Positions 1-64,000 of a stretch of 64,000 nt of DNA are shown one piece after another. The notes beneath the pieces are model-generated. The model did no database searches. It saw nothing but the letters and a program-made list of their open reading frames with translations, and was not told where the DNA came from. The DNA is taken from assembly GCA_902538155.1 (NCBI GenBank), contig CACBDX010000001.1, positions 19,301 to 83,300 of the forward strand. The letters run 5' to 3'. The position numbers and the translations under genes are program-made. The stretch is from an uncultured Alphaproteobacteria bacterium. Lineage in GTDB: Bacteria > Pseudomonadota > Alphaproteobacteria > HIMB59 > GCA-002718135. Position 1 is the first letter of the stretch, and the number at the start of each line of letters is the position of its first letter.

Positions 1-1040
1 TTGCTAACTAAATAGTTTTTATAATAGTTTGATACCTCAATATTTAAACTTTCTTTAAGATCCTCTAACTCAATTTCAGTTTGTAAAATTTGAGAATTTA
101 TTTTTCTAATATCTGATTTGTCAATATTTTGCTGAAATATAGGAATTGTTAAAGTTAAGCCTATTGATGAATTAGTATTTTCACTCCCAGCATCTATTCG
201 TGAACCATCCGAATACTCAGTTGAAGCTGTTATATCTAAATTAGGTCTATTAGAGCTTTTTTCTTTTGAAAGATCTAGTTCTTTAATTTTAATATTGTTT
301 TGAGCAATTAAAATATTGAAATTATTCTTATAAACTTCAGATAGTATGTCTTCAAAATTTATATCATCTTCTATATTTACATAATCTTCTAAATTTATAG
401 CTTCTTTACCAACAATTGATTTAAATGTTTTTAAACTAACTTTATAATTTTGTTCAGCTGAAAAAAGATTTGTTTCTGCTATTGAAAAAGCACTCTCAGC
501 ATTTTTTAGTTCTGTTATAGTTGCTGATCCTAAATCATATTTTAATCTTACTTCTTCTAAAAATCTAGAAACAGAATCAAAGTTCTTTCTAGAAGCTTCT
601 AATGATTTTTCATAATTTATAACTGTTAAATAACCATCTACAGCTGTTAGAGATAGATCTTGCACTGTATTATAAAAATTTATTACTGCGTTTTCATAAA
701 TAAGTTTAGATCTTTCAATTTCTAAATTTTTTTCACCTCCATCATAAAGATTTTGAGTAATGCTGATTTTATACTTATCTGTAAAAGTTTCTGGCGTTGT
801 TTCTACACCTAACGAAGATGTAGTCTCATTATTACTATATGAACCAGTAACAGTACCTGTAACAGTTGGAAGTTTTTTACCTATAGCTACCTCAATAGTT
901 TCTTTGCTTTCATTGAGTTTTTCAAAAGCAATTTTTACCTTCAAATTATTCGCAATCGTACTTTTTACAGAATCATCAAGAGATAATGCAAATATAGATT
1001 TAGAATAAACAAGTAATAAAAATAATATAAATAATCTCAT
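1..1040 (-). CDS. tolC: TolC-family outer membrane channel protein, N-terminal part (C-terminus runs off the left window edge)
   Basis: Absent from the ORF track because it is open at the window edge. My minus-strand translation from the ATG at 1040-1038 gives MRLFILFLLLVYSKSIFALSLDDSVKSTIANNLKVKIAFEKLNESKE.., a signal peptide followed by TolC/OMF-like helical repeats. It sits directly downstream of a pcm-like gene, as in other alphaproteobacteria. Confidence 0.7.
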   Translation of the reverse strand, partial: MRLFILFLLLVYSKSIFALSLDDSVKSTIANNLKVKIAFEKLNESKETIEVAIGKKLPTVTGTVTGSYSNNETTSSLGVETTPETFTDKYKISITQNLYDGGEKNLEIERSKLIYENAVINFYNTVQDLSLTAVDGYLTVINYEKSLEASRKNFDSVSRFLEEVRLKYDLGSATITELKNAESAFSIAETNLFSAEQNYKVSLKTFKSIVGKEAINLEDYVNIEDDINFEDILSEVYKNNFNILIAQNNIKIKELDLSKEKSSNRPNLDITASTEYSDGSRIDAGSENTNSSIGLTLTIPIFQQNIDKSDIRKINSQILQTEIELEDLKESLNIEVSNYYKNYLVS

Positions 1041-1700
1041 TTAAAATTTAAAATCCTCTTGTTGGTCTTGAATTTGATAACTACTCATTACATCAAATAA
1101 ATACTCAGATGAATATAAATCTTCATTTCTTATAATTTTATAAGCTTTACCCAAATTATGATATATTTTTTTAATATATATTAACCTTCCCCCATTCATT
1201 GCTAGCTGTTTCATTAACCTATCAGTTATTTTAAATATTGGTCCATCAATAATAATTAAGTTAAATGGAGCATTATCAGACAATCCATCTAATAAATTAT
1301 GATTAAATAAACTAATATTAGTATTATCATTATTATTAATATTTTTTTCTAATAATTTAAATAGTTCTCTATTTTCTTCTACAACATGAAGTTCTTTACA
1401 TAGTGAGCTAATTAGGGCAGAAAAGTAGCCCGTTAAGCCACCTATATGTAATACCTTATCATTAGGTAAAATTTTTGAATATTTTATAATTTGAGCCAGG
1501 TGTAAATTTTTAAGATATCCTCTTTTATCAGTTATATCTAAATTATTATCTAGGTAACAATTCTTACCTAAGCTGACATCTAAATAATTTTCTTTAGGAG
1601 TATTTTCAAATATCTGTAAGATGTTTTCTTCATTAATTTTGTTTGGTCTCAACTGATTAACAACCATATTTTTTCTTGCAATTTCAAATGTTTCACTCAT
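1041..1700 (-). CDS. pcm: protein-L-isoaspartate O-methyltransferase family protein
   Basis: 219 aa. Has a SAM-binding-like stretch VLHIGGLTGYFSALIS. Its stop abuts the tolC start (1041/1040). Confidence 0.65.
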   Translation of the reverse strand: MSETFEIARKNMVVNQLRPNKINEENILQIFENTPKENYLDVSLGKNCYLDNNLDITDKRGYLKNLHLAQIIKYSKILPNDKVLHIGGLTGYFSALISSLCKELHVVEENRELFKLLEKNINNNDNTNISLFNHNLLDGLSDNAPFNLIIIDGPIFKITDRLMKQLAMNGGRLIYIKKIYHNLGKAYKIIRNEDLYSSEYLFDVMSSYQIQDQQEDFKF

Positions 1701-1824
1701 TTCTTAAAGGATGCTTTATATAAACCTATTATATAATCAATTATTTAAATTATATTATTAATCTTTAGAATTTTTTTTCATTAATTGACTAGAAATAATA
1801 TAGTGATAATTGTCATTTTTTTTA

Positions 1825-1898
1825 GGCTCGGTGGCAGAGTGGTGATGTAGGGGCCTGCAAAGCCTTGCACAGCGGTTCGATTCCGCTCCGAGCCTCCA
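1825..1898 (+). tRNA. tRNA-Cys (GCA)
   Basis: Acceptor GGCTCGG/CCGAGCC, anticodon loop CTGCAAA, T-loop GGTTCGATTCC, encoded CCA. Folded by eye. Confidence 0.85.
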
Positions 1899-1945
1899 AA
1901 TTTTTCTTGTTTTTTAATTTTTTTTTATTATCAACAAAATTGTGT

Positions 1946-2020
1946 TCCTCGGTAGCTCAGTGGTAGAGCAATCGGCTGTTAACCGATCGGTCGCTGGTTC
2001 GAGCCCGGCCCGGGGAGCCA
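1946..2020 (+). tRNA. tRNA-Asn (GTT)
   Basis: TCCTCGGTAGCTCAGTGGTAGAGCA.., anticodon loop CTGTTAA, T-arm GCTGG-TTCGAGC-CCGGC, encoded CCA. Confidence 0.9.
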
Positions 2021-2026
2021 TTTTAT

Positions 2027-3331
2027 CTAAGCCTTAACTTCCACCAATTCTTCAAAGCGTGTTGTGTAACATGGGGATACGTTTTCTCTTTTCATCTTCC
2101 ATATTTTTTCTATACCTTCAGAAGCTATCTTTAAGGTTGAACTTCCATATCTAGAATTAATATTATCAATAGTATTCATTATTCTATCTGATACATCACG
2201 GTCATAATCAAGTAATCCTCTAGTTACATTTTGTCTGCTAAGGCCGTATAATATAATGCCAGCTTTTTTATAACGAAATCCTGGTCGATATATTTTTCTA
2301 ATTCCTTCAAGAGCTCTTTTTACAATTTTTATGCTATTATTTGTTGGAAAAGGTAAGTGAAGTTTTATTGAATTTGAATATTGTTTCTCTCTTCTATTAA
2401 AATGATTAGTTAAAACAAAAACACTCATTGATTCAGCTACTAACCCTTCTTCCCTTATCTTCTCTGATACTCTTGATCCATAAGTTGATATTGATTCCTC
2501 CAAATCAAATAATTTTTCTATTGGCTGACTAAATGATCTTGAAACACAACAACTTTGTTTATCACTTGGAACCAAATCAAGTTCTAAACACGATACACTA
2601 TTTAATTCTAGGTATGTCTTCTCTCCCACTACACCCATATTTTTTCTTATCCATCCTCTGTCCATTTGTGAAAATTGATAAGCATTATGAATATTATATT
2701 TTTTTAGGAAAAGAGATAATCTTCTTCCAATGCCCCATACTTCTTCAATAGATGTGAATTCTAATGCTTTTTTTATTTCTATTTTGTTTTTTAGTATGCA
2801 CACACCTTTATAGTCTGATTGTTTTTTTGCTAGATGATTAGCTATTTTTGATAGTGTTTTTGTTGGCCCCACTCCAATACTAACTGGAATACCAACCCAC
2901 CTCTTAATTGTTTGCCTAATATGTCTGCAATAAGTGTTTAGCTCATAGTTCTCAAAACCATTTAAACCAAGAAATGCTTCATCTATAGAGTAGATTTCTA
3001 CCTCCGAAGAGAAACTTGATAATGTCTCCATTACTCTCTGAGAAATATCACCATACAAAGAATAATTAGATGAAAAAACTCTAACATCATTTTTTTCAAT
3101 AATATTTTTTGCTTTAAAATAAGGTTCACCCATTTTTATCCCTAATTTTTTTGCTTCTTTTGATCGTGCAATGATACAACCATCATTATTGGAAAGTACG
3201 ACAATTGGTTTTCCTATAAGTTTGGGGTTAAATATTCTTTCACATGATGCATAAAAATTGTTACAGTCTATTAAGGCTATAGATTGATTTACTGAGCTAT
3301 GATTTCTATTAAGTAGTTTTGTGTATGACAT
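2027..3331 (-). CDS. umuC: Y-family translesion DNA polymerase V catalytic subunit UmuC
   Basis: 434 aa. N-terminus IALIDCNNFYASCERIFNPKL..PIVVLSNNDGCIIARS is a typical UmuC/DinB palm. Overlaps umuD by 23 nt. Confidence 0.9.
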   Translation of the reverse strand: MSYTKLLNRNHSSVNQSIALIDCNNFYASCERIFNPKLIGKPIVVLSNNDGCIIARSKEAKKLGIKMGEPYFKAKNIIEKNDVRVFSSNYSLYGDISQRVMETLSSFSSEVEIYSIDEAFLGLNGFENYELNTYCRHIRQTIKRWVGIPVSIGVGPTKTLSKIANHLAKKQSDYKGVCILKNKIEIKKALEFTSIEEVWGIGRRLSLFLKKYNIHNAYQFSQMDRGWIRKNMGVVGEKTYLELNSVSCLELDLVPSDKQSCCVSRSFSQPIEKLFDLEESISTYGSRVSEKIREEGLVAESMSVFVLTNHFNRREKQYSNSIKLHLPFPTNNSIKIVKRALEGIRKIYRPGFRYKKAGIILYGLSRQNVTRGLLDYDRDVSDRIMNTIDNINSRYGSSTLKIASEGIEKIWKMKRENVSPCYTTRFEELVEVKA

Positions 3332-3746
3332 ATGTCACTACCCCCCATATAAAACACTCCATTTCTTCTTTAACTTGAATACTAGGATACTCACTATTGG
3401 CAGAAATTAAAAATAGTGACTGATCTTTCTTTTTTAGTTTTTTAACTGTTAGGTCACCAAAAATGGAGGCTATAACAATATTGTCATTACGAGGTGTAAT
3501 ACTTCTATCAACAATAAGTAGATCACCTGATAATATGCCTGCATCGGTCATAGAAGGGCCATTAGCTTTAACGATATAGGTTGCTGTTGGGCGTTGAACC
3601 AAATATTCATTAAGATCAAGTTTGTTTTCCATGTAATCAGTAGCTGGAGATGGAAAACCTGCAGATACTGTATCAAGAAAATAAGGTGTTATTTGATCTC
3701 CTTTGGATTCAGCTTTAAATATTAAGTTTTCTATTTTTTTAGACAT
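3309..3746 (-). CDS. umuD: UmuD, LexA-like S24 self-cleaving peptidase subunit of Pol V
   Basis: 145 aa. Has the Ala-Gly cleavage site in VSAGFPSPA, Ser nucleophile in NGPSM and Lys in LTVKKL. Confidence 0.9.
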   Translation of the reverse strand: MSKKIENLIFKAESKGDQITPYFLDTVSAGFPSPATDYMENKLDLNEYLVQRPTATYIVKANGPSMTDAGILSGDLLIVDRSITPRNDNIVIASIFGDLTVKKLKKKDQSLFLISANSEYPSIQVKEEMECFIWGVVTYVIHKTT

Positions 3747-3808
3747 AATATTAGAAAAAATATTTAAATAATTGATAAATAATAATTATATTATCTATAA
3801 AATTATTT

Positions 3809-3823
3809 GTTCTACTTTTGTTC
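3809..3823. promoter_or_regulatory. LexA operator (alphaproteobacterial SOS box GTTC-N7-GTTC)
   Basis: GTTCTACTTTTGTTC is an exact match to the direct-repeat consensus, 63 nt upstream of the umuD ATG. On the minus strand its proximal half-site overlaps a TAGAAC(-35)-N18-TATAAT(-10, 3785-3790) arrangement. Confidence 0.7.
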
Positions 3824-3885
3824 TAATCTATTCAGAATGACAAAAAAGTCAATATAATATTTTTAAAATACTGTTAAAAAACGCT

Positions 3886-4587
3886 ATGACAAAATTATTC
3901 GAAGATGATGCATACATTAAAGAATTTAAAGCAAAAATTATAGGCATAATAAAAGAAGAAAATCGTATTGAATTAGATAAGACAGCATTTTATGCAAAAA
4001 GTGGTGGTCAACCTGGAGATACAGGCGCGATAGAAGCTGAAAGTACAAAAGTACAAGTTTTAGATACTATTAAAGATAATAATAAAATCATAAATATTGT
4101 AGATGATCTCAAAGACCTTGAAGAGAATGTTGACATAGTTGGAAAAATAAATTGGGATTTACGATACAAGCATATGAGAATGCATACTGCACTGCACTTA
4201 TTGTGTTCTATAGTCCCTTTAGGAGTAACTGGCGGTCAAATTGGTTATGAAAAAAGTCGATTAGATTTTAATGATCCAGATAAACAAATAAACAAAGAAG
4301 AATTAGAAGAAAAAATAAATTTGTTAGTTGAAGATAATCATACTGTTACTAGTGAAGTAATTGAAAGTAGTATATTGGAAGAAAAACCTGAGCTAGTTAG
4401 AACAATGTCAGTAAAACCTCCTCAAGTAGATGGTAAAATAAGATTGATTAGAATTGGCGATGTTGACTTACAACCATGTGGTGGTACACATGTGAAATCG
4501 ACTAATGAGATTGGTAAAATTCAAATCGGCAAAATAGAAAACAAAGGTAAAATGAATAGAAGAGTTAATTTATTATTATCTTCTTAA
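3886..4587 (+). CDS. alaX: AlaX-type alanyl-tRNA editing protein (Thr/Ala-tRNA synthetase second additional domain)
   Basis: 233 aa. Has the zinc motifs HTALHLL (HxxxH) and CGGTHV (CxxxH). Confidence 0.8.
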   Translation: MTKLFEDDAYIKEFKAKIIGIIKEENRIELDKTAFYAKSGGQPGDTGAIEAESTKVQVLDTIKDNNKIINIVDDLKDLEENVDIVGKINWDLRYKHMRMHTALHLLCSIVPLGVTGGQIGYEKSRLDFNDPDKQINKEELEEKINLLVEDNHTVTSEVIESSILEEKPELVRTMSVKPPQVDGKIRLIRIGDVDLQPCGGTHVKSTNEIGKIQIGKIENKGKMNRRVNLLLSS

Positions 4588-4588
4588 A

Positions 4589-5332
4589 TTACTGATGAAG
4601 AATCTGACTTAAAAATAACTTTGTACGATCACTCTCTGGATTATTAAAAAATTTATCTGGGCTAGCTTCCTCAACAATCTTACCTTCATCCATAAACACC
4701 ATTCTATCAGCAACTGTTTTAGCAAAACCCATTTCGTGAGTAACAACAATCATAGTCATTCCACCATTTGCCAAGTCAACCATAACATCTAAAACTTCTT
4801 TAATCATTTCAGGATCTAGAGCTGAAGTTGGTTCATCAAAAAGCATGATGTTCGGATTCATTGCAAGAGATCTAGCAATTGCAACTCTTTGTTGTTGACC
4901 ACCAGATAATTGACCAGGATACTTATTGGCTTGTTCAGGAATTTTTACTATTTCTAACTGTCTCATAGCCAGTTCCTCTGCTTCTGCCTTTGGCATTTTT
5001 TTAACCCAAATTGGAGCTAGTGTTATATTTTCTTTTACAGATAAATGAGGGAATAAATTAAATTGCTGGAATACCATTCCAACTTCTTTTCTAACATTAT
5101 CAATATTTTTTAAATTTCCTGTTAACTCAATTCCATCAACAACAATTGAACCTTCTTGGTGCTCTTCCAATCTATTAATACATCTGATCATTGTAGATTT
5201 ACCAGAACCAGAGGGGCCACAAACTACAATTCTTTCTTTCTTCTTAACTTCAAGATTTACATCTTGTAATACATGAAAATCTCCAAACCATTTGTTGACA
5301 TTTTTTAATGAAATTATTGATTCTTCACTCAT
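4589..5332 (-). CDS. aapP: general L-amino acid ABC transporter ATP-binding protein
   Basis: 247 aa. Walker [10 protein letters not shown], signature [13 protein letters not shown], Walker [13 protein letters not shown]. Confidence 0.9.
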
Positions 5333-5333
5333 T

Positions 5334-6467
5334 TTAATCAGCCCCCATATTAATACCTGTTTTTAATTTCTTTTCCAAATACAAACTGTATCTAGACATT
5401 CCAAATGTGAATATAAAAAATACCAAACTAACGAAAAAGTAAATTTCATAAGATAAACCTAACCAATTAGTATCCGCTAAAGTACCTCTCCCAATACCTA
5501 ATAAATCTAATATTCCTACAATTATAACTAAAGTTGTGTCCTTAAATAAACCTATAGATGTATTGACAATTGGTGGTATAGAAATTCTAATAGCTTGAGG
5601 AAGTATTATTAATAAATTCATTCTCCAATAAGACATCCCAAGTGATTTAGCAGCTTCATATTGACCAGGAGGTATTGCCTGCAGCCCTCCTCTTATAACC
5701 TCTGCCATATAAGCAGATTGAAATAAAGTAACTGCAACAAGTACCCTTACCAAACCATCCATATCTATTCCTTCAGGTAAAAATAGAGGAAGCATTACCA
5801 TTCCAAAGAATAATAAAGTTATAAGAGGAACACCTCTAATAAACTCAATAAATAATGTGCACATCATGCTTATAACTGGCAATTTAGATCTTCGGCCTAA
5901 AGCCAACATAATTCCAATAGGAAAAGCTAATGCAATTCCAGTACAACCCAACACAAGTGTTACTAGAAGACCACCCCATTTGTTAGTAGAGACTTCAGTA
6001 AATCCCAATCCACCATTAAGTAAAAAATAAGCAATAACAGGAAAAATGTATGTAAAATATAAGAAGTATTTTCTATATGGAAGTTTTGTATACAAAAGAG
6101 GTAGCAGCGCAAAAGCTAGCATAATATACGCTAAATTAACTCTCCAAACCTCAACCTTTGGATAAAATCCATAAATAAATTGATAAAACCTTACATATAT
6201 AACTGCCCAACAAGCTCCCCCATTTTCAGGATCTAAATTTCGTGAACACATTTCTTGGTTAGTAATTTGTTCACCAAGATAATTATATTTAAAATCAGCT
6301 GAAAATATTGTCCAATCTAAAATCCAAGGAATAAACTGATACAAACAATAAACAACAAATAGAGTTATTAATGAGTTTGTCCAATTGAAGAATAAATTAA
6401 TTCGTAACCAACCAATAATACCTGTTGTTGCTACTGGTGGTTTTCTAACTTCATTCATTTCGCTCAT
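5334..6467 (-). CDS. aapM: general L-amino acid ABC transporter permease
   Basis: 377 aa polytopic protein of the polar amino-acid permease type ([13 protein letters not shown]). Sits in the aapJQMP order. Confidence 0.85.
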
Positions 6468-7630
6468 TACTTTTCCTTAAATTGTATACTTCTGTTATAA
6501 ATGTTCATAAAAAAAGATATTGTAAGACTAATTGACAAATAAGTTGCCATAACAATAGCCATACATTCAATAGCTTGACCAGTTTGATTTAAACTTATTC
6601 CTCCAAAACCGTGAACAAGGTCAGCATATCCGACAGCAATTCCTAAAGAAGAATTTTTAGTTAAATTTAGATACTGACTTGTTAGAGGAGGTACAATCAC
6701 TCTAAGAGCTTGGGGTATAATGATTAGTCTCATTATCCATGTTTGTTTTAAGCCTATAGCAGCTGAAGCCTCTCTTTGTCCTTTTGAAACAGACATTATA
6801 CCCGCTCTAACAATTTCAGAAATGAAGGCTGCAGTGTAAATTGATAAAGCTAAAAACATTGCTATAAATTCAGGTCTAATAACTAGACCGCCTTTAAAGT
6901 TAAAACCTTTTAATTCTGGATGCTCAAAAGACAAAGGTGAGCCAAGAATAAAAAATAAAATTAATGGAACAATGAATATTAATCCAATTGAACTTGAGAA
7001 TACAGGGAATTGTTGGCCTGTCTTATCTTGTCTTTTTTTTGCCCATCTATTTATTAAGAAACTTGAAATTAAAGCTAATACAATTGCAATGGACACATAT
7101 GAAAATCCACTTTCAAATATTGGTCTTGGAGAATACAATCCTCTGTTTGAAATGTAAAATACATCAAGAACTTGAAGTGATTGCTTTACACGAGGTAGTT
7201 GAATTAAAATACTATACCATAAAATTATTTGAAGAAGTAAAGGAACATTTCTTGAAAATTCAACGTAAATATAAACTAGTCGACTTAACAACCAATTTGA
7301 AGATAGCCTTACTATACCCAATATAAAGCCTAAAATTGTTGCAGCTATACATCCTGTAACAGAAACTAAAAGAGTATTTAAAACACCAACAAAATAAACT
7401 TTTAAGTGAGTATCAGTAGATTTAAATTCTAAAAAAGGTGAAAAACTTATATCAAAGCCAGCTGGATTTTGAAGAAAACTCCAACCAGTCGCAATATTTC
7501 TTTTTTCTAAGTTGTAAGAAGTTGTAGTAATTACAAAGAACAAACCTAAGGCAAATAAACCTACAACTAAAGTTTGAAAAAAAATGGATCTAAATTTTTC
7601 ATCAGAAAAGAAACCTAAGTTAGATCGCAT
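6467..7630 (-). CDS. aapQ: general L-amino acid ABC transporter permease
   Basis: Polytopic protein with EAA-loop REASAAIGLK..IIIPQALR. The ORF track starts at TTG 7645; I prefer ATG 7630 (MRSNLGFF..), which clears the upstream terminator. Confidence 0.85.
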   Translation of the reverse strand: MRSNLGFFSDEKFRSIFFQTLVVGLFALGLFFVITTTSYNLEKRNIATGWSFLQNPAGFDISFSPFLEFKSTDTHLKVYFVGVLNTLLVSVTGCIAATILGFILGIVRLSSNWLLSRLVYIYVEFSRNVPLLLQIILWYSILIQLPRVKQSLQVLDVFYISNRGLYSPRPIFESGFSYVSIAIVLALISSFLINRWAKKRQDKTGQQFPVFSSSIGLIFIVPLILFFILGSPLSFEHPELKGFNFKGGLVIRPEFIAMFLALSIYTAAFISEIVRAGIMSVSKGQREASAAIGLKQTWIMRLIIIPQALRVIVPPLTSQYLNLTKNSSLGIAVGYADLVHGFGGISLNQTGQAIECMAIVMATYLSISLTISFFMNIYNRSIQFKEK

Positions 7631-7642
7631 TGCTAGTATATA

Positions 7643-7672
7643 CAAAAAAAATGGGGGGTTTAAAACCCCCCG
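7643..7672 (-). terminator. intrinsic terminator/attenuator between aapJ and aapQ
   Basis: Minus-strand RNA reads GGGGGG-UUUUAAA-CCCCCC followed by AUUUUUUUU. It lies between the aapJ stop (7692) and the aapQ start. Confidence 0.8.
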
Positions 7673-7691
7673 TTTTAAATTTAATTAAGAT

Positions 7692-8696
7692 TTATCTGAA
7701 TGGAGGTGCGTATAAAATACCACCTTGAGTCCATAGAGCATTTAAACCTCTTGCAATTTCTAGAGGTGTGTCTGGACCTACGTTTGCTTCGTAAGATTCA
7801 GAGTAGTTACCAATTTGTTTGATAATTTGGTAAGCCCAATCATTACTTAGCTCAAGCATTTCTCCATAGTTACCTTCAACACCAAGAAGTCTTAGTACTT
7901 CAGGAACATTAGAGCTCATTTGAGCATCAACGTTTTCAGATGTAATACCTAGTTCTTCAGCAATAATCATTGCATTTAAAGACCAACGAACTACGTCACC
8001 CCACTGGTGATCACCATGTCTTACAAGTGGACCAAGTGGTTCTTTTGAAATAATTTCTGGTAATACAACCCATTTATCTGGATTAGAAGCAGCAGCTCTT
8101 GTTGAAGAAAGACCTGAAGCATCAGTTGTGTATACGTCACATCTTCCAGCAAATAAGTTTTCTTTACCTTCATCATTAGTTTCAATTGGAAGTGCTTCGT
8201 AGCTAATTCCATTTAATCTAAAGAAGTCAGCAAGGTTTAACTCTGTAGTAGTACCTGTTTGGATACATACAGTAGCACCATCAAGCTCAGTTGCACTTGA
8301 TACACCAAGAGCAGATGGAACCATGAAACCTTGTCCATCGTAGAAGTTAACACCTACGAACTCAAAACCAAGATTAACATCACGGCTAATTGTCCAAGTT
8401 GTATTTCTCGCTAACATATCAACTTCACCTGAAGCTAATGTTGGGAAACGAGATTTACCTGTTGTAGTAATAAATTCTACTTTTGAACGGTCTCCAAAAA
8501 CAGCTACAGCAACTGCACGACACATATCTGCATCTAGACCAGCCCATTCACCGCTATCATCTGGAGCAGCAAAACCAGCAAGACCAGTTGTTACTCCACA
8601 TTTTAGAAAACCTCTATTTTTAACATCATCAAGAGTTCCAGCATGTGCTGAAAAAGCAAATGCTACAACTGCAAAGATAGATAATAGTTTTTTCAT
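7692..8696 (-). CDS. aapJ: general L-amino acid ABC transporter periplasmic substrate-binding protein
   Basis: 334 aa. Signal peptide MKKLLSIFAVVAFAFSAHA, GGAG Shine-Dalgarno 8 nt upstream, and noticeably higher GC than neighbouring genes. Confidence 0.85.
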   Translation of the reverse strand: MKKLLSIFAVVAFAFSAHAGTLDDVKNRGFLKCGVTTGLAGFAAPDDSGEWAGLDADMCRAVAVAVFGDRSKVEFITTTGKSRFPTLASGEVDMLARNTTWTISRDVNLGFEFVGVNFYDGQGFMVPSALGVSSATELDGATVCIQTGTTTELNLADFFRLNGISYEALPIETNDEGKENLFAGRCDVYTTDASGLSSTRAAASNPDKWVVLPEIISKEPLGPLVRHGDHQWGDVVRWSLNAMIIAEELGITSENVDAQMSSNVPEVLRLLGVEGNYGEMLELSNDWAYQIIKQIGNYSESYEANVGPDTPLEIARGLNALWTQGGILYAPPFR

Positions 8697-8787
8697 ATTA
8701 TTTTCTCCGTTTAAATAATTATTTAAATATCTTTTTTCAAAGATTGCTTCCCTATAACAAATTAATAAGTTAATCCCAATAATAGAT

Positions 8788-8816
8788 TTGTTAAGCTTAA
8801 ATTCGCCTACTATAAT
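8788..8816 (+). promoter_or_regulatory. candidate sigma-70 promoter for metC (TTGTTA-N17-TATAAT)
   Basis: -35 TTGTTA at 8788-8793, a 17-nt spacer, and -10 TATAAT at 8811-8816. Chance TATAAT is common in AT-rich DNA. Confidence 0.35.
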
Positions 8817-8857
8817 TTGTGTATAAAGATTTTGGCTTATACAATATTTAGTTGTTT

Positions 8858-10018
8858 ATGAAAATAAAAACAAAATTAACAAAAATAGGCAGAAATCCTC
8901 TTAAACAAAAAGGTTTTATCAATCCTGGCACCTATAAAGGTTCTACAATGATCTTTAATACATATAAAGATTACTTAAACGATATTAAAAATTTTGATGA
9001 TAGAACAACATATTATGGAATAAATAAAAATCCATTTCATAAGCAATTAGAAGAGAGTATTTCTTTTTTATATAACTGCAATGATACAGTATTATCACCA
9101 TCAGGATTAGCCTCTATAGTTATTCCTTTTTTTACTTTTTTAAAATCTGGTGATGAAGTTTTAATAAATGATAGTGTTTATAGTCCTACCAGAACTTTTT
9201 GTGAAGACATTCTTAAACAGTATAATGTTAAAATAAAATATTTTCATCCCACAAAAAATATTAATAGTTTTCAGAAATTAATTAACAATAATACTAAGCT
9301 AATTTATTTAGAATCTCCAGGTACAGCAACTTTTGATATTATTGATATACCTTTCATTACAAAAATTGCTAAAAAAAACAAAATACCAACTGTTATGGAT
9401 AATACTTGGGCTTCACCATTATTTTGTAATCCAATTAAATTAGGAATTGATATTATTATTGATGCTGGAACTAAATATATAAACGGCCACTCAGATGTAT
9501 TAATTGGTTTTGTTTCGTCTAATAAAAAATATTCCAAAAAAATAAGAACAGCTTCAAAAACTTTAGGTATATGTCCTGGTTCAGAAGAAGTTTATTTAGC
9601 AATTAGAGGATTGCCAACACTTGAAATTCGAATGAGAGAAATTGAAAAAAATGCTTTGTTAATGGCAAAATATTTACTCGATCATGATCTTGTATCTGAT
9701 GTATTTCATCCAGCATTGCCGCACACAAAAAATCATAAAATATGGAAAAGAGATTTCTCTGGTAGCACAGGCTTATTTTCATTTATGCTGAAAAGGAAAT
9801 ACTCAAACAATCAAATTGAAAAATTTTTTAATAAACTTAATATATTCAAATTGGGATACAGTTGGGGTGGATTTGATAGTCTCATTACCTTTCCTCCATT
9901 AGATAAAAGAGAGTTTAAAAATAGAAATACTGGAACTTTAATTAGATTATATTGTGGATTGGAAGATATTGATGATCAAATAAAAGATATTAAAAATGCA
10001 TTAAAAATTTTAAATTAA
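8858..10018 (+). CDS. metC: cystathionine beta-lyase (PLP-dependent, Cys/Met metabolism family)
   Basis: The ORF track starts at TTG 8852; the ATG at 8858 is more likely. The family pattern TKYINGHSDVLIG contains the PLP-binding Lys. Confidence 0.8.
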   Translation: MKIKTKLTKIGRNPLKQKGFINPGTYKGSTMIFNTYKDYLNDIKNFDDRTTYYGINKNPFHKQLEESISFLYNCNDTVLSPSGLASIVIPFFTFLKSGDEVLINDSVYSPTRTFCEDILKQYNVKIKYFHPTKNINSFQKLINNNTKLIYLESPGTATFDIIDIPFITKIAKKNKIPTVMDNTWASPLFCNPIKLGIDIIIDAGTKYINGHSDVLIGFVSSNKKYSKKIRTASKTLGICPGSEEVYLAIRGLPTLEIRMREIEKNALLMAKYLLDHDLVSDVFHPALPHTKNHKIWKRDFSGSTGLFSFMLKRKYSNNQIEKFFNKLNIFKLGYSWGGFDSLITFPPLDKREFKNRNTGTLIRLYCGLEDIDDQIKDIKNALKILN

Positions 10019-10753
10019 ATGGATTTATATTTTTATATTTTTGCATCATTGGGGGTTTTTGTATTTGGTTTATCTAAAGGTGGTGTACCTGGTCCAATAG
10101 CAATGTTAGCTGTTCCTGTTATGTCTTTTGCGATGAGTCCTTTACAAGCTGCTGGTATTTTGTTGCCACTTTTAATTATAATGGATTTTTCAGCAATCTA
10201 CTTGTATTGGAAAAAATGGATAAATAGTATTTTAAAAATTATAATCCCAGCATCTATAATTGGTATTTTATTTGGAACTCTAACTTTTGAATTTACGAAT
10301 GAAGATCAAATAAGAATAATGGTTGGTGTTATATCTATTATTTTTGTTCTAGTTTCATTTATTCAGAAAAATAATTATTTGCTCAAACCAACCAAAGTTA
10401 AAGGTTACTTTTGGTCGTCTGTAGCTGGATATACTAGTTTTTTAATTCATGCAGGAAATCCGCCTATTAACTTTTATATGCTTCCTCTAAAGTTAGATAA
10501 AATTTCCTTTATTGGCACAATGACATTGGCATTTATGGTTATAAATCTTGTCAAATTGATTCCTTATTATTACGTTGGATTATTAGCACCTTCAAATCTT
10601 ATGATCTCTCTTTATTTACTTCCACTAGCTTTTATCAGTGTTTTAATTGGGTACTTTGTGCAAAAAAGAATTCCAGAAAAATTATTTTTTAATATTGTTT
10701 ATATTTTACTTTTTTTGAGTGGATGTAAATTAATTTATGATGGAATAATTTAA
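10019..10753 (+). CDS. TauE/SafE (DUF81) family sulfite/anion exporter membrane protein
   Basis: 244 aa, about 8 TM segments, N-terminal GLSKGGVPG motif. Its start abuts the metC stop. Confidence 0.7.
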   Translation: MDLYFYIFASLGVFVFGLSKGGVPGPIAMLAVPVMSFAMSPLQAAGILLPLLIIMDFSAIYLYWKKWINSILKIIIPASIIGILFGTLTFEFTNEDQIRIMVGVISIIFVLVSFIQKNNYLLKPTKVKGYFWSSVAGYTSFLIHAGNPPINFYMLPLKLDKISFIGTMTLAFMVINLVKLIPYYYVGLLAPSNLMISLYLLPLAFISVLIGYFVQKRIPEKLFFNIVYILLFLSGCKLIYDGII

Positions 10754-10765
10754 TAATATAGATAT

Positions 10766-11182
10766 CTAAATTTTTGTTTTATAATCAGCTCTTTTAATTT
10801 TTCTAAAACCAAAAGGTCCAGGAATAAATAATGTCATTGTGTTTGTATTAGGTTTTAAGTCAACTCTGTGCAGATGATCAGCAGACCTAAAACCAATGTA
10901 TCCAGGGGGTCTCCAAAATTTTCCTTTTTGTGTTGTTTCCCAATAACCACCTTTTAAAATAATTGTTATATAAGGACAAAGATGATTATGAACTCCTTCA
11001 CCATGGTCATCATCTAACATTTTATGGATTAAGATATTAAATGGAAACCATTTTGGTCTTTTTCTAAATAACAAATAATATCTTTCCATCCATGGTTTGG
11101 CCTTATGAAATTCTGGATGTGAAGGACCTCTGTCCAATACAATCTTTTTTCTTCCTAATTTTTCTAGTATTTTTAAAATCAT
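10766..11182 (-). CDS. hypothetical protein with HxH...H (cupin-like) metal motif
   Basis: 138 aa. Contains DDDHGEGVHNHLCPYITIILKGGYWE..SADHLHRV. Overlaps the upstream gene by 4 nt. The family is not recognised with certainty. Confidence 0.4.
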   Translation of the reverse strand: MILKILEKLGRKKIVLDRGPSHPEFHKAKPWMERYYLLFRKRPKWFPFNILIHKMLDDDHGEGVHNHLCPYITIILKGGYWETTQKGKFWRPPGYIGFRSADHLHRVDLKPNTNTMTLFIPGPFGFRKIKRADYKTKI

Positions 11183-11709
11183 ATTTTTAATTGAGGATAT
11201 ATTTCAGAAAATAATTTAGCTCCTTTTGAACAATTATCAATCCAATCATTATTTGAATTTTCATTTGCATAATCAGAAATATATTTAAAACATTTAAATC
11301 TAATATTGTATAATTTGCATACTTTAGCAAAAGAGTAAGCTTCCATATCAACAATATCACAATCTATTTCTACTGATGATTGAACAAAACTATCTCCTGA
11401 TGCACATATATACCCCTCATTAGAATATGTAATTATTGATATAGGATCAAAAGGAGTTTCACCTAATTTAAAGTTCATTAAACCTCTTGCATCCATATCT
11501 CTTTGAACAAACTGGGTGCATTCTACTAATCCTGATAAGTTTTGCTTTGTTGAACCAGCTGTTCCATAATTAATTATTTCATTAGGTTGAAATTTTGAAA
11601 TTAATTCCATAATTTTGATTGTAGCATTTATCTTTCCCACACCTGAATAGTGGAAATCTTTAAGATTTGGAGTTTCTTCTTTAAGTGCTGCAATAAAAAT
11701 TTGCCCCAT
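11179..11709 (-). CDS. compact MTA/SAH-nucleosidase-like (PNP_UDP_1 family) nucleosidase
   Basis: 176 aa. Motifs SGVGKINA, INYGTAGS, SGDSFV, DMEAYSFAKVC and ISDYAN parallel the Pfs/MtnN blocks. Shorter than the roughly 230-aa canonical enzyme. Confidence 0.65.
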   Translation of the reverse strand: MGQIFIAALKEETPNLKDFHYSGVGKINATIKIMELISKFQPNEIINYGTAGSTKQNLSGLVECTQFVQRDMDARGLMNFKLGETPFDPISIITYSNEGYICASGDSFVQSSVEIDCDIVDMEAYSFAKVCKLYNIRFKCFKYISDYANENSNNDWIDNCSKGAKLFSEIYPQLKI

Positions 11710-12539
11710 TAATTTGGTCCAATTTGTTTTATAATTTTTTTTGTAACTTTTGTTAAATCTTTAATCGTAGGTTTTAGTAATTGCAATCTATCATATGTTT
11801 TAGGATTATTTTTGAGATTTTTTCTCAAAGCTTCCCCAAATGTCATTCTAATTTCAGTGCCAATATTTAGTTTTGCTACTTTTGTTTTTCTTGCTAGTTT
11901 TTTTCTTTGCTCTACGGGAATGCCGCTGCTACCATGAAGAACTAAAGGGATTTTTGTTTTTGATTCAATTAAATTAATTTTGTTGAAATCAATACTTGCT
12001 TTTTTTGAAGTTTGTAAATGGGTATTACCAACTGAAATTGCCATTGCATCAATATTACTTTTGTTTGCAAAAGATACTGCATCTTCAATATTAGTACCTT
12101 CTGAAATTTTACCATTATCATAACCTACAAAACCTATTTCTCCCTCAACAGAAATATTATATTTGTGAGCTCTTGAAGCAATTTTATTACTAATTTTTAT
12201 ATTTTCTTTTAAAGTTAATTTAGAACCATCAAACATTACAGAAGTAAAGCCACTATCAATCCCTTCATAACATTCATCTAAAGTATATCCATGATCAACA
12301 TGACAACAAATATTCGTTTCTGTTTGGCTTGCTAAGTATCTAAACATTTTTCCTAATATAGAAATTGGTGTATGCGCTCTACATGAAGGGCCAGCTTGCA
12401 ATATAATCGGAATTCCAGTTTCATCAGCGGCTTGAGTAAAAGCTAAGGCATCATCCCAGCCTAGTACAACTAAACCTGCTACAGCATAATTATTTTTATT
12501 TGCATCATTTAAAATTTTTTTTAAATTTACAGCTGTCAT
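11709..12539 (-). CDS. class II ketose-bisphosphate aldolase family protein (IolJ/KbaY/Fba-like)
   Basis: 276 aa. Motifs HVDHG, GNTHL and LVLHGSSG match class II F_bP_aldolase. Confidence 0.8.
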   Translation of the reverse strand: MTAVNLKKILNDANKNNYAVAGLVVLGWDDALAFTQAADETGIPIILQAGPSCRAHTPISILGKMFRYLASQTETNICCHVDHGYTLDECYEGIDSGFTSVMFDGSKLTLKENIKISNKIASRAHKYNISVEGEIGFVGYDNGKISEGTNIEDAVSFANKSNIDAMAISVGNTHLQTSKKASIDFNKINLIESKTKIPLVLHGSSGIPVEQRKKLARKTKVAKLNIGTEIRMTFGEALRKNLKNNPKTYDRLQLLKPTIKDLTKVTKKIIKQIGPN

Positions 12540-13382
12540 TTATTTGTATTTAGCAATCATATCCTTAATACCTGGAATTGTTTCTACTTGATAAGCATGA
12601 TCAGGTTGAAAAAATTGGACAAGAGATCTTTGAGATAGTCCTCCAAGAATAGTAAAATAATACATCTCATACCCAGGTGCCACCACACAAGGATGATAGC
12701 CTGTTCTAATCATAATGGTTGACCCATCAATTATATGTTCAGCTTTACCAACTTTATCCTCAACTTGCTGAAACAGCTGAAAACCAAATCCATTATTAGG
12801 TTTAAATCTGTAATTATATGTTTCATCATGTCTAGTTTCATCAGGTAAACGATCTGTATCATGCTTATGAGGTGGAAAGCCCGACCAACCTCCCTGCCCT
12901 ACAGTATAAAGTTCATTACAAAGCAATCTTCCAACTTTATCGTGATGCTTAGCACCTAAAATATGTTTAATTTTTCTATGAGTTTTTGTGTCATCTGAGC
13001 CATACTGAACTAAATCAATTTCATTTGTTCGAACAGCAAATGGTTCCAGTGTTTTATCATACTTTGCGCCAGCAATAAAAATTTCTGAATTATCTACTAA
13101 AGATGTAAATTGAGCTTTTGTATTAGATGGAACATAAACACCTTCTGGTTCTCCATCCCACACATCAACTGTTCTAGTACCTAATGACTCAACTTTTATT
13201 CCTTCAATTTCTACATTAATTGTCCCAGTAGCAGGTACTATACATGTTTCATAACCAGGTGTTTGATATTCAAAAGATTGATCTTTATTTAATTTTACAA
13301 TGTTAAAATAATTTAAAGGAACTCTACTGTCTTCAATATCTACAATTGGCTTGTTCTTATTATCAAATGGCGGAATATGCAT
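12540..13382 (-). CDS. iolB: 5-deoxy-glucuronate isomerase family protein (IolB)
   Basis: Contains GGWSGFPPHKHD, the IolB signature. I prefer ATG 13382, which is preceded by AAGGAG-N6; the track start at 13397 would overlap iolC. Confidence 0.8.
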   Translation of the reverse strand: MHIPPFDNKNKPIVDIEDSRVPLNYFNIVKLNKDQSFEYQTPGYETCIVPATGTINVEIEGIKVESLGTRTVDVWDGEPEGVYVPSNTKAQFTSLVDNSEIFIAGAKYDKTLEPFAVRTNEIDLVQYGSDDTKTHRKIKHILGAKHHDKVGRLLCNELYTVGQGGWSGFPPHKHDTDRLPDETRHDETYNYRFKPNNGFGFQLFQQVEDKVGKAEHIIDGSTIMIRTGYHPCVVAPGYEMYYFTILGGLSQRSLVQFFQPDHAYQVETIPGIKDMIAKYK

Positions 13383-13383
13383 A

Positions 13384-14370
13384 TTATTCTCCTTCATTAA
13401 TTTTATTATATTTCATAAACTCTAAAATTTCATTTAAATTTGGCATTGCTGGCGCACAACCAACTTTTGTTACTACAATAGCTGCAGCGGCTGAACCTAT
13501 TTCTATAGATTTTTCTAAATCATTAGTCTGTAAAATTGATCCAATTAATGAACCCATAAATGCATCACCGGCTCCAGTTGGTTTCAAGGGCTTAACGGGA
13601 AATATTCCCTTTTTAATTACTTTGTTCATTGCAAAAGTAATGGAGCCTTTTTCACCTTTTTTATAAATAATTAAGCTTACGTTTTTAGCTAATTGTCTAG
13701 CATGATCCAAACCATTGTTATAATCACCAGCTAATACTCCAAACTCATCATCATTTCCAATTACACCGCTGCATTTACATGCTGCTAAATTGTAAACTTC
13801 TTTTGCTTTTTTTGATGACTCCCAAGTATATGGTCTATAATCTATGTCCATAATTACAGGAATATTATTTTTATTTGCTATATCTAAAGCATATAAAGTA
13901 GCGCTTCTCGAAGGCTCAGCTGCTAAAGAAGTTCCAGTAATTAATAAACAATCAAAATTTTTTATATTAGCATTTTCAACATCATCTTTATTTAAAAATA
14001 AATCAGAAGCTTTATGTCTATAAATAATTGATTGATGATCTTTAACTGTGGTCTCAACAATAGCAAAAGAAATTCTTGATTCATTTTTTTCAAGTTTTAC
14101 TAATTTATTCTTAACACCATAATGATTTAGTTGATTAATAGCCAATTTGCCTAAAGCATCATCAGATACTCTGGTCAGTAAATTACAATTACCTCCAAAT
14201 AAAGTTAATTGGACACCCATATTTGCAGAAGATCCTCCAAGATGAGTAACAAAGGATTTGGCATTTTCAGTTTTAGTACCTGGTGGATCAGGATAAATAT
14301 CAATCCCAGCTCTACCTATGAGTAAAAAATTATTTTTTTGAATTTTCGAAATTAAAAATTCAAACGACAT
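13384..14370 (-). CDS. iolC: PfkB-family sugar kinase, 5-dehydro-2-deoxygluconokinase-like (IolC)
   Basis: 328 aa. Has LLIGRAGIDIYPDP..GGSSANMG and the C-terminal GAGDAFMGSLI PfkB signature. Confidence 0.75.
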   Translation of the reverse strand: MSFEFLISKIQKNNFLLIGRAGIDIYPDPPGTKTENAKSFVTHLGGSSANMGVQLTLFGGNCNLLTRVSDDALGKLAINQLNHYGVKNKLVKLEKNESRISFAIVETTVKDHQSIIYRHKASDLFLNKDDVENANIKNFDCLLITGTSLAAEPSRSATLYALDIANKNNIPVIMDIDYRPYTWESSKKAKEVYNLAACKCSGVIGNDDEFGVLAGDYNNGLDHARQLAKNVSLIIYKKGEKGSITFAMNKVIKKGIFPVKPLKPTGAGDAFMGSLIGSILQTNDLEKSIEIGSAAAAIVVTKVGCAPAMPNLNEILEFMKYNKINEGE

Positions 14371-14374
14371 AAAA

Positions 14375-14716
14375 TTATTTATTTTTCATATCAATAAAGT
14401 CAGCATCATATTTAAAAGGATCAATTGAATCTATACACCCAATATTTATTGCTGCTCCATTTGGATCACTTCTTCTATAATGATGAGTATAGATGCCACA
14501 AATCTTACAAAAAAAATGTTCAGCAATCATTGTATTAAATTTGTAAGAAGTTAAGTTTTCTTTTCCTTTAAGAATATTTATTGCTTCTTTAGGGACCATA
14601 CACATTTTTGCGTTTTTTCTTATACAAATAGAACAGTTACACTGTTTAATAATTTCTAAGTCTGTTAAAACTTCTAATTGAACCGCTCTACAATGACAAT
14701 TTAAATTATATTTCAT
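14375..14716 (-). CDS. GFA/CENP-V family Cys-rich zinc protein (glutathione-dependent formaldehyde-activating enzyme-like)
   Basis: 113 aa. Cys pattern CHC..CNCSIC..FCKICG. Lies 4 nt upstream of iolC. Confidence 0.7.
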   Translation of the reverse strand: MKYNLNCHCRAVQLEVLTDLEIIKQCNCSICIRKNAKMCMVPKEAINILKGKENLTSYKFNTMIAEHFFCKICGIYTHHYRRSDPNGAAINIGCIDSIDPFKYDADFIDMKNK

Positions 14717-14764
14717 TTTATTTAACTATATTATAATATTTAATATAATTAAAGTTAATAAAAT

Positions 14765-15385
14765 ATGAACGAAAGCATGATTCAAGGTCAAATTATACGA
14801 CCATTTTCACCAGCTATAGGCAAATATAAATTATCAGATGATACAATAACTACACTTAACAATCATATTGATGAAATATTGAAAGATGAAAATAAAATTG
14901 ATGAATTATACCATGGCAAACAATTAGCAGGTGAAATTAAATATGAAATTAGATTAACAAAAGAATTTATTGATCAAAATTTAAAAGATGTTCTTTATAA
15001 ATTTGTATTTAATTTTGTTAAATCAACATTACAAAAAGAAATTAAGAAATTTGATTTAAAATCTAGTTGGGCTGTTTGTCAGTTTGAGAGTGACTATAAT
15101 CCAATCCATTGGCATGATGGCCATTTGTCAGGAGTAATGTACACAAAAATGCCAAAGGACTTAGGCTCATCATACAAAGCTCAAAATAAGAATGGAAAAA
15201 TCGCATTTATACATGGATCGACACAACTTTTAGTTTCATCCGTTTATGATGTAAAGCCCGAGGTTGGAGATTTATTTATATTTCCAAGTTATATGATGCA
15301 TACAGTCTATCCGTTCTTTTCTGATGAGGAAAGAAGATCAGTTTCTTTTAATGCATTCATAGATGAAGATGCTGCAAAATTCTAA
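14765..15385 (+). CDS. putative 2OG-Fe(II) oxygenase superfamily protein (TIGR02466-like)
   Basis: 206 aa. Contains HWHDGHLSGVMY, LFIFPSYMMHTVYPF and RRSVSFNAF. Confidence 0.6.
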   Translation: MNESMIQGQIIRPFSPAIGKYKLSDDTITTLNNHIDEILKDENKIDELYHGKQLAGEIKYEIRLTKEFIDQNLKDVLYKFVFNFVKSTLQKEIKKFDLKSSWAVCQFESDYNPIHWHDGHLSGVMYTKMPKDLGSSYKAQNKNGKIAFIHGSTQLLVSSVYDVKPEVGDLFIFPSYMMHTVYPFFSDEERRSVSFNAFIDEDAAKF

Positions 15386-15390
15386 TATTT

Positions 15391-15407
15391 GAAATAATTC
15401 AAACATT
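15391..15407. repeat. imperfect 17-nt copy of the tRNA-Arg T-arm (possible relic att site)
   Basis: GAAATAATTCAAACATT here versus GAAATGATTCGAACATT at 21184-21200. Same orientation, 15/17 identical, and both mismatches are G in the tRNA versus A here. Confidence 0.4.
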
Positions 15408-15463
15408 ATTACTTACTATATTGGAATATCATTTTCTTAATAATATTTAAATTTAGATTAAAA

Positions 15464-15649
15464 CTATAAAGCTAAATACGTAAACGGCGCCATAAATTCA
15501 AATAGTTTAAATATTAAAAATAAAATTGATGCAATAAATAAGGCAAAGATTAGTAATAGTTTTCCAAAATCAAGGTTTTTAAAAACAAATGAAAATAGTT
15601 GAAAAAATGTTTCAATTCTAGAAATAAAACTTTTTATAAAATTAATCAT
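15464..15649 (-). CDS. small membrane protein, SxtK/DUF5989-like (carbamoyltransferase-associated)
   Basis: 61 aa with one TM segment and a C-terminal APFTYLAL. This resembles the ..APFIYTLF tail I recall for DUF5989. Overlaps the carbamoyltransferase by 8 nt. Confidence 0.5.
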   Translation of the reverse strand: MINFIKSFISRIETFFQLFSFVFKNLDFGKLLLIFALFIASILFLIFKLFEFMAPFTYLAL

Positions 15650-17387
15650 TCTGATAAATTTTAAAATTACCGATATACATTAAGTCACAATTTGATCTTA
15701 AAAAAGTTGAAATTGCTTTTATTGGATTATCAACAATTGGTTCTCCCTTTAAATTTAATGAAGTATTCAGTAAAAGAGGTATATTTGATAAATTAAAAAA
15801 ATTTTTTATTAAATTATAATATAAACTATTATCGGCTTCTTCTACTAATTGTATTCTACAGGAATTATCTACATGCAAAACTCCTTCAAGTTTATTAGTA
15901 TTTTTTTTATTGTCGTAAGCAATAACACTCATATATTTGTAACTATTTTTAAATTTACTATCGATTTCAAAAAATTCTTCAGCCTTTTCATATAAAATGG
16001 ATGATGCAAATGGTTGGTAAGACTCTCTATATTTAATAACATTATTTATTTTTTGAGATAATTTTTTATTATCAGGTCTTGCTAATATCGATCTATTCCC
16101 AAGAGCTCTTTTTCCAAACTCTAGTTTACCCTGAAACCAACATATTATTTTATCTTTAAGTAAATAATTTGCAGCATCTGAAAGTAATTCTTTGGTAGTA
16201 TTAAATTTAGTGTAGCTAATTTTTAGATCTTTTAGAGTATCTTCAATGAATTCATTATCAAAAGAAGGACCTAAATATACATTTTGATTTAATATATTTT
16301 CATTTTTTTCTATTACATTATTCCAAGCCCACAATGAAGCACCTATAGAACCACCAGAGTCTGAAGGGCAGAAATTAATATAGATGTTTTTAAATTTAGA
16401 ATTTTTAAATGACTCATTATTTGCTTTACAATTTAAATGTACACCTCCTGATAAACAAATATTATCTGAAGGAAAAATTTCATATGCATGATTAGATTGT
16501 CTTTCAATTATGTCTTCTGTGATTTTTTGAGTAGAGTAAGCAATGTGTGCATATTTTTTAGATTTATCATTAGAAAGAACGAGATCTTTATTTAAAAATT
16601 CAGTGTTAGGTGTTCTAGGATCTCCTAGTAAATTAGTAAGTTTATTTGAAAAATTATTATATAGACTAAATTGATATTCAAAATAATCCATATTTTGATT
16701 AAAAATTTTTTTGTCTGAAGTTGATATGACTTTATTTAATTCATTATCGAAGGAATTATTACCATAAGCAGACATACTCATGACTTTATTTTCCCCTTCA
16801 TTTATTTGATGCCCAAGAAAAGACGTCATTGTTGAATAAAATAAACCTAAAGATTGAGGAAATAAAATTTCATCTAGTAATTTAATTTTATTTTTTTCTC
16901 CTGACCATATAGAAAAACTTTGATCTTCTCCAATACCATCATTAACCATGATACAACTATGACTTAGGTTATTCGTATAATAAATACTAGAAGCATGCGA
17001 TAAGTGATGTTGACAAAATAATATTTTATCTGAAGAAAATTTTAATTTTTTAACAATATTGGTTTTTGTCCATATTTTTTCTGATAACCATCTTTTCATT
17101 TGTGAAACAAAAAAACTTCTTGATTTAGGAAAATATTCTATTGAAGAATTTAAGATACGAAGAAATTTTTTAAGAGGTTTTTCGTAAAAAACAATGTAAC
17201 TTATATCAGAAATTTTAAGATTATTTGTATTTAAACACCACTCAATTGATCTTGAAGGAAATGATGAATCACCTTTTATTCCAGTAAAACGCTCTTCTTG
17301 GACTGCGGATATTATTTTACCATTTTTAACTAAAGAGACAGAGGAGTCATGGAAGTAACACGATATTCCAAGGACATATTTATTCAT
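15642..17387 (-). CDS. NodU/CmcH-family carbamoyltransferase
   Basis: 581 aa. The N-terminus GISCYFHDSSVSLVKNGKIISAVQEERFTGIKGDSSFP is typical of the family. Confidence 0.85.
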   Translation of the reverse strand: MNKYVLGISCYFHDSSVSLVKNGKIISAVQEERFTGIKGDSSFPSRSIEWCLNTNNLKISDISYIVFYEKPLKKFLRILNSSIEYFPKSRSFFVSQMKRWLSEKIWTKTNIVKKLKFSSDKILFCQHHLSHASSIYYTNNLSHSCIMVNDGIGEDQSFSIWSGEKNKIKLLDEILFPQSLGLFYSTMTSFLGHQINEGENKVMSMSAYGNNSFDNELNKVISTSDKKIFNQNMDYFEYQFSLYNNFSNKLTNLLGDPRTPNTEFLNKDLVLSNDKSKKYAHIAYSTQKITEDIIERQSNHAYEIFPSDNICLSGGVHLNCKANNESFKNSKFKNIYINFCPSDSGGSIGASLWAWNNVIEKNENILNQNVYLGPSFDNEFIEDTLKDLKISYTKFNTTKELLSDAANYLLKDKIICWFQGKLEFGKRALGNRSILARPDNKKLSQKINNVIKYRESYQPFASSILYEKAEEFFEIDSKFKNSYKYMSVIAYDNKKNTNKLEGVLHVDNSCRIQLVEEADNSLYYNLIKNFFNLSNIPLLLNTSLNLKGEPIVDNPIKAISTFLRSNCDLMYIGNFKIYQND

Positions 17388-18115
17388 ATCATAGATCGAG
17401 GATCGTATGTATTAAATTTGTAATTTTTTTTAAAAAACACTTTATTTATTGGAATAAAAATGAAAAATATTAATGCAAGTATTAAATCTCCAATTTTTGT
17501 CCAAATTTTTCTCGTATTAGAAAGTAAATCAGTTTTAAATCGAAACCATTTAATATAAAGATAAGATTTATATATTCCTTTAACACCGTTCTTTCGTCTC
17601 TTTTCTAACTCTTTTTTTGCATATAAAACATGATGACCTTCCTCTTTAGCTATTAACGAGAATAGAGCTCTTGTTTCAGAATTAAAATTTTTATTATTCG
17701 AGAGTTTTGTAAAATATTTCTCTGCTGCAGCTTCTGATATCATTACAAAATTAATAAAATCAAGCTCATTTAATTCACTGTAAATTGGTTTTTCTCCAAT
17801 GAAATTTAGATATCTTATTCTTTCGCCAATTTCAGCAATACCAGAAACATTAGCGGAATTATTATTAGAATTATTAATTAAATTTTTGGCATGATTAAAA
17901 AATAATTGCGCGTGCCTGAATTCATCTATGGCGTGATTTAAATACCCTTTTTTTAATTTATTAGTTGTAGTTAATTCAGCAGCCGCAAGCATATCTAAAG
18001 CACTTCCAAATTCAGCTAAACCAAAATTATTCAAAAAATCAGATTCTTGATTATTTAAGGAATTATTTTTTTTATTAATTTTTTTAAATATGGATTTGAA
18101 ATTAAATGATGCCAT
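17384..18115 (-). CDS. ferritin-like di-iron (2x ExxH) protein with C-terminal membrane anchor
   Basis: 243 aa. Contains AEFG..DEFRH and SEAAAE..EEGHH, then the TM segment IGDLILALIFFIFIPI. Confidence 0.55.
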   Translation of the reverse strand: MASFNFKSIFKKINKKNNSLNNQESDFLNNFGLAEFGSALDMLAAAELTTTNKLKKGYLNHAIDEFRHAQLFFNHAKNLINNSNNNSANVSGIAEIGERIRYLNFIGEKPIYSELNELDFINFVMISEAAAEKYFTKLSNNKNFNSETRALFSLIAKEEGHHVLYAKKELEKRRKNGVKGIYKSYLYIKWFRFKTDLLSNTRKIWTKIGDLILALIFFIFIPINKVFFKKNYKFNTYDPRSMI

Positions 18116-18130
18116 TAAAACTTAGTTATA

Positions 18131-19606
18131 TTATCCTAAGTGATGATCATCACCTGGGTCGACATTTGGATTTGGATTAACATTTGGATCTTTTTTTGGA
18201 TCCTGTCCACCTATAGTACATGTCCAATTATCAGGGCAGATTATATATGGAATTACTATATCTGCATTACAATTCTCACCTAAATCATATTTTCCTTCAT
18301 CATAATCATCTTCATGCTGTTCATTCTCATCATGAGCATGAGTATGAGTACATTTACTTGTATTTGTTTCTTGTACTTTAATAGATATATTACCAAAATT
18401 TGGATTAATACAAGGATCTCCATAGGCATTTGTTATAGACGGAAGAATATTAGTTATAGGAGTTTCAAACATATTTTGGACATCTTCAACATTTGAAATA
18501 TTAATATTTTGTAGTTTCGTGTCAGCATTCTCAGAAAAGAATCTAAATTTACTAACATTTGTAGCGCCACCATTAACCACATCTAGAACATTATTATTTT
18601 CTTTTAGCACTCCTAATTTTGCATCAGTACCTTGAGAAATTATAGCATCATAAAAATTTTCACCTTCATTTTTTATATTAATGATAACTTGTGAATTTGT
18701 CTTTCTTAAAGTTTTAAAATAAAATCCTCCTTCAAGAAGACAGGCTTTGATGAATTGAGTACCATCTGCATCAACATAATAAGAATTTATAATAATTTTT
18801 GTATTATTTTTTAAATAAAAAGATGTCTTTTTATCTAATATAAATTGGCACCCTGTTGAAGATTGTTTACACTCCAATAAACTATTAGTGGAAATTTTGT
18901 TTCTTTTTTTAAGTTGTGTATCGTCTTGAAAAAAACCTTTTTTTCCTGATTTTTGCACTTTACCTATTACCTCATTTGTATCATCAACATTGTAATTAGC
19001 TTTTTTACTTTTATTATTTTGTCCATTCTCTGTTTCAGTTTCATTGTCTGCTACTTCTTGACTAGCTTCTGTTATACTATCAGCTACTAACGCTTCACTT
19101 ATGACCTTAAGAGATCTTTTTATTACATCTTCATCATAAATAACTAAACCTGTTTCTAGATCATCAAAAGCTAACCAAGCATTAATTTGAAGATCGTTTG
19201 GAATATTTTGATTACTCATTTCATCTAAAATATAAGGATTAATTATATTTATAATTATTAATAATTCACTAATTATATCAAAAGCTGAGTTCCAATCATC
19301 TGCTTCGCCGGTAGCAATAGAAATTAATCTCTGTGTCGATTTTAGTAATTTTTTTCTTTCATCTTCTTTTTCATCTTCAGCTAATTTTTTTGAAATTACA
19401 CTTGCATATTTTGCTATTGCTTTTTGTAAATCTTTAGAAACATTTTCATTAATAACTTTTGTAAGGCTTTGTTTCAAATTTTCACTTAATTCATCATGGG
19501 AGTCAGCCTTAGCAAAGTTTACATTAATAAAAATAACTGAAAAAAACAAAAAAATAAAAACTTGTTTTAATCTACTTACGAACAAATTCATTAATACAAC
19601 TTTCAA
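18131..19606 (-). CDS. exported protein of unknown function, His/Asp/Cys-rich C-terminus
   Basis: 491 aa. Signal-like FIFLFFSVIFINVNFAKA (the true start may be the Met at 19591), a central beta-rich region faintly FecR-like, and a tail CTHTHAHDENEQHEDDYDE..CPDNWTCTIGG..NPNVNPNPNVDPGDDHHLG. Confidence 0.5.
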   Translation of the reverse strand: MKVVLMNLFVSRLKQVFIFLFFSVIFINVNFAKADSHDELSENLKQSLTKVINENVSKDLQKAIAKYASVISKKLAEDEKEDERKKLLKSTQRLISIATGEADDWNSAFDIISELLIIINIINPYILDEMSNQNIPNDLQINAWLAFDDLETGLVIYDEDVIKRSLKVISEALVADSITEASQEVADNETETENGQNNKSKKANYNVDDTNEVIGKVQKSGKKGFFQDDTQLKKRNKISTNSLLECKQSSTGCQFILDKKTSFYLKNNTKIIINSYYVDADGTQFIKACLLEGGFYFKTLRKTNSQVIINIKNEGENFYDAIISQGTDAKLGVLKENNNVLDVVNGGATNVSKFRFFSENADTKLQNINISNVEDVQNMFETPITNILPSITNAYGDPCINPNFGNISIKVQETNTSKCTHTHAHDENEQHEDDYDEGKYDLGENCNADIVIPYIICPDNWTCTIGGQDPKKDPNVNPNPNVDPGDDHHLG

Positions 19607-20180
19607 TTTTAATCAAAGATTCTACAATACAGTAATTATTATCCTTAAATAAAATTGAATTTATTGTAAAATATTTTCTAAGTAAAGTGTCATTTGATAT
19701 ATTATTGAAAATTAATAGTAAATTTTGATCATAATGATTAAAATATAAATTTAATAATCTTTCATGAAGAATGTTGATTAAAGGATGAAACATTTGATTA
19801 TAAGTAATCCTTTTTTTTTCATTGCATATTAATTGGTCTCTAGAACAAGATAATAAAAAATAATCAGCCTCAAATAATATTGATTCTAAATAATATTTAT
19901 CAACAAAAATTATTTTTCTATTTGTATTTAGTTGAGTAATCTCTTCATAAATATCAGCTTGATCAAAGATCGAATTTATATTGTCAGAATAGCTAATTAG
20001 ATTTAAATTTTTCTTATCCAAATAATTTTTAAGTGAAGATTGATCTATTTCAATTACACTATTGGTCATTGAATTAATAAAATATACATCATTTTGATTA
20101 GCAAAAACTGTTTTTGAAACAAAAAATATTAAAAATAATAATCTAAAATTTTTTAAATACTTCATCATGGCCATTTTCAT
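19572..20180 (-). CDS. exported hypothetical protein
   Basis: 202 aa. Signal peptide LLFLIFFVSKTVFANQ. No family recognised. Confidence 0.45.
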   Translation of the reverse strand: MKMAMMKYLKNFRLLFLIFFVSKTVFANQNDVYFINSMTNSVIEIDQSSLKNYLDKKNLNLISYSDNINSIFDQADIYEEITQLNTNRKIIFVDKYYLESILFEADYFLLSCSRDQLICNEKKRITYNQMFHPLINILHERLLNLYFNHYDQNLLLIFNNISNDTLLRKYFTINSILFKDNNYCIVESLIKIESCINEFVRK

Positions 20181-21153
20181 TTAAATGATAGTCAGTTTTA
20201 AGAAAACTAGTTTTTGGATTATCTAGTTGATCAATTAAAATATAATTGATCCCACCTTTTTTAAATTTTTTAGAAAGGATTTCTAAATTATTCTTCATTT
20301 TATTATAATAGTAGTCATAATCATTAAATAAATTTAAAAATTCTTCATTTTTAAAACCATAATTAAATTTCTTTAACTGGTTTTTATCAAAATACCAGGC
20401 AGGTGGTAATATAATAAATTCATATTGTTTAATAGAATTTGTATCAATAAATAATTTATATTGATCTACTATTGAATATATTAAATATTCTATTTCATCA
20501 TCAGTTAGAAAATTAAAATATAAATTATACGGTTGACCTTTTCTTTTTTTTGAAAATTTTAAAATTTTTTTTATATATTCGTATGATCTAAAATATTTAC
20601 TAATCTCAATATCAAATTTTTTGTTTTTTATTCTCCAATTTTCATCCCAACTCAACACAAATCTATCAATATCTACCCATATATTTAAAAAGAAAAATAT
20701 TTTTTCATATTTTTGAAAGTTAAAGTCATTATTAACTTTTTTAAAATTATTTAAACTTTGCAATCTAAAAGTTGGTGAAGCTAGTATTTCTAAATGAGCA
20801 TTCTTATTAAAAGTTAGATATTTATGAAGAAAATGATCATCAAAATTAATCCCATATCCCATTGCTTGGCTATCTCCAATTAATAAATAAGTGTTTTGAT
20901 TATTTTTAATCTTATTATTTTTTACTCTTAAGCCATAATCATCTATTGAATAAGATGCTTTAGGATGACCAGTATATTTCGCACAAAAATTTTTATTTTT
21001 TGGCAATGTTTCTATTTCATTTTCAATATAGACTGGGAAAAATGAATAGCAATTTTCATCAACAACTCTAATAAATATTTCCAGAATAAAAAAGGAACAA
21101 AACAAAAGAAGAAAAAATCTTAATAAAAATTTAGAAAATATATTATTTATCAT
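20143..21153 (-). CDS. N-terminally anchored SGNH/GDSL-like hydrolase/acyltransferase-fold protein
   Basis: 336 aa. TM segment FLLRFFLLLFCSFFILEIF, block I LLIGDSQAMGYG, and C-terminal TDYHLNENGH (a DxxH-like block V). Confidence 0.5.
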   Translation of the reverse strand: MINNIFSKFLLRFFLLLFCSFFILEIFIRVVDENCYSFFPVYIENEIETLPKNKNFCAKYTGHPKASYSIDDYGLRVKNNKIKNNQNTYLLIGDSQAMGYGINFDDHFLHKYLTFNKNAHLEILASPTFRLQSLNNFKKVNNDFNFQKYEKIFFFLNIWVDIDRFVLSWDENWRIKNKKFDIEISKYFRSYEYIKKILKFSKKRKGQPYNLYFNFLTDDEIEYLIYSIVDQYKLFIDTNSIKQYEFIILPPAWYFDKNQLKKFNYGFKNEEFLNLFNDYDYYYNKMKNNLEILSKKFKKGGINYILIDQLDNPKTSFLKTDYHLNENGHDEVFKKF

Positions 21154-21173
21154 AATAAATAATTACATTTAGG

Positions 21174-21249
21174 TGGCGCGCCCGAAATGATTCGAACATT
21201 TGACCTACCGCTTAGAAGGCGGTTGCTCTATCCACTGAGCTACGGGCGC
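21174..21249 (-). tRNA. tRNA-Arg (TCT)
   Basis: The reverse complement GCGCCCGTAGCTCAGTGGATAGAGCAACCGCCTTCTAAGCGGTAGGTCAAATGTTCGAATCATTTCGGGCGCGCCA folds as a full cloverleaf with anticodon loop CTTCTAA. Confidence 0.9.
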
Positions 21250-21296
21250 ATAATTTGCATTTATCATAGTCTAAAAAATAAAGAAAGAAATTATAC

Positions 21297-21602
21297 TTAA
21301 TGTGTCCAAGGTTCTTTTCTATTTGTATCAAAATTTGAAGCATAACTTTTAGGTTTAATTTTTCTTTGCTTTGGTTCTTCGACAAAATATTGATAATTAT
21401 TTTTTTTTGCCCATTCAATAGCTTGTTCTTTAGTATCAAAAAAAAGTTTTATCTGAGATTTGGTGTCTAATGAACTATTCCACCCCATTAAAGAATCTTT
21501 TACTTTTTCAGCTTCAGAAATATATTCCGCTAACCATAATTTTGTTTTTTTAAAACCTGATTGCATAGAAGTTTTAGAAGGTTTATAAATTTTTATAGTC
21601 AT
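21297..21602 (-). CDS. ETC complex I subunit conserved-region protein (NDUFS4-like)
   Basis: 101 aa. Contains IYKPSKTSMQSG, MGWNSS and a C-terminal PWTH. Confidence 0.7.
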   Translation of the reverse strand: MTIKIYKPSKTSMQSGFKKTKLWLAEYISEAEKVKDSLMGWNSSLDTKSQIKLFFDTKEQAIEWAKKNNYQYFVEEPKQRKIKPKSYASNFDTNRKEPWTH

Positions 21603-23377
21603 TAAATTGCAGTTTCGAAATATTTATCATTATAATCATTGTAGTATTTTCCACCGGATTTTATATTTTGACAAAGAACTTGTGTTTCACTTAATAATTT
21701 AGTTAAAAAAAAATTACCAGTTTCAATTTTAGATTTATAAAAACTTTCATCTTTCTTTTCTAATTTTGCTAATGAAATTTCAATATACTGTAACCAAATA
21801 TAACCTAGAGAAATCAAAGAAGATAAATTTAAAAATTCTACAGCATGAGAATTAATTTCGTTTTCATCATTTAACGATTTAATATATTCAAAAATACTTT
21901 TATAAGAATCATATGCAGGTATGAATAAATCAATATATTTTTTCATACCTTGATTATTATTAATTTTACCCTGATAACTATCTATCATCGTAAAAAATTC
22001 ATTAAATAATACACCATTATCAGTTTGTAATTTTCTTCCTATTAAATCTAAAGCCTGAATACCGTTTGTTCCTTCATAGATTGTTGTAATTCTGGCATCT
22101 CTTACTAATTGTTCCATTCCATGATCAGTAATGAAGCCATGACCACCATAGATTTGCATAGCTCGATTTGTATTTTCTACAGATTTATCTGAAGCATACG
22201 ATTTAATAATTGGTGTCATGAGTGCTATAAAATTTTCAGATAATTTCTTTTCTTTATCATCTGAAGAATTTTCAATATTATCAAAGTGATTTCCAGCCAA
22301 TAAAGTTAAACCTCTAACTGCTTCATTAATGGACTTTATATACAATAAGTTTTTTCTTATTTCAGGATGAACAATTATAGGATCAGCAACTTGATTGCTG
22401 GAAGATAATTTTCCTTGTAAACGCTCTTTCGAATAATAAAGTGCTGATTGATAAGCAGTTTCTGACAAACCTAAGCCTTGTATACCTACAAATAAACGAG
22501 CTCCATTCATCATGATAAACATCGCTCTCATTCCTTTATTAATATCGCCTACTAGCCAGCCCCTAGCTTCATTGTAATGCATTACGCAGGTTGGACTAGC
22601 ATGAATACCCATTTTCTTTTCTATTGATCCACATTCAACTTTATTTCTTTCAACAAAATCACCACTTTCATTTGGTAAAAATTTAGGAACCAAGAATAAA
22701 CTTATACCTTTTATACCAGGGGGTGCATTTGGTGTTCTTGCTAGTACTAAATGAATAATATTATCACTTAGATCATGCTCTCCACATGTAATAAAAATTT
22801 TGGTACCAGTAATGCTATAACTTCCATCATCCAATGGTGTTGCCATTGTTTTACTTAATCCAAGATCTGTTCCACATTGAGGTTCAGTTAAATTCATTGT
22901 TCCTGTCCACTTACCACTAGTTAAATTTGGCAAATAAGTATTTTTCAAATCTTCATTAGCACTCTTTTCAATTGCATCAATTGCATTTGCGGTAAGACCT
23001 GGATAAAGACCAAATGACATATTAGTAGAGCTGATCATTTCATCTAAAATCATATTCATAATATAAGGTAGGTTTTGACCACCAAATTCCTCTTTTACTT
23101 TCAGTCCCTGCCAGCCATTTTCAGAAAAAGTTTTATAAGCTTCTTTGAATCCTTTTGGCGCTGTCACAACTCCATTATTAAAAGAACATCCTTCACTATC
23201 TCCACTTTGATTAAGTGGGAGTAAGGTTTCTTCACATAGTTTTGCTGCTTCTTCAATAATAAGCATTAGATCGCTTGTTTCTAAATCTAATTTTTTTAAT
23301 GTTTGACTTTCCTTAAGATTTAAAAAATCTTCAATTAGAAATTTAAACTCACGTAGCGGTGTTTTATAAATTTGCAT
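21602..23377 (-). CDS. long acyl-CoA dehydrogenase (with C-terminal extension domain)
   Basis: 591 aa. ACAD blocks LTEPQCGTDL, QIYGGHGF and IYEGTNGIQ. Confidence 0.85.
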   Translation of the reverse strand: MQIYKTPLREFKFLIEDFLNLKESQTLKKLDLETSDLMLIIEEAAKLCEETLLPLNQSGDSEGCSFNNGVVTAPKGFKEAYKTFSENGWQGLKVKEEFGGQNLPYIMNMILDEMISSTNMSFGLYPGLTANAIDAIEKSANEDLKNTYLPNLTSGKWTGTMNLTEPQCGTDLGLSKTMATPLDDGSYSITGTKIFITCGEHDLSDNIIHLVLARTPNAPPGIKGISLFLVPKFLPNESGDFVERNKVECGSIEKKMGIHASPTCVMHYNEARGWLVGDINKGMRAMFIMMNGARLFVGIQGLGLSETAYQSALYYSKERLQGKLSSSNQVADPIIVHPEIRKNLLYIKSINEAVRGLTLLAGNHFDNIENSSDDKEKKLSENFIALMTPIIKSYASDKSVENTNRAMQIYGGHGFITDHGMEQLVRDARITTIYEGTNGIQALDLIGRKLQTDNGVLFNEFFTMIDSYQGKINNNQGMKKYIDLFIPAYDSYKSIFEYIKSLNDENEINSHAVEFLNLSSLISLGYIWLQYIEISLAKLEKKDESFYKSKIETGNFFLTKLLSETQVLCQNIKSGGKYYNDYNDKYFETAI

Positions 23378-23382
23378 GATAT

Positions 23383-24522
23383 TTAATTAATATTTTCTAA
23401 CACAGTTGCAATACCTTGACCTAAACCTATGCATTGTGTCGCTAATCCATACTTTTTATTATTATTTTGCAATAAAGTTGCAACTTTACCAGTAATCCTT
23501 GCTCCAGTAGCACCTAAAGGGTGGCCTAATGCTATTGCTCCACCATGTATATTTACTTTATTTATGTCCATATTTAATTCTTTAATACATGCTAAAGATT
23601 GAGAAGCAAATGCCTCATTTAGTTCCACAATATCAATATCGGTAATAGATAAATTAGCTCTTTTAAGAGCTTTTTTGGATGCATTAATTGGGCCAAGACC
23701 CATTAATTCTGGTGGACAACCGACTACAGCTGTAGATTTGATACGAGCTAAAATATTTAGATTATTTTTTTTGGCATATTCTTCCTCACACACAATTACT
23801 GCTGATGCACCATCTGTTAATGGTGAGGCTGTGCCAGCTGTTACTGTTCCATTCTCATCAAAAGCAAGTTTTAACCCATCTAAAATTTCATGTGAGGTGT
23901 TAGGTCGAATTCCCCCATCTTTATCAATTATTTGATCATTATTCATAATAGAAACAATTTCGTTGTCGAACATGTTTGTTTCTCGAGCTGAATTAGCTTT
24001 AGTATGACTACTAATAGCAAAATCTTGTTGCTCTTTTCGAGAAATATCAAATTTTTTTGCAACATTTTCAGCCGTAATACCCATAGACATATATACATTT
24101 GGGTTATCTTTACTTAATTGAGGATGAGGATCGTATGTTAATCCATTCATAGGTATAAATGTCATACTTTCTACACCGCAACATAAAAAAACGTCTCCAG
24201 AGTTAATTGCAATCGCACCAGTTGCATCATGAATGGCTTGCATTGAAGAACCGCACCATCTGTTAACTGTCATACCTGCTACATGTTCTGGCATATCTGT
24301 CATGAAAGAAACAATTTTAGCGATATTATTACCTTGTGCTCCTTCAGGATACGCACAACCAGTAATAATGTCCTCTATGTCATTTTTATTAATTTGAATT
24401 TCATTAAGTAATTGATTTATAGTTTGTGATAGAATGTCTTCTGGTCTTATATTAGCCATTTCGCCTTTACGAGCAAAAGTGAAGGGTGATCTTTTGTAAC
24501 CCACAATAACAGCATTTCTCAT
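23383..24522 (-). CDS. acetyl-CoA C-acyltransferase / 3-ketoacyl-CoA thiolase
   Basis: 379 aa. Active-site context NRWCGSSMQA, NEAFASQ, GGAIALGHPLGATG and CIGLGQG. Confidence 0.9.
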   Translation of the reverse strand: MRNAVIVGYKRSPFTFARKGEMANIRPEDILSQTINQLLNEIQINKNDIEDIITGCAYPEGAQGNNIAKIVSFMTDMPEHVAGMTVNRWCGSSMQAIHDATGAIAINSGDVFLCCGVESMTFIPMNGLTYDPHPQLSKDNPNVYMSMGITAENVAKKFDISRKEQQDFAISSHTKANSARETNMFDNEIVSIMNNDQIIDKDGGIRPNTSHEILDGLKLAFDENGTVTAGTASPLTDGASAVIVCEEEYAKKNNLNILARIKSTAVVGCPPELMGLGPINASKKALKRANLSITDIDIVELNEAFASQSLACIKELNMDINKVNIHGGAIALGHPLGATGARITGKVATLLQNNNKKYGLATQCIGLGQGIATVLENIN

Positions 24523-25038
24523 TTAAAACTCCATTAAAGAATGTATCTCAATTCCTTTTTCAATTAGTTTTTTATCACCACTTAAATCAGGTAGATTTAT
24601 TATAAAACCTGCACCAACAATATTTTTGTCTTCAAACTTTTTAATTAATTCTACTGCCGCAAGTGCGGTTCCACCTGTTGCTAAAAGATCATCAATAATT
24701 AGTAAATCTTTATGACCATCTAATGCGTCTGTATGAATATGCATTTCAGTTGATCCATATTCTAAGTCGTATGAAGTTTTGAAAGTATCAAAAGGAAGTT
24801 TATGAGGCTTTCTCAAAGGAACAAATGCTGCATTTAAAAAATAAGCTATTGCTCCTGCCATTATAAATCCACGTGATTCTATGCTTAAAACTGCATCTAT
24901 TTTTTTATTTTGCCATGGTTTTACCATGTCATCAATGACTTGTTTAAAGTGACCTGCATTTTGTAACAATGTTGTAATATCTCTGAATTGAATTCCTTTA
25001 ACAGGATAATCAGCAATTGTTCGAACGTATTCTTTCAT
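24523..25038 (-). CDS. apt: adenine phosphoribosyltransferase
   Basis: 171 aa. Contains YPVKGIQFRDIT and the PRPP motif LLIIDDLLATGGT. Confidence 0.9.
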   Translation of the reverse strand: MKEYVRTIADYPVKGIQFRDITTLLQNAGHFKQVIDDMVKPWQNKKIDAVLSIESRGFIMAGAIAYFLNAAFVPLRKPHKLPFDTFKTSYDLEYGSTEMHIHTDALDGHKDLLIIDDLLATGGTALAAVELIKKFEDKNIVGAGFIINLPDLSGDKKLIEKGIEIHSLMEF

Positions 25039-25598
25039 TAGTTTTTTTCAATGTCTTTTATATCAAATAAAGTAACAGGTGCAAAATTTGAAGAACAATC
25101 GTATGTTTTAGTATAAGGGAATTTTAAAAATGATTTTGAGATTTGATTGCTAACACCTAATTTTTTTTCAAAGTGATTTATCAATAATTTATTTGGATTT
25201 GCATGTGGTGCAATATTACGAATATATTTAATTGTATTTTCAATATTAGTTTTGTTTTCTCTACATAGTAAATAAGTAGCTGTTGCCATTGATCTTGACA
25301 CACCACACCAACAATGAATAACAATATCTTCATCATAAGCATATGTAGAAGTAAAATTAGCTATTGAATTTACATGCTCTTCCGCAGGAAGAATTTGTGG
25401 TATTTCATCAGTATTCAATCTAAATATTTTATTACTGCTACTAATTTCAATAATATCGTCAAATCCAAGCTTTAAATGATTTTTTACACCCTTGGGTGTT
25501 TCTGGTGCATATCCTGGATCAATTACTGATACAACATATTTTGGCTGTATGCTTTCACACACATTAGGTAAATCATTAAGAGAACAAACAATTATCAT
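25038..25598 (-). CDS. tyrosine/dual-specificity phosphatase family protein
   Basis: 186 aa. CX5R P-loop HCWCGVSRS. Confidence 0.6.
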   Translation of the reverse strand: MIIVCSLNDLPNVCESIQPKYVVSVIDPGYAPETPKGVKNHLKLGFDDIIEISSSNKIFRLNTDEIPQILPAEEHVNSIANFTSTYAYDEDIVIHCWCGVSRSMATATYLLCRENKTNIENTIKYIRNIAPHANPNKLLINHFEKKLGVSNQISKSFLKFPYTKTYDCSSNFAPVTLFDIKDIEKN

Positions 25599-25625
25599 AA
25601 AAAAAGGGTGGTATAAACCACCCTT
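25599..25625 (-). terminator. intrinsic terminator after the ABC substrate-binding protein gene
   Basis: Minus-strand RNA reads GGGUGGU-UUAU-ACCACCC followed by UUUUUUU. The U-tract abuts the ATG of the next gene (25598). Confidence 0.8.
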
Positions 25626-25646
25626 AATAAAAGTAAAATAATTAAA

Positions 25647-26981
25647 CTACTCTGCAGTTGCATCTGCTAATATTGCATTAGCATCTTCATTTAATTGATT
25701 TAATGTTGAAATGATATCATCACCATTAATGATTGCTGCATAAGCTTTTTCAACCTCACCTCTAACTGAATAATAACCAGGAACTGATGGTTCACCCTTT
25801 CCGTATTGAACCATTGTTAATGATTTATCATATTGATGTAATTCAGCTCTTTTTTCAGCAATTAATGGATGATCTGCAGAAGAAGTTCTAACAAAACCAT
25901 ATCCACTTTCAGTTGACCAAACTGCTGAGTTCTCAGTGTTAGAAATATATTTCATCCACTGATATGCTGCTACCATTCTATTAGCATCACCTGAATTTCC
26001 CATAATTAAACCACCACCATATAAGTTAAGCACTGGTTCACTAGTGGTGTATGATAATGGAGCTACATCCCAATTACCATTGTAACCCTCTTCAATGGCT
26101 TTCTGAAAATAAGTGATACCAGAAGTAGATCCTGCAGCAAATAAAACAGAACCTTGTCCTAAGTATTGCTGGTCAGTGTATTTACCTCTTGCAACTATTG
26201 CGCATCCTTTATTAGCCATATCTTGAATGAATTTCATAGCTTCAATGGCTTTTGGGCCATTGTAAATATACTGACCATTATCATAGTCAAATACATCGCC
26301 CCCATGCGCAAATACCCATGCTGCAAAGTTACTTGCATCTGTATCTATTTCATATCCATAACTTGGAACGTCTTCACCCATCTTACCGCTATAATCTTGA
26401 TTGGTTGCAGCACATGCTGCTTCCGCAAAATCAGCAGGAGTTTTAGGAGCATCTAAACCTAGTTCCTTTAACCAATCTGCATTGTAATAAAGGATCTCTA
26501 TTGATTTTCCAACTTCATGTAATAATTTTGGATTTCCATCAAAATATGGTGAAAAGCCAACAGTCCAGTTTGCACCCCAATCTTCTATATCATCTTGAGA
26601 AACACCCCATTTTTTACTATTTGCTAAAATATTTTGATCAATTGCAGCGCCAATTAAGTACATATCTGCAGCAGCATTACCATAACCTCTTGCAACGTCT
26701 GCTATATCTTTTGTTCCTGCAGCAGACATCATTGCGGATTGAACTTTTCCATAATGCCCTTTGTGAACAACATTAACTTTGATTCCTGTTTCAGCTTCAA
26801 ATCTTTCAGCTCTTGCCATCATTGCATCTAATCTTTCATCTGAATATTGAACCCAGAATTCAACAGTTTGACCTGAAGGATCTGCATTTTCAATATCTTG
26901 TGCAGTAATTGCGAATGATTGCGAGGAGATAAAAAATAAAGAAGCTAAGAAGAAATTTAAAACATATTTATAAAATTTCAT
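25647..26981 (-). CDS. carbohydrate-type ABC transporter extracellular solute-binding protein (family 1)
   Basis: Signal peptide FLASLFFISSQSFA. The track starts at GTG 26987; ATG 26981 is preceded by GGGGTGA. GC-richer than its neighbours. Confidence 0.8.
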   Translation of the reverse strand: MKFYKYVLNFFLASLFFISSQSFAITAQDIENADPSGQTVEFWVQYSDERLDAMMARAERFEAETGIKVNVVHKGHYGKVQSAMMSAAGTKDIADVARGYGNAAADMYLIGAAIDQNILANSKKWGVSQDDIEDWGANWTVGFSPYFDGNPKLLHEVGKSIEILYYNADWLKELGLDAPKTPADFAEAACAATNQDYSGKMGEDVPSYGYEIDTDASNFAAWVFAHGGDVFDYDNGQYIYNGPKAIEAMKFIQDMANKGCAIVARGKYTDQQYLGQGSVLFAAGSTSGITYFQKAIEEGYNGNWDVAPLSYTTSEPVLNLYGGGLIMGNSGDANRMVAAYQWMKYISNTENSAVWSTESGYGFVRTSSADHPLIAEKRAELHQYDKSLTMVQYGKGEPSVPGYYSVRGEVEKAYAAIINGDDIISTLNQLNEDANAILADATAE

Positions 26982-27051
26982 AATCACCCCGTAAAAATAT
27001 TTTTTTAATATAGAGGTAAAATTAAAGTTTTGTTACAAAAAATTTACTGAT

Positions 27052-27897
27052 TTATTCTTTTAATCCAAAGTTTGATATACTTTCTATGAATAACTTCTGA
27101 GTAAAAAAGTATAATACTAAAATTGGAAAAATTGCAATTAAGCACGCAGCCATCAATAAATTAAAATTAGGTCCCACTTCTCTCACAAAACTATAGATAG
27201 AAACTGTTACAGGATACCAATCATCTCTAGTTAATATAAGTAAAGGCCAAGCAAAACTATTCCACGCTATAATAAAAGTAAATAAAGAGACTGTCACAAT
27301 AATAGGTTTACTCATTGGGATTACTACCTTGAGTAAAAAATTTAAATGAGAAGATCCATCAAGCCTTGCCGCATCCCATAATTCATTTGGTATCTTTTTA
27401 AAATATTGTCTTAATAAGAAAATTACAAATATATTTCCCATAAATGGAACTGTTAAACCTTGAAGGCTATTCATCCAAGAAGGTCCAAATGGCAATGGAA
27501 TAATTTCCCCTCTAATAATTAATAAATGAGGTAATAATGTAATGATTTCTGGGATCATTAATGAAAGTAACAACATGTAAAATATTATATTTTTAAATGG
27601 GAATTCTATTTTAGCAAAAGAGTATGCTGCTGGAATACTAGTTAATAAAACACCAATCACAATTATTGAGCTTATTATTAAACTATTAAATGTATAACGT
27701 TGGAATCTATTAGATGTCCAAACTTCATAATAATTTTCAAACATCAATTTTTTTGGAAATAGATATTGATTCGATGCTTCTCCAGCTGTCATCAATGAAG
27801 TAGAAATCATGTAAAAAAATGGGTAAATTGAAATAATAAAAACTATTAATAAAATTAAATAAGGTATCCTTGTTTCAGCATTAATAATTCTAGTCAT
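27052..27897 (-). CDS. carbohydrate ABC transporter permease (MalG/UgpE-like)
   Basis: 281 aa, 6 TM segments, EAA loop DAARLDGSSHLNFLLKVVIP. Confidence 0.85.
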   Translation of the reverse strand: MTRIINAETRIPYLILLIVFIISIYPFFYMISTSLMTAGEASNQYLFPKKLMFENYYEVWTSNRFQRYTFNSLIISSIIVIGVLLTSIPAAYSFAKIEFPFKNIIFYMLLLSLMIPEIITLLPHLLIIRGEIIPLPFGPSWMNSLQGLTVPFMGNIFVIFLLRQYFKKIPNELWDAARLDGSSHLNFLLKVVIPMSKPIIVTVSLFTFIIAWNSFAWPLLILTRDDWYPVTVSIYSFVREVGPNFNLLMAACLIAIFPILVLYFFTQKLFIESISNFGLKE

Positions 27898-29014
27898 AGC
27901 TTAACCTTTTTCTAAAAATTACATATTGCGATATTGCTAAAATATTTAGTAGTATAAATAAAATTACTCCTTCAGCTGCAGCATAACCATATTTCACTCT
28001 ACCCCAAAAATGATCAAAAATTTCTATTGTAACAACATCCATTGTATCTCCAGCAGAAGAAGTTTGCATAACAAAAATACTATTGAAAGCTTGAAAGGTA
28101 TTTATAAAACCAGTCAACATTAGAAAAAATATAATAGGCATTAATAGTGGTATGGTAATTTTCATAAATGTTTGCAATCTACTAGCTCCTTCAGCTTTCG
28201 CAGCCTCATATAAATCAGAGGGAATAATTGATAAACCCGCGAGTAAAATTATTGCATAGTAGCCAGTATAAGACCATATTCCATATAAGATTGATGACAT
28301 TAGAGCTAAACTTGGCCCAGCTAGTAGACCTTCTATTTTTATTCCAAATAAAACTTCGGTAATGGGTCTTTTATCAAATAACCACATTTGAGGCTCAAAA
28401 CCAAATACTCCTATTAGCTGATTTAAAAAAGAATTTTCAGCTTTACCAAATATTAAAAAAAATACTGCAGCACCCATTACTGCAGGAGTAATATAAGGAA
28501 ATAGTAAAATCATTTGAAAGAATTGTTTACCAGCTAGTTTTTGGTACAGAGCAAATGCTATTACTAATCCTAATCCAACCTCAAAAATTATAGTGAAAAA
28601 TGAATAATAAAAAGTATAAATAAGGGAGTAAAGATAGTCTTCATCACCTGTTAAAAGCATTTTTTCCCAGTTGATATTAATTAATATTATTCCAATAATT
28701 AATATTGCTAAAGATAAAAATGCTAAATAGATTTTACTTTTAACTTTATTTTTAAATTCACTCCACAATCCGTAACTCAATATCAACAATAATAATCCTA
28801 AAACAAATAACCAAAAAGCTGGTATGTCTCCAAGTATTCTTTGGTAATTCTCAAATCCTAAAAATCTCCCTTTAAAAACTTTCCACTTGTGTACACTCAT
28901 GTACATTCCAAAAAAAACAGGAAAAATTCCAAATAGACTGATTATTAAAACAGCAGGAAGAATTAATAGATATCCTGTAAGTTTTTCTGAATGATTTAAT
29001 AAGAATTTATTCAT
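27890..29014 (-). CDS. carbohydrate ABC transporter permease (MalF/UgpA-like, extended N-terminal half)
   Basis: EAA loop EAAKAEGASRLQTFMKITIP. The likely ATG at 29014 forms an ATGA-type overlap with the MOSC stop. Confidence 0.8.
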   Translation of the reverse strand: MNKFLLNHSEKLTGYLLILPAVLIISLFGIFPVFFGMYMSVHKWKVFKGRFLGFENYQRILGDIPAFWLFVLGLLLLILSYGLWSEFKNKVKSKIYLAFLSLAILIIGIILININWEKMLLTGDEDYLYSLIYTFYYSFFTIIFEVGLGLVIAFALYQKLAGKQFFQMILLFPYITPAVMGAAVFFLIFGKAENSFLNQLIGVFGFEPQMWLFDKRPITEVLFGIKIEGLLAGPSLALMSSILYGIWSYTGYYAIILLAGLSIIPSDLYEAAKAEGASRLQTFMKITIPLLMPIIFFLMLTGFINTFQAFNSIFVMQTSSAGDTMDVVTIEIFDHFWGRVKYGYAAAEGVILFILLNILAISQYVIFRKRLSYD

Positions 29015-29765
29015 TAATTTTAATAAGATCACCTTTATTTATTTTACCATCATTTAAAGGATCTAAATATATTCCTAAATTTATATGGTTGTATATTTTT
29101 TTTAGGTTTAAAGGAATATTAAGATTTATATCAGAAGTTTTGGGCTTAATGTTAGTTGCTGAACATCTGGGAATTTCTTTAATAACTTTAAATTTTATAT
29201 CACTGATTGATAAAACTTTACCTACCAGCTTCCTTTCTTCCCATTTATCTAAATCTTCTACATATATATTTCCTCTAAAACGCTCATGTTCAACTTGATG
29301 ATTAGATAGGTTTTCAAGGTCTTTAATACTGTTTAAATTTATTAATGATATTGATTTATTTGGCATTGTATCAAAAAAAGGATTCATATTATCTTTTAAT
29401 AAATTAATATTATTTATATTTGGTAAAATATCCTCAAGTTTACTACATAAGATTTTTACTTCATGTTGATTATCAATATCAGTTTTTAAAATTATTTTAT
29501 TTTCAAATTCTAGTATTAAAAAATTATCTTCTAATAAAAAATTATATTGATTTAATTCAGGATATTTTTTTAATGATAAAAATTTGTATATTTCTCGTTT
29601 TAAAGGATTATTTTTTATTAATTCTATATCTTTAAGATTAAGATTATTAGTGAAAGCAAATATTCGATCATTTTTTATACCAATATTTTTAATTATCTCT
29701 AAGTTATCTACATTATTGAAAGAAAGAGATTTTACAGGTGAAAAATATAGGTTTTTAATTTTCAC
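29007..29765 (-). CDS. MOSC-domain protein (YcbX/mARC-like, MOSC_N + MOSC)
   Basis: 252 aa. Contains FSPVKSL, NDRIFAF and the conserved Cys in IPRCSATNIKP. Confidence 0.7.
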   Translation of the reverse strand: MKIKNLYFSPVKSLSFNNVDNLEIIKNIGIKNDRIFAFTNNLNLKDIELIKNNPLKREIYKFLSLKKYPELNQYNFLLEDNFLILEFENKIILKTDIDNQHEVKILCSKLEDILPNINNINLLKDNMNPFFDTMPNKSISLINLNSIKDLENLSNHQVEHERFRGNIYVEDLDKWEERKLVGKVLSISDIKFKVIKEIPRCSATNIKPKTSDINLNIPLNLKKIYNHINLGIYLDPLNDGKINKGDLIKINE

Positions 29766-29777
29766 TTATATTAGCAT

Positions 29778-30476
29778 TTAAGTTTTTTTTAAAAAATACT
29801 GATCTAAAAATGAATCTAACCAATTTGATATATTTTTATTATATTTATAACGATAATAAAGTTGAACAAATATATTTTGAGCACCTTTGACGAATAATTT
29901 TTTAGGATTTTTTAATAACACTAAATACAGCCATCTCATATGAAGTTTAAAATTTACTTCTGGATGAAATTGGAGCGCATAACAATTTTGATATTTGAAA
30001 GCTTGATTATTAAAAATATCACCCCTTGCTAATAACTCGCAGCCTGTAGGAAGAGAAAATCCTTCAGAATGGAATTGAAAAAAAATTTTTTGAGAATTAA
30101 AAAGATTTTTTGCATTTTCAGTTGGTTCAATTTTATAAAAACCAATTTCTGAAAGTCCGTCTTTATTAGTTGTTATTTCTGAACCTAAACATTTAGCTAA
30201 TAACTGTGCTCCAAAACAAATTCCAAGATAAGGAATGTCAGTTTTTATAACTTTGTTTATCCATTCTAATTCTTTATTTATATATTCATCTTCATCGTTT
30301 ATGCTTCCTGGTGCACCAAATACAACTATAGCTGAGTATTGTTTAATATTTAAAGGAAGTTCTTCACCTAAAGGCGGTCTACATATTTCAGATACATATC
30401 CCCTATCTCTAAATTTATTTCCTACATCTCCTGGAACCGAAGTTTTTTGATGTAATACAAACAAAACCTTATTCAT
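29778..30476 (-). CDS. class I glutamine amidotransferase family protein
   Basis: 232 aa. Nucleophile elbow LGICFGAQLL and LQFHPE. Confidence 0.75.
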   Translation of the reverse strand: MNKVLFVLHQKTSVPGDVGNKFRDRGYVSEICRPPLGEELPLNIKQYSAIVVFGAPGSINDEDEYINKELEWINKVIKTDIPYLGICFGAQLLAKCLGSEITTNKDGLSEIGFYKIEPTENAKNLFNSQKIFFQFHSEGFSLPTGCELLARGDIFNNQAFKYQNCYALQFHPEVNFKLHMRWLYLVLLKNPKKLFVKGAQNIFVQLYYRYKYNKNISNWLDSFLDQYFLKKT

Positions 30477-30566
30477 ACTAAATTATTAATAATAAATATT
30501 TTATTAATATGAAAATATTATTTCATAAAAATTATAACTATTTTGTATATTAATCTAGATTGATAC

Positions 30567-30977
30567 TTATGTGACAAAATAATCAATATCTAAGATCTTT
30601 ATGTAAAACATAAGAGTAAAATAACCAAAATTCATCATTACAACAAAACTAATAAGCATATTGATCGATTTAGGGAGTGAATTTCCTAAAAAATCATCCC
30701 AAAAAACCTTTTCTAAATATAGAGCTAATTCAAAGTATATAAGTGTAATGATTGCAGCATTGAAGATTATTAAAGAAGTCAATCCATTAAGACTCAATAA
30801 ATAATTAATAAAAATTAATATCAAAAAAGAAAAAGAATAAATAAATAAATTTAATAAGATTTTTTTATTTTTTGAAAATTTTTTGAAAAAAATAATGTAT
30901 CTTGTGTTTAAAAATAACGAAATCAATATCGAGCTAAAAAAAGAAATAATTAATATTTTTGTTATTTGATATTCCAT
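30567..30977 (-). CDS. hypothetical integral membrane protein
   Basis: 136 aa, about 4 TM segments. No family recognised. Confidence 0.4.
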   Translation of the reverse strand: MEYQITKILIISFFSSILISLFLNTRYIIFFKKFSKNKKILLNLFIYSFSFLILIFINYLLSLNGLTSLIIFNAAIITLIYFELALYLEKVFWDDFLGNSLPKSINMLISFVVMMNFGYFTLMFYIKILDIDYFVT

Positions 30978-31026
30978 TTATATGTATTTTTTATATAACT
31001 AAAAAATATATAAGAAAAATAAGAAA

Positions 31027-31797
31027 ATGAAATTTGATAATGAAACTAGTATTATTCAACAGAAAATAGCGAATGGTTATGCTGGAGTCTCACGAAGATT
31101 AGCTATTGTAAATGCCTTAAATTTAGAGACTAATGAAACTGTTATTGATATTGGATGTGGTGGTGGTCATTTAGTCGAAGAAATTTCATTATCTGTTGGA
31201 GAGCAAGGCAAAGTAATAGGAATTGATCCAAGTCAAGATCAATTAGATGTTGCAAGCAATAAATGTAAAGATCAAAATAATGTGGAACTTATTTGTACGA
31301 CTGCTGATGATATCAATATAGATGATGCATCATGTGATAAAATTACAGCTACACAAACATTAGAATATATCGAAGATATAGATACATCCTTAAAAGAAAT
31401 AAAAAGAATTTCTAAAACTAATTCTAAATTTGTTAATGTCTCAATTCTTTGGGACTATTTTAGATTTTATGGACCTGAAAAAGAAATTAATGATCTCATT
31501 CATGAAGCATTTAGAGCGCATTGTTTTCACCAAATGCTTCCACTTGATTTAAATGGTAAATTAAAAAAACTTGGATATAAAAATATAAGTTCTCAAAATT
31601 TATCTTATTTAATTACAAATAGAGATAATAATTCACCAGCAATTTTTTATGAAACTATGTTAAGTAAATTTGCTTTAAGCCAAGGTATTTCAGAAGACAA
31701 AGTAGATGATTGGAAAAAACAATTAAATAAATCTGAAAAAGTAGGTAATTTCGGATTTACAAGTTTTCCAGTTTTAACCGCGGCATACTTAGGTTAA
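31027..31797 (+). CDS. class I SAM-dependent methyltransferase
   Basis: 256 aa. Motif I VIDIGCGGGH. Confidence 0.75.
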   Translation: MKFDNETSIIQQKIANGYAGVSRRLAIVNALNLETNETVIDIGCGGGHLVEEISLSVGEQGKVIGIDPSQDQLDVASNKCKDQNNVELICTTADDINIDDASCDKITATQTLEYIEDIDTSLKEIKRISKTNSKFVNVSILWDYFRFYGPEKEINDLIHEAFRAHCFHQMLPLDLNGKLKKLGYKNISSQNLSYLITNRDNNSPAIFYETMLSKFALSQGISEDKVDDWKKQLNKSEKVGNFGFTSFPVLTAAYLG

Positions 31798-31805
31798 TTT
31801 AAAAA

Positions 31806-32261
31806 ATGAAATTAAAAGTTTATTTATCTGGTGAAATTCATACTAATTGGCGAGATGAGATTATAGATAAATGTAAATCAAAAAATTTAGAAATAGAATT
31901 TTCAAGCCCGACTACCGATCATGAATTATCAGATGATGTTGGTGTAAAAATACTTGGTGATGAAGAAAAAAAATTTTGGCACGATAACAAAGGAGCCAAA
32001 ATAAATGCTATACGAACTAGAAATTCGATTGAAAAATCAGATATAGTTATAGTGCGTTTTGGTGAGAAATATAAACAATGGAATGCTGCTTTTGATGCAG
32101 GATATGCGTCAGCCTTGAATAAATCTCTTATAATCATGCATAGTGATGAACATCAACATGCTTTAAAAGAAGTAGATGCAGCTGCACTTGCTGTTACAAA
32201 AAACGTTGATGAGATTGTAAATATTTTACAGTATTCTGTTGAAGGATCATTAGAGTTTTAG
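31806..32261 (+). CDS. YtoQ family protein (nucleoside 2-deoxyribosyltransferase-like fold)
   Basis: 151 aa. The N-terminus KVYLSGEIHTNWRDEI is typical of YtoQ. Confidence 0.6.
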   Translation: MKLKVYLSGEIHTNWRDEIIDKCKSKNLEIEFSSPTTDHELSDDVGVKILGDEEKKFWHDNKGAKINAIRTRNSIEKSDIVIVRFGEKYKQWNAAFDAGYASALNKSLIIMHSDEHQHALKEVDAAALAVTKNVDEIVNILQYSVEGSLEF

Positions 32262-33872
32262 TTATTTACCAAAAATTCCTAATTTAACGCCGTAGTCAAC
32301 AGCTATTCCATAATCAGGATCATCATCACTATCAACTATCAATTGACCTGTTTTTCTTAAAAGGCTGTGGCAGTCCTTCGTAAGATGTCTTAACTTTACT
32401 TGTTTGCCTAATTTGGAATATCTTTCTGCAATATCCTCAATTGCTTTTAAAGCAGATTGATCAATAACTTTTGAATTTGCAAAATCTATTATTACTAAAT
32501 TAGGATCTTCGGAAGGCTTAAAAATTTCTAAAAAACTATTAGTGGAACTAAAAAAAAGAGGTCCTTCAATTTCATATACCTTAGCACCCTTTTCTGTTCT
32601 TGATTGTCTCTCAATTGCTCTAATTCTTGAAGCAGATTTCCAAGCAAATACTAATGCATTAATAATAACTCCAGCAACTACAGCAACAGCTAAATCTTCT
32701 AATACAGTTATTAAAGTAACTAAAACAATTACCAATGCATCCGAACGAGGAACAACAAATAATAATTTTAGTGAATTCCAAGCAAATGTTCCAATTACGA
32801 CCATAAACATAACCCCTACTAATGATGCAATAGGAATAAGTTCAATTAAATTTGAAGTATAAAGAATAAAAATTAGTAAAAAAATTGCTGCTGATATGCC
32901 AGCAATTCTTGTTCTGCCTCCTGATTTTACATTTATCATCGATTGTCCAATCATAGCACAGCCACCCATACCACCAAAAAAGCCTGTGATACCGTTAGCA
33001 ACACCTTGCGCTAAACATTCTTGTCTTGTCCCACCCTTTTTGTTTGTTATTTCTCCTACTAGATTAAGAGTTAAGAGACTTTCAATTAATCCAATAGCTG
33101 CCAAAATAATTGCATAAGGAAAAATAATGAAAAAAGTATCTAAATTAAGTGGAACTGTTGGAATAGAAAAATTTGGAAGCCCTCCTGCTACACTTGCTAA
33201 ATCCCCTACTCTTGGAACGGGTAAATCTAAAAGTAAAACTAGAAAAGTAACTAGAAGAATTGCAGCTAATGTAGATGGAATGAATTTAGTAACCCTTGGT
33301 AAGTACCATATGATTAACATGGTTAAGAAAACTAATACTAAAGAATATGTAAGCACTTCTCCTGACATCCATGTAAATGTTCCATCAAAGTTATATATTT
33401 GAAATTGATGTAATTGGGATAAACCAATTACTATAGCTAAACCGTTTACAAAACCTAGCATTACAGGTTGAGGAACCATGCGCATAAATTTTCCTAATTT
33501 AAAAATACCTGCGAGAAATTGTAAAATTCCCATAAGGATTACAGTGGCAAATAAGTATTGGACTCCATGTTCCGATACTAATGACACCATAACCACAGCC
33601 AATGCTCCTGTTGCTCCAGAAATCATTCCAGGTCTTCCACCAAAAATTGCAGTTACTAATCCTACAATAAAAGCAGCATATAATCCTGAAAGTGGAGTTA
33701 CACCTGCTACAAATGCGAAAGCAATTGCTTCTGGTACAAGTGCTATTGCAACAGTTAATCCAGATAGAATTTCAATTTTAAAAAGTGAAAAGGAAGCTTT
33801 TCCCTTTGGAATATATTCGTCCTTATTTAATCCAAGAGAATTTGCAAATTGATTAACTGTTGATTTTATCAT
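32262..33872 (-). CDS. SulP-family anion (sulfate/bicarbonate) permease with C-terminal STAS domain
   Basis: 536 aa, polytopic, with a STAS-like tail VYEIEGPLFFSS..IIDFANSKVIDQSAL. Confidence 0.85.
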   Translation of the reverse strand: MIKSTVNQFANSLGLNKDEYIPKGKASFSLFKIEILSGLTVAIALVPEAIAFAFVAGVTPLSGLYAAFIVGLVTAIFGGRPGMISGATGALAVVMVSLVSEHGVQYLFATVILMGILQFLAGIFKLGKFMRMVPQPVMLGFVNGLAIVIGLSQLHQFQIYNFDGTFTWMSGEVLTYSLVLVFLTMLIIWYLPRVTKFIPSTLAAILLVTFLVLLLDLPVPRVGDLASVAGGLPNFSIPTVPLNLDTFFIIFPYAIILAAIGLIESLLTLNLVGEITNKKGGTRQECLAQGVANGITGFFGGMGGCAMIGQSMINVKSGGRTRIAGISAAIFLLIFILYTSNLIELIPIASLVGVMFMVVIGTFAWNSLKLLFVVPRSDALVIVLVTLITVLEDLAVAVVAGVIINALVFAWKSASRIRAIERQSRTEKGAKVYEIEGPLFFSSTNSFLEIFKPSEDPNLVIIDFANSKVIDQSALKAIEDIAERYSKLGKQVKLRHLTKDCHSLLRKTGQLIVDSDDDPDYGIAVDYGVKLGIFGK

Positions 33873-33922
33873 TAAGATCTATGTTAATTAAATAGGTAAA
33901 TTAATTTATAAGTAAACAAAAT

Positions 33923-35080
33923 CTACCAAACAGATTTATATATATTATAGGCATCAGATTCTTCAATTTTCCGAGGATTATTAACTAATAATCTGGTTTG
34001 TTTCATTGCTTCACTAGCCATCAACTTACAAGCTTCTTCAGGAATTTCTAAATCTCTAAGCCTATAAGGTAAATTAAGTTCCTTACACAATCTTTCTAAA
34101 CCATCTATAAAATTGTTACACAAAAACTCATCATTTTTACTATTATCTAAATTTTTAAATACGTATGGTGCAAGATGAGCATAATTTTTTTTTGTTTCTT
34201 CATTTTTGGAGTTGAATTTCATAACACTTGTAAGAACTAAAGAATTTGATAACCCATGAGAAATATTAAATAAACCTCCGATAGGATATGCTAATGCATG
34301 AACTGCTGCTACTGGAGAATTTGCAAAAGCTTTACCTGCTAGCATTGATCCAAGTAGCATATTTGATCTTGCATTTATATTATGTCCATCAAATACAGCA
34401 GTTTTAATTGATGAGCCAAGAAGCTTGAGTGCTTCTATAGATAACATTTTTGATACAGGATTATTGTTTGAATTTATAGATGTAAAAGCTTCAATTGCAT
34501 GAACCATTGCATCTATTCCGGTTGATGCAGTTATATTAGCGGGTAAATTAGTTGTTAACAATGGATCTAAAATTGCAAGATCAGGTAATATAAATTTAGA
34601 AGAAACTCCTTTTTTTTCTTTATCATCCATCGTAATTATTGAAATTGGTGTAACTTCTGATCCAGTTCCTGCTGTTGTAGGAATGAGTACAAGTGGTAAC
34701 CTTGGGCCTTTTGCATTATTAACACCCCATATTGTTTCGATTTGCTGATTTGATCCAAGAAGTAAAGATACAAGCTTTGCAACATCCATAGATGAACCCC
34801 CACCAAAACCTAACACTCCAGTAGATTCAAATTCTCTTGCATCACTAAATGCATTTAATAATGTTTTTTTTGATGGATCAGACTCAACATCATTAAATAT
34901 TTTAATATTACAATTTTTTTTAAGTTTTTTAATTGTTGGTTCAATCAAGCCTAATTCAGTAAGACCTCTATCAGATACTACAAATATATTTTTACCCAAT
35001 GTATCAATAATCTGGCTACAAGAATTAAGAGAAGTTTCATTACCAAAAATTAATCCTGCAGTAGAGTAAAAATTAAACAT
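33923..35080 (-). CDS. iron-containing (group III) alcohol dehydrogenase
   Basis: 385 aa. Contains GFGGGSSMDVAK, PTTAGTGSE and DAMVHAIEA. Confidence 0.85.
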   Translation of the reverse strand: MFNFYSTAGLIFGNETSLNSCSQIIDTLGKNIFVVSDRGLTELGLIEPTIKKLKKNCNIKIFNDVESDPSKKTLLNAFSDAREFESTGVLGFGGGSSMDVAKLVSLLLGSNQQIETIWGVNNAKGPRLPLVLIPTTAGTGSEVTPISIITMDDKEKKGVSSKFILPDLAILDPLLTTNLPANITASTGIDAMVHAIEAFTSINSNNNPVSKMLSIEALKLLGSSIKTAVFDGHNINARSNMLLGSMLAGKAFANSPVAAVHALAYPIGGLFNISHGLSNSLVLTSVMKFNSKNEETKKNYAHLAPYVFKNLDNSKNDEFLCNNFIDGLERLCKELNLPYRLRDLEIPEEACKLMASEAMKQTRLLVNNPRKIEESDAYNIYKSVW

Positions 35081-35096
35081 TAAAAATCAAAATAAA

Positions 35097-35789
35097 TTAA
35101 TACTTTTTATTTGGGTTTAAACCTGTAGGAATTTTTTTTCCATCAATAAGAAAATGAGGTGACTTACCTAGTTCTACCAACTCTGGTCTACCATCTAAAT
35201 AATTTTTAACATTATTAAGTTTTTCAAAATTATTAATAAATTTTTTTAAATTTGGAAAATTTGAGAAAATATTTTTATCTAATATTAAGCACATTGAAAA
35301 ATGATGATAAGCATTAAAATCACAGTAAAATGGATCATTGCCTATAAAAAAATTACCTGAACTATTTTGTAAAAGTTTTTCAAAATTATTTAAAGAATTT
35401 GGCAAAATATCTTCTAAAAGTTTCTTTTTATTAGAATTATATTTTTCACCAAAAGTCATATTTATAGTTGGGTTCAAAGGAGAAAACATTTCATGAGTTG
35501 ATTCAAAAACAGCATCACAGTACGCTAATTGAAATTCATCGGAAGGTTTTGTTTTTGTTAAATTAGAGAGATATCGAATAATTGTATTGCTTTGCCAAAG
35601 ATATTTATCTTCATTTATTATTAAAATAGGTAATCTATTAAAAATAATATCCTTTTTAACTTCTGCCCAACTACTTCCATAATGATCCCATACCATTTTG
35701 TATTCATACGGGATATCTGCGTAATGTAGCATCATCTGGGGAGCTTCACAAAGAGCCCTCATATTGCCATATATTAGTTTCAAATCCAT
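35097..35789 (-). CDS. glutathione S-transferase family protein
   Basis: 230 aa. The N-terminal thioredoxin-like domain has LPILIINEDKYLWQSNTIIRYL. Confidence 0.7.
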   Translation of the reverse strand: MDLKLIYGNMRALCEAPQMMLHYADIPYEYKMVWDHYGSSWAEVKKDIIFNRLPILIINEDKYLWQSNTIIRYLSNLTKTKPSDEFQLAYCDAVFESTHEMFSPLNPTINMTFGEKYNSNKKKLLEDILPNSLNNFEKLLQNSSGNFFIGNDPFYCDFNAYHHFSMCLILDKNIFSNFPNLKKFINNFEKLNNVKNYLDGRPELVELGKSPHFLIDGKKIPTGLNPNKKY

Positions 35790-35840
35790 TTAGATTTTAC
35801 TAAAGCAAATATGATAATTTTAAAGAAGAAAATTAAATAA

Positions 35841-35917
35841 TGGTCGGGGAGAAAGGATTCGAACCTTCGACCCCCTGGTCCCAAACCAGGTGCGCTACCA
35901 GGCTGCGCTACTCCCCG
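35841..35917 (-). tRNA. tRNA-Pro (TGG)
   Basis: The reverse complement reads CGGGGAGTAGCGCAGCCTGGTAGCGCACCTGGTTTGGGACCAGG..TTCGAATCC..CTCCCCGACCA. Confidence 0.9.
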
Positions 35918-35997
35918 AAAAAAATTTGTTATATTCATAAATAAGCTAAAAACAATTCTTTTATGTTTGTTTTCTAAAATAATATTTATTATAATAA

Positions 35998-36067
35998 TTT
36001 TAGGGGTGCTTAAATGCTGAGATTTATACCCTTTTAACCTGATCTGGATAATGCCAGCGGAGGAAAA
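35998..36067 (+). promoter_or_regulatory. TPP (THI-box) riboswitch
   Basis: GGGGTGC..GCTGAGA..ACCC..AACCTGATCTGGATAATGCCAGCGGAGGAA is a near-perfect match to the conserved TPP aptamer core. It ends at the thiB Shine-Dalgarno and ATG. Confidence 0.9.
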
Positions 36068-37051
36068 ATGAAAACATTACTAATTTTTTTTACTACTTTA
36101 TTTATCTCTTTCTCAATCTATGCTGAGAAATTAACTATTTATACCTACGACTCTTTTGTTTCAGAGTGGGGTCCTGGGCCCATAATTGAAAAAATATTTG
36201 AAGAAAAATATAACGCAGATGTAGATTTTGTTGCTGTAGACAGTGCTGCAACATTATTGAATAAAGTTATTTTAGAAGGTGATACTTCTAAGGCAGATAT
36301 AGTTTTAGGTCTTGATATGAATTTATTTGATTTAGCTGAACAATCTGGGCTTTTTACATCTCATAATATCAAAGACATAAACAACTTAATTAATTTACCA
36401 TTAAAATGGGAAACTAATAAATTTGTTCCATATAATTATGGCTACTTTTCCTTTGTTTATAATGAAGCAAATTTAGAAACACCGCCAAAATCAATGGACG
36501 AGTTAATTAATTCTACTAATGCTAGAATTGTAATTCAAGACCCGAGAACCTCTACCCCTGGATTAGGATTATTAACTTGGATGAAAGCATTATATGGAGA
36601 TAAAGCTGGAGATGAATGGAAAAAATTAAATAAAAAAATTATTTCCGTTACCAAAGGTTGGACAGATGCCTATTATAATTTTTTTATGGCAGGAGAAGCT
36701 GACATGGTTTTAAGTTATACTACATCTCCAGCCGCACATATAATGTTTGAAGAAAGGTATGATATTCTTGCTACAACTTTTGAAGAGGGAAATTATATAA
36801 CAATTGAATTTGCAGGCATATTAAATAATTCACAAAATAAAGATTTAGCAAATAAATTTCTTAACTTTATGTTATCAGAAGAATTTCAATCAGTCATACC
36901 ATCAACAAATATTATGTATCCTATTACAAATATAAAAGATTTACCTGAAGCATTTGATAAATTAGATGTTCCTAACTTTATTCAAATGGATCCAAAAGAA
37001 ATTAATAAGAATAAAGAAAAATGGATTGATGAGTGGCTTAATGCCTCGTAA
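36068..37051 (+). CDS. thiB: thiamine/TPP ABC transporter periplasmic binding protein
   Basis: 327 aa with a signal peptide. It has an iron/thiamine SBP-family pattern and sits directly behind the TPP riboswitch. Confidence 0.8.
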   Translation: MKTLLIFFTTLFISFSIYAEKLTIYTYDSFVSEWGPGPIIEKIFEEKYNADVDFVAVDSAATLLNKVILEGDTSKADIVLGLDMNLFDLAEQSGLFTSHNIKDINNLINLPLKWETNKFVPYNYGYFSFVYNEANLETPPKSMDELINSTNARIVIQDPRTSTPGLGLLTWMKALYGDKAGDEWKKLNKKIISVTKGWTDAYYNFFMAGEADMVLSYTTSPAAHIMFEERYDILATTFEEGNYITIEFAGILNNSQNKDLANKFLNFMLSEEFQSVIPSTNIMYPITNIKDLPEAFDKLDVPNFIQMDPKEINKNKEKWIDEWLNAS

Positions 37052-37056
37052 ATAAA

Positions 37057-38652
37057 TTGTATTATAAATATAATTATTCAGTATTATTTATTTTTGGATT
37101 AATTATCCTATTACCTTTCATAGGTATTTTTTCAAAAATTAACTTTGATTTAAACAATATTTATAATTTTTTTCAAAATTCATACACGCATCGTTTAATC
37201 TATTTTTCATTATATCAAGCTTTTCTTTCAGCACTATTAAGTTGTTTTTTAGCTATTCCATTCGCATTAGCTTTAAATAGACATAAGAATTTAAAAATTA
37301 TTAAATTTATCATTTCACTTTGTGGGTTTTGCTTTGTGATACCAACAATCTTAATTGTGTTTGCAGTTATTAAACTCTTTGGAAATAATGGTTTTTATAA
37401 CTCATATTTTAATTTGTACGAGAATTTATCAATAGAGACAATTTTTGGAATAAAAGCAATTTTAATTGCCCATATACTTCTAAATACACCATTTGCGACC
37501 CGATTATTTTTTCAATCCTTAAATAGTATTCCTTCAAAATATTATGAAATATCTAGTTCTCTAAACATTACTTTTTTTGGTAATCTTCTTAAATTAGAAA
37601 TACCTTATATAAGGCAAAATTTTTTTACTGTGTTCTCAATAATATTCTCTCTTTGTTTTTTAAGTTTTGCAATAGTAATGGCATTAGGTGGTGGACCTAT
37701 GTATTCAACAATTGAGGTGGCAATTTATCAATATGCACTTTTTGAACTAAATTTTAATAAAGCAATTTTACTCAGTTTTTTACAAATTTTTATATGTTTA
37801 TTTTTTTTATTTATTGGTTTTTACAAATTAAAAGGTTCAAATTTTTTTGAAATAGATCAAATTAATTTTATTCATCCTCATAAAGAATACAAAGCTATAA
37901 AAATTATAGATTTTTTAATAATTGTATTTTTTTCGATTTTTCTTTTTTCTCCAATACTTTCTGTAATTTATCATTTTATAAATAATGGTATTTATTTTTC
38001 TTTAATTAATGAAAAATTTTTAGAATCTTTTTTTAATTCTCTTATTATTTCAATTACTACAGGAATAATTGTTAGTATATCTGGATTTATAATTTCATCT
38101 ATACTTGTAATAAATTATAAAAATATGATTTTTCAGCAATCAATTTTTTTAATAAGCTCTTCAATAATAATTATTTCTCCAATTATATTTAGCCTTGGTT
38201 ATTTTATTGTATTAGGTGAATTAAGATATCTGCATTTTTTTAAATATTTTGTGATAGTTTTGATAAATTGTCTTTTCTTATTACCCTTTTCTATATTAAT
38301 ACTTTTTAATAATCTGAAAAATATATTTTTAAATTTTGAAAATTTTCAACAAACTTTCCGAATAAGCATTAGAAATTATTTTATTATCTTGCTACCAATG
38401 ATTAAGAAAAATATAATTTTTGTTTTTGCATTTTCGACGGTTATTACTTTTGGTGATTTTACAATAATATCATTTTTTAAAGATCAAAACTTTGATACCT
38501 TGCCATCTTACTTATATAAATTGATTAGTGTCTATAAATTTAACGAAGCTTCTTTTGTAGCTGGTGTAATTTTAATACTAAGTATGATTATATTTTTATT
38601 AATTGATAATTTAAATTACCAAGGCAAGTCAGCCATTAAAACGTGCAGATAA
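37057..38652 (+). CDS. thiP: thiamine ABC transporter permease (duplicated two-domain type)
   Basis: 531 aa, about 12 TM segments, TTG start in the track. Follows thiB. Confidence 0.75.
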   Translation: MYYKYNYSVLFIFGLIILLPFIGIFSKINFDLNNIYNFFQNSYTHRLIYFSLYQAFLSALLSCFLAIPFALALNRHKNLKIIKFIISLCGFCFVIPTILIVFAVIKLFGNNGFYNSYFNLYENLSIETIFGIKAILIAHILLNTPFATRLFFQSLNSIPSKYYEISSSLNITFFGNLLKLEIPYIRQNFFTVFSIIFSLCFLSFAIVMALGGGPMYSTIEVAIYQYALFELNFNKAILLSFLQIFICLFFLFIGFYKLKGSNFFEIDQINFIHPHKEYKAIKIIDFLIIVFFSIFLFSPILSVIYHFINNGIYFSLINEKFLESFFNSLIISITTGIIVSISGFIISSILVINYKNMIFQQSIFLISSSIIIISPIIFSLGYFIVLGELRYLHFFKYFVIVLINCLFLLPFSILILFNNLKNIFLNFENFQQTFRISIRNYFIILLPMIKKNIIFVFAFSTVITFGDFTIISFFKDQNFDTLPSYLYKLISVYKFNEASFVAGVILILSMIIFLLIDNLNYQGKSAIKTCR

Positions 38653-39917
38653 ATACTTGCCACATAACCAATAAATATAACTGGAGTCCATTTTAAATGT
38701 CCAAAAAAAGTGTAATATCCTCTCGCTTGCCCCATTAGTGCTACACCTGCAGCTGAACCAATTGACAAAAGGCTGCCACCCACTCCTGTTGTTAATGTAA
38801 CTAGTAACCATTGATCAATTGACATTTCCGGTCTCATAGTAATTACAGCAAACATCACTGGTATATTATCTACGATAGCTGAAAGAACGCCCACTATAGA
38901 ATTGGCCATTGTTGGGCCTAGACCAATATATAAGAATTCTGAAACAACAGTTAAGTAACCTATAAATCCTAAACCACCTACACTTAAAATAACTCCAAAG
39001 AAAAATAATAAAGTGTCCCATTCAGCTCTTGAAACTTTTCTAAAGAAATCAAATTTTTCATCTTCAACAGATGGATCATGTGTAATTTGCAAATAAAAAG
39101 AATATAACCCAAGTAGACCAAGACCAAACATCATGCCAAGCATTGGAGGCAAGTGAAGAATATTATGGAAGTTTACAGCACTAAAAATTGTAAGCAAACC
39201 TAAAAAGATAATTACTCGTCCGCCTCTTTTCATATATTCTCTATCAGAACTAATTTGTGGTTTTTCATTTGGAATAAAGAAATACATAACTGCAGCAGGA
39301 ATTATGTAATTAACTACAGAAGGAAAAAATATTTTAAAAAATGTAAAAAATTCGACAATACCAGCCTGCCATACCATTAAGGTAGTTATATCTCCAAATG
39401 GACTAAAAGCACCACCTGCATTTGCTGCAACAACTATATTAATACAACCGATCGATATAAATTTTGTATTACCTTTACCACAGGCCATTACTACAGAGCA
39501 CATTACTAGTGCAGTTGTTAAGTTATCAGCTATAGGAGATAAGAAAAAAGTAATTATACCTGTGAATATAAATAATTGTCTAAAGCTAAATCCCCTTGAT
39601 GTTAATTGGTATCTGACTACATCAAAAACTTTTCTTTCTTCTAAAGCATTGATGTAAGTCATAGCAACTAGAAGAAAAAGGAAAAGTTCTGCAAATTCTA
39701 AGATATTATGCTCTAGAGCATACTCAATTTCTTTGGCATATTGCTTATCAGAAGAAAAATGGAAAGCTATAATACCCCATATTACAGCAGCTGAAATAAT
39801 AACTGGTTTAGATTTTCTTAAATGGCTAAATTCTTCTGCCATTACAACAGCATATGCAAGAACAAATACAATAAGGCTTAAAATGCCTACATATGATGTT
39901 GTTAGATCTATTTCCAT
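38616..39917 (-). CDS. nhaD: NhaD/ArsB-superfamily Na+/H+ antiporter
   Basis: 433 aa polytopic protein with the NhaD-like pattern PIADNLTTALVM..ANAGGAFSPFGDITT. Confidence 0.7.
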   Translation of the reverse strand: MEIDLTTSYVGILSLIVFVLAYAVVMAEEFSHLRKSKPVIISAAVIWGIIAFHFSSDKQYAKEIEYALEHNILEFAELFLFLLVAMTYINALEERKVFDVVRYQLTSRGFSFRQLFIFTGIITFFLSPIADNLTTALVMCSVVMACGKGNTKFISIGCINIVVAANAGGAFSPFGDITTLMVWQAGIVEFFTFFKIFFPSVVNYIIPAAVMYFFIPNEKPQISSDREYMKRGGRVIIFLGLLTIFSAVNFHNILHLPPMLGMMFGLGLLGLYSFYLQITHDPSVEDEKFDFFRKVSRAEWDTLLFFFGVILSVGGLGFIGYLTVVSEFLYIGLGPTMANSIVGVLSAIVDNIPVMFAVITMRPEMSIDQWLLVTLTTGVGGSLLSIGSAAGVALMGQARGYYTFFGHLKWTPVIFIGYVASIYLHVLMADLPW

Positions 39918-40705
39918 AGTTTTAAGTTAAAGCCAATTACTTCTTTTTCAATCCCGAAATCATATAGATTATTGTGTATTGCTTCGTCAATAAAAACACT
40001 CTTTTTTATTACTTTTGCTTTATCATAAAGCTTAATACTGTGTTCATGCGGTACAATTTCATCCTTTTTTCCACTAATGATAAGTAATGGCGAGGTTATT
40101 TTATCAATTTTACTGAAGTTATCGAATTTATCTTTAACTAAATATTTTGTTGGAAATATTTTATATCTTTTTTTTGCAATATCATTGATAGATGTAAATG
40201 GCGCTTCTAAAACAATAGATAAAAATTCGTACTTTGTGCCCATTTCTACTGCAGCACCAGATCCGAGTGATTCTCCATAAATCACTAATTCTTTGAATTT
40301 AAATTCAGTATTATTCTTAATCCATTTTAATACTGCTTCTGCATCTTTATATAAATTTTTTTCTGTTGGATCTCCTTTGTTACCCCCAAAACCTCTCCAG
40401 GAAACTAAAAGTACGCTCCAATTTTTTTCGATATACCTTTGGATTCTGTATGCTCTATCTCCGATATGAAAAGAATTACCATGAAAATAGACTATTAAAG
40501 GGAGTGAATTATTCCCTTTATGATACCATGATAACAGCTTTAAGTTATCCTCAGTTTTAATATAAACTTCTTCTGTATTATCCAAGTTATAATCCTTTGG
40601 TGCGCCTGGATGTCCTGATTTATTAAAAACAATGCGTCTTTGAAGGATATACAAGAGAAAACCTAAAAAAAAATATAGAAAAATTGCAGAATAAATGTAA
40701 TTCAT
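39908..40705 (-). CDS. alpha/beta hydrolase (membrane-anchored serine hydrolase)
   Basis: 265 aa. N-terminal TM segment and nucleophile elbow GESLGSG. Confidence 0.7.
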   Translation of the reverse strand: MNYIYSAIFLYFFLGFLLYILQRRIVFNKSGHPGAPKDYNLDNTEEVYIKTEDNLKLLSWYHKGNNSLPLIVYFHGNSFHIGDRAYRIQRYIEKNWSVLLVSWRGFGGNKGDPTEKNLYKDAEAVLKWIKNNTEFKFKELVIYGESLGSGAAVEMGTKYEFLSIVLEAPFTSINDIAKKRYKIFPTKYLVKDKFDNFSKIDKITSPLLIISGKKDEIVPHEHSIKLYDKAKVIKKSVFIDEAIHNNLYDFGIEKEVIGFNLKLWK

Positions 40706-40721
40706 TACTTATTATAATATT

Positions 40722-41177
40722 ATGAGAATAGAAAACAAAGTAATTGATCCTTTAAGTCCTTACAGCCGCGCACTGAAAAAAATAGAGGAAAGTGGCATAA
40801 GACCAACAAAACAAAGAAGAATTTTAGCTAAATTAATTTTTGAAAAAGGTGACAGGCATATTTCTGCTGAAAATCTTTTTGATGAAGTAAAAAAAGAAGA
40901 TAGAAAAATTTCTATGGCTACAATTTATAACACCTTAAAACAATTTACCTCATTAGGATTAATTAGAGAAATAGTTGTTGATCAAAATAAATCACTTTAT
41001 TGTAATAATAATAAATCTCATTATCATTTGTATATTGAAGATGAAGGTAAGATTCATGATATACCTACAAAAAATATTAACCTTGATATACCTTCTATTC
41101 CTGCTTGTCTCTCATTGCATAATATTGATGTTATTGTCAGAGTTAGATCTCTTAAAGAAGATCAAAAAAAGAATTAA
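40722..41177 (+). CDS. Fur-family transcriptional regulator, Irr-like (no CxxC pairs)
   Basis: 151 aa. Winged helix RPTKQRRILAKLIF..ATIYNTLKQF. SHYHLYIEDEGKIHDIP replaces the Fur HHDH..CxxC block, as in Irr. Confidence 0.65.
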   Translation: MRIENKVIDPLSPYSRALKKIEESGIRPTKQRRILAKLIFEKGDRHISAENLFDEVKKEDRKISMATIYNTLKQFTSLGLIREIVVDQNKSLYCNNNKSHYHLYIEDEGKIHDIPTKNINLDIPSIPACLSLHNIDVIVRVRSLKEDQKKN

Positions 41178-41183
41178 ATTGTT

Positions 41184-43133
41184 ATGCACAACATAAAGTT
41201 GTGGTCTCCAAATAATAAAAAAACAAACCTCCACAAGTTTATTAATCAACTAGATAAAAGTTTAAATATAAAAAATTATGCAGACTTGCATAATTGGAGC
41301 ATAAAACATAAAAATGAATTTTGGACTAATGTATGGGATTTCACAAATTTTGTTGGTGAAAAAAAAGGTAAAATTTTTAAATCAGCACCTGAATTTACTA
41401 ATAATAAATTTTTTGATGAATGTAAGATAAATTATGCTGAAAATTGTTTAACAAGAGATGATGATGATGATGCAATAATATTTCATTCTGAAAAAAAAAT
41501 TAAAAGAAATTACTCTTGGAGAGAGTTAAAAAGTGCAGTTTTGAAATTTGCAAATTATTTAAAAAATAATAACATTGAAAAAAATGATAGGATCGCTGCT
41601 ATACTTCCTAATGTACCTGAAACTGTAATTTCATTTTTATCTACAGCACAATTAGGTGCTATTTGGTCATCATGTTCATCAGATTTTGGTAAAAAAGCAA
41701 TTATAGATAGATTTAAACAAATTGAACCAAAAGTATTATTATTTTCAGATTATTATTTTTATAACAATAAAAAAGTTGATACGACAAAAATTATAAAAGA
41801 TATTGTATATAATATCCCAAGTATAGAAAAAATTATTTTGATACCATATGAATTTAATGAACAAGATTATCAATTAGATTTTGAATACGATAATTTGTGT
41901 AAGATTTTACAACAAGAAATTGCGTATAGTAAATTTGAAAAGTTTAATTTTAATCACCCACTGTATATTCTTTATTCGAGTGGAACTACTGGAGTACCAA
42001 AATGTATTGTTCACAGTTCTGGCGGGGCGCTAATACAACATAAAAAAGAACATGTACTACATTGTGATATTAATGAAAAAGATAGAGTTTTTTATTTTAC
42101 TACTTGTGGTTGGATGATGTGGAATTGGTTAGTTTCTGCTTTGGCGTCAAAAGCAACAATAATTTTATATGATGGATCCCCTTTTATTCCCGATAATAAA
42201 CATCTTTTTGAAATAGCAGAAGAAGAAGACATTAATTTTTTTGGCACTGGTGCAAAGTATTTAGATACTTTAAAAAATAATAAAATTAAAATTAAAGAAA
42301 GTTTTAAATTAAATAGTTTAAATACGCTAGCTTCAACAGGATCTCCTTTGGTTAATGAATCATTTGAATACGTTTATGAAAATATCAAATCAAATATTCA
42401 TCTTGAATCTATAAGTGGTGGTACTGATTTAGTTTCGTGTTTTGTTACCGGTAATCCGTTAATGGATGTCTATAGTGGAGAAATTCAGTGTAAAGCTCTT
42501 GGAATGGATGTTGATGTATTTGATGAAAAAGGAAATTCAATCGAAAATCAAAAAGGGGAACTAGTATGTAAATCATCTTTTCCATCAATGCCATTATATT
42601 TTTGGAACGATCCTGATAATAAAAAATATTTTAATTCTTATTTTGGTAAATATAAAAACATTTGGTATCATGGAGATTATATTGAAAAAACTATAAATGA
42701 TGGTTATGTAATTTATGGTCGATCAGATGCAACTCTAAATTCTGGAGGAGTAAGAATAGGTACTGCAGAAATTTATAGAGTAATTGAAAATATTAGAGAA
42801 GTTCAGGAAGCAGTTGCAGTGGAATATAAATTAAAAAATGATACAAAAATTATATTATTTGTTGTCTTGAATAATAATTATGAATTTAATGAAAATTTAA
42901 GATCTAAAATCATAAATGAAATAAAAATTAATCTTTCTTACAAGCATATACCCTCACTAATATATGCTGTTAGTGAAATACCTAGAACTAGAAGTGGTAA
43001 AATAGTTGAAATTTTAATTAAAAAATTAATTAATGGTGAAAGTATTGAAAATGAAGAATCATTAGCCAATCCAGAATGTTTAAAAGAATTTGAATTAGTA
43101 TATAAAAACTTAAAGAATAATTATGCCAAATAG
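41184..43133 (+). CDS. acetoacetyl-CoA synthetase (acetoacetate-CoA ligase)
   Basis: 649 aa. AMP-binding motif YILYSSGTTGVPKCIVH and N-terminal LHNWSIKHKNEFW, typical of AACS. Confidence 0.85.
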   Translation: MHNIKLWSPNNKKTNLHKFINQLDKSLNIKNYADLHNWSIKHKNEFWTNVWDFTNFVGEKKGKIFKSAPEFTNNKFFDECKINYAENCLTRDDDDDAIIFHSEKKIKRNYSWRELKSAVLKFANYLKNNNIEKNDRIAAILPNVPETVISFLSTAQLGAIWSSCSSDFGKKAIIDRFKQIEPKVLLFSDYYFYNNKKVDTTKIIKDIVYNIPSIEKIILIPYEFNEQDYQLDFEYDNLCKILQQEIAYSKFEKFNFNHPLYILYSSGTTGVPKCIVHSSGGALIQHKKEHVLHCDINEKDRVFYFTTCGWMMWNWLVSALASKATIILYDGSPFIPDNKHLFEIAEEEDINFFGTGAKYLDTLKNNKIKIKESFKLNSLNTLASTGSPLVNESFEYVYENIKSNIHLESISGGTDLVSCFVTGNPLMDVYSGEIQCKALGMDVDVFDEKGNSIENQKGELVCKSSFPSMPLYFWNDPDNKKYFNSYFGKYKNIWYHGDYIEKTINDGYVIYGRSDATLNSGGVRIGTAEIYRVIENIREVQEAVAVEYKLKNDTKIILFVVLNNNYEFNENLRSKIINEIKINLSYKHIPSLIYAVSEIPRTRSGKIVEILIKKLINGESIENEESLANPECLKEFELVYKNLKNNYAK

Positions 43134-44109
43134 AGTTATAGTCAGTAAACTAGGTGGTCCAGAAGTTTTAAAATACGAAAACTATGATTTGCCTAAAAAT
43201 GTTGAAGAAAATATGGTCAGAATTAACCAAACTTCAATTGGTATTAACTACATAGATACGTATCATAGAACAGGAATATACCCGTTACCTATAGAAATCC
43301 CTTTTTGTTTAGGGGTAGAAGCAGCAGGAGATGTAATAGAAATTGGAGATAATGTATCGAACTTAAAAGTTGGTGATAGAGTAGCTTACTCCTTTAGCCC
43401 TCCAATTGGTGCTTATTGCGAAGTTAGAGATTTTGATGCTCAAAGAGTTGTAAAATTACCAGAATATATTTCAAATGATGAAGCTGCTTCAATATTATTG
43501 CAGGGAATGACCGTCGAATACCTTTTTGAAAGGTTGTATAAATTACAAAAAGATGAAGTTTTTTTATTTCATGCAGCTGCTGGGGGTGTTGGCTTAATTG
43601 CTAGTCAATGGGCAAAATCCATAGGAGCTAAAATGATAGGTACTGTTAGTACTGATGAAAAAGCATCATTAGCAAAAGAAAACGGATGCGAATTCACAAT
43701 TAATTATAAACAAGAGGATGTTCATAGTAATGTTTTAAAATTAACAAACGATGAGGGAGTTAATGTGGTTTATGATGGAGTAGGTAAAGATACGTTTGAT
43801 ATATCTTTACAATGCTTAAAATTTAGAGGGCTAATGGTATCTTTCGGACAATCTTCAGGAATGGTAAATGATGTCAATCTTCATAGTACATTTAATCCTA
43901 AAAGTTTATATTATACTAGACCAACATTAATGCATTATATTCGTAATTCAGAAGAGCTCACAGAATGTAGTAACAAATTGTTTTTAAAAATTAAAAATAA
44001 AGAAATTAAGCCTAATATTTTCAAAAAATTTAAATTATCAGAAGCCAGTGAGGCTCATGAGTTGATTCAATCAAGGAATTCTGTAGGGTCAATAATTCTA
44101 TGCCCCTAG
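43123..44109 (+). CDS. qor: NADPH:quinone oxidoreductase (zeta-crystallin-type MDR)
   Basis: 328 aa. Contains AAAGGVGLIASQWAK. Overlaps the upstream gene by 11 nt. Confidence 0.8.
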   Translation: MPNRVIVSKLGGPEVLKYENYDLPKNVEENMVRINQTSIGINYIDTYHRTGIYPLPIEIPFCLGVEAAGDVIEIGDNVSNLKVGDRVAYSFSPPIGAYCEVRDFDAQRVVKLPEYISNDEAASILLQGMTVEYLFERLYKLQKDEVFLFHAAAGGVGLIASQWAKSIGAKMIGTVSTDEKASLAKENGCEFTINYKQEDVHSNVLKLTNDEGVNVVYDGVGKDTFDISLQCLKFRGLMVSFGQSSGMVNDVNLHSTFNPKSLYYTRPTLMHYIRNSEELTECSNKLFLKIKNKEIKPNIFKKFKLSEASEAHELIQSRNSVGSIILCP

Positions 44110-44114
44110 ATTAG

Positions 44115-44189
44115 TGGCATCCCCTAGGAGAATCGAACTCCTCTTTTCAGGATGAAAACCTGATGTCCTAACCGATAGACGAAGGGGAC
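44115..44189 (-). tRNA. tRNA-Glu (TTC)
   Basis: The reverse complement GTCCCCTTCGTCTATCGGTTAGGACATCAGGTTTTCATCCTGA..GGAGTTCGATTCTCCTAGGGGATGCCA has anticodon loop TTTTCAT. Confidence 0.9.
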
Positions 44190-44233
44190 ACGAGTTTGGT
44201 ATATAGTAGATATTTTGATTTTTTTCAAATTAT

Positions 44234-45979
44234 TTAATTGATTACTTTCACATCATGGATCAGTATTTGGGGCATCTGATTACTTGAGAAGTTATCTTTT
44301 TTAATAGAACACAAAATATGAAATTTAAATTTATTAAACTTCAGAAGATAATCACCAATAAGGGTATTCATAGAGTTGAATGAGATACCTTTTAAATTTT
44401 CACCTACATCATTTTTAAAAAAAATTAAAATATGTTTATTTTTTACATTTTTAACCTGATCAATTACTATATCTTTGATTAAAAATTGAGGTTCTTCATT
44501 ACCTTTGCCGTGAGGTTCTAATAATTCTAAATTATCTAAAAAATCTTTGTTTATTTGATTTACAGAAATTTCACTGTCATAAAATATTTTTTTTTCAAAA
44601 AAATTATCATGATAAGAATCAAATTTTTTAACTAAAAATTTATCTATTTTATCTAATTTTTTTTTATTTATTTTTAAACCAACTGCCATTTTATGACCAC
44701 CCCCATCTTCTATTAAATCATTAGCCTTAAGCTCAAGGACAATACTTCCAATATCAATTTGATCTATTGATCTGCCTGAGCCAGTTCCAATATTATTAAT
44801 AAAAGAAAATACAAATGTTGGCTTGTTATAAAGAGCTACTATTTTACTGGCAACTATACCTAGAACACCTTGGTGCCAATTCTCTTTATAAACAATAATA
44901 AATTTTTTATTTTCTTGATCTTTTATTTGCTCAATTGCTTCATTGAATATATTTTGCTCAATTAATTTTCTTTTTTCATTAATTAAAAATAGTTTTCTAG
45001 AAATAGTTTCTATTTCAGAATCATCATTTGATATAAGAAGTCTGGAGGATAAAGAAGAGTCATCAATTCTACTCGCAGCATTAATTTGTGGTCCTAAGAC
45101 AAAACCAATATCTTTAGCTAAAGGTTCATGATTAATATTAGAGTTATCTAATATTTTAGTTATTGATTTATTTTTTCGATTTCTAATGAGCTCTAAACCT
45201 TTACTGACAATTGATCTATTGTAATTGTTAATATTAACAATATCACAAATTGTTCCAACAGCAACTAAGTCTAAATATGACATCAAATTTGGTTCTTTTA
45301 TGTTTGGAAATAATCTTAATTCTCTAATTTGCTTTCTTAAACCCATTAAAAAAAGAAAGGTTACCGCTACTGCAGCAAAATCTTTATAATCATTATTTTC
45401 ATCAAACCTATTTGGATTAATTACCGCGTGAACTTTTGGAAGTTTAAATTCACTTAAATGATGATCTATAACAATAACCTCGATACCATTGTAATTAGGC
45501 AAATCAATAGAGTTAAATGCAGATGTACCACAATCAAGTGTAAACAAGAGTGTAATATTTTCATTAAGCATTTCATTCATAAGTCTAATATTTGGACCAT
45601 AGCCCTCCGACAATCTATTAGGAATTTTACAAACAAGATTATTGGTAAATTTATTTAAAAATTTATATAAAATTGAAGCAGAAGTAGATCCATCAACATC
45701 ATAATCAGCGATTATTCCAATCTTTTCATTGTTTTTTAAAGCTTCAATACATCTTTCAATTCCTTTTTTCATATCTTTAAGTTCAAAAGGGTCTGGAAGA
45801 TTATTTAAAAGATTAGGATTTATATAGTTATCATAATTATCTTCGAAGACACCTCTTGAAATTAAAAGTTTTGAAAAAATTTCAGAAATTGATTTCTTTT
45901 GTGAAAGAGCTTGAATATGCTTAAAGTCTATTACCTTTTCTTCCCAAAATTTATCAGATAGTGATTTTTCAATATTCAC
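44234..45979 (-). CDS. recJ: single-stranded-DNA-specific exonuclease RecJ
   Basis: 581 aa. DHH motifs DYDVDGSTS, LDCG and VIDHH. Confidence 0.9.
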   Translation of the reverse strand: MNIEKSLSDKFWEEKVIDFKHIQALSQKKSISEIFSKLLISRGVFEDNYDNYINPNLLNNLPDPFELKDMKKGIERCIEALKNNEKIGIIADYDVDGSTSASILYKFLNKFTNNLVCKIPNRLSEGYGPNIRLMNEMLNENITLLFTLDCGTSAFNSIDLPNYNGIEVIVIDHHLSEFKLPKVHAVINPNRFDENNDYKDFAAVAVTFLFLMGLRKQIRELRLFPNIKEPNLMSYLDLVAVGTICDIVNINNYNRSIVSKGLELIRNRKNKSITKILDNSNINHEPLAKDIGFVLGPQINAASRIDDSSLSSRLLISNDDSEIETISRKLFLINEKRKLIEQNIFNEAIEQIKDQENKKFIIVYKENWHQGVLGIVASKIVALYNKPTFVFSFINNIGTGSGRSIDQIDIGSIVLELKANDLIEDGGGHKMAVGLKINKKKLDKIDKFLVKKFDSYHDNFFEKKIFYDSEISVNQINKDFLDNLELLEPHGKGNEEPQFLIKDIVIDQVKNVKNKHILIFFKNDVGENLKGISFNSMNTLIGDYLLKFNKFKFHILCSIKKDNFSSNQMPQILIHDVKVIN

Positions 45980-45984
45980 ATTAA

Positions 45985-47283
45985 TTAATTATCATGAATA
46001 GCAAGGACAGTAATTTTTTCTTTTACAAATTCTAAACCTTCAATTTTATTAATAACATTACTTAATTTTTCTTTCTGAATATTATGAGTGGTTATTATAA
46101 TAGGTATAGGATTATCTGTTTCAGAACTCTCGGGAAGTTGAAGTATTTTTTTAACAGATATATCAAAATCACTAAAATAATTAGTAATTGATGAAAGAAC
46201 ACCAGGTTTGTCTTCTGTCATTATTCTTAGGTAATAGCTATTAATTATATTTTCTGCTGAATATTTTTCAAAAGTTTGTAAGTTATCAATTTTAAAACCC
46301 AAATTATCAAATTTTTCATTCTGAGATATATCATATAAATCAGACAAGACAGAGCTAGCAGTTGGCTTCCCCCCTGCTCCTTCACCCTCTAAAAATAAAT
46401 TTTGCAGATGTATAGTTTCAATATTAATCGCATTAAGCGCATTATCAACACTTGCTAAAGGATTATCCATTGAAACTAATTTTGGTGAAGTGAAGTTTGA
46501 AATTTTTCCTTCAATTATGCAAGCTTCAGATATTAATTTTATCTTATATCCTAATTTTTCAGCAAAATTAATATCTTCAATTTTAATATTTGAAATTCCT
46601 TCAATATAATTATTATTAAAGTTTAAATTTGATTTAAAACATAGAGTTGATAATATTGTTAACTTGTGCGCTGCATCATATCCTCCAATATCTAATTTGG
46701 ATTCCTGATCAGAAGTGAATCCTTTATCTTTAGCAATTTTTAGAACTGCATCAAAGGACAAATTATCTTGTTGCATTTTTGTTAAAATATAATTTGTGGT
46801 TCCATTTAAAATTCCAGAAATTTTATTAATTCTATCTAAACTAATAGAATTTTTAATTGTTTTTATGATTGGAATACCACCAGCAACAGCAGCTTCATAT
46901 GATAAAGCTAATGAGTGCGTATTAGCTAATTTAAATAATTCTTTTCCGTGATTAGCTATTAATGCTTTATTACCTGTTACAACATGTTTTTTATTTTTTA
47001 ATGCTGTTTCAATTATTTCATAGCTAATTCCTTTTTCTTCACCAATTAATTCAATAATTACGTTGCAATTATCATCTTTAGACATTTCTCTTGGATCATC
47101 ATACCAAGTATAATTTGATATATTAAAATTTCTTTTTTTATTTTTTGTTCTTGCAGATATTCCAACAATATTTAATTCGACATCTGTTTTATCAAAGAAA
47201 TAATTTTTATTTTCTTCTATTGTCTCAACTAGTGCTGATCCAACATTTCCCAATCCCGCTATACCGATATTAAGTTTACTCAT
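45985..47283 (-). CDS. hom: homoserine dehydrogenase (with C-terminal ACT domain)
   Basis: 432 aa. Contains GIAGLGNVGS and GILNGTTNYIL. Confidence 0.9.
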   Translation of the reverse strand: MSKLNIGIAGLGNVGSALVETIEENKNYFFDKTDVELNIVGISARTKNKKRNFNISNYTWYDDPREMSKDDNCNVIIELIGEEKGISYEIIETALKNKKHVVTGNKALIANHGKELFKLANTHSLALSYEAAVAGGIPIIKTIKNSISLDRINKISGILNGTTNYILTKMQQDNLSFDAVLKIAKDKGFTSDQESKLDIGGYDAAHKLTILSTLCFKSNLNFNNNYIEGISNIKIEDINFAEKLGYKIKLISEACIIEGKISNFTSPKLVSMDNPLASVDNALNAINIETIHLQNLFLEGEGAGGKPTASSVLSDLYDISQNEKFDNLGFKIDNLQTFEKYSAENIINSYYLRIMTEDKPGVLSSITNYFSDFDISVKKILQLPESSETDNPIPIIITTHNIQKEKLSNVINKIEGLEFVKEKITVLAIHDN

Positions 47284-47291
47284 AACTAAAT

Positions 47292-47477
47292 TTAACTTTT
47301 ATAATCATTAATACATTTATCTATATCTTTTTTATCAGTATTAGAAATACTGCAATAATCTAATAATTCTTCATCATTTAATTTTGTGTCTTTAAAATCA
47401 GGTACATTATCAATATCAGGATAACCGCAAGAAACAATGAAAAGAAATAGAATAAAAACTATAAAATATTTAATCAT
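47292..47477 (-). CDS. small putative lipoprotein
   Basis: 61 aa. Lipobox-like FIVSCG after a hydrophobic leader. Overlaps the argC stop by 4 nt. Confidence 0.45.
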   Translation of the reverse strand: MIKYFIVFILFLFIVSCGYPDIDNVPDFKDTKLNDEELLDYCSISNTDKKDIDKCINDYKS

Positions 47478-48502
47478 AATAAGGATACTGTTTCTTCAAT
47501 ATTTTCTGCTATATTAAAACATTGTACTGCTTGACCTGCAGCACCTTTGATTAAGTTATCTATTGCACTGACTATAATCAGTTTATCATCACTGTAATGA
47601 TCAAAAACTTTAATTTTACAATAATTAGAATTTTGAATAGAAAAAAAATCAAGAATCTCATCATTTTCAACATATTTTAGAAAAGGATTAATTTTATCTA
47701 ATTCTTTTAATAGGTTTATAATATCAGTTTTTTTTATACTATTATTAAGATCACAATAAATTGTAGAAATCATACCTCTAAAATTAGGTAATATGTGGGG
47801 ATTAAATGAAAACTTTACCTCATTTTCTGAATTATACTTATTAAGCTCTTGTTTGATTTCTGCAATATGTCTGTGATTATTTGTATTATAATTATAAAAA
47901 TTATAATCATTTCTTGATTTCATTTTATTGAAATCAAATTTCTTTCCTGCTCCGCTATAACCTGATTTCGAATCTATAATTATATTCTCAGTATTTATTA
48001 ATTTATTTTTTATTAAAGGTATTAATGGTAATAAAATAGAAGTTGGATAACAACCAGGTATAGCTATATTTTTTGAACCTAATATTTTTTCTCTATTTAT
48101 TTCAGCAAGACCATAAATAAAATTTTTTAAATGCTCTTTGCAATCATGTTCATTGCCATAATTTTTTTTATAAACATCAAAATTATCTAATCTAAAATCA
48201 GCTGATAAATCTACAATATTAATTTTATCAAAATATTTTTTTACATATTTATTAGATACGGCATGAGGTAAAGCTAAGAATACATAATCACTATCTTCAG
48301 TATTAAAACTATCATTCGGTTTTAAATGGGGAAGTTGATTATATTCTTTTGTATTGTTAATATTTTTTAGATAAGTACCATGAATGGTCTCTGATCCTAA
48401 AAAATTTATATCTACATAAGAATGATTTGACAGAATTTTTACTAACTCCATTCCAACATAGCCCGTTGAGCCTAAAACGGCTACTTTAATCTTATTTTTC
48501 AT
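47474..48502 (-). CDS. argC: N-acetyl-gamma-glutamyl-phosphate reductase
   Basis: 342 aa. Contains VLGSTGYVG and the active-site PGCYPTS. Confidence 0.9.
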   Translation of the reverse strand: MKNKIKVAVLGSTGYVGMELVKILSNHSYVDINFLGSETIHGTYLKNINNTKEYNQLPHLKPNDSFNTEDSDYVFLALPHAVSNKYVKKYFDKINIVDLSADFRLDNFDVYKKNYGNEHDCKEHLKNFIYGLAEINREKILGSKNIAIPGCYPTSILLPLIPLIKNKLINTENIIIDSKSGYSGAGKKFDFNKMKSRNDYNFYNYNTNNHRHIAEIKQELNKYNSENEVKFSFNPHILPNFRGMISTIYCDLNNSIKKTDIINLLKELDKINPFLKYVENDEILDFFSIQNSNYCKIKVFDHYSDDKLIIVSAIDNLIKGAAGQAVQCFNIAENIEETVSLL

Positions 48503-48508
48503 TAAAAT

Positions 48509-48937
48509 TTATCTCTTAGAGAACTGGTAACTTCGTCTGGCTTTTGCTAAACCAGCTTTTTTTCTTTCAACAACTCTTGGATCTCTCGTAAGAAAACCAA
48601 CTTTTTTCAGAGGTGGTCTATTTGACTGATCGTATAAGCTTAATGCTTTACTAATACCATGCCTGATAGCACCAGCTTGACCAGAAAGACCTCCGCCTTT
48701 AACTGAAGCCATTATCTCATATGAATTATCAGATTTAACTACATCTAAGGGTTGGTTAACTATCATTTGTAAAACGGGTCTTGAAAAGTATTTATCTAAA
48801 GGTTTGCCATTGATTTTAATCTCACCACTGCCCCTTTTTAACCAAACTCTAGCAATAGAATTTTTTCTTTTTCCAGTAGCATAGGCTCTTTCTTTATTGT
48901 CTAAAATCGTATCAGTTTGATTTTCTTGATTTTCCAT
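48509..48937 (-). CDS. rpsI: 30S ribosomal protein S9
   Basis: 142 aa. Contains [19 protein letters not shown] and a C-terminal ..RRSYQFSKR. Confidence 0.95.
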
Positions 48938-48939
48938 AG

Positions 48940-49398
48940 TTAAATTTTGTTTTTACTATTCATTGATTCTATATCAATGATTTGTGGATTTTGAGCTTCG
49001 TGCTTATGGTTTTCATCCCTATAAATCTTGCAATTAGATAATTGCTGTTTTCCCAAGGGTCCTCTTGGAATCATCCTTTTTATTGCAAGTTTGATCATTT
49101 CATCGGATTTATTTTTTTCTTTCATTTTATTTGGAGTTGTCTCTTTAATTCCTCCAGGATAACCGGTGTGTCTGTAATAGATTTTATTATCAGCTTTTTT
49201 GCCCTTTAGATGGATTTTATCAGAATTAATTATAATTAGATTGTCACCACAATCTTGATTAGGGGTGTATTCAGGCTTATTTTTGCCTCTTAGAATATTT
49301 GCGGAGATAACAGCAAGTCTTCCTAAAACTGCATTTTGTGCATCAATTAAGACCCACTTTTTTTTAATATCATTTTTCTTTAAAGAGAATGTTTTCAT
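48940..49398 (-). CDS. rplM: 50S ribosomal protein L13
   Basis: 152 aa. Contains [17 protein letters not shown] and [10 protein letters not shown]. Confidence 0.95.
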
Positions 49399-49444
49399 CG
49401 CGTGCCCAAATACATATATTGAAAAATTAAGTCAATAATTTAAT

Positions 49445-49476
49445 AAAAAAAACCCTCTAATTAGAGGGTTTTTTAA
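49445..49476 (-). terminator. intrinsic (bidirectional-looking) terminator after proteorhodopsin
   Basis: AACCCTCTAATTAGAGGGTT palindrome flanked by an A-run and a T-run, lying between the PR stop (49495) and the rplM start (49398). Confidence 0.8.
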
Positions 49477-49494
49477 TAATATTTAAGTATTTAA

Positions 49495-50259
49495 TTATGC
49501 AGTTGCTGAGTCTTTAGCAGCAGCGTTCCAGATAATTAAACCAAATAGGATTTTATTAATAAAATCTGCAAGGTTATAAATCCAGTTTAGAGTATCAGCA
49601 TCAACTGAACCCATCATTAAACCGAATACATATCCAAGTGGATAGATTGCCCATCCAACTAACACAATTAATCTCATTGCATTAAAAGCAGATGTTACTG
49701 ATTCTTTAGTTGTAGCAGCTTGACTTGCCTCACCTCGGAAAATTTCCCAAATGATTACAGCCCAACCGATCATACCAATGATGAAACCAAGTAATACCGA
49801 AATATGACCTGCTTCTCCAAGATATCCACCAACAATCATAACAAGTGTACCAATGAGCAATCTGTAGAAAGCACCACTGGATACAGCTGCGCCGGCAGCA
49901 ACTAGGATTAAAAAGAATTCAACCATTTGAAGTGGAACAGTTAGTATCCAGTCAATATATCTATATACTGTTGGTGACTCACCTGTAGCAACCCAAAAGT
50001 CTCTCATGTACATATAGTGTACAGCAGCTATAAAAGTAATTAGCCCTGCAACAACCATTGAAGTTCTCCATTTAGAAGAAACTCTCATACCTTCATAAAA
50101 GAAGAAAATAGTAGATGCCCACATTCCAATTGATACAATCCAGAATGTAATACCTACGAAATCACCTTCACCTAGGAAGGTATCGGCAGCAAATGCTGGA
50201 ACAGCAATAAAAGCTATAGTCGCAGCAATGATACCTAATAGACTAGTCTTATTTAACAT
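49495..50259 (-). CDS. proteorhodopsin (light-driven proton pump), Gln at the spectral-tuning position
   Basis: 254 aa. RYIDWILTVPLQMVEF (acceptor Asp, tuning Gln, donor Glu), HYMYMR His, and the retinal Lys in NLADFINKILFG. AAGGAG Shine-Dalgarno 5 nt upstream. Confidence 0.95.
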   Translation of the reverse strand: MLNKTSLLGIIAATIAFIAVPAFAADTFLGEGDFVGITFWIVSIGMWASTIFFFYEGMRVSSKWRTSMVVAGLITFIAAVHYMYMRDFWVATGESPTVYRYIDWILTVPLQMVEFFLILVAAGAAVSSGAFYRLLIGTLVMIVGGYLGEAGHISVLLGFIIGMIGWAVIIWEIFRGEASQAATTKESVTSAFNAMRLIVLVGWAIYPLGYVFGLMMGSVDADTLNWIYNLADFINKILFGLIIWNAAAKDSATA

Positions 50260-50421
50260 AAAAACTCCTTATAGTTTGTTTCCTTACTAATAAGATGAGG
50301 TTCATATATTTTAATTGACGAACAAATAAAACATTAAAAATAACTTTTTTTTTCTTATTTTTTGTATAAATTTTTAATTTAAATTACTGAAATATATGTA
50401 TTTTTTTTTATTAAAATATTA

Positions 50422-50799
50422 TTAATTCTTGTTTTTCAACAATAATCTCATTTTATCAAGAATCTGTTTAATATTTTCAACATTATTTATATACTGGTAA
50501 TCTATCGTTGTTTTATCTTCTTTAATACCCGATTTGATCTTAGAATTTAATATTTTCTCTGCTAATTTTATTGAATAATTCTGACTATCTCCTTTATAAA
50601 GAATTTTTTTTAGTTTTTGAAGTTTTTTAATATTTTCCATATTAAAGTATCTAGTTCCACCTTTACTTTTTGTTGAAATACCCTCTATTCTATATTTATT
50701 TGTTTTAGGATCAACAGAGTCCCAATATCTAATTTTATGTTCCTCTATTTGCAGCAACTTTGAAACTTCAGAAATATTCAAATATTTTTTATTAATCAT
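50422..50799 (-). CDS. MerR-family transcriptional regulator
   Basis: 125 aa. N-terminal HTH LNISEVSKLLQIEEHKIRYWD. Follows ihfA, as in other alphaproteobacteria. Confidence 0.7.
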   Translation of the reverse strand: MINKKYLNISEVSKLLQIEEHKIRYWDSVDPKTNKYRIEGISTKSKGGTRYFNMENIKKLQKLKKILYKGDSQNYSIKLAEKILNSKIKSGIKEDKTTIDYQYINNVENIKQILDKMRLLLKNKN

Positions 50800-51094
50800 T
50801 AATATTATTATTAATATATTTTAATAATATTTTACTAGCTTTAAAAGTTATAACATTTCTACTAGAAATATTGAATTCTTCTTTAGTTTTTGGATTTCTT
50901 CCAATTCTACTATTCTTTTTATTAAGCTTAAAAGTACCAAAGTTATGTATTTTAACCTTTTTATCTAATTGAAGACCTTCAATAATTATATCAACGATAT
51001 CATTTACAATATCTAGACATAGTTTTCTATTAAAACCAAATTCACTTTTCATTGCATCAGCAATTTCATCTCTAGATAAATTATGCTTATCCAT
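50792..51094 (-). CDS. ihfA: integration host factor subunit alpha (HU/IHF family)
   Basis: 100 aa. Contains FGTFKLNKKNSRIGRNPKTKEEFNISSRNVITFKAS. Confidence 0.8.
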   Translation of the reverse strand: MDKHNLSRDEIADAMKSEFGFNRKLCLDIVNDIVDIIIEGLQLDKKVKIHNFGTFKLNKKNSRIGRNPKTKEEFNISSRNVITFKASKILLKYINNNIND

Positions 51095-52107
51095 TATATA
51101 TTTTTTATAGATTTTATAATTTGTTTATTAAGATCATTAGTAATAAAATTATGACACTGTTTCAATGCATAACTATAAGCAATGGGGTTAGCATTGCCAT
51201 GACTTTTAACTGAAATTCCATTTAAACCTATCAAAGTAGCTCCATTATAAATATCTGGATTAACTTGATCTTTTAATTTTCTCAGATCTTTTTCAATTAA
51301 TTTGTATGAAATTTTATTAATTAACGATTTATTAAAAATTTCTCTTAAATTAGATGTTATAAAGTTAGAAATACCTTCTGCAGATTTAAGCATAATGTTT
51401 CCAGTATAACCATCAGAAACAATTATATCACAATCACCAGATGTTATTTTATTAGGTTCTATAAAACCTATAAAGTGTTCTTTTAAAAAACTGGATAGAA
51501 TTAAATCTGCTGCATCCTGAAGAAATTCCAAACCTTTATTATTTTCTGTTCCAATATTTAAAATACCTATTTTTGGTTTTTTATTTTTATTTATTATCGA
51601 ATAATAACAATAACCCATCAATGCAAATTGAAACAAGTTTGATCCACTTACTAAAACGTTTGCCCCTAAATCTAGCATAAGTGAGTAATTTTTTTTGTTT
51701 GGGACTAAAGAGCAAATAGCCGGTCTATCAATACCTTCAATCATTCCCATATGAAGTCTTGAAAGGATCATAATAGCTGCAGTGCTACCAGATGATACAA
51801 AACCTGATTTCTCATTTTTTTTTGCAAACTCCAAGCCTTTATAAATACTACTATTTTTTTTTGATCTCAGAATAGTATTAACGTTATCTTCATCAGAAAT
51901 AATATCTTCTGTGTTTACAATTTCAAAATTAAAAATATTTAAATTATTTTTTTTTATATTTTGATTAATTAATAACTCATCACCAAAAAAAATGAATTTA
52001 GTATTTTTTTCTTTTTGAAGAAAAATTTCAACACCTTTTAAAACTTTGTAAGGACTGTTTTCCCCACCCATTGCATCTACGGCAATTGCTACTTGCCCTT
52101 CAGACAT
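51094..52107 (-). CDS. plsX: phosphate acyltransferase PlsX
   Basis: 337 aa. Contains IAVDAMGGENSP and DGYTGNIMLKSAEG. Confidence 0.9.
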   Translation of the reverse strand: MSEGQVAIAVDAMGGENSPYKVLKGVEIFLQKEKNTKFIFFGDELLINQNIKKNNLNIFNFEIVNTEDIISDEDNVNTILRSKKNSSIYKGLEFAKKNEKSGFVSSGSTAAIMILSRLHMGMIEGIDRPAICSLVPNKKNYSLMLDLGANVLVSGSNLFQFALMGYCYYSIINKNKKPKIGILNIGTENNKGLEFLQDAADLILSSFLKEHFIGFIEPNKITSGDCDIIVSDGYTGNIMLKSAEGISNFITSNLREIFNKSLINKISYKLIEKDLRKLKDQVNPDIYNGATLIGLNGISVKSHGNANPIAYSYALKQCHNFITNDLNKQIIKSIKNI

Positions 52108-52110
52108 TAC

Positions 52111-52302
52111 TTAATTATTTTCTTTTGATTTTTTTTTGAGAATTTCTCGACCTTTGTACATACCTGTAGAAAGATCGATCTTATGAGATAATCTTGGCTC
52201 ACCAGAGTCCTTATCCAAAACAACATTTAATTTTTTAAGAGAATCATGGGATCTTCTCATATTTCTTTTTGATACACTAGTTTTTCTTTTAGGAACGGCC
52301 AT
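52111..52302 (-). CDS. rpmF: 50S ribosomal protein L32
   Basis: Begins [19 protein letters not shown]. The track starts at an upstream TTG (52311); ATG 52302 is preferred. Confidence 0.9.
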
Positions 52303-52372
52303 TTTTTCCAATTATTAGTTTTTAGAATTAATTCAAGATAAAATTGCAATATTTATATAGAAATTTAGCATC

Positions 52373-52864
52373 TTAGTTTGAAGAATTGATAAATTCTACA
52401 AATTTATGATTAAATTTTCTAGAAACTTTAACATAATCCTCATTTTTAATTATATCTGTTATTTTAAGATATTCCATAAATGAATCATTTTTATAAAGAT
52501 TATTGTCATCTGGAAATTTTTTTACCCTAAAATAAAATTTTTTTACGTAAGATTTAACATACTTTCCAATAGATATATCTCCAATACCCTTAGCTCTTAG
52601 AGATTCATCTAAATCAGAGATAAATAAAGATACCAATTCATCATTTACTTTCAAATAAAGGTTTTTATTATATTGTAATAGATTTCTACGAATAAACATA
52701 ATTAAAAAAATAGAGACAATTTCAAAAGATGTTTTATAATTTCTTTCTTTAAAAAAATTGTTTTCATTTAAAAATATATTACTTTCAGATATTATTTTTT
52801 TGTATTGCTTTGCTGCAATTATTTGCTCTTTATTTTCTTTTTTTTTAAAGTATTGTAAAATCAT
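52373..52864 (-). CDS. ubiquinol-cytochrome c chaperone (Cbp3-like) family protein
   Basis: 163 aa. Contains LDESLRAKGIGDISIGKYVK. Confidence 0.6.
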   Translation of the reverse strand: MILQYFKKKENKEQIIAAKQYKKIISESNIFLNENNFFKERNYKTSFEIVSIFLIMFIRRNLLQYNKNLYLKVNDELVSLFISDLDESLRAKGIGDISIGKYVKSYVKKFYFRVKKFPDDNNLYKNDSFMEYLKITDIIKNEDYVKVSRKFNHKFVEFINSSN

Positions 52865-52866
52865 TA

Positions 52867-53295
52867 ATGCTTAAAACATTTTTTTATATATGTATTTTTT
52901 TTATTTTAGCAAACTGTTCAGATAAAACGACGTATTCTGGAAAAATTTTAAATAATGAAGAATTAAATGATATTAATTTTAAGAATAAAGAAAAATTAAT
53001 TAGTACACTTGGCAACCCAAGCTACATTGATCCAATAGAAAATAAATTTTTTTATTTTTCAGAAAAAAGTCAAAAAAAATCAATCTTTAAAAAAGAAATA
53101 AAATATAGCTATGTTTTTGTTTTTAAATTGAATGAAAATGAAGAAATAATTGAAACAAAAGTATTTAACACAAAAGATATTGATACTATAAAATTTTCAG
53201 ATGATAAAACATCCAACAAGATTGTAAAAAGAGGATTGCTAGAAAAAATATTTGGGGGTGTTGGAACTCAACAAGAATTACCAACAACCCCTTAA
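52867..53295 (+). CDS. bamE: outer membrane protein assembly factor BamE (SmpA/OmlA lipoprotein)
   Basis: 142 aa. Has a leader plus Cys (FILANCS) and LISTLGNPSYIDP..FFYF. Confidence 0.55.
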   Translation: MLKTFFYICIFFILANCSDKTTYSGKILNNEELNDINFKNKEKLISTLGNPSYIDPIENKFFYFSEKSQKKSIFKKEIKYSYVFVFKLNENEEIIETKVFNTKDIDTIKFSDDKTSNKIVKRGLLEKIFGGVGTQQELPTTP

Positions 53296-53297
53296 TT

Positions 53298-55403
53298 TTA
53301 TAGAGATATTGCAGCTAAAAGTAAAAGTGCAACAATATTTGTAATTTTGATCATAGGATTAACTGCAGGACCTGCAGTATCTTTATAGGGATCACCAACA
53401 GTATCACCTGTTACAGCAGCTTTGTGTGCTTCACTACCTTTACCTCCATGATTACCATCTTCAATATATTTTTTTGCGTTATCCCATGCTCCACCACCTG
53501 CAGTCATACTTATAGCAACAAATAAACCAGTTATAATAACTCCAAGTAATAGTGCTCCTAAACATGATAAAGCTGCTGCTTGACCAGCTATAAATAATAT
53601 AACTAAATAGACAACAATAGGTGATAATACAGGCAACATTGATGGTACAATCATCTCTTTAATTGCAGACTTTGTTAGTATATCAACACACGTACCATAT
53701 TCTGGCTTACCCTTACCTTCCATGATACCGGGAATCTCTTTAAACTGTCTTCTTACTTCTAAAACTACTGAGCCAGCTGCTCTACCAACTGCAGTCATAC
53801 TTAAAGCACCAAATAAGAAAGGCAGTAGTCCTCCTAGCAATAAGCCAACAACTACGTAAGGATTGGATAAATCAAAAGAAACTTCTATTCCATATAAAGG
53901 ACTTCCTGGATCTTTAGCAAAATGATCAAGATCTTCTGTATAAGCTGCAAATAGAACTAACGCACCTAAACCTGCTGACCCTATTGCATAACCCTTGGTT
54001 ACAGCTTTAGTTGTATTACCAACTGCATCAAGCGCATCAGTTGTCTTTCTTACATTCTCATCTAAGTTTGACATTTCTGCAATGCCCCCTGCATTATCTG
54101 TTACAGGTCCGTATGCGTCTAGTGCAACAACCATACCAGCTAAGGCTAACATAGTTGTAACAGCAATAGCTATACCAAATAAACCAGCTAGTGAATAAGT
54201 GGATATAATACCAGCCACAATAATTAAAGCTGGCAAAGCAGTTGCTTCCAAGCTTATTGCAAGACCTTGTATTACATTTGTTCCATGGCCAGTTGTAGAT
54301 GATTGAGCAATACTTTGAACTGGTCTGTAATTTGTACCTGTATAGTATTCAGTTACCCATATGATTAAGCCTGTTATAATCAGACCTAATAAACCACATA
54401 TAAAAAGTGACATTCCAGTAAATTGTGTAGATGTACCCTCAACAACTAAAACAGTATTTAAGCCTACTATATAGTCAGTTACAAAATATAATAATATTGC
54501 TGATAAAATAGCAGAAACGGCAAAACCTCTGTAAAGAGCTGCCATGATATTATTATTTTTTCCAAGCTTAACAAAATAAGTACCAATTATACTAGTTAGA
54601 GCACAAACTCCTGCAATAGCTAAAGGAAAAATCATCATTGTATAGGAATTTTCTATAAAAAAAATAGAAGCTAAAACCATTGTTGCTACAACTGTAACAA
54701 CGTAAGTTTCAAAAAGATCTGCAGCCATACCTGCACAATCACCAACGTTATCACCAACGTTGTCAGCAATAACAGCAGGATTTCTTGGATCATCTTCAGG
54801 GATACCAGCTTCTACTTTACCAACTAAATCTGCACCAACATCAGCACCCTTAGTAAAAATACCACCGCCTAGTCTTGCAAATATTGAAATTAATGAAGCG
54901 CCAAATCCTAAAGAGACTAAAGGAGCTACAATCTCTCTACCCGGAAATGAACCAGAGTTGTGCAAAACAAAATAAAAGATAGCAATAGAAAGAAGTGCAA
55001 ATCCTGCAACAAGCATTCCAGTTACAGCACCTGCCTTAAATGATACTGATAAACCTTCGGCTAAGCTATTACTTGCAGCATGCGTCGTACGTACATTAGA
55101 TCTGACCGATATATTCATTCCAACATAACCTGCAGCACCAGAGAAAAATGCTCCAATCAAAAAACCAATTCCAGATGCCAAATCAAAAACTATCCATATA
55201 AGAGCAAAAATAACAGCTCCCACAATTGCTATTGTCATGTACTGTCTGTTTAAATAAGCTCTAGCACCTTCTTGAATTGCGCCAGCAATTTCTTGCATTT
55301 TATCATTTCCAGAACCAAGTGATAAAATTTGCCTAGATGTTACTAGACCATATAGTACGGCTGCTAGACCGCATAAAACAATTAATACTTGCAGTGTTGT
55401 CAT
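53298..55403 (-). CDS. hppA: membrane-bound H+-translocating pyrophosphatase, K+-independent type
   Basis: 701 aa. Contains [25 protein letters not shown] (Lys marks the K+-independent type) and [20 protein letters not shown] Shine-Dalgarno 6 nt upstream. Confidence 0.95.
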
Positions 55404-55460
55404 TGAAAACTCCTTAAAATTTTGGCTGATATGTCAGAAACTTTAGAAAAAATCAAGTTT

Positions 55461-56441
55461 TTAGGAGAAATGATCAAATTTCTTGATATTCTTAATGTCT
55501 AAATGTGAATCGAAATGAATTCCTTTTTCACTTATAATTTTTCCTATCAAAGTAACATTAATATTATTTTTATTAGCAATATTAAAAATTTTATTTCTAT
55601 TTTTTTGACTGGATATGATTATCAGTTCATAATCATCTCCAGCATTTAAAAGATCTTCTAATCTAATATTATTTTTATTATTGAGAATTTTTTTTGTTTT
55701 AACACTTAATGGGATTTTATTTACATTAATTAATGCTCCATACTTATCATTTAACATATCAGTTAAATCTCCAATTAGACCATCAGAAACATCTTTCATT
55801 GAATTAACATGATTTGCAATCAATGGTCCAAGTTTACAAGGTATTGGATATAAATATTTTTTAATAAAATATTGCTTCAAATTTATATTTGATGAAATTT
55901 TTTTTTTTAAAATTTCTAAACCAATCTTTGATTCGCCAATATTGCCAGTTATTAAAATATCATCGTATAAATTAAATTTATTTTGAAATATTTCTAATTT
56001 CTTTTTTATAGATCCAAAAAAAGTTGAAGAAACAATAAGTTTATTTGATTTTGATAAATCACCACCCAAAAGATAAAATCCGAATTTATTTTGAATTTTC
56101 TTTAATTGATTTGAAAATGAATTTAACCAATTTTCATTAATATGATTTGGTAAATGCAAATTCAAAAGATAAGAATGGGGCACAGCTCCCATAGCAAAAA
56201 TGTCAGATAAATTAACAGTTGTAATTTTCTGTGCTATTGACTTAGGATCATCTTTAGAGAAAAAATCTATATCTTCAGAAATATTATCAGTCGTAACAGT
56301 TAGTTTATAATTTTTACTGATTACATCTAAATATGCTCCATCATTTTCAAAATCAAATGTTCCCTTATTTTTAAAATTTAATTTTTTTAAATATTTATTA
56401 ATTATTAATTTTTCAGATAAATTATTTTTTATCAATTTCAT
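55461..56441 (-). CDS. thiL: thiamine-monophosphate kinase
   Basis: 326 aa. AIR-synthase-like fold with ATP-binding pattern DVSDGLIGDL and GDDYELI. Confidence 0.8.
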   Translation of the reverse strand: MKLIKNNLSEKLIINKYLKKLNFKNKGTFDFENDGAYLDVISKNYKLTVTTDNISEDIDFFSKDDPKSIAQKITTVNLSDIFAMGAVPHSYLLNLHLPNHINENWLNSFSNQLKKIQNKFGFYLLGGDLSKSNKLIVSSTFFGSIKKKLEIFQNKFNLYDDILITGNIGESKIGLEILKKKISSNINLKQYFIKKYLYPIPCKLGPLIANHVNSMKDVSDGLIGDLTDMLNDKYGALINVNKIPLSVKTKKILNNKNNIRLEDLLNAGDDYELIIISSQKNRNKIFNIANKNNINVTLIGKIISEKGIHFDSHLDIKNIKKFDHFS

Positions 56442-56892
56442 TTTTATCTACATATTTTTGAATTATAGCATTAATTAATTTAGTTTCTTTTTGAGACACA
56501 AGACTTTTACTAATATTCAAATAGTCATTAAGAACAATTTTAAATTTATTTTTATCTGTAATTTTTAATTCAGTAATAATTGCAAATATTAATGATTTTA
56601 AAATATTATCCCATTTTTCAAATCTACGATTAATATCAATAAAACCATTTAAATCTTCAGTGATATTTTTTTTATCAATATTATTTTTAAGACTAGAAAA
56701 AAGTTTATTTAGAAAATTTTTATTAAATCTAAGCTTAAATTCTTTTTTTTCATCAATTATCGCAATATTAGTATCATAAAAATGCTTTTGAAAATCTTCA
56801 ATACTCTCTAAAGATTCTGTACTTATGAATTCATTCTGAAAAATATATTGCACAAATGCAAGTCTTGTTTGTGACTTGATGTAATTTTGCAT
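56422..56892 (-). CDS. nusB: transcription antitermination factor NusB
   Basis: 156 aa. Begins SQTRLAFVQYIFQ. Sits between ribH and thiL, the conserved ribH-nusB-thiL order. Confidence 0.75.
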   Translation of the reverse strand: MQNYIKSQTRLAFVQYIFQNEFISTESLESIEDFQKHFYDTNIAIIDEKKEFKLRFNKNFLNKLFSSLKNNIDKKNITEDLNGFIDINRRFEKWDNILKSLIFAIITELKITDKNKFKIVLNDYLNISKSLVSQKETKLINAIIQKYVDKNEIDKK

Positions 56893-56895
56893 TTT

Positions 56896-57297
56896 TTATT
56901 TTAGTATCTCTATGCAAGCTAATGCAGCTTCTTGACCTTTATTTTTTTGATTAATATCACTTCTTATTATTGCTTGCTCTAAATCATAACATGTTAAGAT
57001 ACCAAAACCAATTGGAACATTAAACTCAACAGATAAATCCATAATTTTTCTAGAAGTTTCATTAGCAATAACTTCAAAATGATATGTGTCACCTTTAATG
57101 ATACATCCCAAAGAAATAAATCCTTTAAAATTGTCTATATTTTTTTTTATTAAATAGGGAATTTCAAAACAACCTGGTGCATTAATAATTTCATACTCAT
57201 AACCATTTTCTTTAAGTGTTTTGCTTGCACCCAATTCAAGGTTTTTCGATATTTCTTTATAATAATTTGCGGAAACTATTAGAATTTTATTATTCAT
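56896..57297 (-). CDS. ribH: 6,7-dimethyl-8-ribityllumazine synthase
   Basis: 133 aa. Contains PGCFEIP, LGCIIKGDTYHFE and the operon context. Confidence 0.85.
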   Translation of the reverse strand: MNNKILIVSANYYKEISKNLELGASKTLKENGYEYEIINAPGCFEIPYLIKKNIDNFKGFISLGCIIKGDTYHFEVIANETSRKIMDLSVEFNVPIGFGILTCYDLEQAIIRSDINQKNKGQEAALACIEILK

Positions 57298-58397
57298 ATT
57301 TTTCTCTGATCAACTATTTCAATATTAAATCCATCCAAGGCAATAATTCTTTTCTTAGTATTTGTTAATAATATAATTTTATTTATTTGAAGTAATGATA
57401 AAATCTGAGCACCTACACCATATTCTCTTAATTCTAATTTATTTTTTGATCTTTTTCTTTTATTAAAAGTTTTGAGTATATTTGGTGACATGTCACTATT
57501 TATTAAAACTATAGCTCCTGATCCATTCTTCTCTATAAGCTGAAAGGCAGACTTAATTTCACTTCCAAAAATATTTTTTTCTTCAAATATATCCTTTGTG
57601 ACATCTAATCTGTGCATTCTAACAAGCACAGGTTGCTTTACATCACTTAAATTTTTTACTAGAGCGTAATGCTTTTCACCAGAAATAGTATTTTGAAATA
57701 CTTTAAGAGTAAATTGTGACCCCATCTCACTTTCGAATGGCCTTTCGGAGATCTGTTCGACAATTTTAGTTTTTTTAAGTCTAAACTTAATTAAATCACT
57801 AACCGTTCCTACTTTCAAATTATGTAATTTTGCAAACTTGATAATTTCTGGTAATCTTGCCATAGATCCATCTTCGCTCATAATCTCACAAATAACGCCA
57901 GAATGATTTAAATCTGCAAGTTTTGAAATATCAACTGCTGCCTCTGTATGACCAGCACGTACTAAAACACCACCATCCCAAGCCATAAGAGGAAAAACGT
58001 GTCCAGGATAAACAAGATCATTCTTGTTTCTATTATTATTTACAGCTACTGATATTGTATGAGCTCTATCAGCTGCAGATATTCCAGTTGTTACTCCTTC
58101 TTTTGCTTCAATCGAAACAGTAAAAGCAGTTAAATCATTTTTTATATTACTTGGGTTCATTAAGGGAAGTTCTAATTCTTCTATTCTATCCTTAGTTAAT
58201 GCTAAACAAATTAATCCCCTTCCATGCTTTGCCATAAAATTAATAGTTTGAGGGCTAGCATATTGAGCTGGAATGATTAAATCACCTTCATTTTCTCTAT
58301 CAGGATCATCAACAAGAATATACATTTTACCATTTCTTGCATCTTCTATGATTTCTTCAATAGAAGATAAACTATCTTCAATGTTATCTTTATTCAT
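57294..58397 (-). CDS. ribB: 3,4-dihydroxy-2-butanone-4-phosphate synthase fused to a degenerate GTP cyclohydrolase II-like domain (RibBX-type)
   Basis: DHBP synthase block DDPDRENEGDLI..HTEAAVD. The C-terminal domain keeps REYGVGAQIL but lacks the Zn-binding Cys triad. The preferred ATG at 58397 forms an ATGA-type overlap with the ribE stop. Confidence 0.8.
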   Translation of the reverse strand: MNKDNIEDSLSSIEEIIEDARNGKMYILVDDPDRENEGDLIIPAQYASPQTINFMAKHGRGLICLALTKDRIEELELPLMNPSNIKNDLTAFTVSIEAKEGVTTGISAADRAHTISVAVNNNRNKNDLVYPGHVFPLMAWDGGVLVRAGHTEAAVDISKLADLNHSGVICEIMSEDGSMARLPEIIKFAKLHNLKVGTVSDLIKFRLKKTKIVEQISERPFESEMGSQFTLKVFQNTISGEKHYALVKNLSDVKQPVLVRMHRLDVTKDIFEEKNIFGSEIKSAFQLIEKNGSGAIVLINSDMSPNILKTFNKRKRSKNKLELREYGVGAQILSLLQINKIILLTNTKKRIIALDGFNIEIVDQRKI

Positions 58398-58980
58398 TGT
58401 TAAGGATAAAGCGTGCAAGATAATCAAATTCAATATTTACTTGATCACTTTTTTTTAAAAATTTTAAATTAGTATGATGAAATGTATGATCAATGACAGA
58501 AATCATAAAAGTATTATTTTCTACTTTTGCTACTGTTAAAGAAATACCATTTATTGAAATAGATCCTTTTTCAACAATAAATCTATTGTTTTTACTAAAT
58601 TTTTTTTCAAAATGATATTCCCAACTATTTTCAAGTTCTAAAATTTCACTAACGACAGTTGTAGTGTCAACATGACCATAAACAAAGTGGCCACTGATTT
58701 CGTCACCTATCTGAAGAGATTTTTCCAAATTAATATTTTCATTTTTTAAAATAGAATTAGCAAGATTTGTTCTTTTCAAAGTTTCTTCTCCTATGTTCAC
58801 ATCAAAGCTAAATGAATTGTTGTTTGATGGAGTTATATTTTTTGCTGTAAGACACACTCCATTACAAGAAATTGAAGAACCTTCCTTACAATTACTCAAA
58901 TCAAGATTCGTAGATATTTGGTAAAGTCCCACATCTTTGTTTTTTATTGTTCCTAAATCTTGAATAATACCTGTAAACAT
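58390..58980 (-). CDS. ribE: riboflavin synthase alpha chain
   Basis: 196 aa. Begins MFTGIIQDLG. Has the duplicated lumazine-binding repeats GSSISCNGVCLT / GSISINGISLT. Confidence 0.9.
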   Translation of the reverse strand: MFTGIIQDLGTIKNKDVGLYQISTNLDLSNCKEGSSISCNGVCLTAKNITPSNNNSFSFDVNIGEETLKRTNLANSILKNENINLEKSLQIGDEISGHFVYGHVDTTTVVSEILELENSWEYHFEKKFSKNNRFIVEKGSISINGISLTVAKVENNTFMISVIDHTFHHTNLKFLKKSDQVNIEFDYLARFILNNE

Positions 58981-60062
58981 TAATTCACCTGATAGTTTGA
59001 ATATATGTCATCTTTGAATTTTTTTCTTTCATTTAAAGATAAATTTAATTGACTGAGTTTTTTTCCAACAATTGCTGGCTTACCATGTTTTCCTATAATA
59101 ATTTTGGATTTAAATAAATGAATTTCATCTACTAAATTTTTATTTAACAATTCTGTAAAAAAAATACCCCCTGCTTCTACTAATAAATCTGATATTTTTA
59201 ATGAGTATATTTTACTAAAAATATATTTTAAATTTAGTTTTTTGTTCTTATTTAATTTACAAAAAATAATTTCACATCCTAATTTAATTAAATTTTCAGA
59301 TTTTTTATTTTTTTTAGAAGTAAAGATAATAATTCTTTTTTTCGATATATCTTTTAAGATTTTTGATTTCATTGGTATTTTTAGACTATTATCAATTATT
59401 ATAATTGGAATATGTTGCTCTAAAGTTTTTTTTAATCTTATAGTTAATTTCGGATCATCTTTTATTACAGTTTTTGAAGTAGTTAAAATAGCTTGACTCA
59501 TTGATCTTAACTTATGCGCATATTCTCTACTTGATTTATTAGATATCCATTTACTTTTATAATCATGCCATGCAATTTTTTCATCTGAAGAAGTTGCCAT
59601 TTTGACTTTTGTAAATGGTTTTTTCTTTAAAACACTTTTAAAAAAAAATTTATTTAAATTATATGTTCTATTCTTTTCTAAACCTACATTTACAATTACA
59701 TTATTTTTTTTTAACTTTTTAATACTTTTATAATTAGTTCTAACATCTGGATCAGCCGCAGATATAAATATTTCTTTAATTCCTGATCTTAATATTTGAT
59801 CTGTACATGATCCATCTTTTGAACTATGAAAACATGGTTCTAAAGTAACATACATTGAAGCTCCTTTAGCTTTATGACCAGCTTTAGCTAGAGCTATTTC
59901 TTCGGCATGAGGCCTTCCAGATTTATTCGTTACAGCTTTAGAGATTATTTTTGAATTTTTTGCAATTACACAGCCCACTGTGGGATTAGGGAAAGTTTTT
60001 CCAAATTTTTTTTTAGCAATATCATGCGCTAAATTAATCATCTTTACATTTTGTTGAGACAC
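58980..60062 (-). CDS. ribD: bifunctional diaminohydroxyphosphoribosylaminopyrimidine deaminase / 5-amino-6-(5-phosphoribosylamino)uracil reductase
   Basis: 360 aa. Deaminase Zn motif HAEEIAL..TLEPC. Confidence 0.9.
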   Translation of the reverse strand: MSQQNVKMINLAHDIAKKKFGKTFPNPTVGCVIAKNSKIISKAVTNKSGRPHAEEIALAKAGHKAKGASMYVTLEPCFHSSKDGSCTDQILRSGIKEIFISAADPDVRTNYKSIKKLKKNNVIVNVGLEKNRTYNLNKFFFKSVLKKKPFTKVKMATSSDEKIAWHDYKSKWISNKSSREYAHKLRSMSQAILTTSKTVIKDDPKLTIRLKKTLEQHIPIIIIDNSLKIPMKSKILKDISKKRIIIFTSKKNKKSENLIKLGCEIIFCKLNKNKKLNLKYIFSKIYSLKISDLLVEAGGIFFTELLNKNLVDEIHLFKSKIIIGKHGKPAIVGKKLSQLNLSLNERKKFKDDIYSNYQVN

Positions 60063-60068
60063 TAAAAA

Positions 60069-60521
60069 TTATTTATCTTCTAAATTACCTAAGAAATCTT
60101 CAAAATCTTTTGCTTCTCTAAAATTTTTGTAAACAGATGCAAATCTGACGTATGCTACCTGATCTAAATGCATTAAAGCTTCCATAATGTACTGACCAAT
60201 AATATTAGATTTTATATCAGTTTCACCTGAGTTTTCTAATTTTCTTACAATAGCATTAACAATTTTTTCAATTTTTTCATTATCAACATTTCTTTTTCTT
60301 AAAGCTAAAGAGAGAGATCTATACATTTTATCTCTATCAAAATTTTCTTTTTGACCGTTACTTTTCATTACGACCAAATCTCTTAGCTGAATTCTCTCAA
60401 AAGTTGTAAATCTAGAGCCGCAAGCATCACAAACTCTTCTTCTTCTTATAGATGTATTATCTTCTGTAGGTCTTGAGTCTTTTACTTGTGTATCTTCATT
60501 ACTACAGAAGGGGCATCTCAT
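60069..60521 (-). CDS. nrdR: transcriptional repressor NrdR
   Basis: 150 aa. Begins [29 protein letters not shown], followed by an ATP-cone domain. Confidence 0.95.
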
Positions 60522-61811
60522 TTAAAATGCCTCACTATAAATTGGATATTTTTTGCAAAGCTCAATTACATCTTTTCTTGTTTTATTAAAAACTACATTT
60601 CTCTCATTTTCTTCAAGTAAAAGACTATCCAAAATATCAGCAATCATATTTCCAACTTGTTCAAAGTCTTTCTGATTAAAACCTCTGGTCGTAGCAGCTG
60701 CTGTACCAAATCTAAGTCCACTAGTTATTTTTGGTGGATTAGGATCATATGGAATTGCATTTTTGTTACATGCCAATCCAACTTCTTCTAAAATTTTTTC
60801 AGCTTTGTCACCAGTCAAACCTTTTGGTGTCAAGTCTAACCAAACTATATGTGAATCTGTGCCTCCTGTAACAATTCTAAATCCTCTATCAACTAAAGTT
60901 TTTGCCATAACTTTAGCACTAGCAATTACATTTTTAATATATTCTTCGAATTCAGGTTTAAGTGCTTCACCAAAGCAAACAGCTCTAGCTGCAATTACAT
61001 GCATTAGTGGACCACCTTGTAATCCTGGGAAAACAGCAGAATTAATTTTTTTATATAAATCTTCATGATTAGTTAAAATCATTGCACTTCTTGCGCCTCT
61101 TAAAGTTTTGTGAGTTGTTGAAGTTACTACATGGGCATGCTCAATCGGATTTGGATATTGTTTACCAGCAACCAAACCAGAATAGTGAGCCATATCAACT
61201 AAAAAATATGCTCCTACTTTATCAGCTATTTCTCTAAATTTTTTCCAATCTATTGTTCTAGGATAGGCGGATGCTCCCGCTATTATCATTTTTGGTTTAT
61301 GCTCTAAAGCTAAAGCTTCAACTTCATCATAATCAATTAAATCTTTATCATTGCCATCTTTTTTTACACCATATTGAACAGCATTAAACCATTTACCAGA
61401 TAGATTAGGTTTTGCTCCATGAGTTAAGTGACCGCCTGATGCAAGAGACATACCTAAAATAGTATCATGTGGTTGAAGTAACGCTAGAAAGACCGCTTGG
61501 TTTGCCTGTGCTCCACTATGCGGTTGTAGATTTGCAAATTTACAATTAAAAAGTTTTTTAACTCTTTCTAAAGCAATTTCTTCAGCTTGATCAACAAATT
61601 CACACCCACCATAATATCGTTTACCAGGATAACCTTCTGCATATTTATTTGTCATGACAGAGCCTTGAGCATTTAAAATTGATCTTGAAGCAATATTTTC
61701 AGATGCTATTAATTCTATTTGGTTTTGCTGTCTTTCTAGTTCACGGCTTAAAGTCCCATAAACCTCTGGGTCTGCTTCTTTAATTCCTTTAGTAAACAAA
61801 TCTGAAATCAT
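60522..61811 (-). CDS. glyA: serine hydroxymethyltransferase
   Basis: 429 aa. Contains [17 protein letters not shown] and [14 protein letters not shown]. Confidence 0.95.
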
Positions 61812-62227
61812 ATTTTTTTAATCCTTCTTTTATGTCGTCCTGACTCAAACTTTGTAGAAAGAAAAGCCTGAACACTTTTTTTTGCCTCGCTAGTATTTAT
61901 AAATCTACCTGGTAAAACAAGTACATTAGCATCATTGTGCTTTCTTATCAATCTTGCTATTTTTGAATTATTAGCAAGACCAGCCCTAATTCCTTTTTTT
62001 CTATTAGCAGCAATACTCATACCAACACCAGTTCCACAGATTAGAATACCAACGTTTTTCTTATTCTTAAGAACTTCTCTTGTTAATTTGTGTGCAAAAT
62101 CAGGATAGTCAACACTCTTATCTGTCTTTGTTCCTAAATCATTAATTTTCGGAAAATTCTCTAACAATTTAGTTTTGAGATCAAATCCAGCATGGTCTGA
62201 GGCAATGTATATATTCTTATTTTGCAT
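61808..62227 (-). CDS. rpiB: ribose-5-phosphate isomerase B
   Basis: 139 aa. Contains [11 protein letters not shown] and [17 protein letters not shown]. Confidence 0.9.
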
Positions 62228-62278
62228 AATAATTTTTGTGGTTATTTACATTAAAATGATGATATTGGCTAATATTGT

Positions 62279-63454
62279 ATGAAAGAAAATAATTGGTTTG
62301 ATCCATTTTATATTCAAAGTCATTTAAGTGAAGAAGAAAATAATATTCAGAAAAATGTTAGGGATTTTTGTAATTATGAACTGAAACCTTCAGTAGTTGA
62401 AAGAAACAGAAAAAATGAATTTGATCAAAGCCTCTATCCAAAGTTTGGGTCACTTGGAGTTTTAGGGCAAACAGTTAAAACACACGGTGGTTCTGGTACA
62501 TCAAATTTAGCGTATGGACTTGTAGCTTATGAATTTGAAAAAATAGATAGTAGCTATAGATCTTCAATATCGGTTCAATCTTCCCTCGTAATACATCCAA
62601 TTAATGAATTTGGGTCGCAAGAACAAAAAGATAAATATCTTCCTCAATTAATTAAAGGAGAAAAAATTGGTTGCTTTGGTTTAACAGAGAGCGAGGCTGG
62701 TTCTGATCCTGCTTCAATGAAAACTTCATTTAAAAAAACTAAAGATGGATATATTTTAAATGGATCTAAAAACTGGATTACTAATGCACCAATTGCTGAT
62801 ATATTTATTATTTGGGCAATTGAAGAAAATAAAGATCACAAAAGTATCAAAGGTTTTATAATTGAAAAAAATACTGAAGGATTAAATACTTCAACAATAG
62901 AAAATAAAACGAGCTTAAAAATCAGTCCAACTGGGCAAATAATTTTAAATAATGTTTTTGTTCCAAGTAATTTGTGTTTAGAAAATACCGAAGGATGGAA
63001 ATCAGTTTTTAGTTGTCTTAATAAAGCAAGATTTGGAATTAGCTGGGGAGTATTAGGTTCAGCGTCTGAATGCTGGTTAATTGCGAAAGACTATGTAGAA
63101 AATAGAATTATGTTTAAAAAACCTTTAGCATCAAATCAATTAATTCAAAAAAAATTATCTGAAATGCAAATAGAGATAAATCTAGGACTGGCATCATGTC
63201 TTTTAAGCTCTAAAGCTTTAGATGAAGGAAAAGATATCATTAATGCAATTAGTATTTTAAAAAAAAATAACTGCAAAAAATCTTTAGACATAATTAGAAA
63301 TGCTCGTGATATGCTTGGGGCAAATGGCTTATTAGAAGAATATCATATCATGAGACATTTGGTTAATTTAGAAACTGTTAAAACTTACGAAGGCGCAGAG
63401 GATATTCATTCACTTATTTTAGGAAAAAATCAGACTGGAATATCTAGTTTTTAG
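62279..63454 (+). CDS. gcdH: glutaryl-CoA dehydrogenase-like acyl-CoA dehydrogenase
   Basis: 391 aa. Contains GCFGLTESEAGSDP, TYEGAEDIH and a GCDH-like N-terminus DPFYIQSHLSEEE. Confidence 0.75.
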   Translation: MKENNWFDPFYIQSHLSEEENNIQKNVRDFCNYELKPSVVERNRKNEFDQSLYPKFGSLGVLGQTVKTHGGSGTSNLAYGLVAYEFEKIDSSYRSSISVQSSLVIHPINEFGSQEQKDKYLPQLIKGEKIGCFGLTESEAGSDPASMKTSFKKTKDGYILNGSKNWITNAPIADIFIIWAIEENKDHKSIKGFIIEKNTEGLNTSTIENKTSLKISPTGQIILNNVFVPSNLCLENTEGWKSVFSCLNKARFGISWGVLGSASECWLIAKDYVENRIMFKKPLASNQLIQKKLSEMQIEINLGLASCLLSSKALDEGKDIINAISILKKNNCKKSLDIIRNARDMLGANGLLEEYHIMRHLVNLETVKTYEGAEDIHSLILGKNQTGISSF

Positions 63455-63580
63455 AATAATTAAGAATTTAAAAGGTTTGAATTACTAGATTTTGTTAATA
63501 TTTAATATCATTAGAAATTGATACAAATACGTTTTTTGTATAAATTTCAGTCATAAATTCATATTATCTCGGGAGGACAT

Positions 63581-64000
63581 ATGAAAAAAAATTTAAAAAG
63601 ACGTGAGTTTCTAAAGAAAGCAGGTGTAGCAAGTGCTGCTGCAGTTGGTGCTTCTACTTTAGCAGCTCCAGCAATAGCTGGTGGTCATCAAGAGTGGATC
63701 ATTTGTAGTGCTTTTGGTAAAGCAGGATTACTTGGTCAAGCAATTCAAGCTTTTGGTGATAATATTAATAGATACTCTGATAAGCTAAAAATTAAAGTTT
63801 ATCATTCTGGTGAGCTTGTTCCAGGACTTGAATCACTTGATGCAGTTAGATCTGGTGCAGCTCAAGCATCTTATGGTGCACCATACTATTGGACTAACGT
63901 ATCTGATGCAATTGAATTTGTTGCTACATGTCCATTTGGAATGAATGCAATGGAACAAAATGCATGGTGTTATTATGGTGGTGGTATTGAAGAAGCTGAT
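63581..64000 (+). CDS. TRAP-type transporter periplasmic solute-binding protein with Tat signal, N-terminal part (runs off the right edge)
   Basis: Absent from the track because it is open at the window edge. My translation gives MKKNLKRREFLKKAGVASAAAVGASTLAAPAIAGGHQEWIICSAFGKAGLLGQ..; GGGAGGA Shine-Dalgarno at 63571-63577. Confidence 0.65.
   Translation, partial: MKKNLKRREFLKKAGVASAAAVGASTLAAPAIAGGHQEWIICSAFGKAGLLGQAIQAFGDNINRYSDKLKIKVYHSGELVPGLESLDAVRSGAAQASYGAPYYWTNVSDAIEFVATCPFGMNAMEQNAWCYYGGGIEEAD

Follow-up and report, generated by a model that had tools for sequence, protein, structure and literature searches.

How six genes came to lie between an intact tRNA-Arg(TCT) gene and a 2OG-Fe(II) oxygenase gene (2OG) is the question raised by this locus, which belongs to an HIMB59-order (AEGEAN-169) alphaproteobacterium of the family GCA-002718135, genus AG-337-I02. 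Recognisable mobile elements are almost absent from such abundant, streamlined ocean bacteria (HIMB59/AEGEAN-169), whose flexible islands are generally explained by homologous recombination and nothing else. We analysed a stretch of 64 kb, referred to as the window, together with the corresponding loci of related genomes, the taxonomy of which was taken from Table S1 of PMC10734472. The features of the locus are listed in Table 1.

Table 1. Position, strand and supporting evidence for the features of the tRNA-Arg locus (window coordinates)
Feature	Position	Strand	Evidence
2OG-Fe(II) oxygenase gene (PF13759, phrog_81), flanking	14765..15385	+	family matches; relatives comparison
Probable decayed attR, original tRNA-Arg 3′ part	15390..15416	-	alignment; junction identical to empty sites; score test
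Island body, ~5.76 kb	15417..21173	-	present in 1/15 close relatives
c1, 61 aa, hydrophobic, probably membrane-embedded (by eye from translation)	15464..15649	-	tblastn
c2, O-carbamoyltransferase, NodU/TobZ/GdmN type	15642..17387	-	Pfam PF02543 + PF16861; NCBIfam; PDB
c3, 243 aa, hydrophobic C-terminal stretch (by eye from translation)	17384..18115	-	Pfam sub-threshold
c4, 491 aa, hydrophobic N-terminal segment (by eye from translation), low-complexity C-terminus	18131..19606	-	
c5, 202 aa, hydrophobic N-terminal segment (by eye from translation), no family match	19572..20180	-	
c6, N-terminally membrane-anchored SGNH/GDSL-fold protein	20143..21153	-	alignment, structure model, Foldseek
Probable attL core, tRNA positions 32-76, anticodon loop to CCA, 45 nt	21174..21218	-	L095 attP 45/45; L091 attR 43/45
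tRNA-Arg(TCT), intact, probable integration target	21174..21249	-	ARAGORN; identity across L001-L024
NDUFS4-like gene, core flank	21297..21602	-	48 nt upstream of tRNA in all relatives

The original prediction had described a 15/17 direct repeat of the tRNA-Arg T-arm, and a recheck of its coordinates, orientation and G/A mismatches found this to be exact. The sequence GAAATGATTCGAACATT at positions 21184-21200 lies inside the minus-strand gene tRNA-Arg(tct), where it corresponds to tRNA positions 66 to 50, and recurs in the same orientation as GAAATAATTCAAACATT at 15391-15407, beginning 6 nt past the 2OG stop codon (15383-15385). At each of the two mismatched positions, the tRNA has G and the distal copy A. 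The coordinates also bear out that the repeats enclose exactly the six-gene cluster, which lies 3′ of the tRNA. The insertion lies directly 3′ of the intact gene, with the island starting at position 21173; c6 starts 20 nt past the tRNA, and c1 ends 48 nt before the distal copy. What had to be revised is the extent of the repeat. The 17-mer is present, but alignment placed it within a remnant of approximately 27 nt that represents tRNA positions ~41-66 plus the terminal A and differs from the tRNA at four substituted positions, by one inserted nucleotide and by the loss of 9 nt, the acceptor-stem strand GGGCGCGCC. Likewise, the probable original att core extended over 45 nt, anticodon loop to CCA. 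Wherever relatives have the tRNA-Arg(TCT) gene, in two genera, its sequence is the same, without a single mismatch.

A short AT-rich 17-mer may recur by chance, and we therefore estimated how often. If up to two mismatches are tolerated and both strands counted, the expectation for this 17-mer is 0.04 per window; apart from the two copies, the window contained just the homologous T-arm of tRNA-Pro, and no further non-tRNA match was found. The 17-mer is thus not a common motif. If every 17-mer of tRNA-Arg is admitted, in direct orientation and over the 64 kb, 0.085 matches are expected, and this rises to 0.35 per window if any 17-mer of all five tRNAs is allowed. Taken by itself, the repeat reaches nominal significance only (about 0.01-0.05 for a match less than 10 kb away on the 3′ side). 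Its length and mismatch threshold were picked after the match was seen. These points favour coincidence. The match lies, however, at the exact nucleotide junction where empty-site genomes have the tRNA end, it extends to ~27 nt with a local alignment score of 34 (the highest of 7,412 other segments of the window scored 29), and a 43/45 copy occupies the homologous place in the metagenome contig L091. Chance similarity was rejected on these grounds, and we regard it as extremely improbable.

In 8-10 close relatives, the empty site reads as the 2OG stop codon TAA, then TATT, then the 3′ end of the tRNA, so that 4 nt separate stop codon and tRNA. The window has the identical TAA-TATT, followed by a T and the remnant. 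Thus, the repeat occupies the original place of the tRNA end, minus 9 nt of the acceptor stem. The original prediction had proposed looking for cluster-free relatives with 2OG adjoining tRNA-Arg, and this arrangement, at 4-13 nt from CCA, was found in L002-L007, L010, L016, L022 and the more distant L023; in nine further relatives, the GFA gene directly follows the tRNA. Nor is the cluster universal. The flanks were covered in all 15 close relatives, and the cluster was present in L001 only; the other 14 and all four genomes that were examined from more distant lineages (L020, L021, L023 and L024) lack it, with clean junctions at CCA. The locus occurs among relatives with neither insert, with 2OG, with the cluster, or with the cluster plus 2OG, always at the same chromosomal position, and we saw no alternative cassette of equivalent function there. 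The 2OG gene is itself variably present. That it represents a second, older att-bounded islet was considered and rejected, as the 2OG-GFA spacer (14717-14764) contains no tRNA remnant; its score of 12 was reached by 72% of null segments. A similarity of this spacer to tRNA is apparent by eye, and it is not significant.

The island copies differ in the preservation of the distal tRNA piece. In L091, a Tara metagenome contig with the same cluster, tRNA positions 32-76 recur at the far end of the island with 43/45 matches. GFA comes directly after this copy, just as it comes after the tRNA where the cluster is missing. L091 shows no 5′ half that would belong to a second tRNA. The near-intact piece in L091, the ~27-nt remnant in the window and mere vestiges in L001, L089 and L090 form a graded series, and all four substitutions in the window remnant are GC to AT. 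Both observations bear out the decay of the distal copy that the original prediction had read from its two mismatches. The GFA allele of L091 has 91% identity to the one in L020, but we judged it unsafe to assign a host lineage on this basis, since such alleles are exchanged by recombination between close relatives.

The segment of the tRNA duplicated in L091 is also carried by a marine phage of 36 kb. The marine contigs L095 and L099-L102 (35-37 kb) encode terminase, portal, endolysin and tail fibre, and this phage holds the exact 45-nt segment between short tandem motifs, but not the 5′ half of the tRNA. Since a tyrosine integrase is encoded 1.1 kb away, the segment is a putative attP. In a classification of tyrosine-recombinase tRNA sites by Williams in 2002, crossover in the anticodon loop reportedly goes with an att core that extends to the tRNA 3′ end. 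The 45-nt core is the sole sequence shared by phage and island. The match would therefore show only that the 45-nt site is used as an att site, and would not thereby make L095 the deliverer of the island. As to the host of this phage, other taxa could share the same tRNA 3′ half. The L095 integrase is without a close relative among deposited phages, the identity being at most 28%. A pattern search for other phages with a shorter, 26-nt core returned only L095 again, and no integrated copies of the phage were detected, with all six contigs that have its integrase showing the free attP arrangement.

We conclude that positions 15390-21218 very probably go back to a site-specific integration into tRNA-Arg(TCT), of which they are the relic. 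The reading of the original prediction, a tRNA-targeted relic island, is supported by the observed anatomy, empty sites, polymorphism, decay series and phage attP. A circular element whose attP was a 45-nt tRNA copy (anticodon loop to CCA) would have been joined to the chromosomal tRNA, presumably by a tyrosine recombinase. The functional tRNA would now be completed by the copy of the element (attL), and the original 3′ part of the host gene would have moved 5.8 kb off, beside the gene that formerly abutted the tRNA (attR). The integrase and any mobility genes were probably lost afterwards, or were never carried in cis; because c6 starts so close to the tRNA, any integrase would have been removed without trace or acted in trans. 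GC-to-AT substitutions and the 9-nt deletion would then have worn attR to a state from which the island can presumably no longer excise, and the lack of an integrase in every island copy likewise indicates that it is immobilised. Present gain and loss in the population probably proceed by homologous recombination in the conserved flanks. The neighbours of the island differ, being 2OG in the window and GFA in L091, L001, L089 and L090. Two different flanks require two integrations or later recombination, which counts against this explanation.

Recombination is indeed frequent at this locus, as deduced from the mosaic GFA genes of L001 and L090, and alleles of neighbouring genes have been swapped. 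One may therefore ask whether the cluster enters and leaves by homologous or illegitimate recombination alone, with the conserved tRNA as anchor and no integrase ever involved. The partial tRNA copy would then be a by-product, arising for instance where a donor fragment with a piece of the tRNA had circularised and entered by a single crossover. This explanation draws on the recombination-rich locus, on the lack of an integrase in any island copy, on the published exchange of HIMB59 islands by homologous recombination (PMC10734472), and on the contigs L096 and L081, where near-full-length tRNA duplicates with some flank resemble the product of a RecA-type single crossover. It does not explain, however, why the duplicate in L091 has the boundaries of the attP core of an integrase-bearing phage, since nothing would make homologous recombination end at these points, and replacement by double crossover gives no tRNA duplication at all. 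We consider it improbable.

Even less likely, in our estimation, is an ancestral cluster that was deleted repeatedly, with the distal piece as the remains of a second tRNA-Arg gene. The cluster does occur at the same locus in the diverged lineage L092, where c2 is 76% identical at the nucleotide level, which is about the core divergence between species groups. An ancestral cluster is nevertheless hard to reconcile with the clean junctions at CCA in the cluster-free close and distant relatives, with the missing 5′ half in L091, with an island GC content below that of the flanks (24.0% vs 30.1%), and with the cassette occurring elsewhere at three further t(m)RNA loci. Site-specific integration thus remains our preferred explanation.

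The gene content of the island counts against it in that no mobility gene was found. No integrase family was matched by the six proteins (Pfam, NCBIfam, PHROGs), tblastn with the integrases of L095 and L097 detected none in the window or in relatives (one of the runs covered the window only), and neither integrase, excisionase nor replication gene was found in the island of the window, L001, L089, L103 or L104. The absence of an integrase stated in the original prediction is thereby confirmed. Phage structural, lysis and replication genes were not detected either; PHROGs matched only the carbamoyltransferase (AMG/moron category), and a prophage or prophage remnant was rejected because the six-gene set has no virion genes. 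Relatives of c2 were not found in viral contigs of IMG/VR. An anti-phage defence island was likewise rejected, PADLOC giving no match for any of the six proteins. A promoter and terminator scan of the island was uninformative, with fewer promoter-like sites than in shuffled sequences.

The cassette most likely serves the modification of a cell-envelope or secreted glycan, as suggested by its predicted proteins, of which c4 and c5 have signal-like N-terminal segments and would be secreted. PDB sequence matches of c2 were 7xb6, GdmN and TobZ. In c6, the GDS and D-x-H motifs are invariant in the alignment, and the structure model (pLDDT 68.7, pTM 0.70) retrieved almost exclusively GDSL/SGNH enzymes among the top Foldseek matches, with weak scores. 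For c3, Pfam gave weak matches, below threshold, with rubrerythrin and with families of di-iron hydroxylases; the protein is conserved at 97-99% between island copies. At the amino acid level, c5 is 77-96% identical between copies, and c4, which has no family match, is the most variable island gene with 68-94%. The small c1 was kept with the cassette in every lineage examined (tblastn, L081-L094), with 59-98% identity across L001 and L081-L092.

The conserved six-gene envelope-type cassette was identified at four different t(m)RNA-linked places. Besides tRNA-Arg, it lies in L096 between tRNA-Met and a decayed tRNA-Met copy, in L081 between tRNA-Leu and a decayed tRNA-Leu copy, and in L097 at 1.2 kb from a tyrosine integrase that adjoins a tmRNA gene. 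The repeat structure at the latter integrase and tmRNA was resolved only in part. Homology of L081, L085, L096 and L097 to the window is confined to the cassette. Because the duplicated tRNA copies in L096 and L081 are near full length instead of 45 nt, these insertions may have a different origin. As a tentative proposal, which we hold to be rather less probable than not, the cassette could be a cargo module that moves horizontally and recurrently with integrase-driven elements, the targets of which would be different tRNA and tmRNA genes in several lineages of streamlined marine bacteria; once delivered by an integrase in cis or in trans, it would have stayed behind without mobility genes. 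If true, heterotrophic bacterioplankton, the islands of which were thought to lack tRNA hallmarks, would have a route of gene flow like that of tycheposons.

tRNA-targeted islands are of a classical, textbook kind, and the value of the locus lies in the example, not in the concept. With such islands and prophages it shares an intact tRNA at one end, a repeat of the tRNA 3′ segment at the other and the island on the 3′ side, as well as clean empty sites, atypical composition and a phage with an identical 45-nt attP. It differs in that no mobility gene is present, the attR of the window is degraded and the cargo starts only 20 nt past the tRNA. Cis-mobilizable elements (CIMEs) are att-flanked blocks without recombination genes that are mobilised by a related integrative element. 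The island resembles them as an att-flanked block without integrase, with a near-intact attR in L091, but the attR of the window is too degraded to serve as a substrate, and mobilisation in trans would be hypothetical here.

In Prochlorococcus islands, tycheposons and their degenerate remnants have been described, including remnants without intact integrases (Hackl et al., bioRxiv 10.1101/2020.12.28.424599). The host is likewise a streamlined marine bacterium, the cargo blocks adjoin tRNA genes, with partial tRNA copies between the blocks, and the flanks of a full and a partial tRNA by which tycheposons are recognised occur here as well. In contrast to tycheposons, the six genes include neither a tyrosine recombinase nor a replication module (helicase/primase; Pfam, NCBIfam, PHROGs), and the host is a heterotrophic alphaproteobacterium (HIMB59) instead of a cyanobacterium. 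Temperate pelagiphages of SAR11 use tyrosine integrases and cores of 11-46 bp inside tRNA genes, tRNA-Arg included (bioRxiv 10.1101/410191). They are analogous to the phage L095, whereas the island, unlike them, has no phage genes. The flexible phosphate and phosphonate islands of HIMB59 itself were reported to have borders without tRNA or IS hallmarks (PMC10734472). They belong to the same clade and share with the present island a constant position across strains, a presence/absence polymorphism and a likely exchange by homologous recombination; the present island, however, has a tRNA at one border and a probable att remnant at the other. With its empty site, its decay series and a candidate phage on the same 45-nt site, the locus would provide a clean, datable example of site-specific tRNA integration in the HIMB59 clade.

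The original prediction held that a 15/17 repeat of the tRNA-Arg T-arm brackets a six-gene cluster (c1 to c6) and may mark an old tRNA-targeted island, with the caveat that so short a match could be due to chance. The coordinates of the repeat, its 15/17 match and its placement beside a 2OG-Fe(II) oxygenase (2OG) gene were confirmed in the sequence. The 17-mer corresponds to positions 66 to 50 of tRNA-Arg, and its partner begins 6 nt past the 2OG stop codon. At two or fewer mismatches, the only further match of the 17-mer in the window was the T-arm of tRNA-Pro. When all 17-mers of the five tRNAs were compared with the window (direct, inverted, reversed and complemented), no other non-tRNA match was detected. 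A second-order Markov null for 64 kb yielded 0.085 expected chance matches for tRNA-Arg in one orientation and 0.35 for the five tRNAs together. Taken alone, the repeat is therefore suggestive but not compelling, and the caveat was apt.

Features of the tRNA-Arg locus in the window
Feature	Position	Strand	Description
Aldolase-like gene	11709-12539		beside inositol-catabolism genes
GFA-family gene	14375-14716		
2OG gene	14765-15385		phrog_81 (PHROGs moron/auxiliary-metabolic-gene category)
tRNA remnant (attR)	15390-15416		
Distal partner of the 17-mer	15391-15407		15/17 identity
c1		tRNA strand	61 aa, hydrophobic; probably membrane-embedded (by eye from translation)
c2		tRNA strand	O-carbamoyltransferase, NodU/TobZ/GdmN type
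c3		tRNA strand	weak, sub-threshold di-iron/rubrerythrin-like matches
c4, c5	18131-20180	tRNA strand	hydrophobic N-terminal segments (by eye from translations); no family match
c6	20143-21153	tRNA strand	N-terminal helix; invariant GDS and D-x-H motifs
Spacer, tRNA-Arg 3' end to c6 start codon	21154-21173		20 nt, co-directional
tRNA-Arg(TCT)	21174-21249	minus	ARAGORN
17-mer of the T-arm	21184-21200		

To compare the locus among relatives, 80 loci with the nearby acyl-CoA dehydrogenase (ACAD) gene and its surroundings were taken from GTDB species genomes, approximately 25 of them from relatives. Fifteen were close relatives (ACAD 95-98% identical in amino acids, region assembled). These close relatives are single-cell genomes from GORG-Tropics; among them, AG-891-P06 (L001), AG-453-C10 (L002), AG-893-K02 (L003) and AG-893-I03 (L015) belong to o__HIMB59; f__GCA-002718135; g__AG-337-I02, genomospecies 1.A, while L020 represents a different species group within AG-337-I02 and L023 the genus MarineAlpha5-Bin3 (Table S1, PMC10734472). 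The tRNA-Arg gene was identical in all these relatives. Four arrangements were found. The 2OG gene lies directly beside tRNA-Arg without the cluster, followed by the GFA-family gene (GFA), in L002-L007, L010, L016, L022 and the distant L023, which are the empty sites anticipated for an island. In L008, L009, L011, L013-L015, L020, L021 and L024, tRNA-Arg is followed directly by GFA. L001 carries tRNA-Arg, the six-gene cluster and GFA, and the window tRNA-Arg, the cluster, 2OG and GFA. The situation that would speak against an island, with the cluster in all relatives, was not seen: both flanks were covered by 15/15 close relatives, the region at 15.5-21.0 kb by 1/15, and the 2OG gene by 8-9/15.

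The plus strand of the empty sites with 2OG reads ...AAATTTTAA TATT TGGCGCGCCC GAAATGATTCGAACATT TGACC..., with 4 nt between the 2OG stop codon and the tRNA 3' end, and the junction in the window reads ...AAATTCTAA TATT T GAAATAATTCAAACATT ATTACTTAC.... Thus, the distal repeat occupies the exact former place of the tRNA end. Relative to the empty-site tRNA end, 9 nt of the acceptor strand, which is rich in GC, are missing from it. This remnant resembles tRNA-Arg up to approximately position 41, with four substitutions and one 1-nt insertion. Each of the substitutions is a GC-to-AT change, in line with the predicted decay toward AT. The remnant had a local alignment score of 34, as compared to a maximum of 29 among 7,412 other segments of the window.

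When the carbamoyltransferase c2 was used to scan metagenomes, the cluster was found again on six contigs. L089, L090 and L092 have GFA after the cluster, and their tRNA piece is reduced to vestiges. A less decayed copy was found on the Tara scaffold L091, whose c2 is 90% identical at the nucleotide level. Its distal end reads ...TTTCTA CTAAGCGGTAGGTCAAATGTTCGAATCATTTCGTGCGCGCCA ATTAAA..., followed by GFA. This piece is identical in 43/45 positions to tRNA positions 32-76, from the anticodon loop to CCA, and no similarity to the tRNA was detected upstream of it. Because two bases differ from the otherwise invariant tRNA, it represents a separate copy and not the tRNA gene itself. A CCTTAAAT doublet lies approximately 50 nt upstream of attR in L091. 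The distal spacer is shortened relative to L091 in the window, L001, L089 and L090, indicating common ancestry of these four after integration.

Searching IMG/VR with the tRNA 3' end returned one contig, the 36.6-kb L095, in which ARAGORN detected no tRNA. L095 holds the exact 45-nt segment CTTCTAAGCGG...GCGCGCCA, flanked by short tandem motifs, and a tyrosine integrase gene (PF00589, phrog_1) lies 1.1 kb away. Endolysin, tail-fibre, terminase and portal genes are also present, and the free-phage arrangement was observed in 6/6 contigs carrying the L095 integrase. From its sequence, the 45-nt anticodon-loop-to-CCA segment of tRNA-Arg is the predicted phage attP, given its exact occurrence near a tyrosine integrase on a contig without the tRNA. 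The attP boundary coincides with that of the L091 repeat, and L095 is a candidate phage for the tRNA-Arg site of the island. In the minus strand view (L095 5213-5300 and 5080-5110), the attP core lies between five tandem ~10-nt GGTCNTNNNT motifs and two AAAAGGTAGCA motifs, which may be arm-type integrase binding sites.

The cassette also occurs in other lineages. Among 5.8 billion proteins, no more than 39 belong to the c6 family, and in the contigs examined c6 was never found without other cassette genes. In L081-L088 (c2 ~60% identical), the cassette adjoins tRNA-Leu(CAA). A decayed full-length or near full-length copy of this tRNA lies past the cassette in L081 (5609-5694) together with some duplicated flank; L082 and L087 have neither this copy nor the 473-aa gene on its far side. 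The GORG single-cell genome L096 has the cassette on the 3' side of tRNA-Met, with a decayed, nearly full-length tRNA-Met-like copy (~15861-15924) and some duplicated flank past it. In L097, direct repeats of 152 nt that are 79% identical bracket the cassette (9678-9829 and 15529-15680); the third copy, at 16275, has 61 nt, and a further repeat pair, of 66 nt, is located at 9056 and 16366. The gene for a tyrosine integrase (16469-17479) lies 1.2 kb from the cassette and adjoins a permuted tmRNA gene (17535-17848). Thus, four t(m)RNA-linked sites (tRNA-Arg, tRNA-Leu, tRNA-Met and tmRNA/integrase) share this cargo, in keeping with a history of mobility, although the kind of duplicated piece is not the same among them.

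The cargo genes run from the tRNA outward in the order c6 to c1. The structure model of c6 (pLDDT 68.7, pTM 0.70) matched nearly exclusively GDSL/SGNH esterases or acyltransferases among the top Foldseek hits, with weak scores. The most variable genes among the island copies are c5 and c4 (68-96% identical between copies, compared with 95-99% for the adjacent c3, c2 and c1 in close copies), possibly because exposed proteins undergo diversifying selection. Defence-system models matched none of the six cargo proteins, and PHROGs revealed no virion genes among them. We infer that the cargo modifies an envelope or secreted glycan. Transcription of the cassette is predicted to occur probably by read-through from the tRNA or the promoter of the NDUFS4-like gene on the other side of the tRNA; a promoter scan of the island was uninformative.

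The empty sites, the junction, the 43/45 copy in L091 and the predicted attP of L095 together support the original prediction, and the cluster is probably a relic tRNA-targeted island. In the best-supported reading, a tyrosine recombinase would have used the 45-nt core to integrate a circular element into attB of tRNA-Arg. The integrase would subsequently have been lost, or the element would have relied on an integrase in trans, and attR would have decayed after integration. No trace of mobility functions is left in the island: the distance from the tRNA to the start of c6 is 20 nt in the window, L001, L089, L103 and L104, and c1 lies only ~48 nt from the remnant. The remnant abuts a 2OG-type flank in the window and a GFA-type flank in L091, which implies either two integrations or reshuffling of the flanks by recombination. 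The GFA genes of L001 and L090 are mosaics with an A-like N-terminus (allele accompanying 2OG) and a B-like remainder, and neighbouring genes also show allele swaps among relatives. Recombination is therefore frequent at this locus. Homologous recombination in the flanks, which are conserved, offers the simplest explanation for present-day gain and loss of the island among close relatives.

Several neighbouring regions vary as well. Wherever present, the 2OG gene stops 4-13 nt short of the CCA of tRNA-Arg; between L023 and L024 it forms a clean indel that begins directly after CCA, and no tRNA remnant was detected in the 2OG-GFA interval. GFA occurs in two allele classes (~80% identical in protein) that follow whether 2OG is present or absent, in genomes otherwise 94-98% identical, and the L021 gene has an in-frame stop. 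Two alleles of the aldolase-like gene (97% and 65% amino acid identity) in close relatives point to allelic replacement by recombination. Further low-GC stretches (20-23% GC) lie at 29001-31000, 37001-38000 and 56001-57000; the first is conserved in 12-13/15 relatives, and the fetched loci ended short of the other two.

In line with the original prediction, the island contains no integrase, so it lacks a hallmark by which active integrative islands are defined. We file it as an immobilised relic of a kind already known. For the phosphate islands of HIMB59, tRNA or IS hallmarks were reported to be absent, and exchange probably proceeds by homologous recombination (PMC10734472). The tRNA-Arg locus provides a clean example in this very clade, together with a candidate same-site phage and a cargo cassette worth following.
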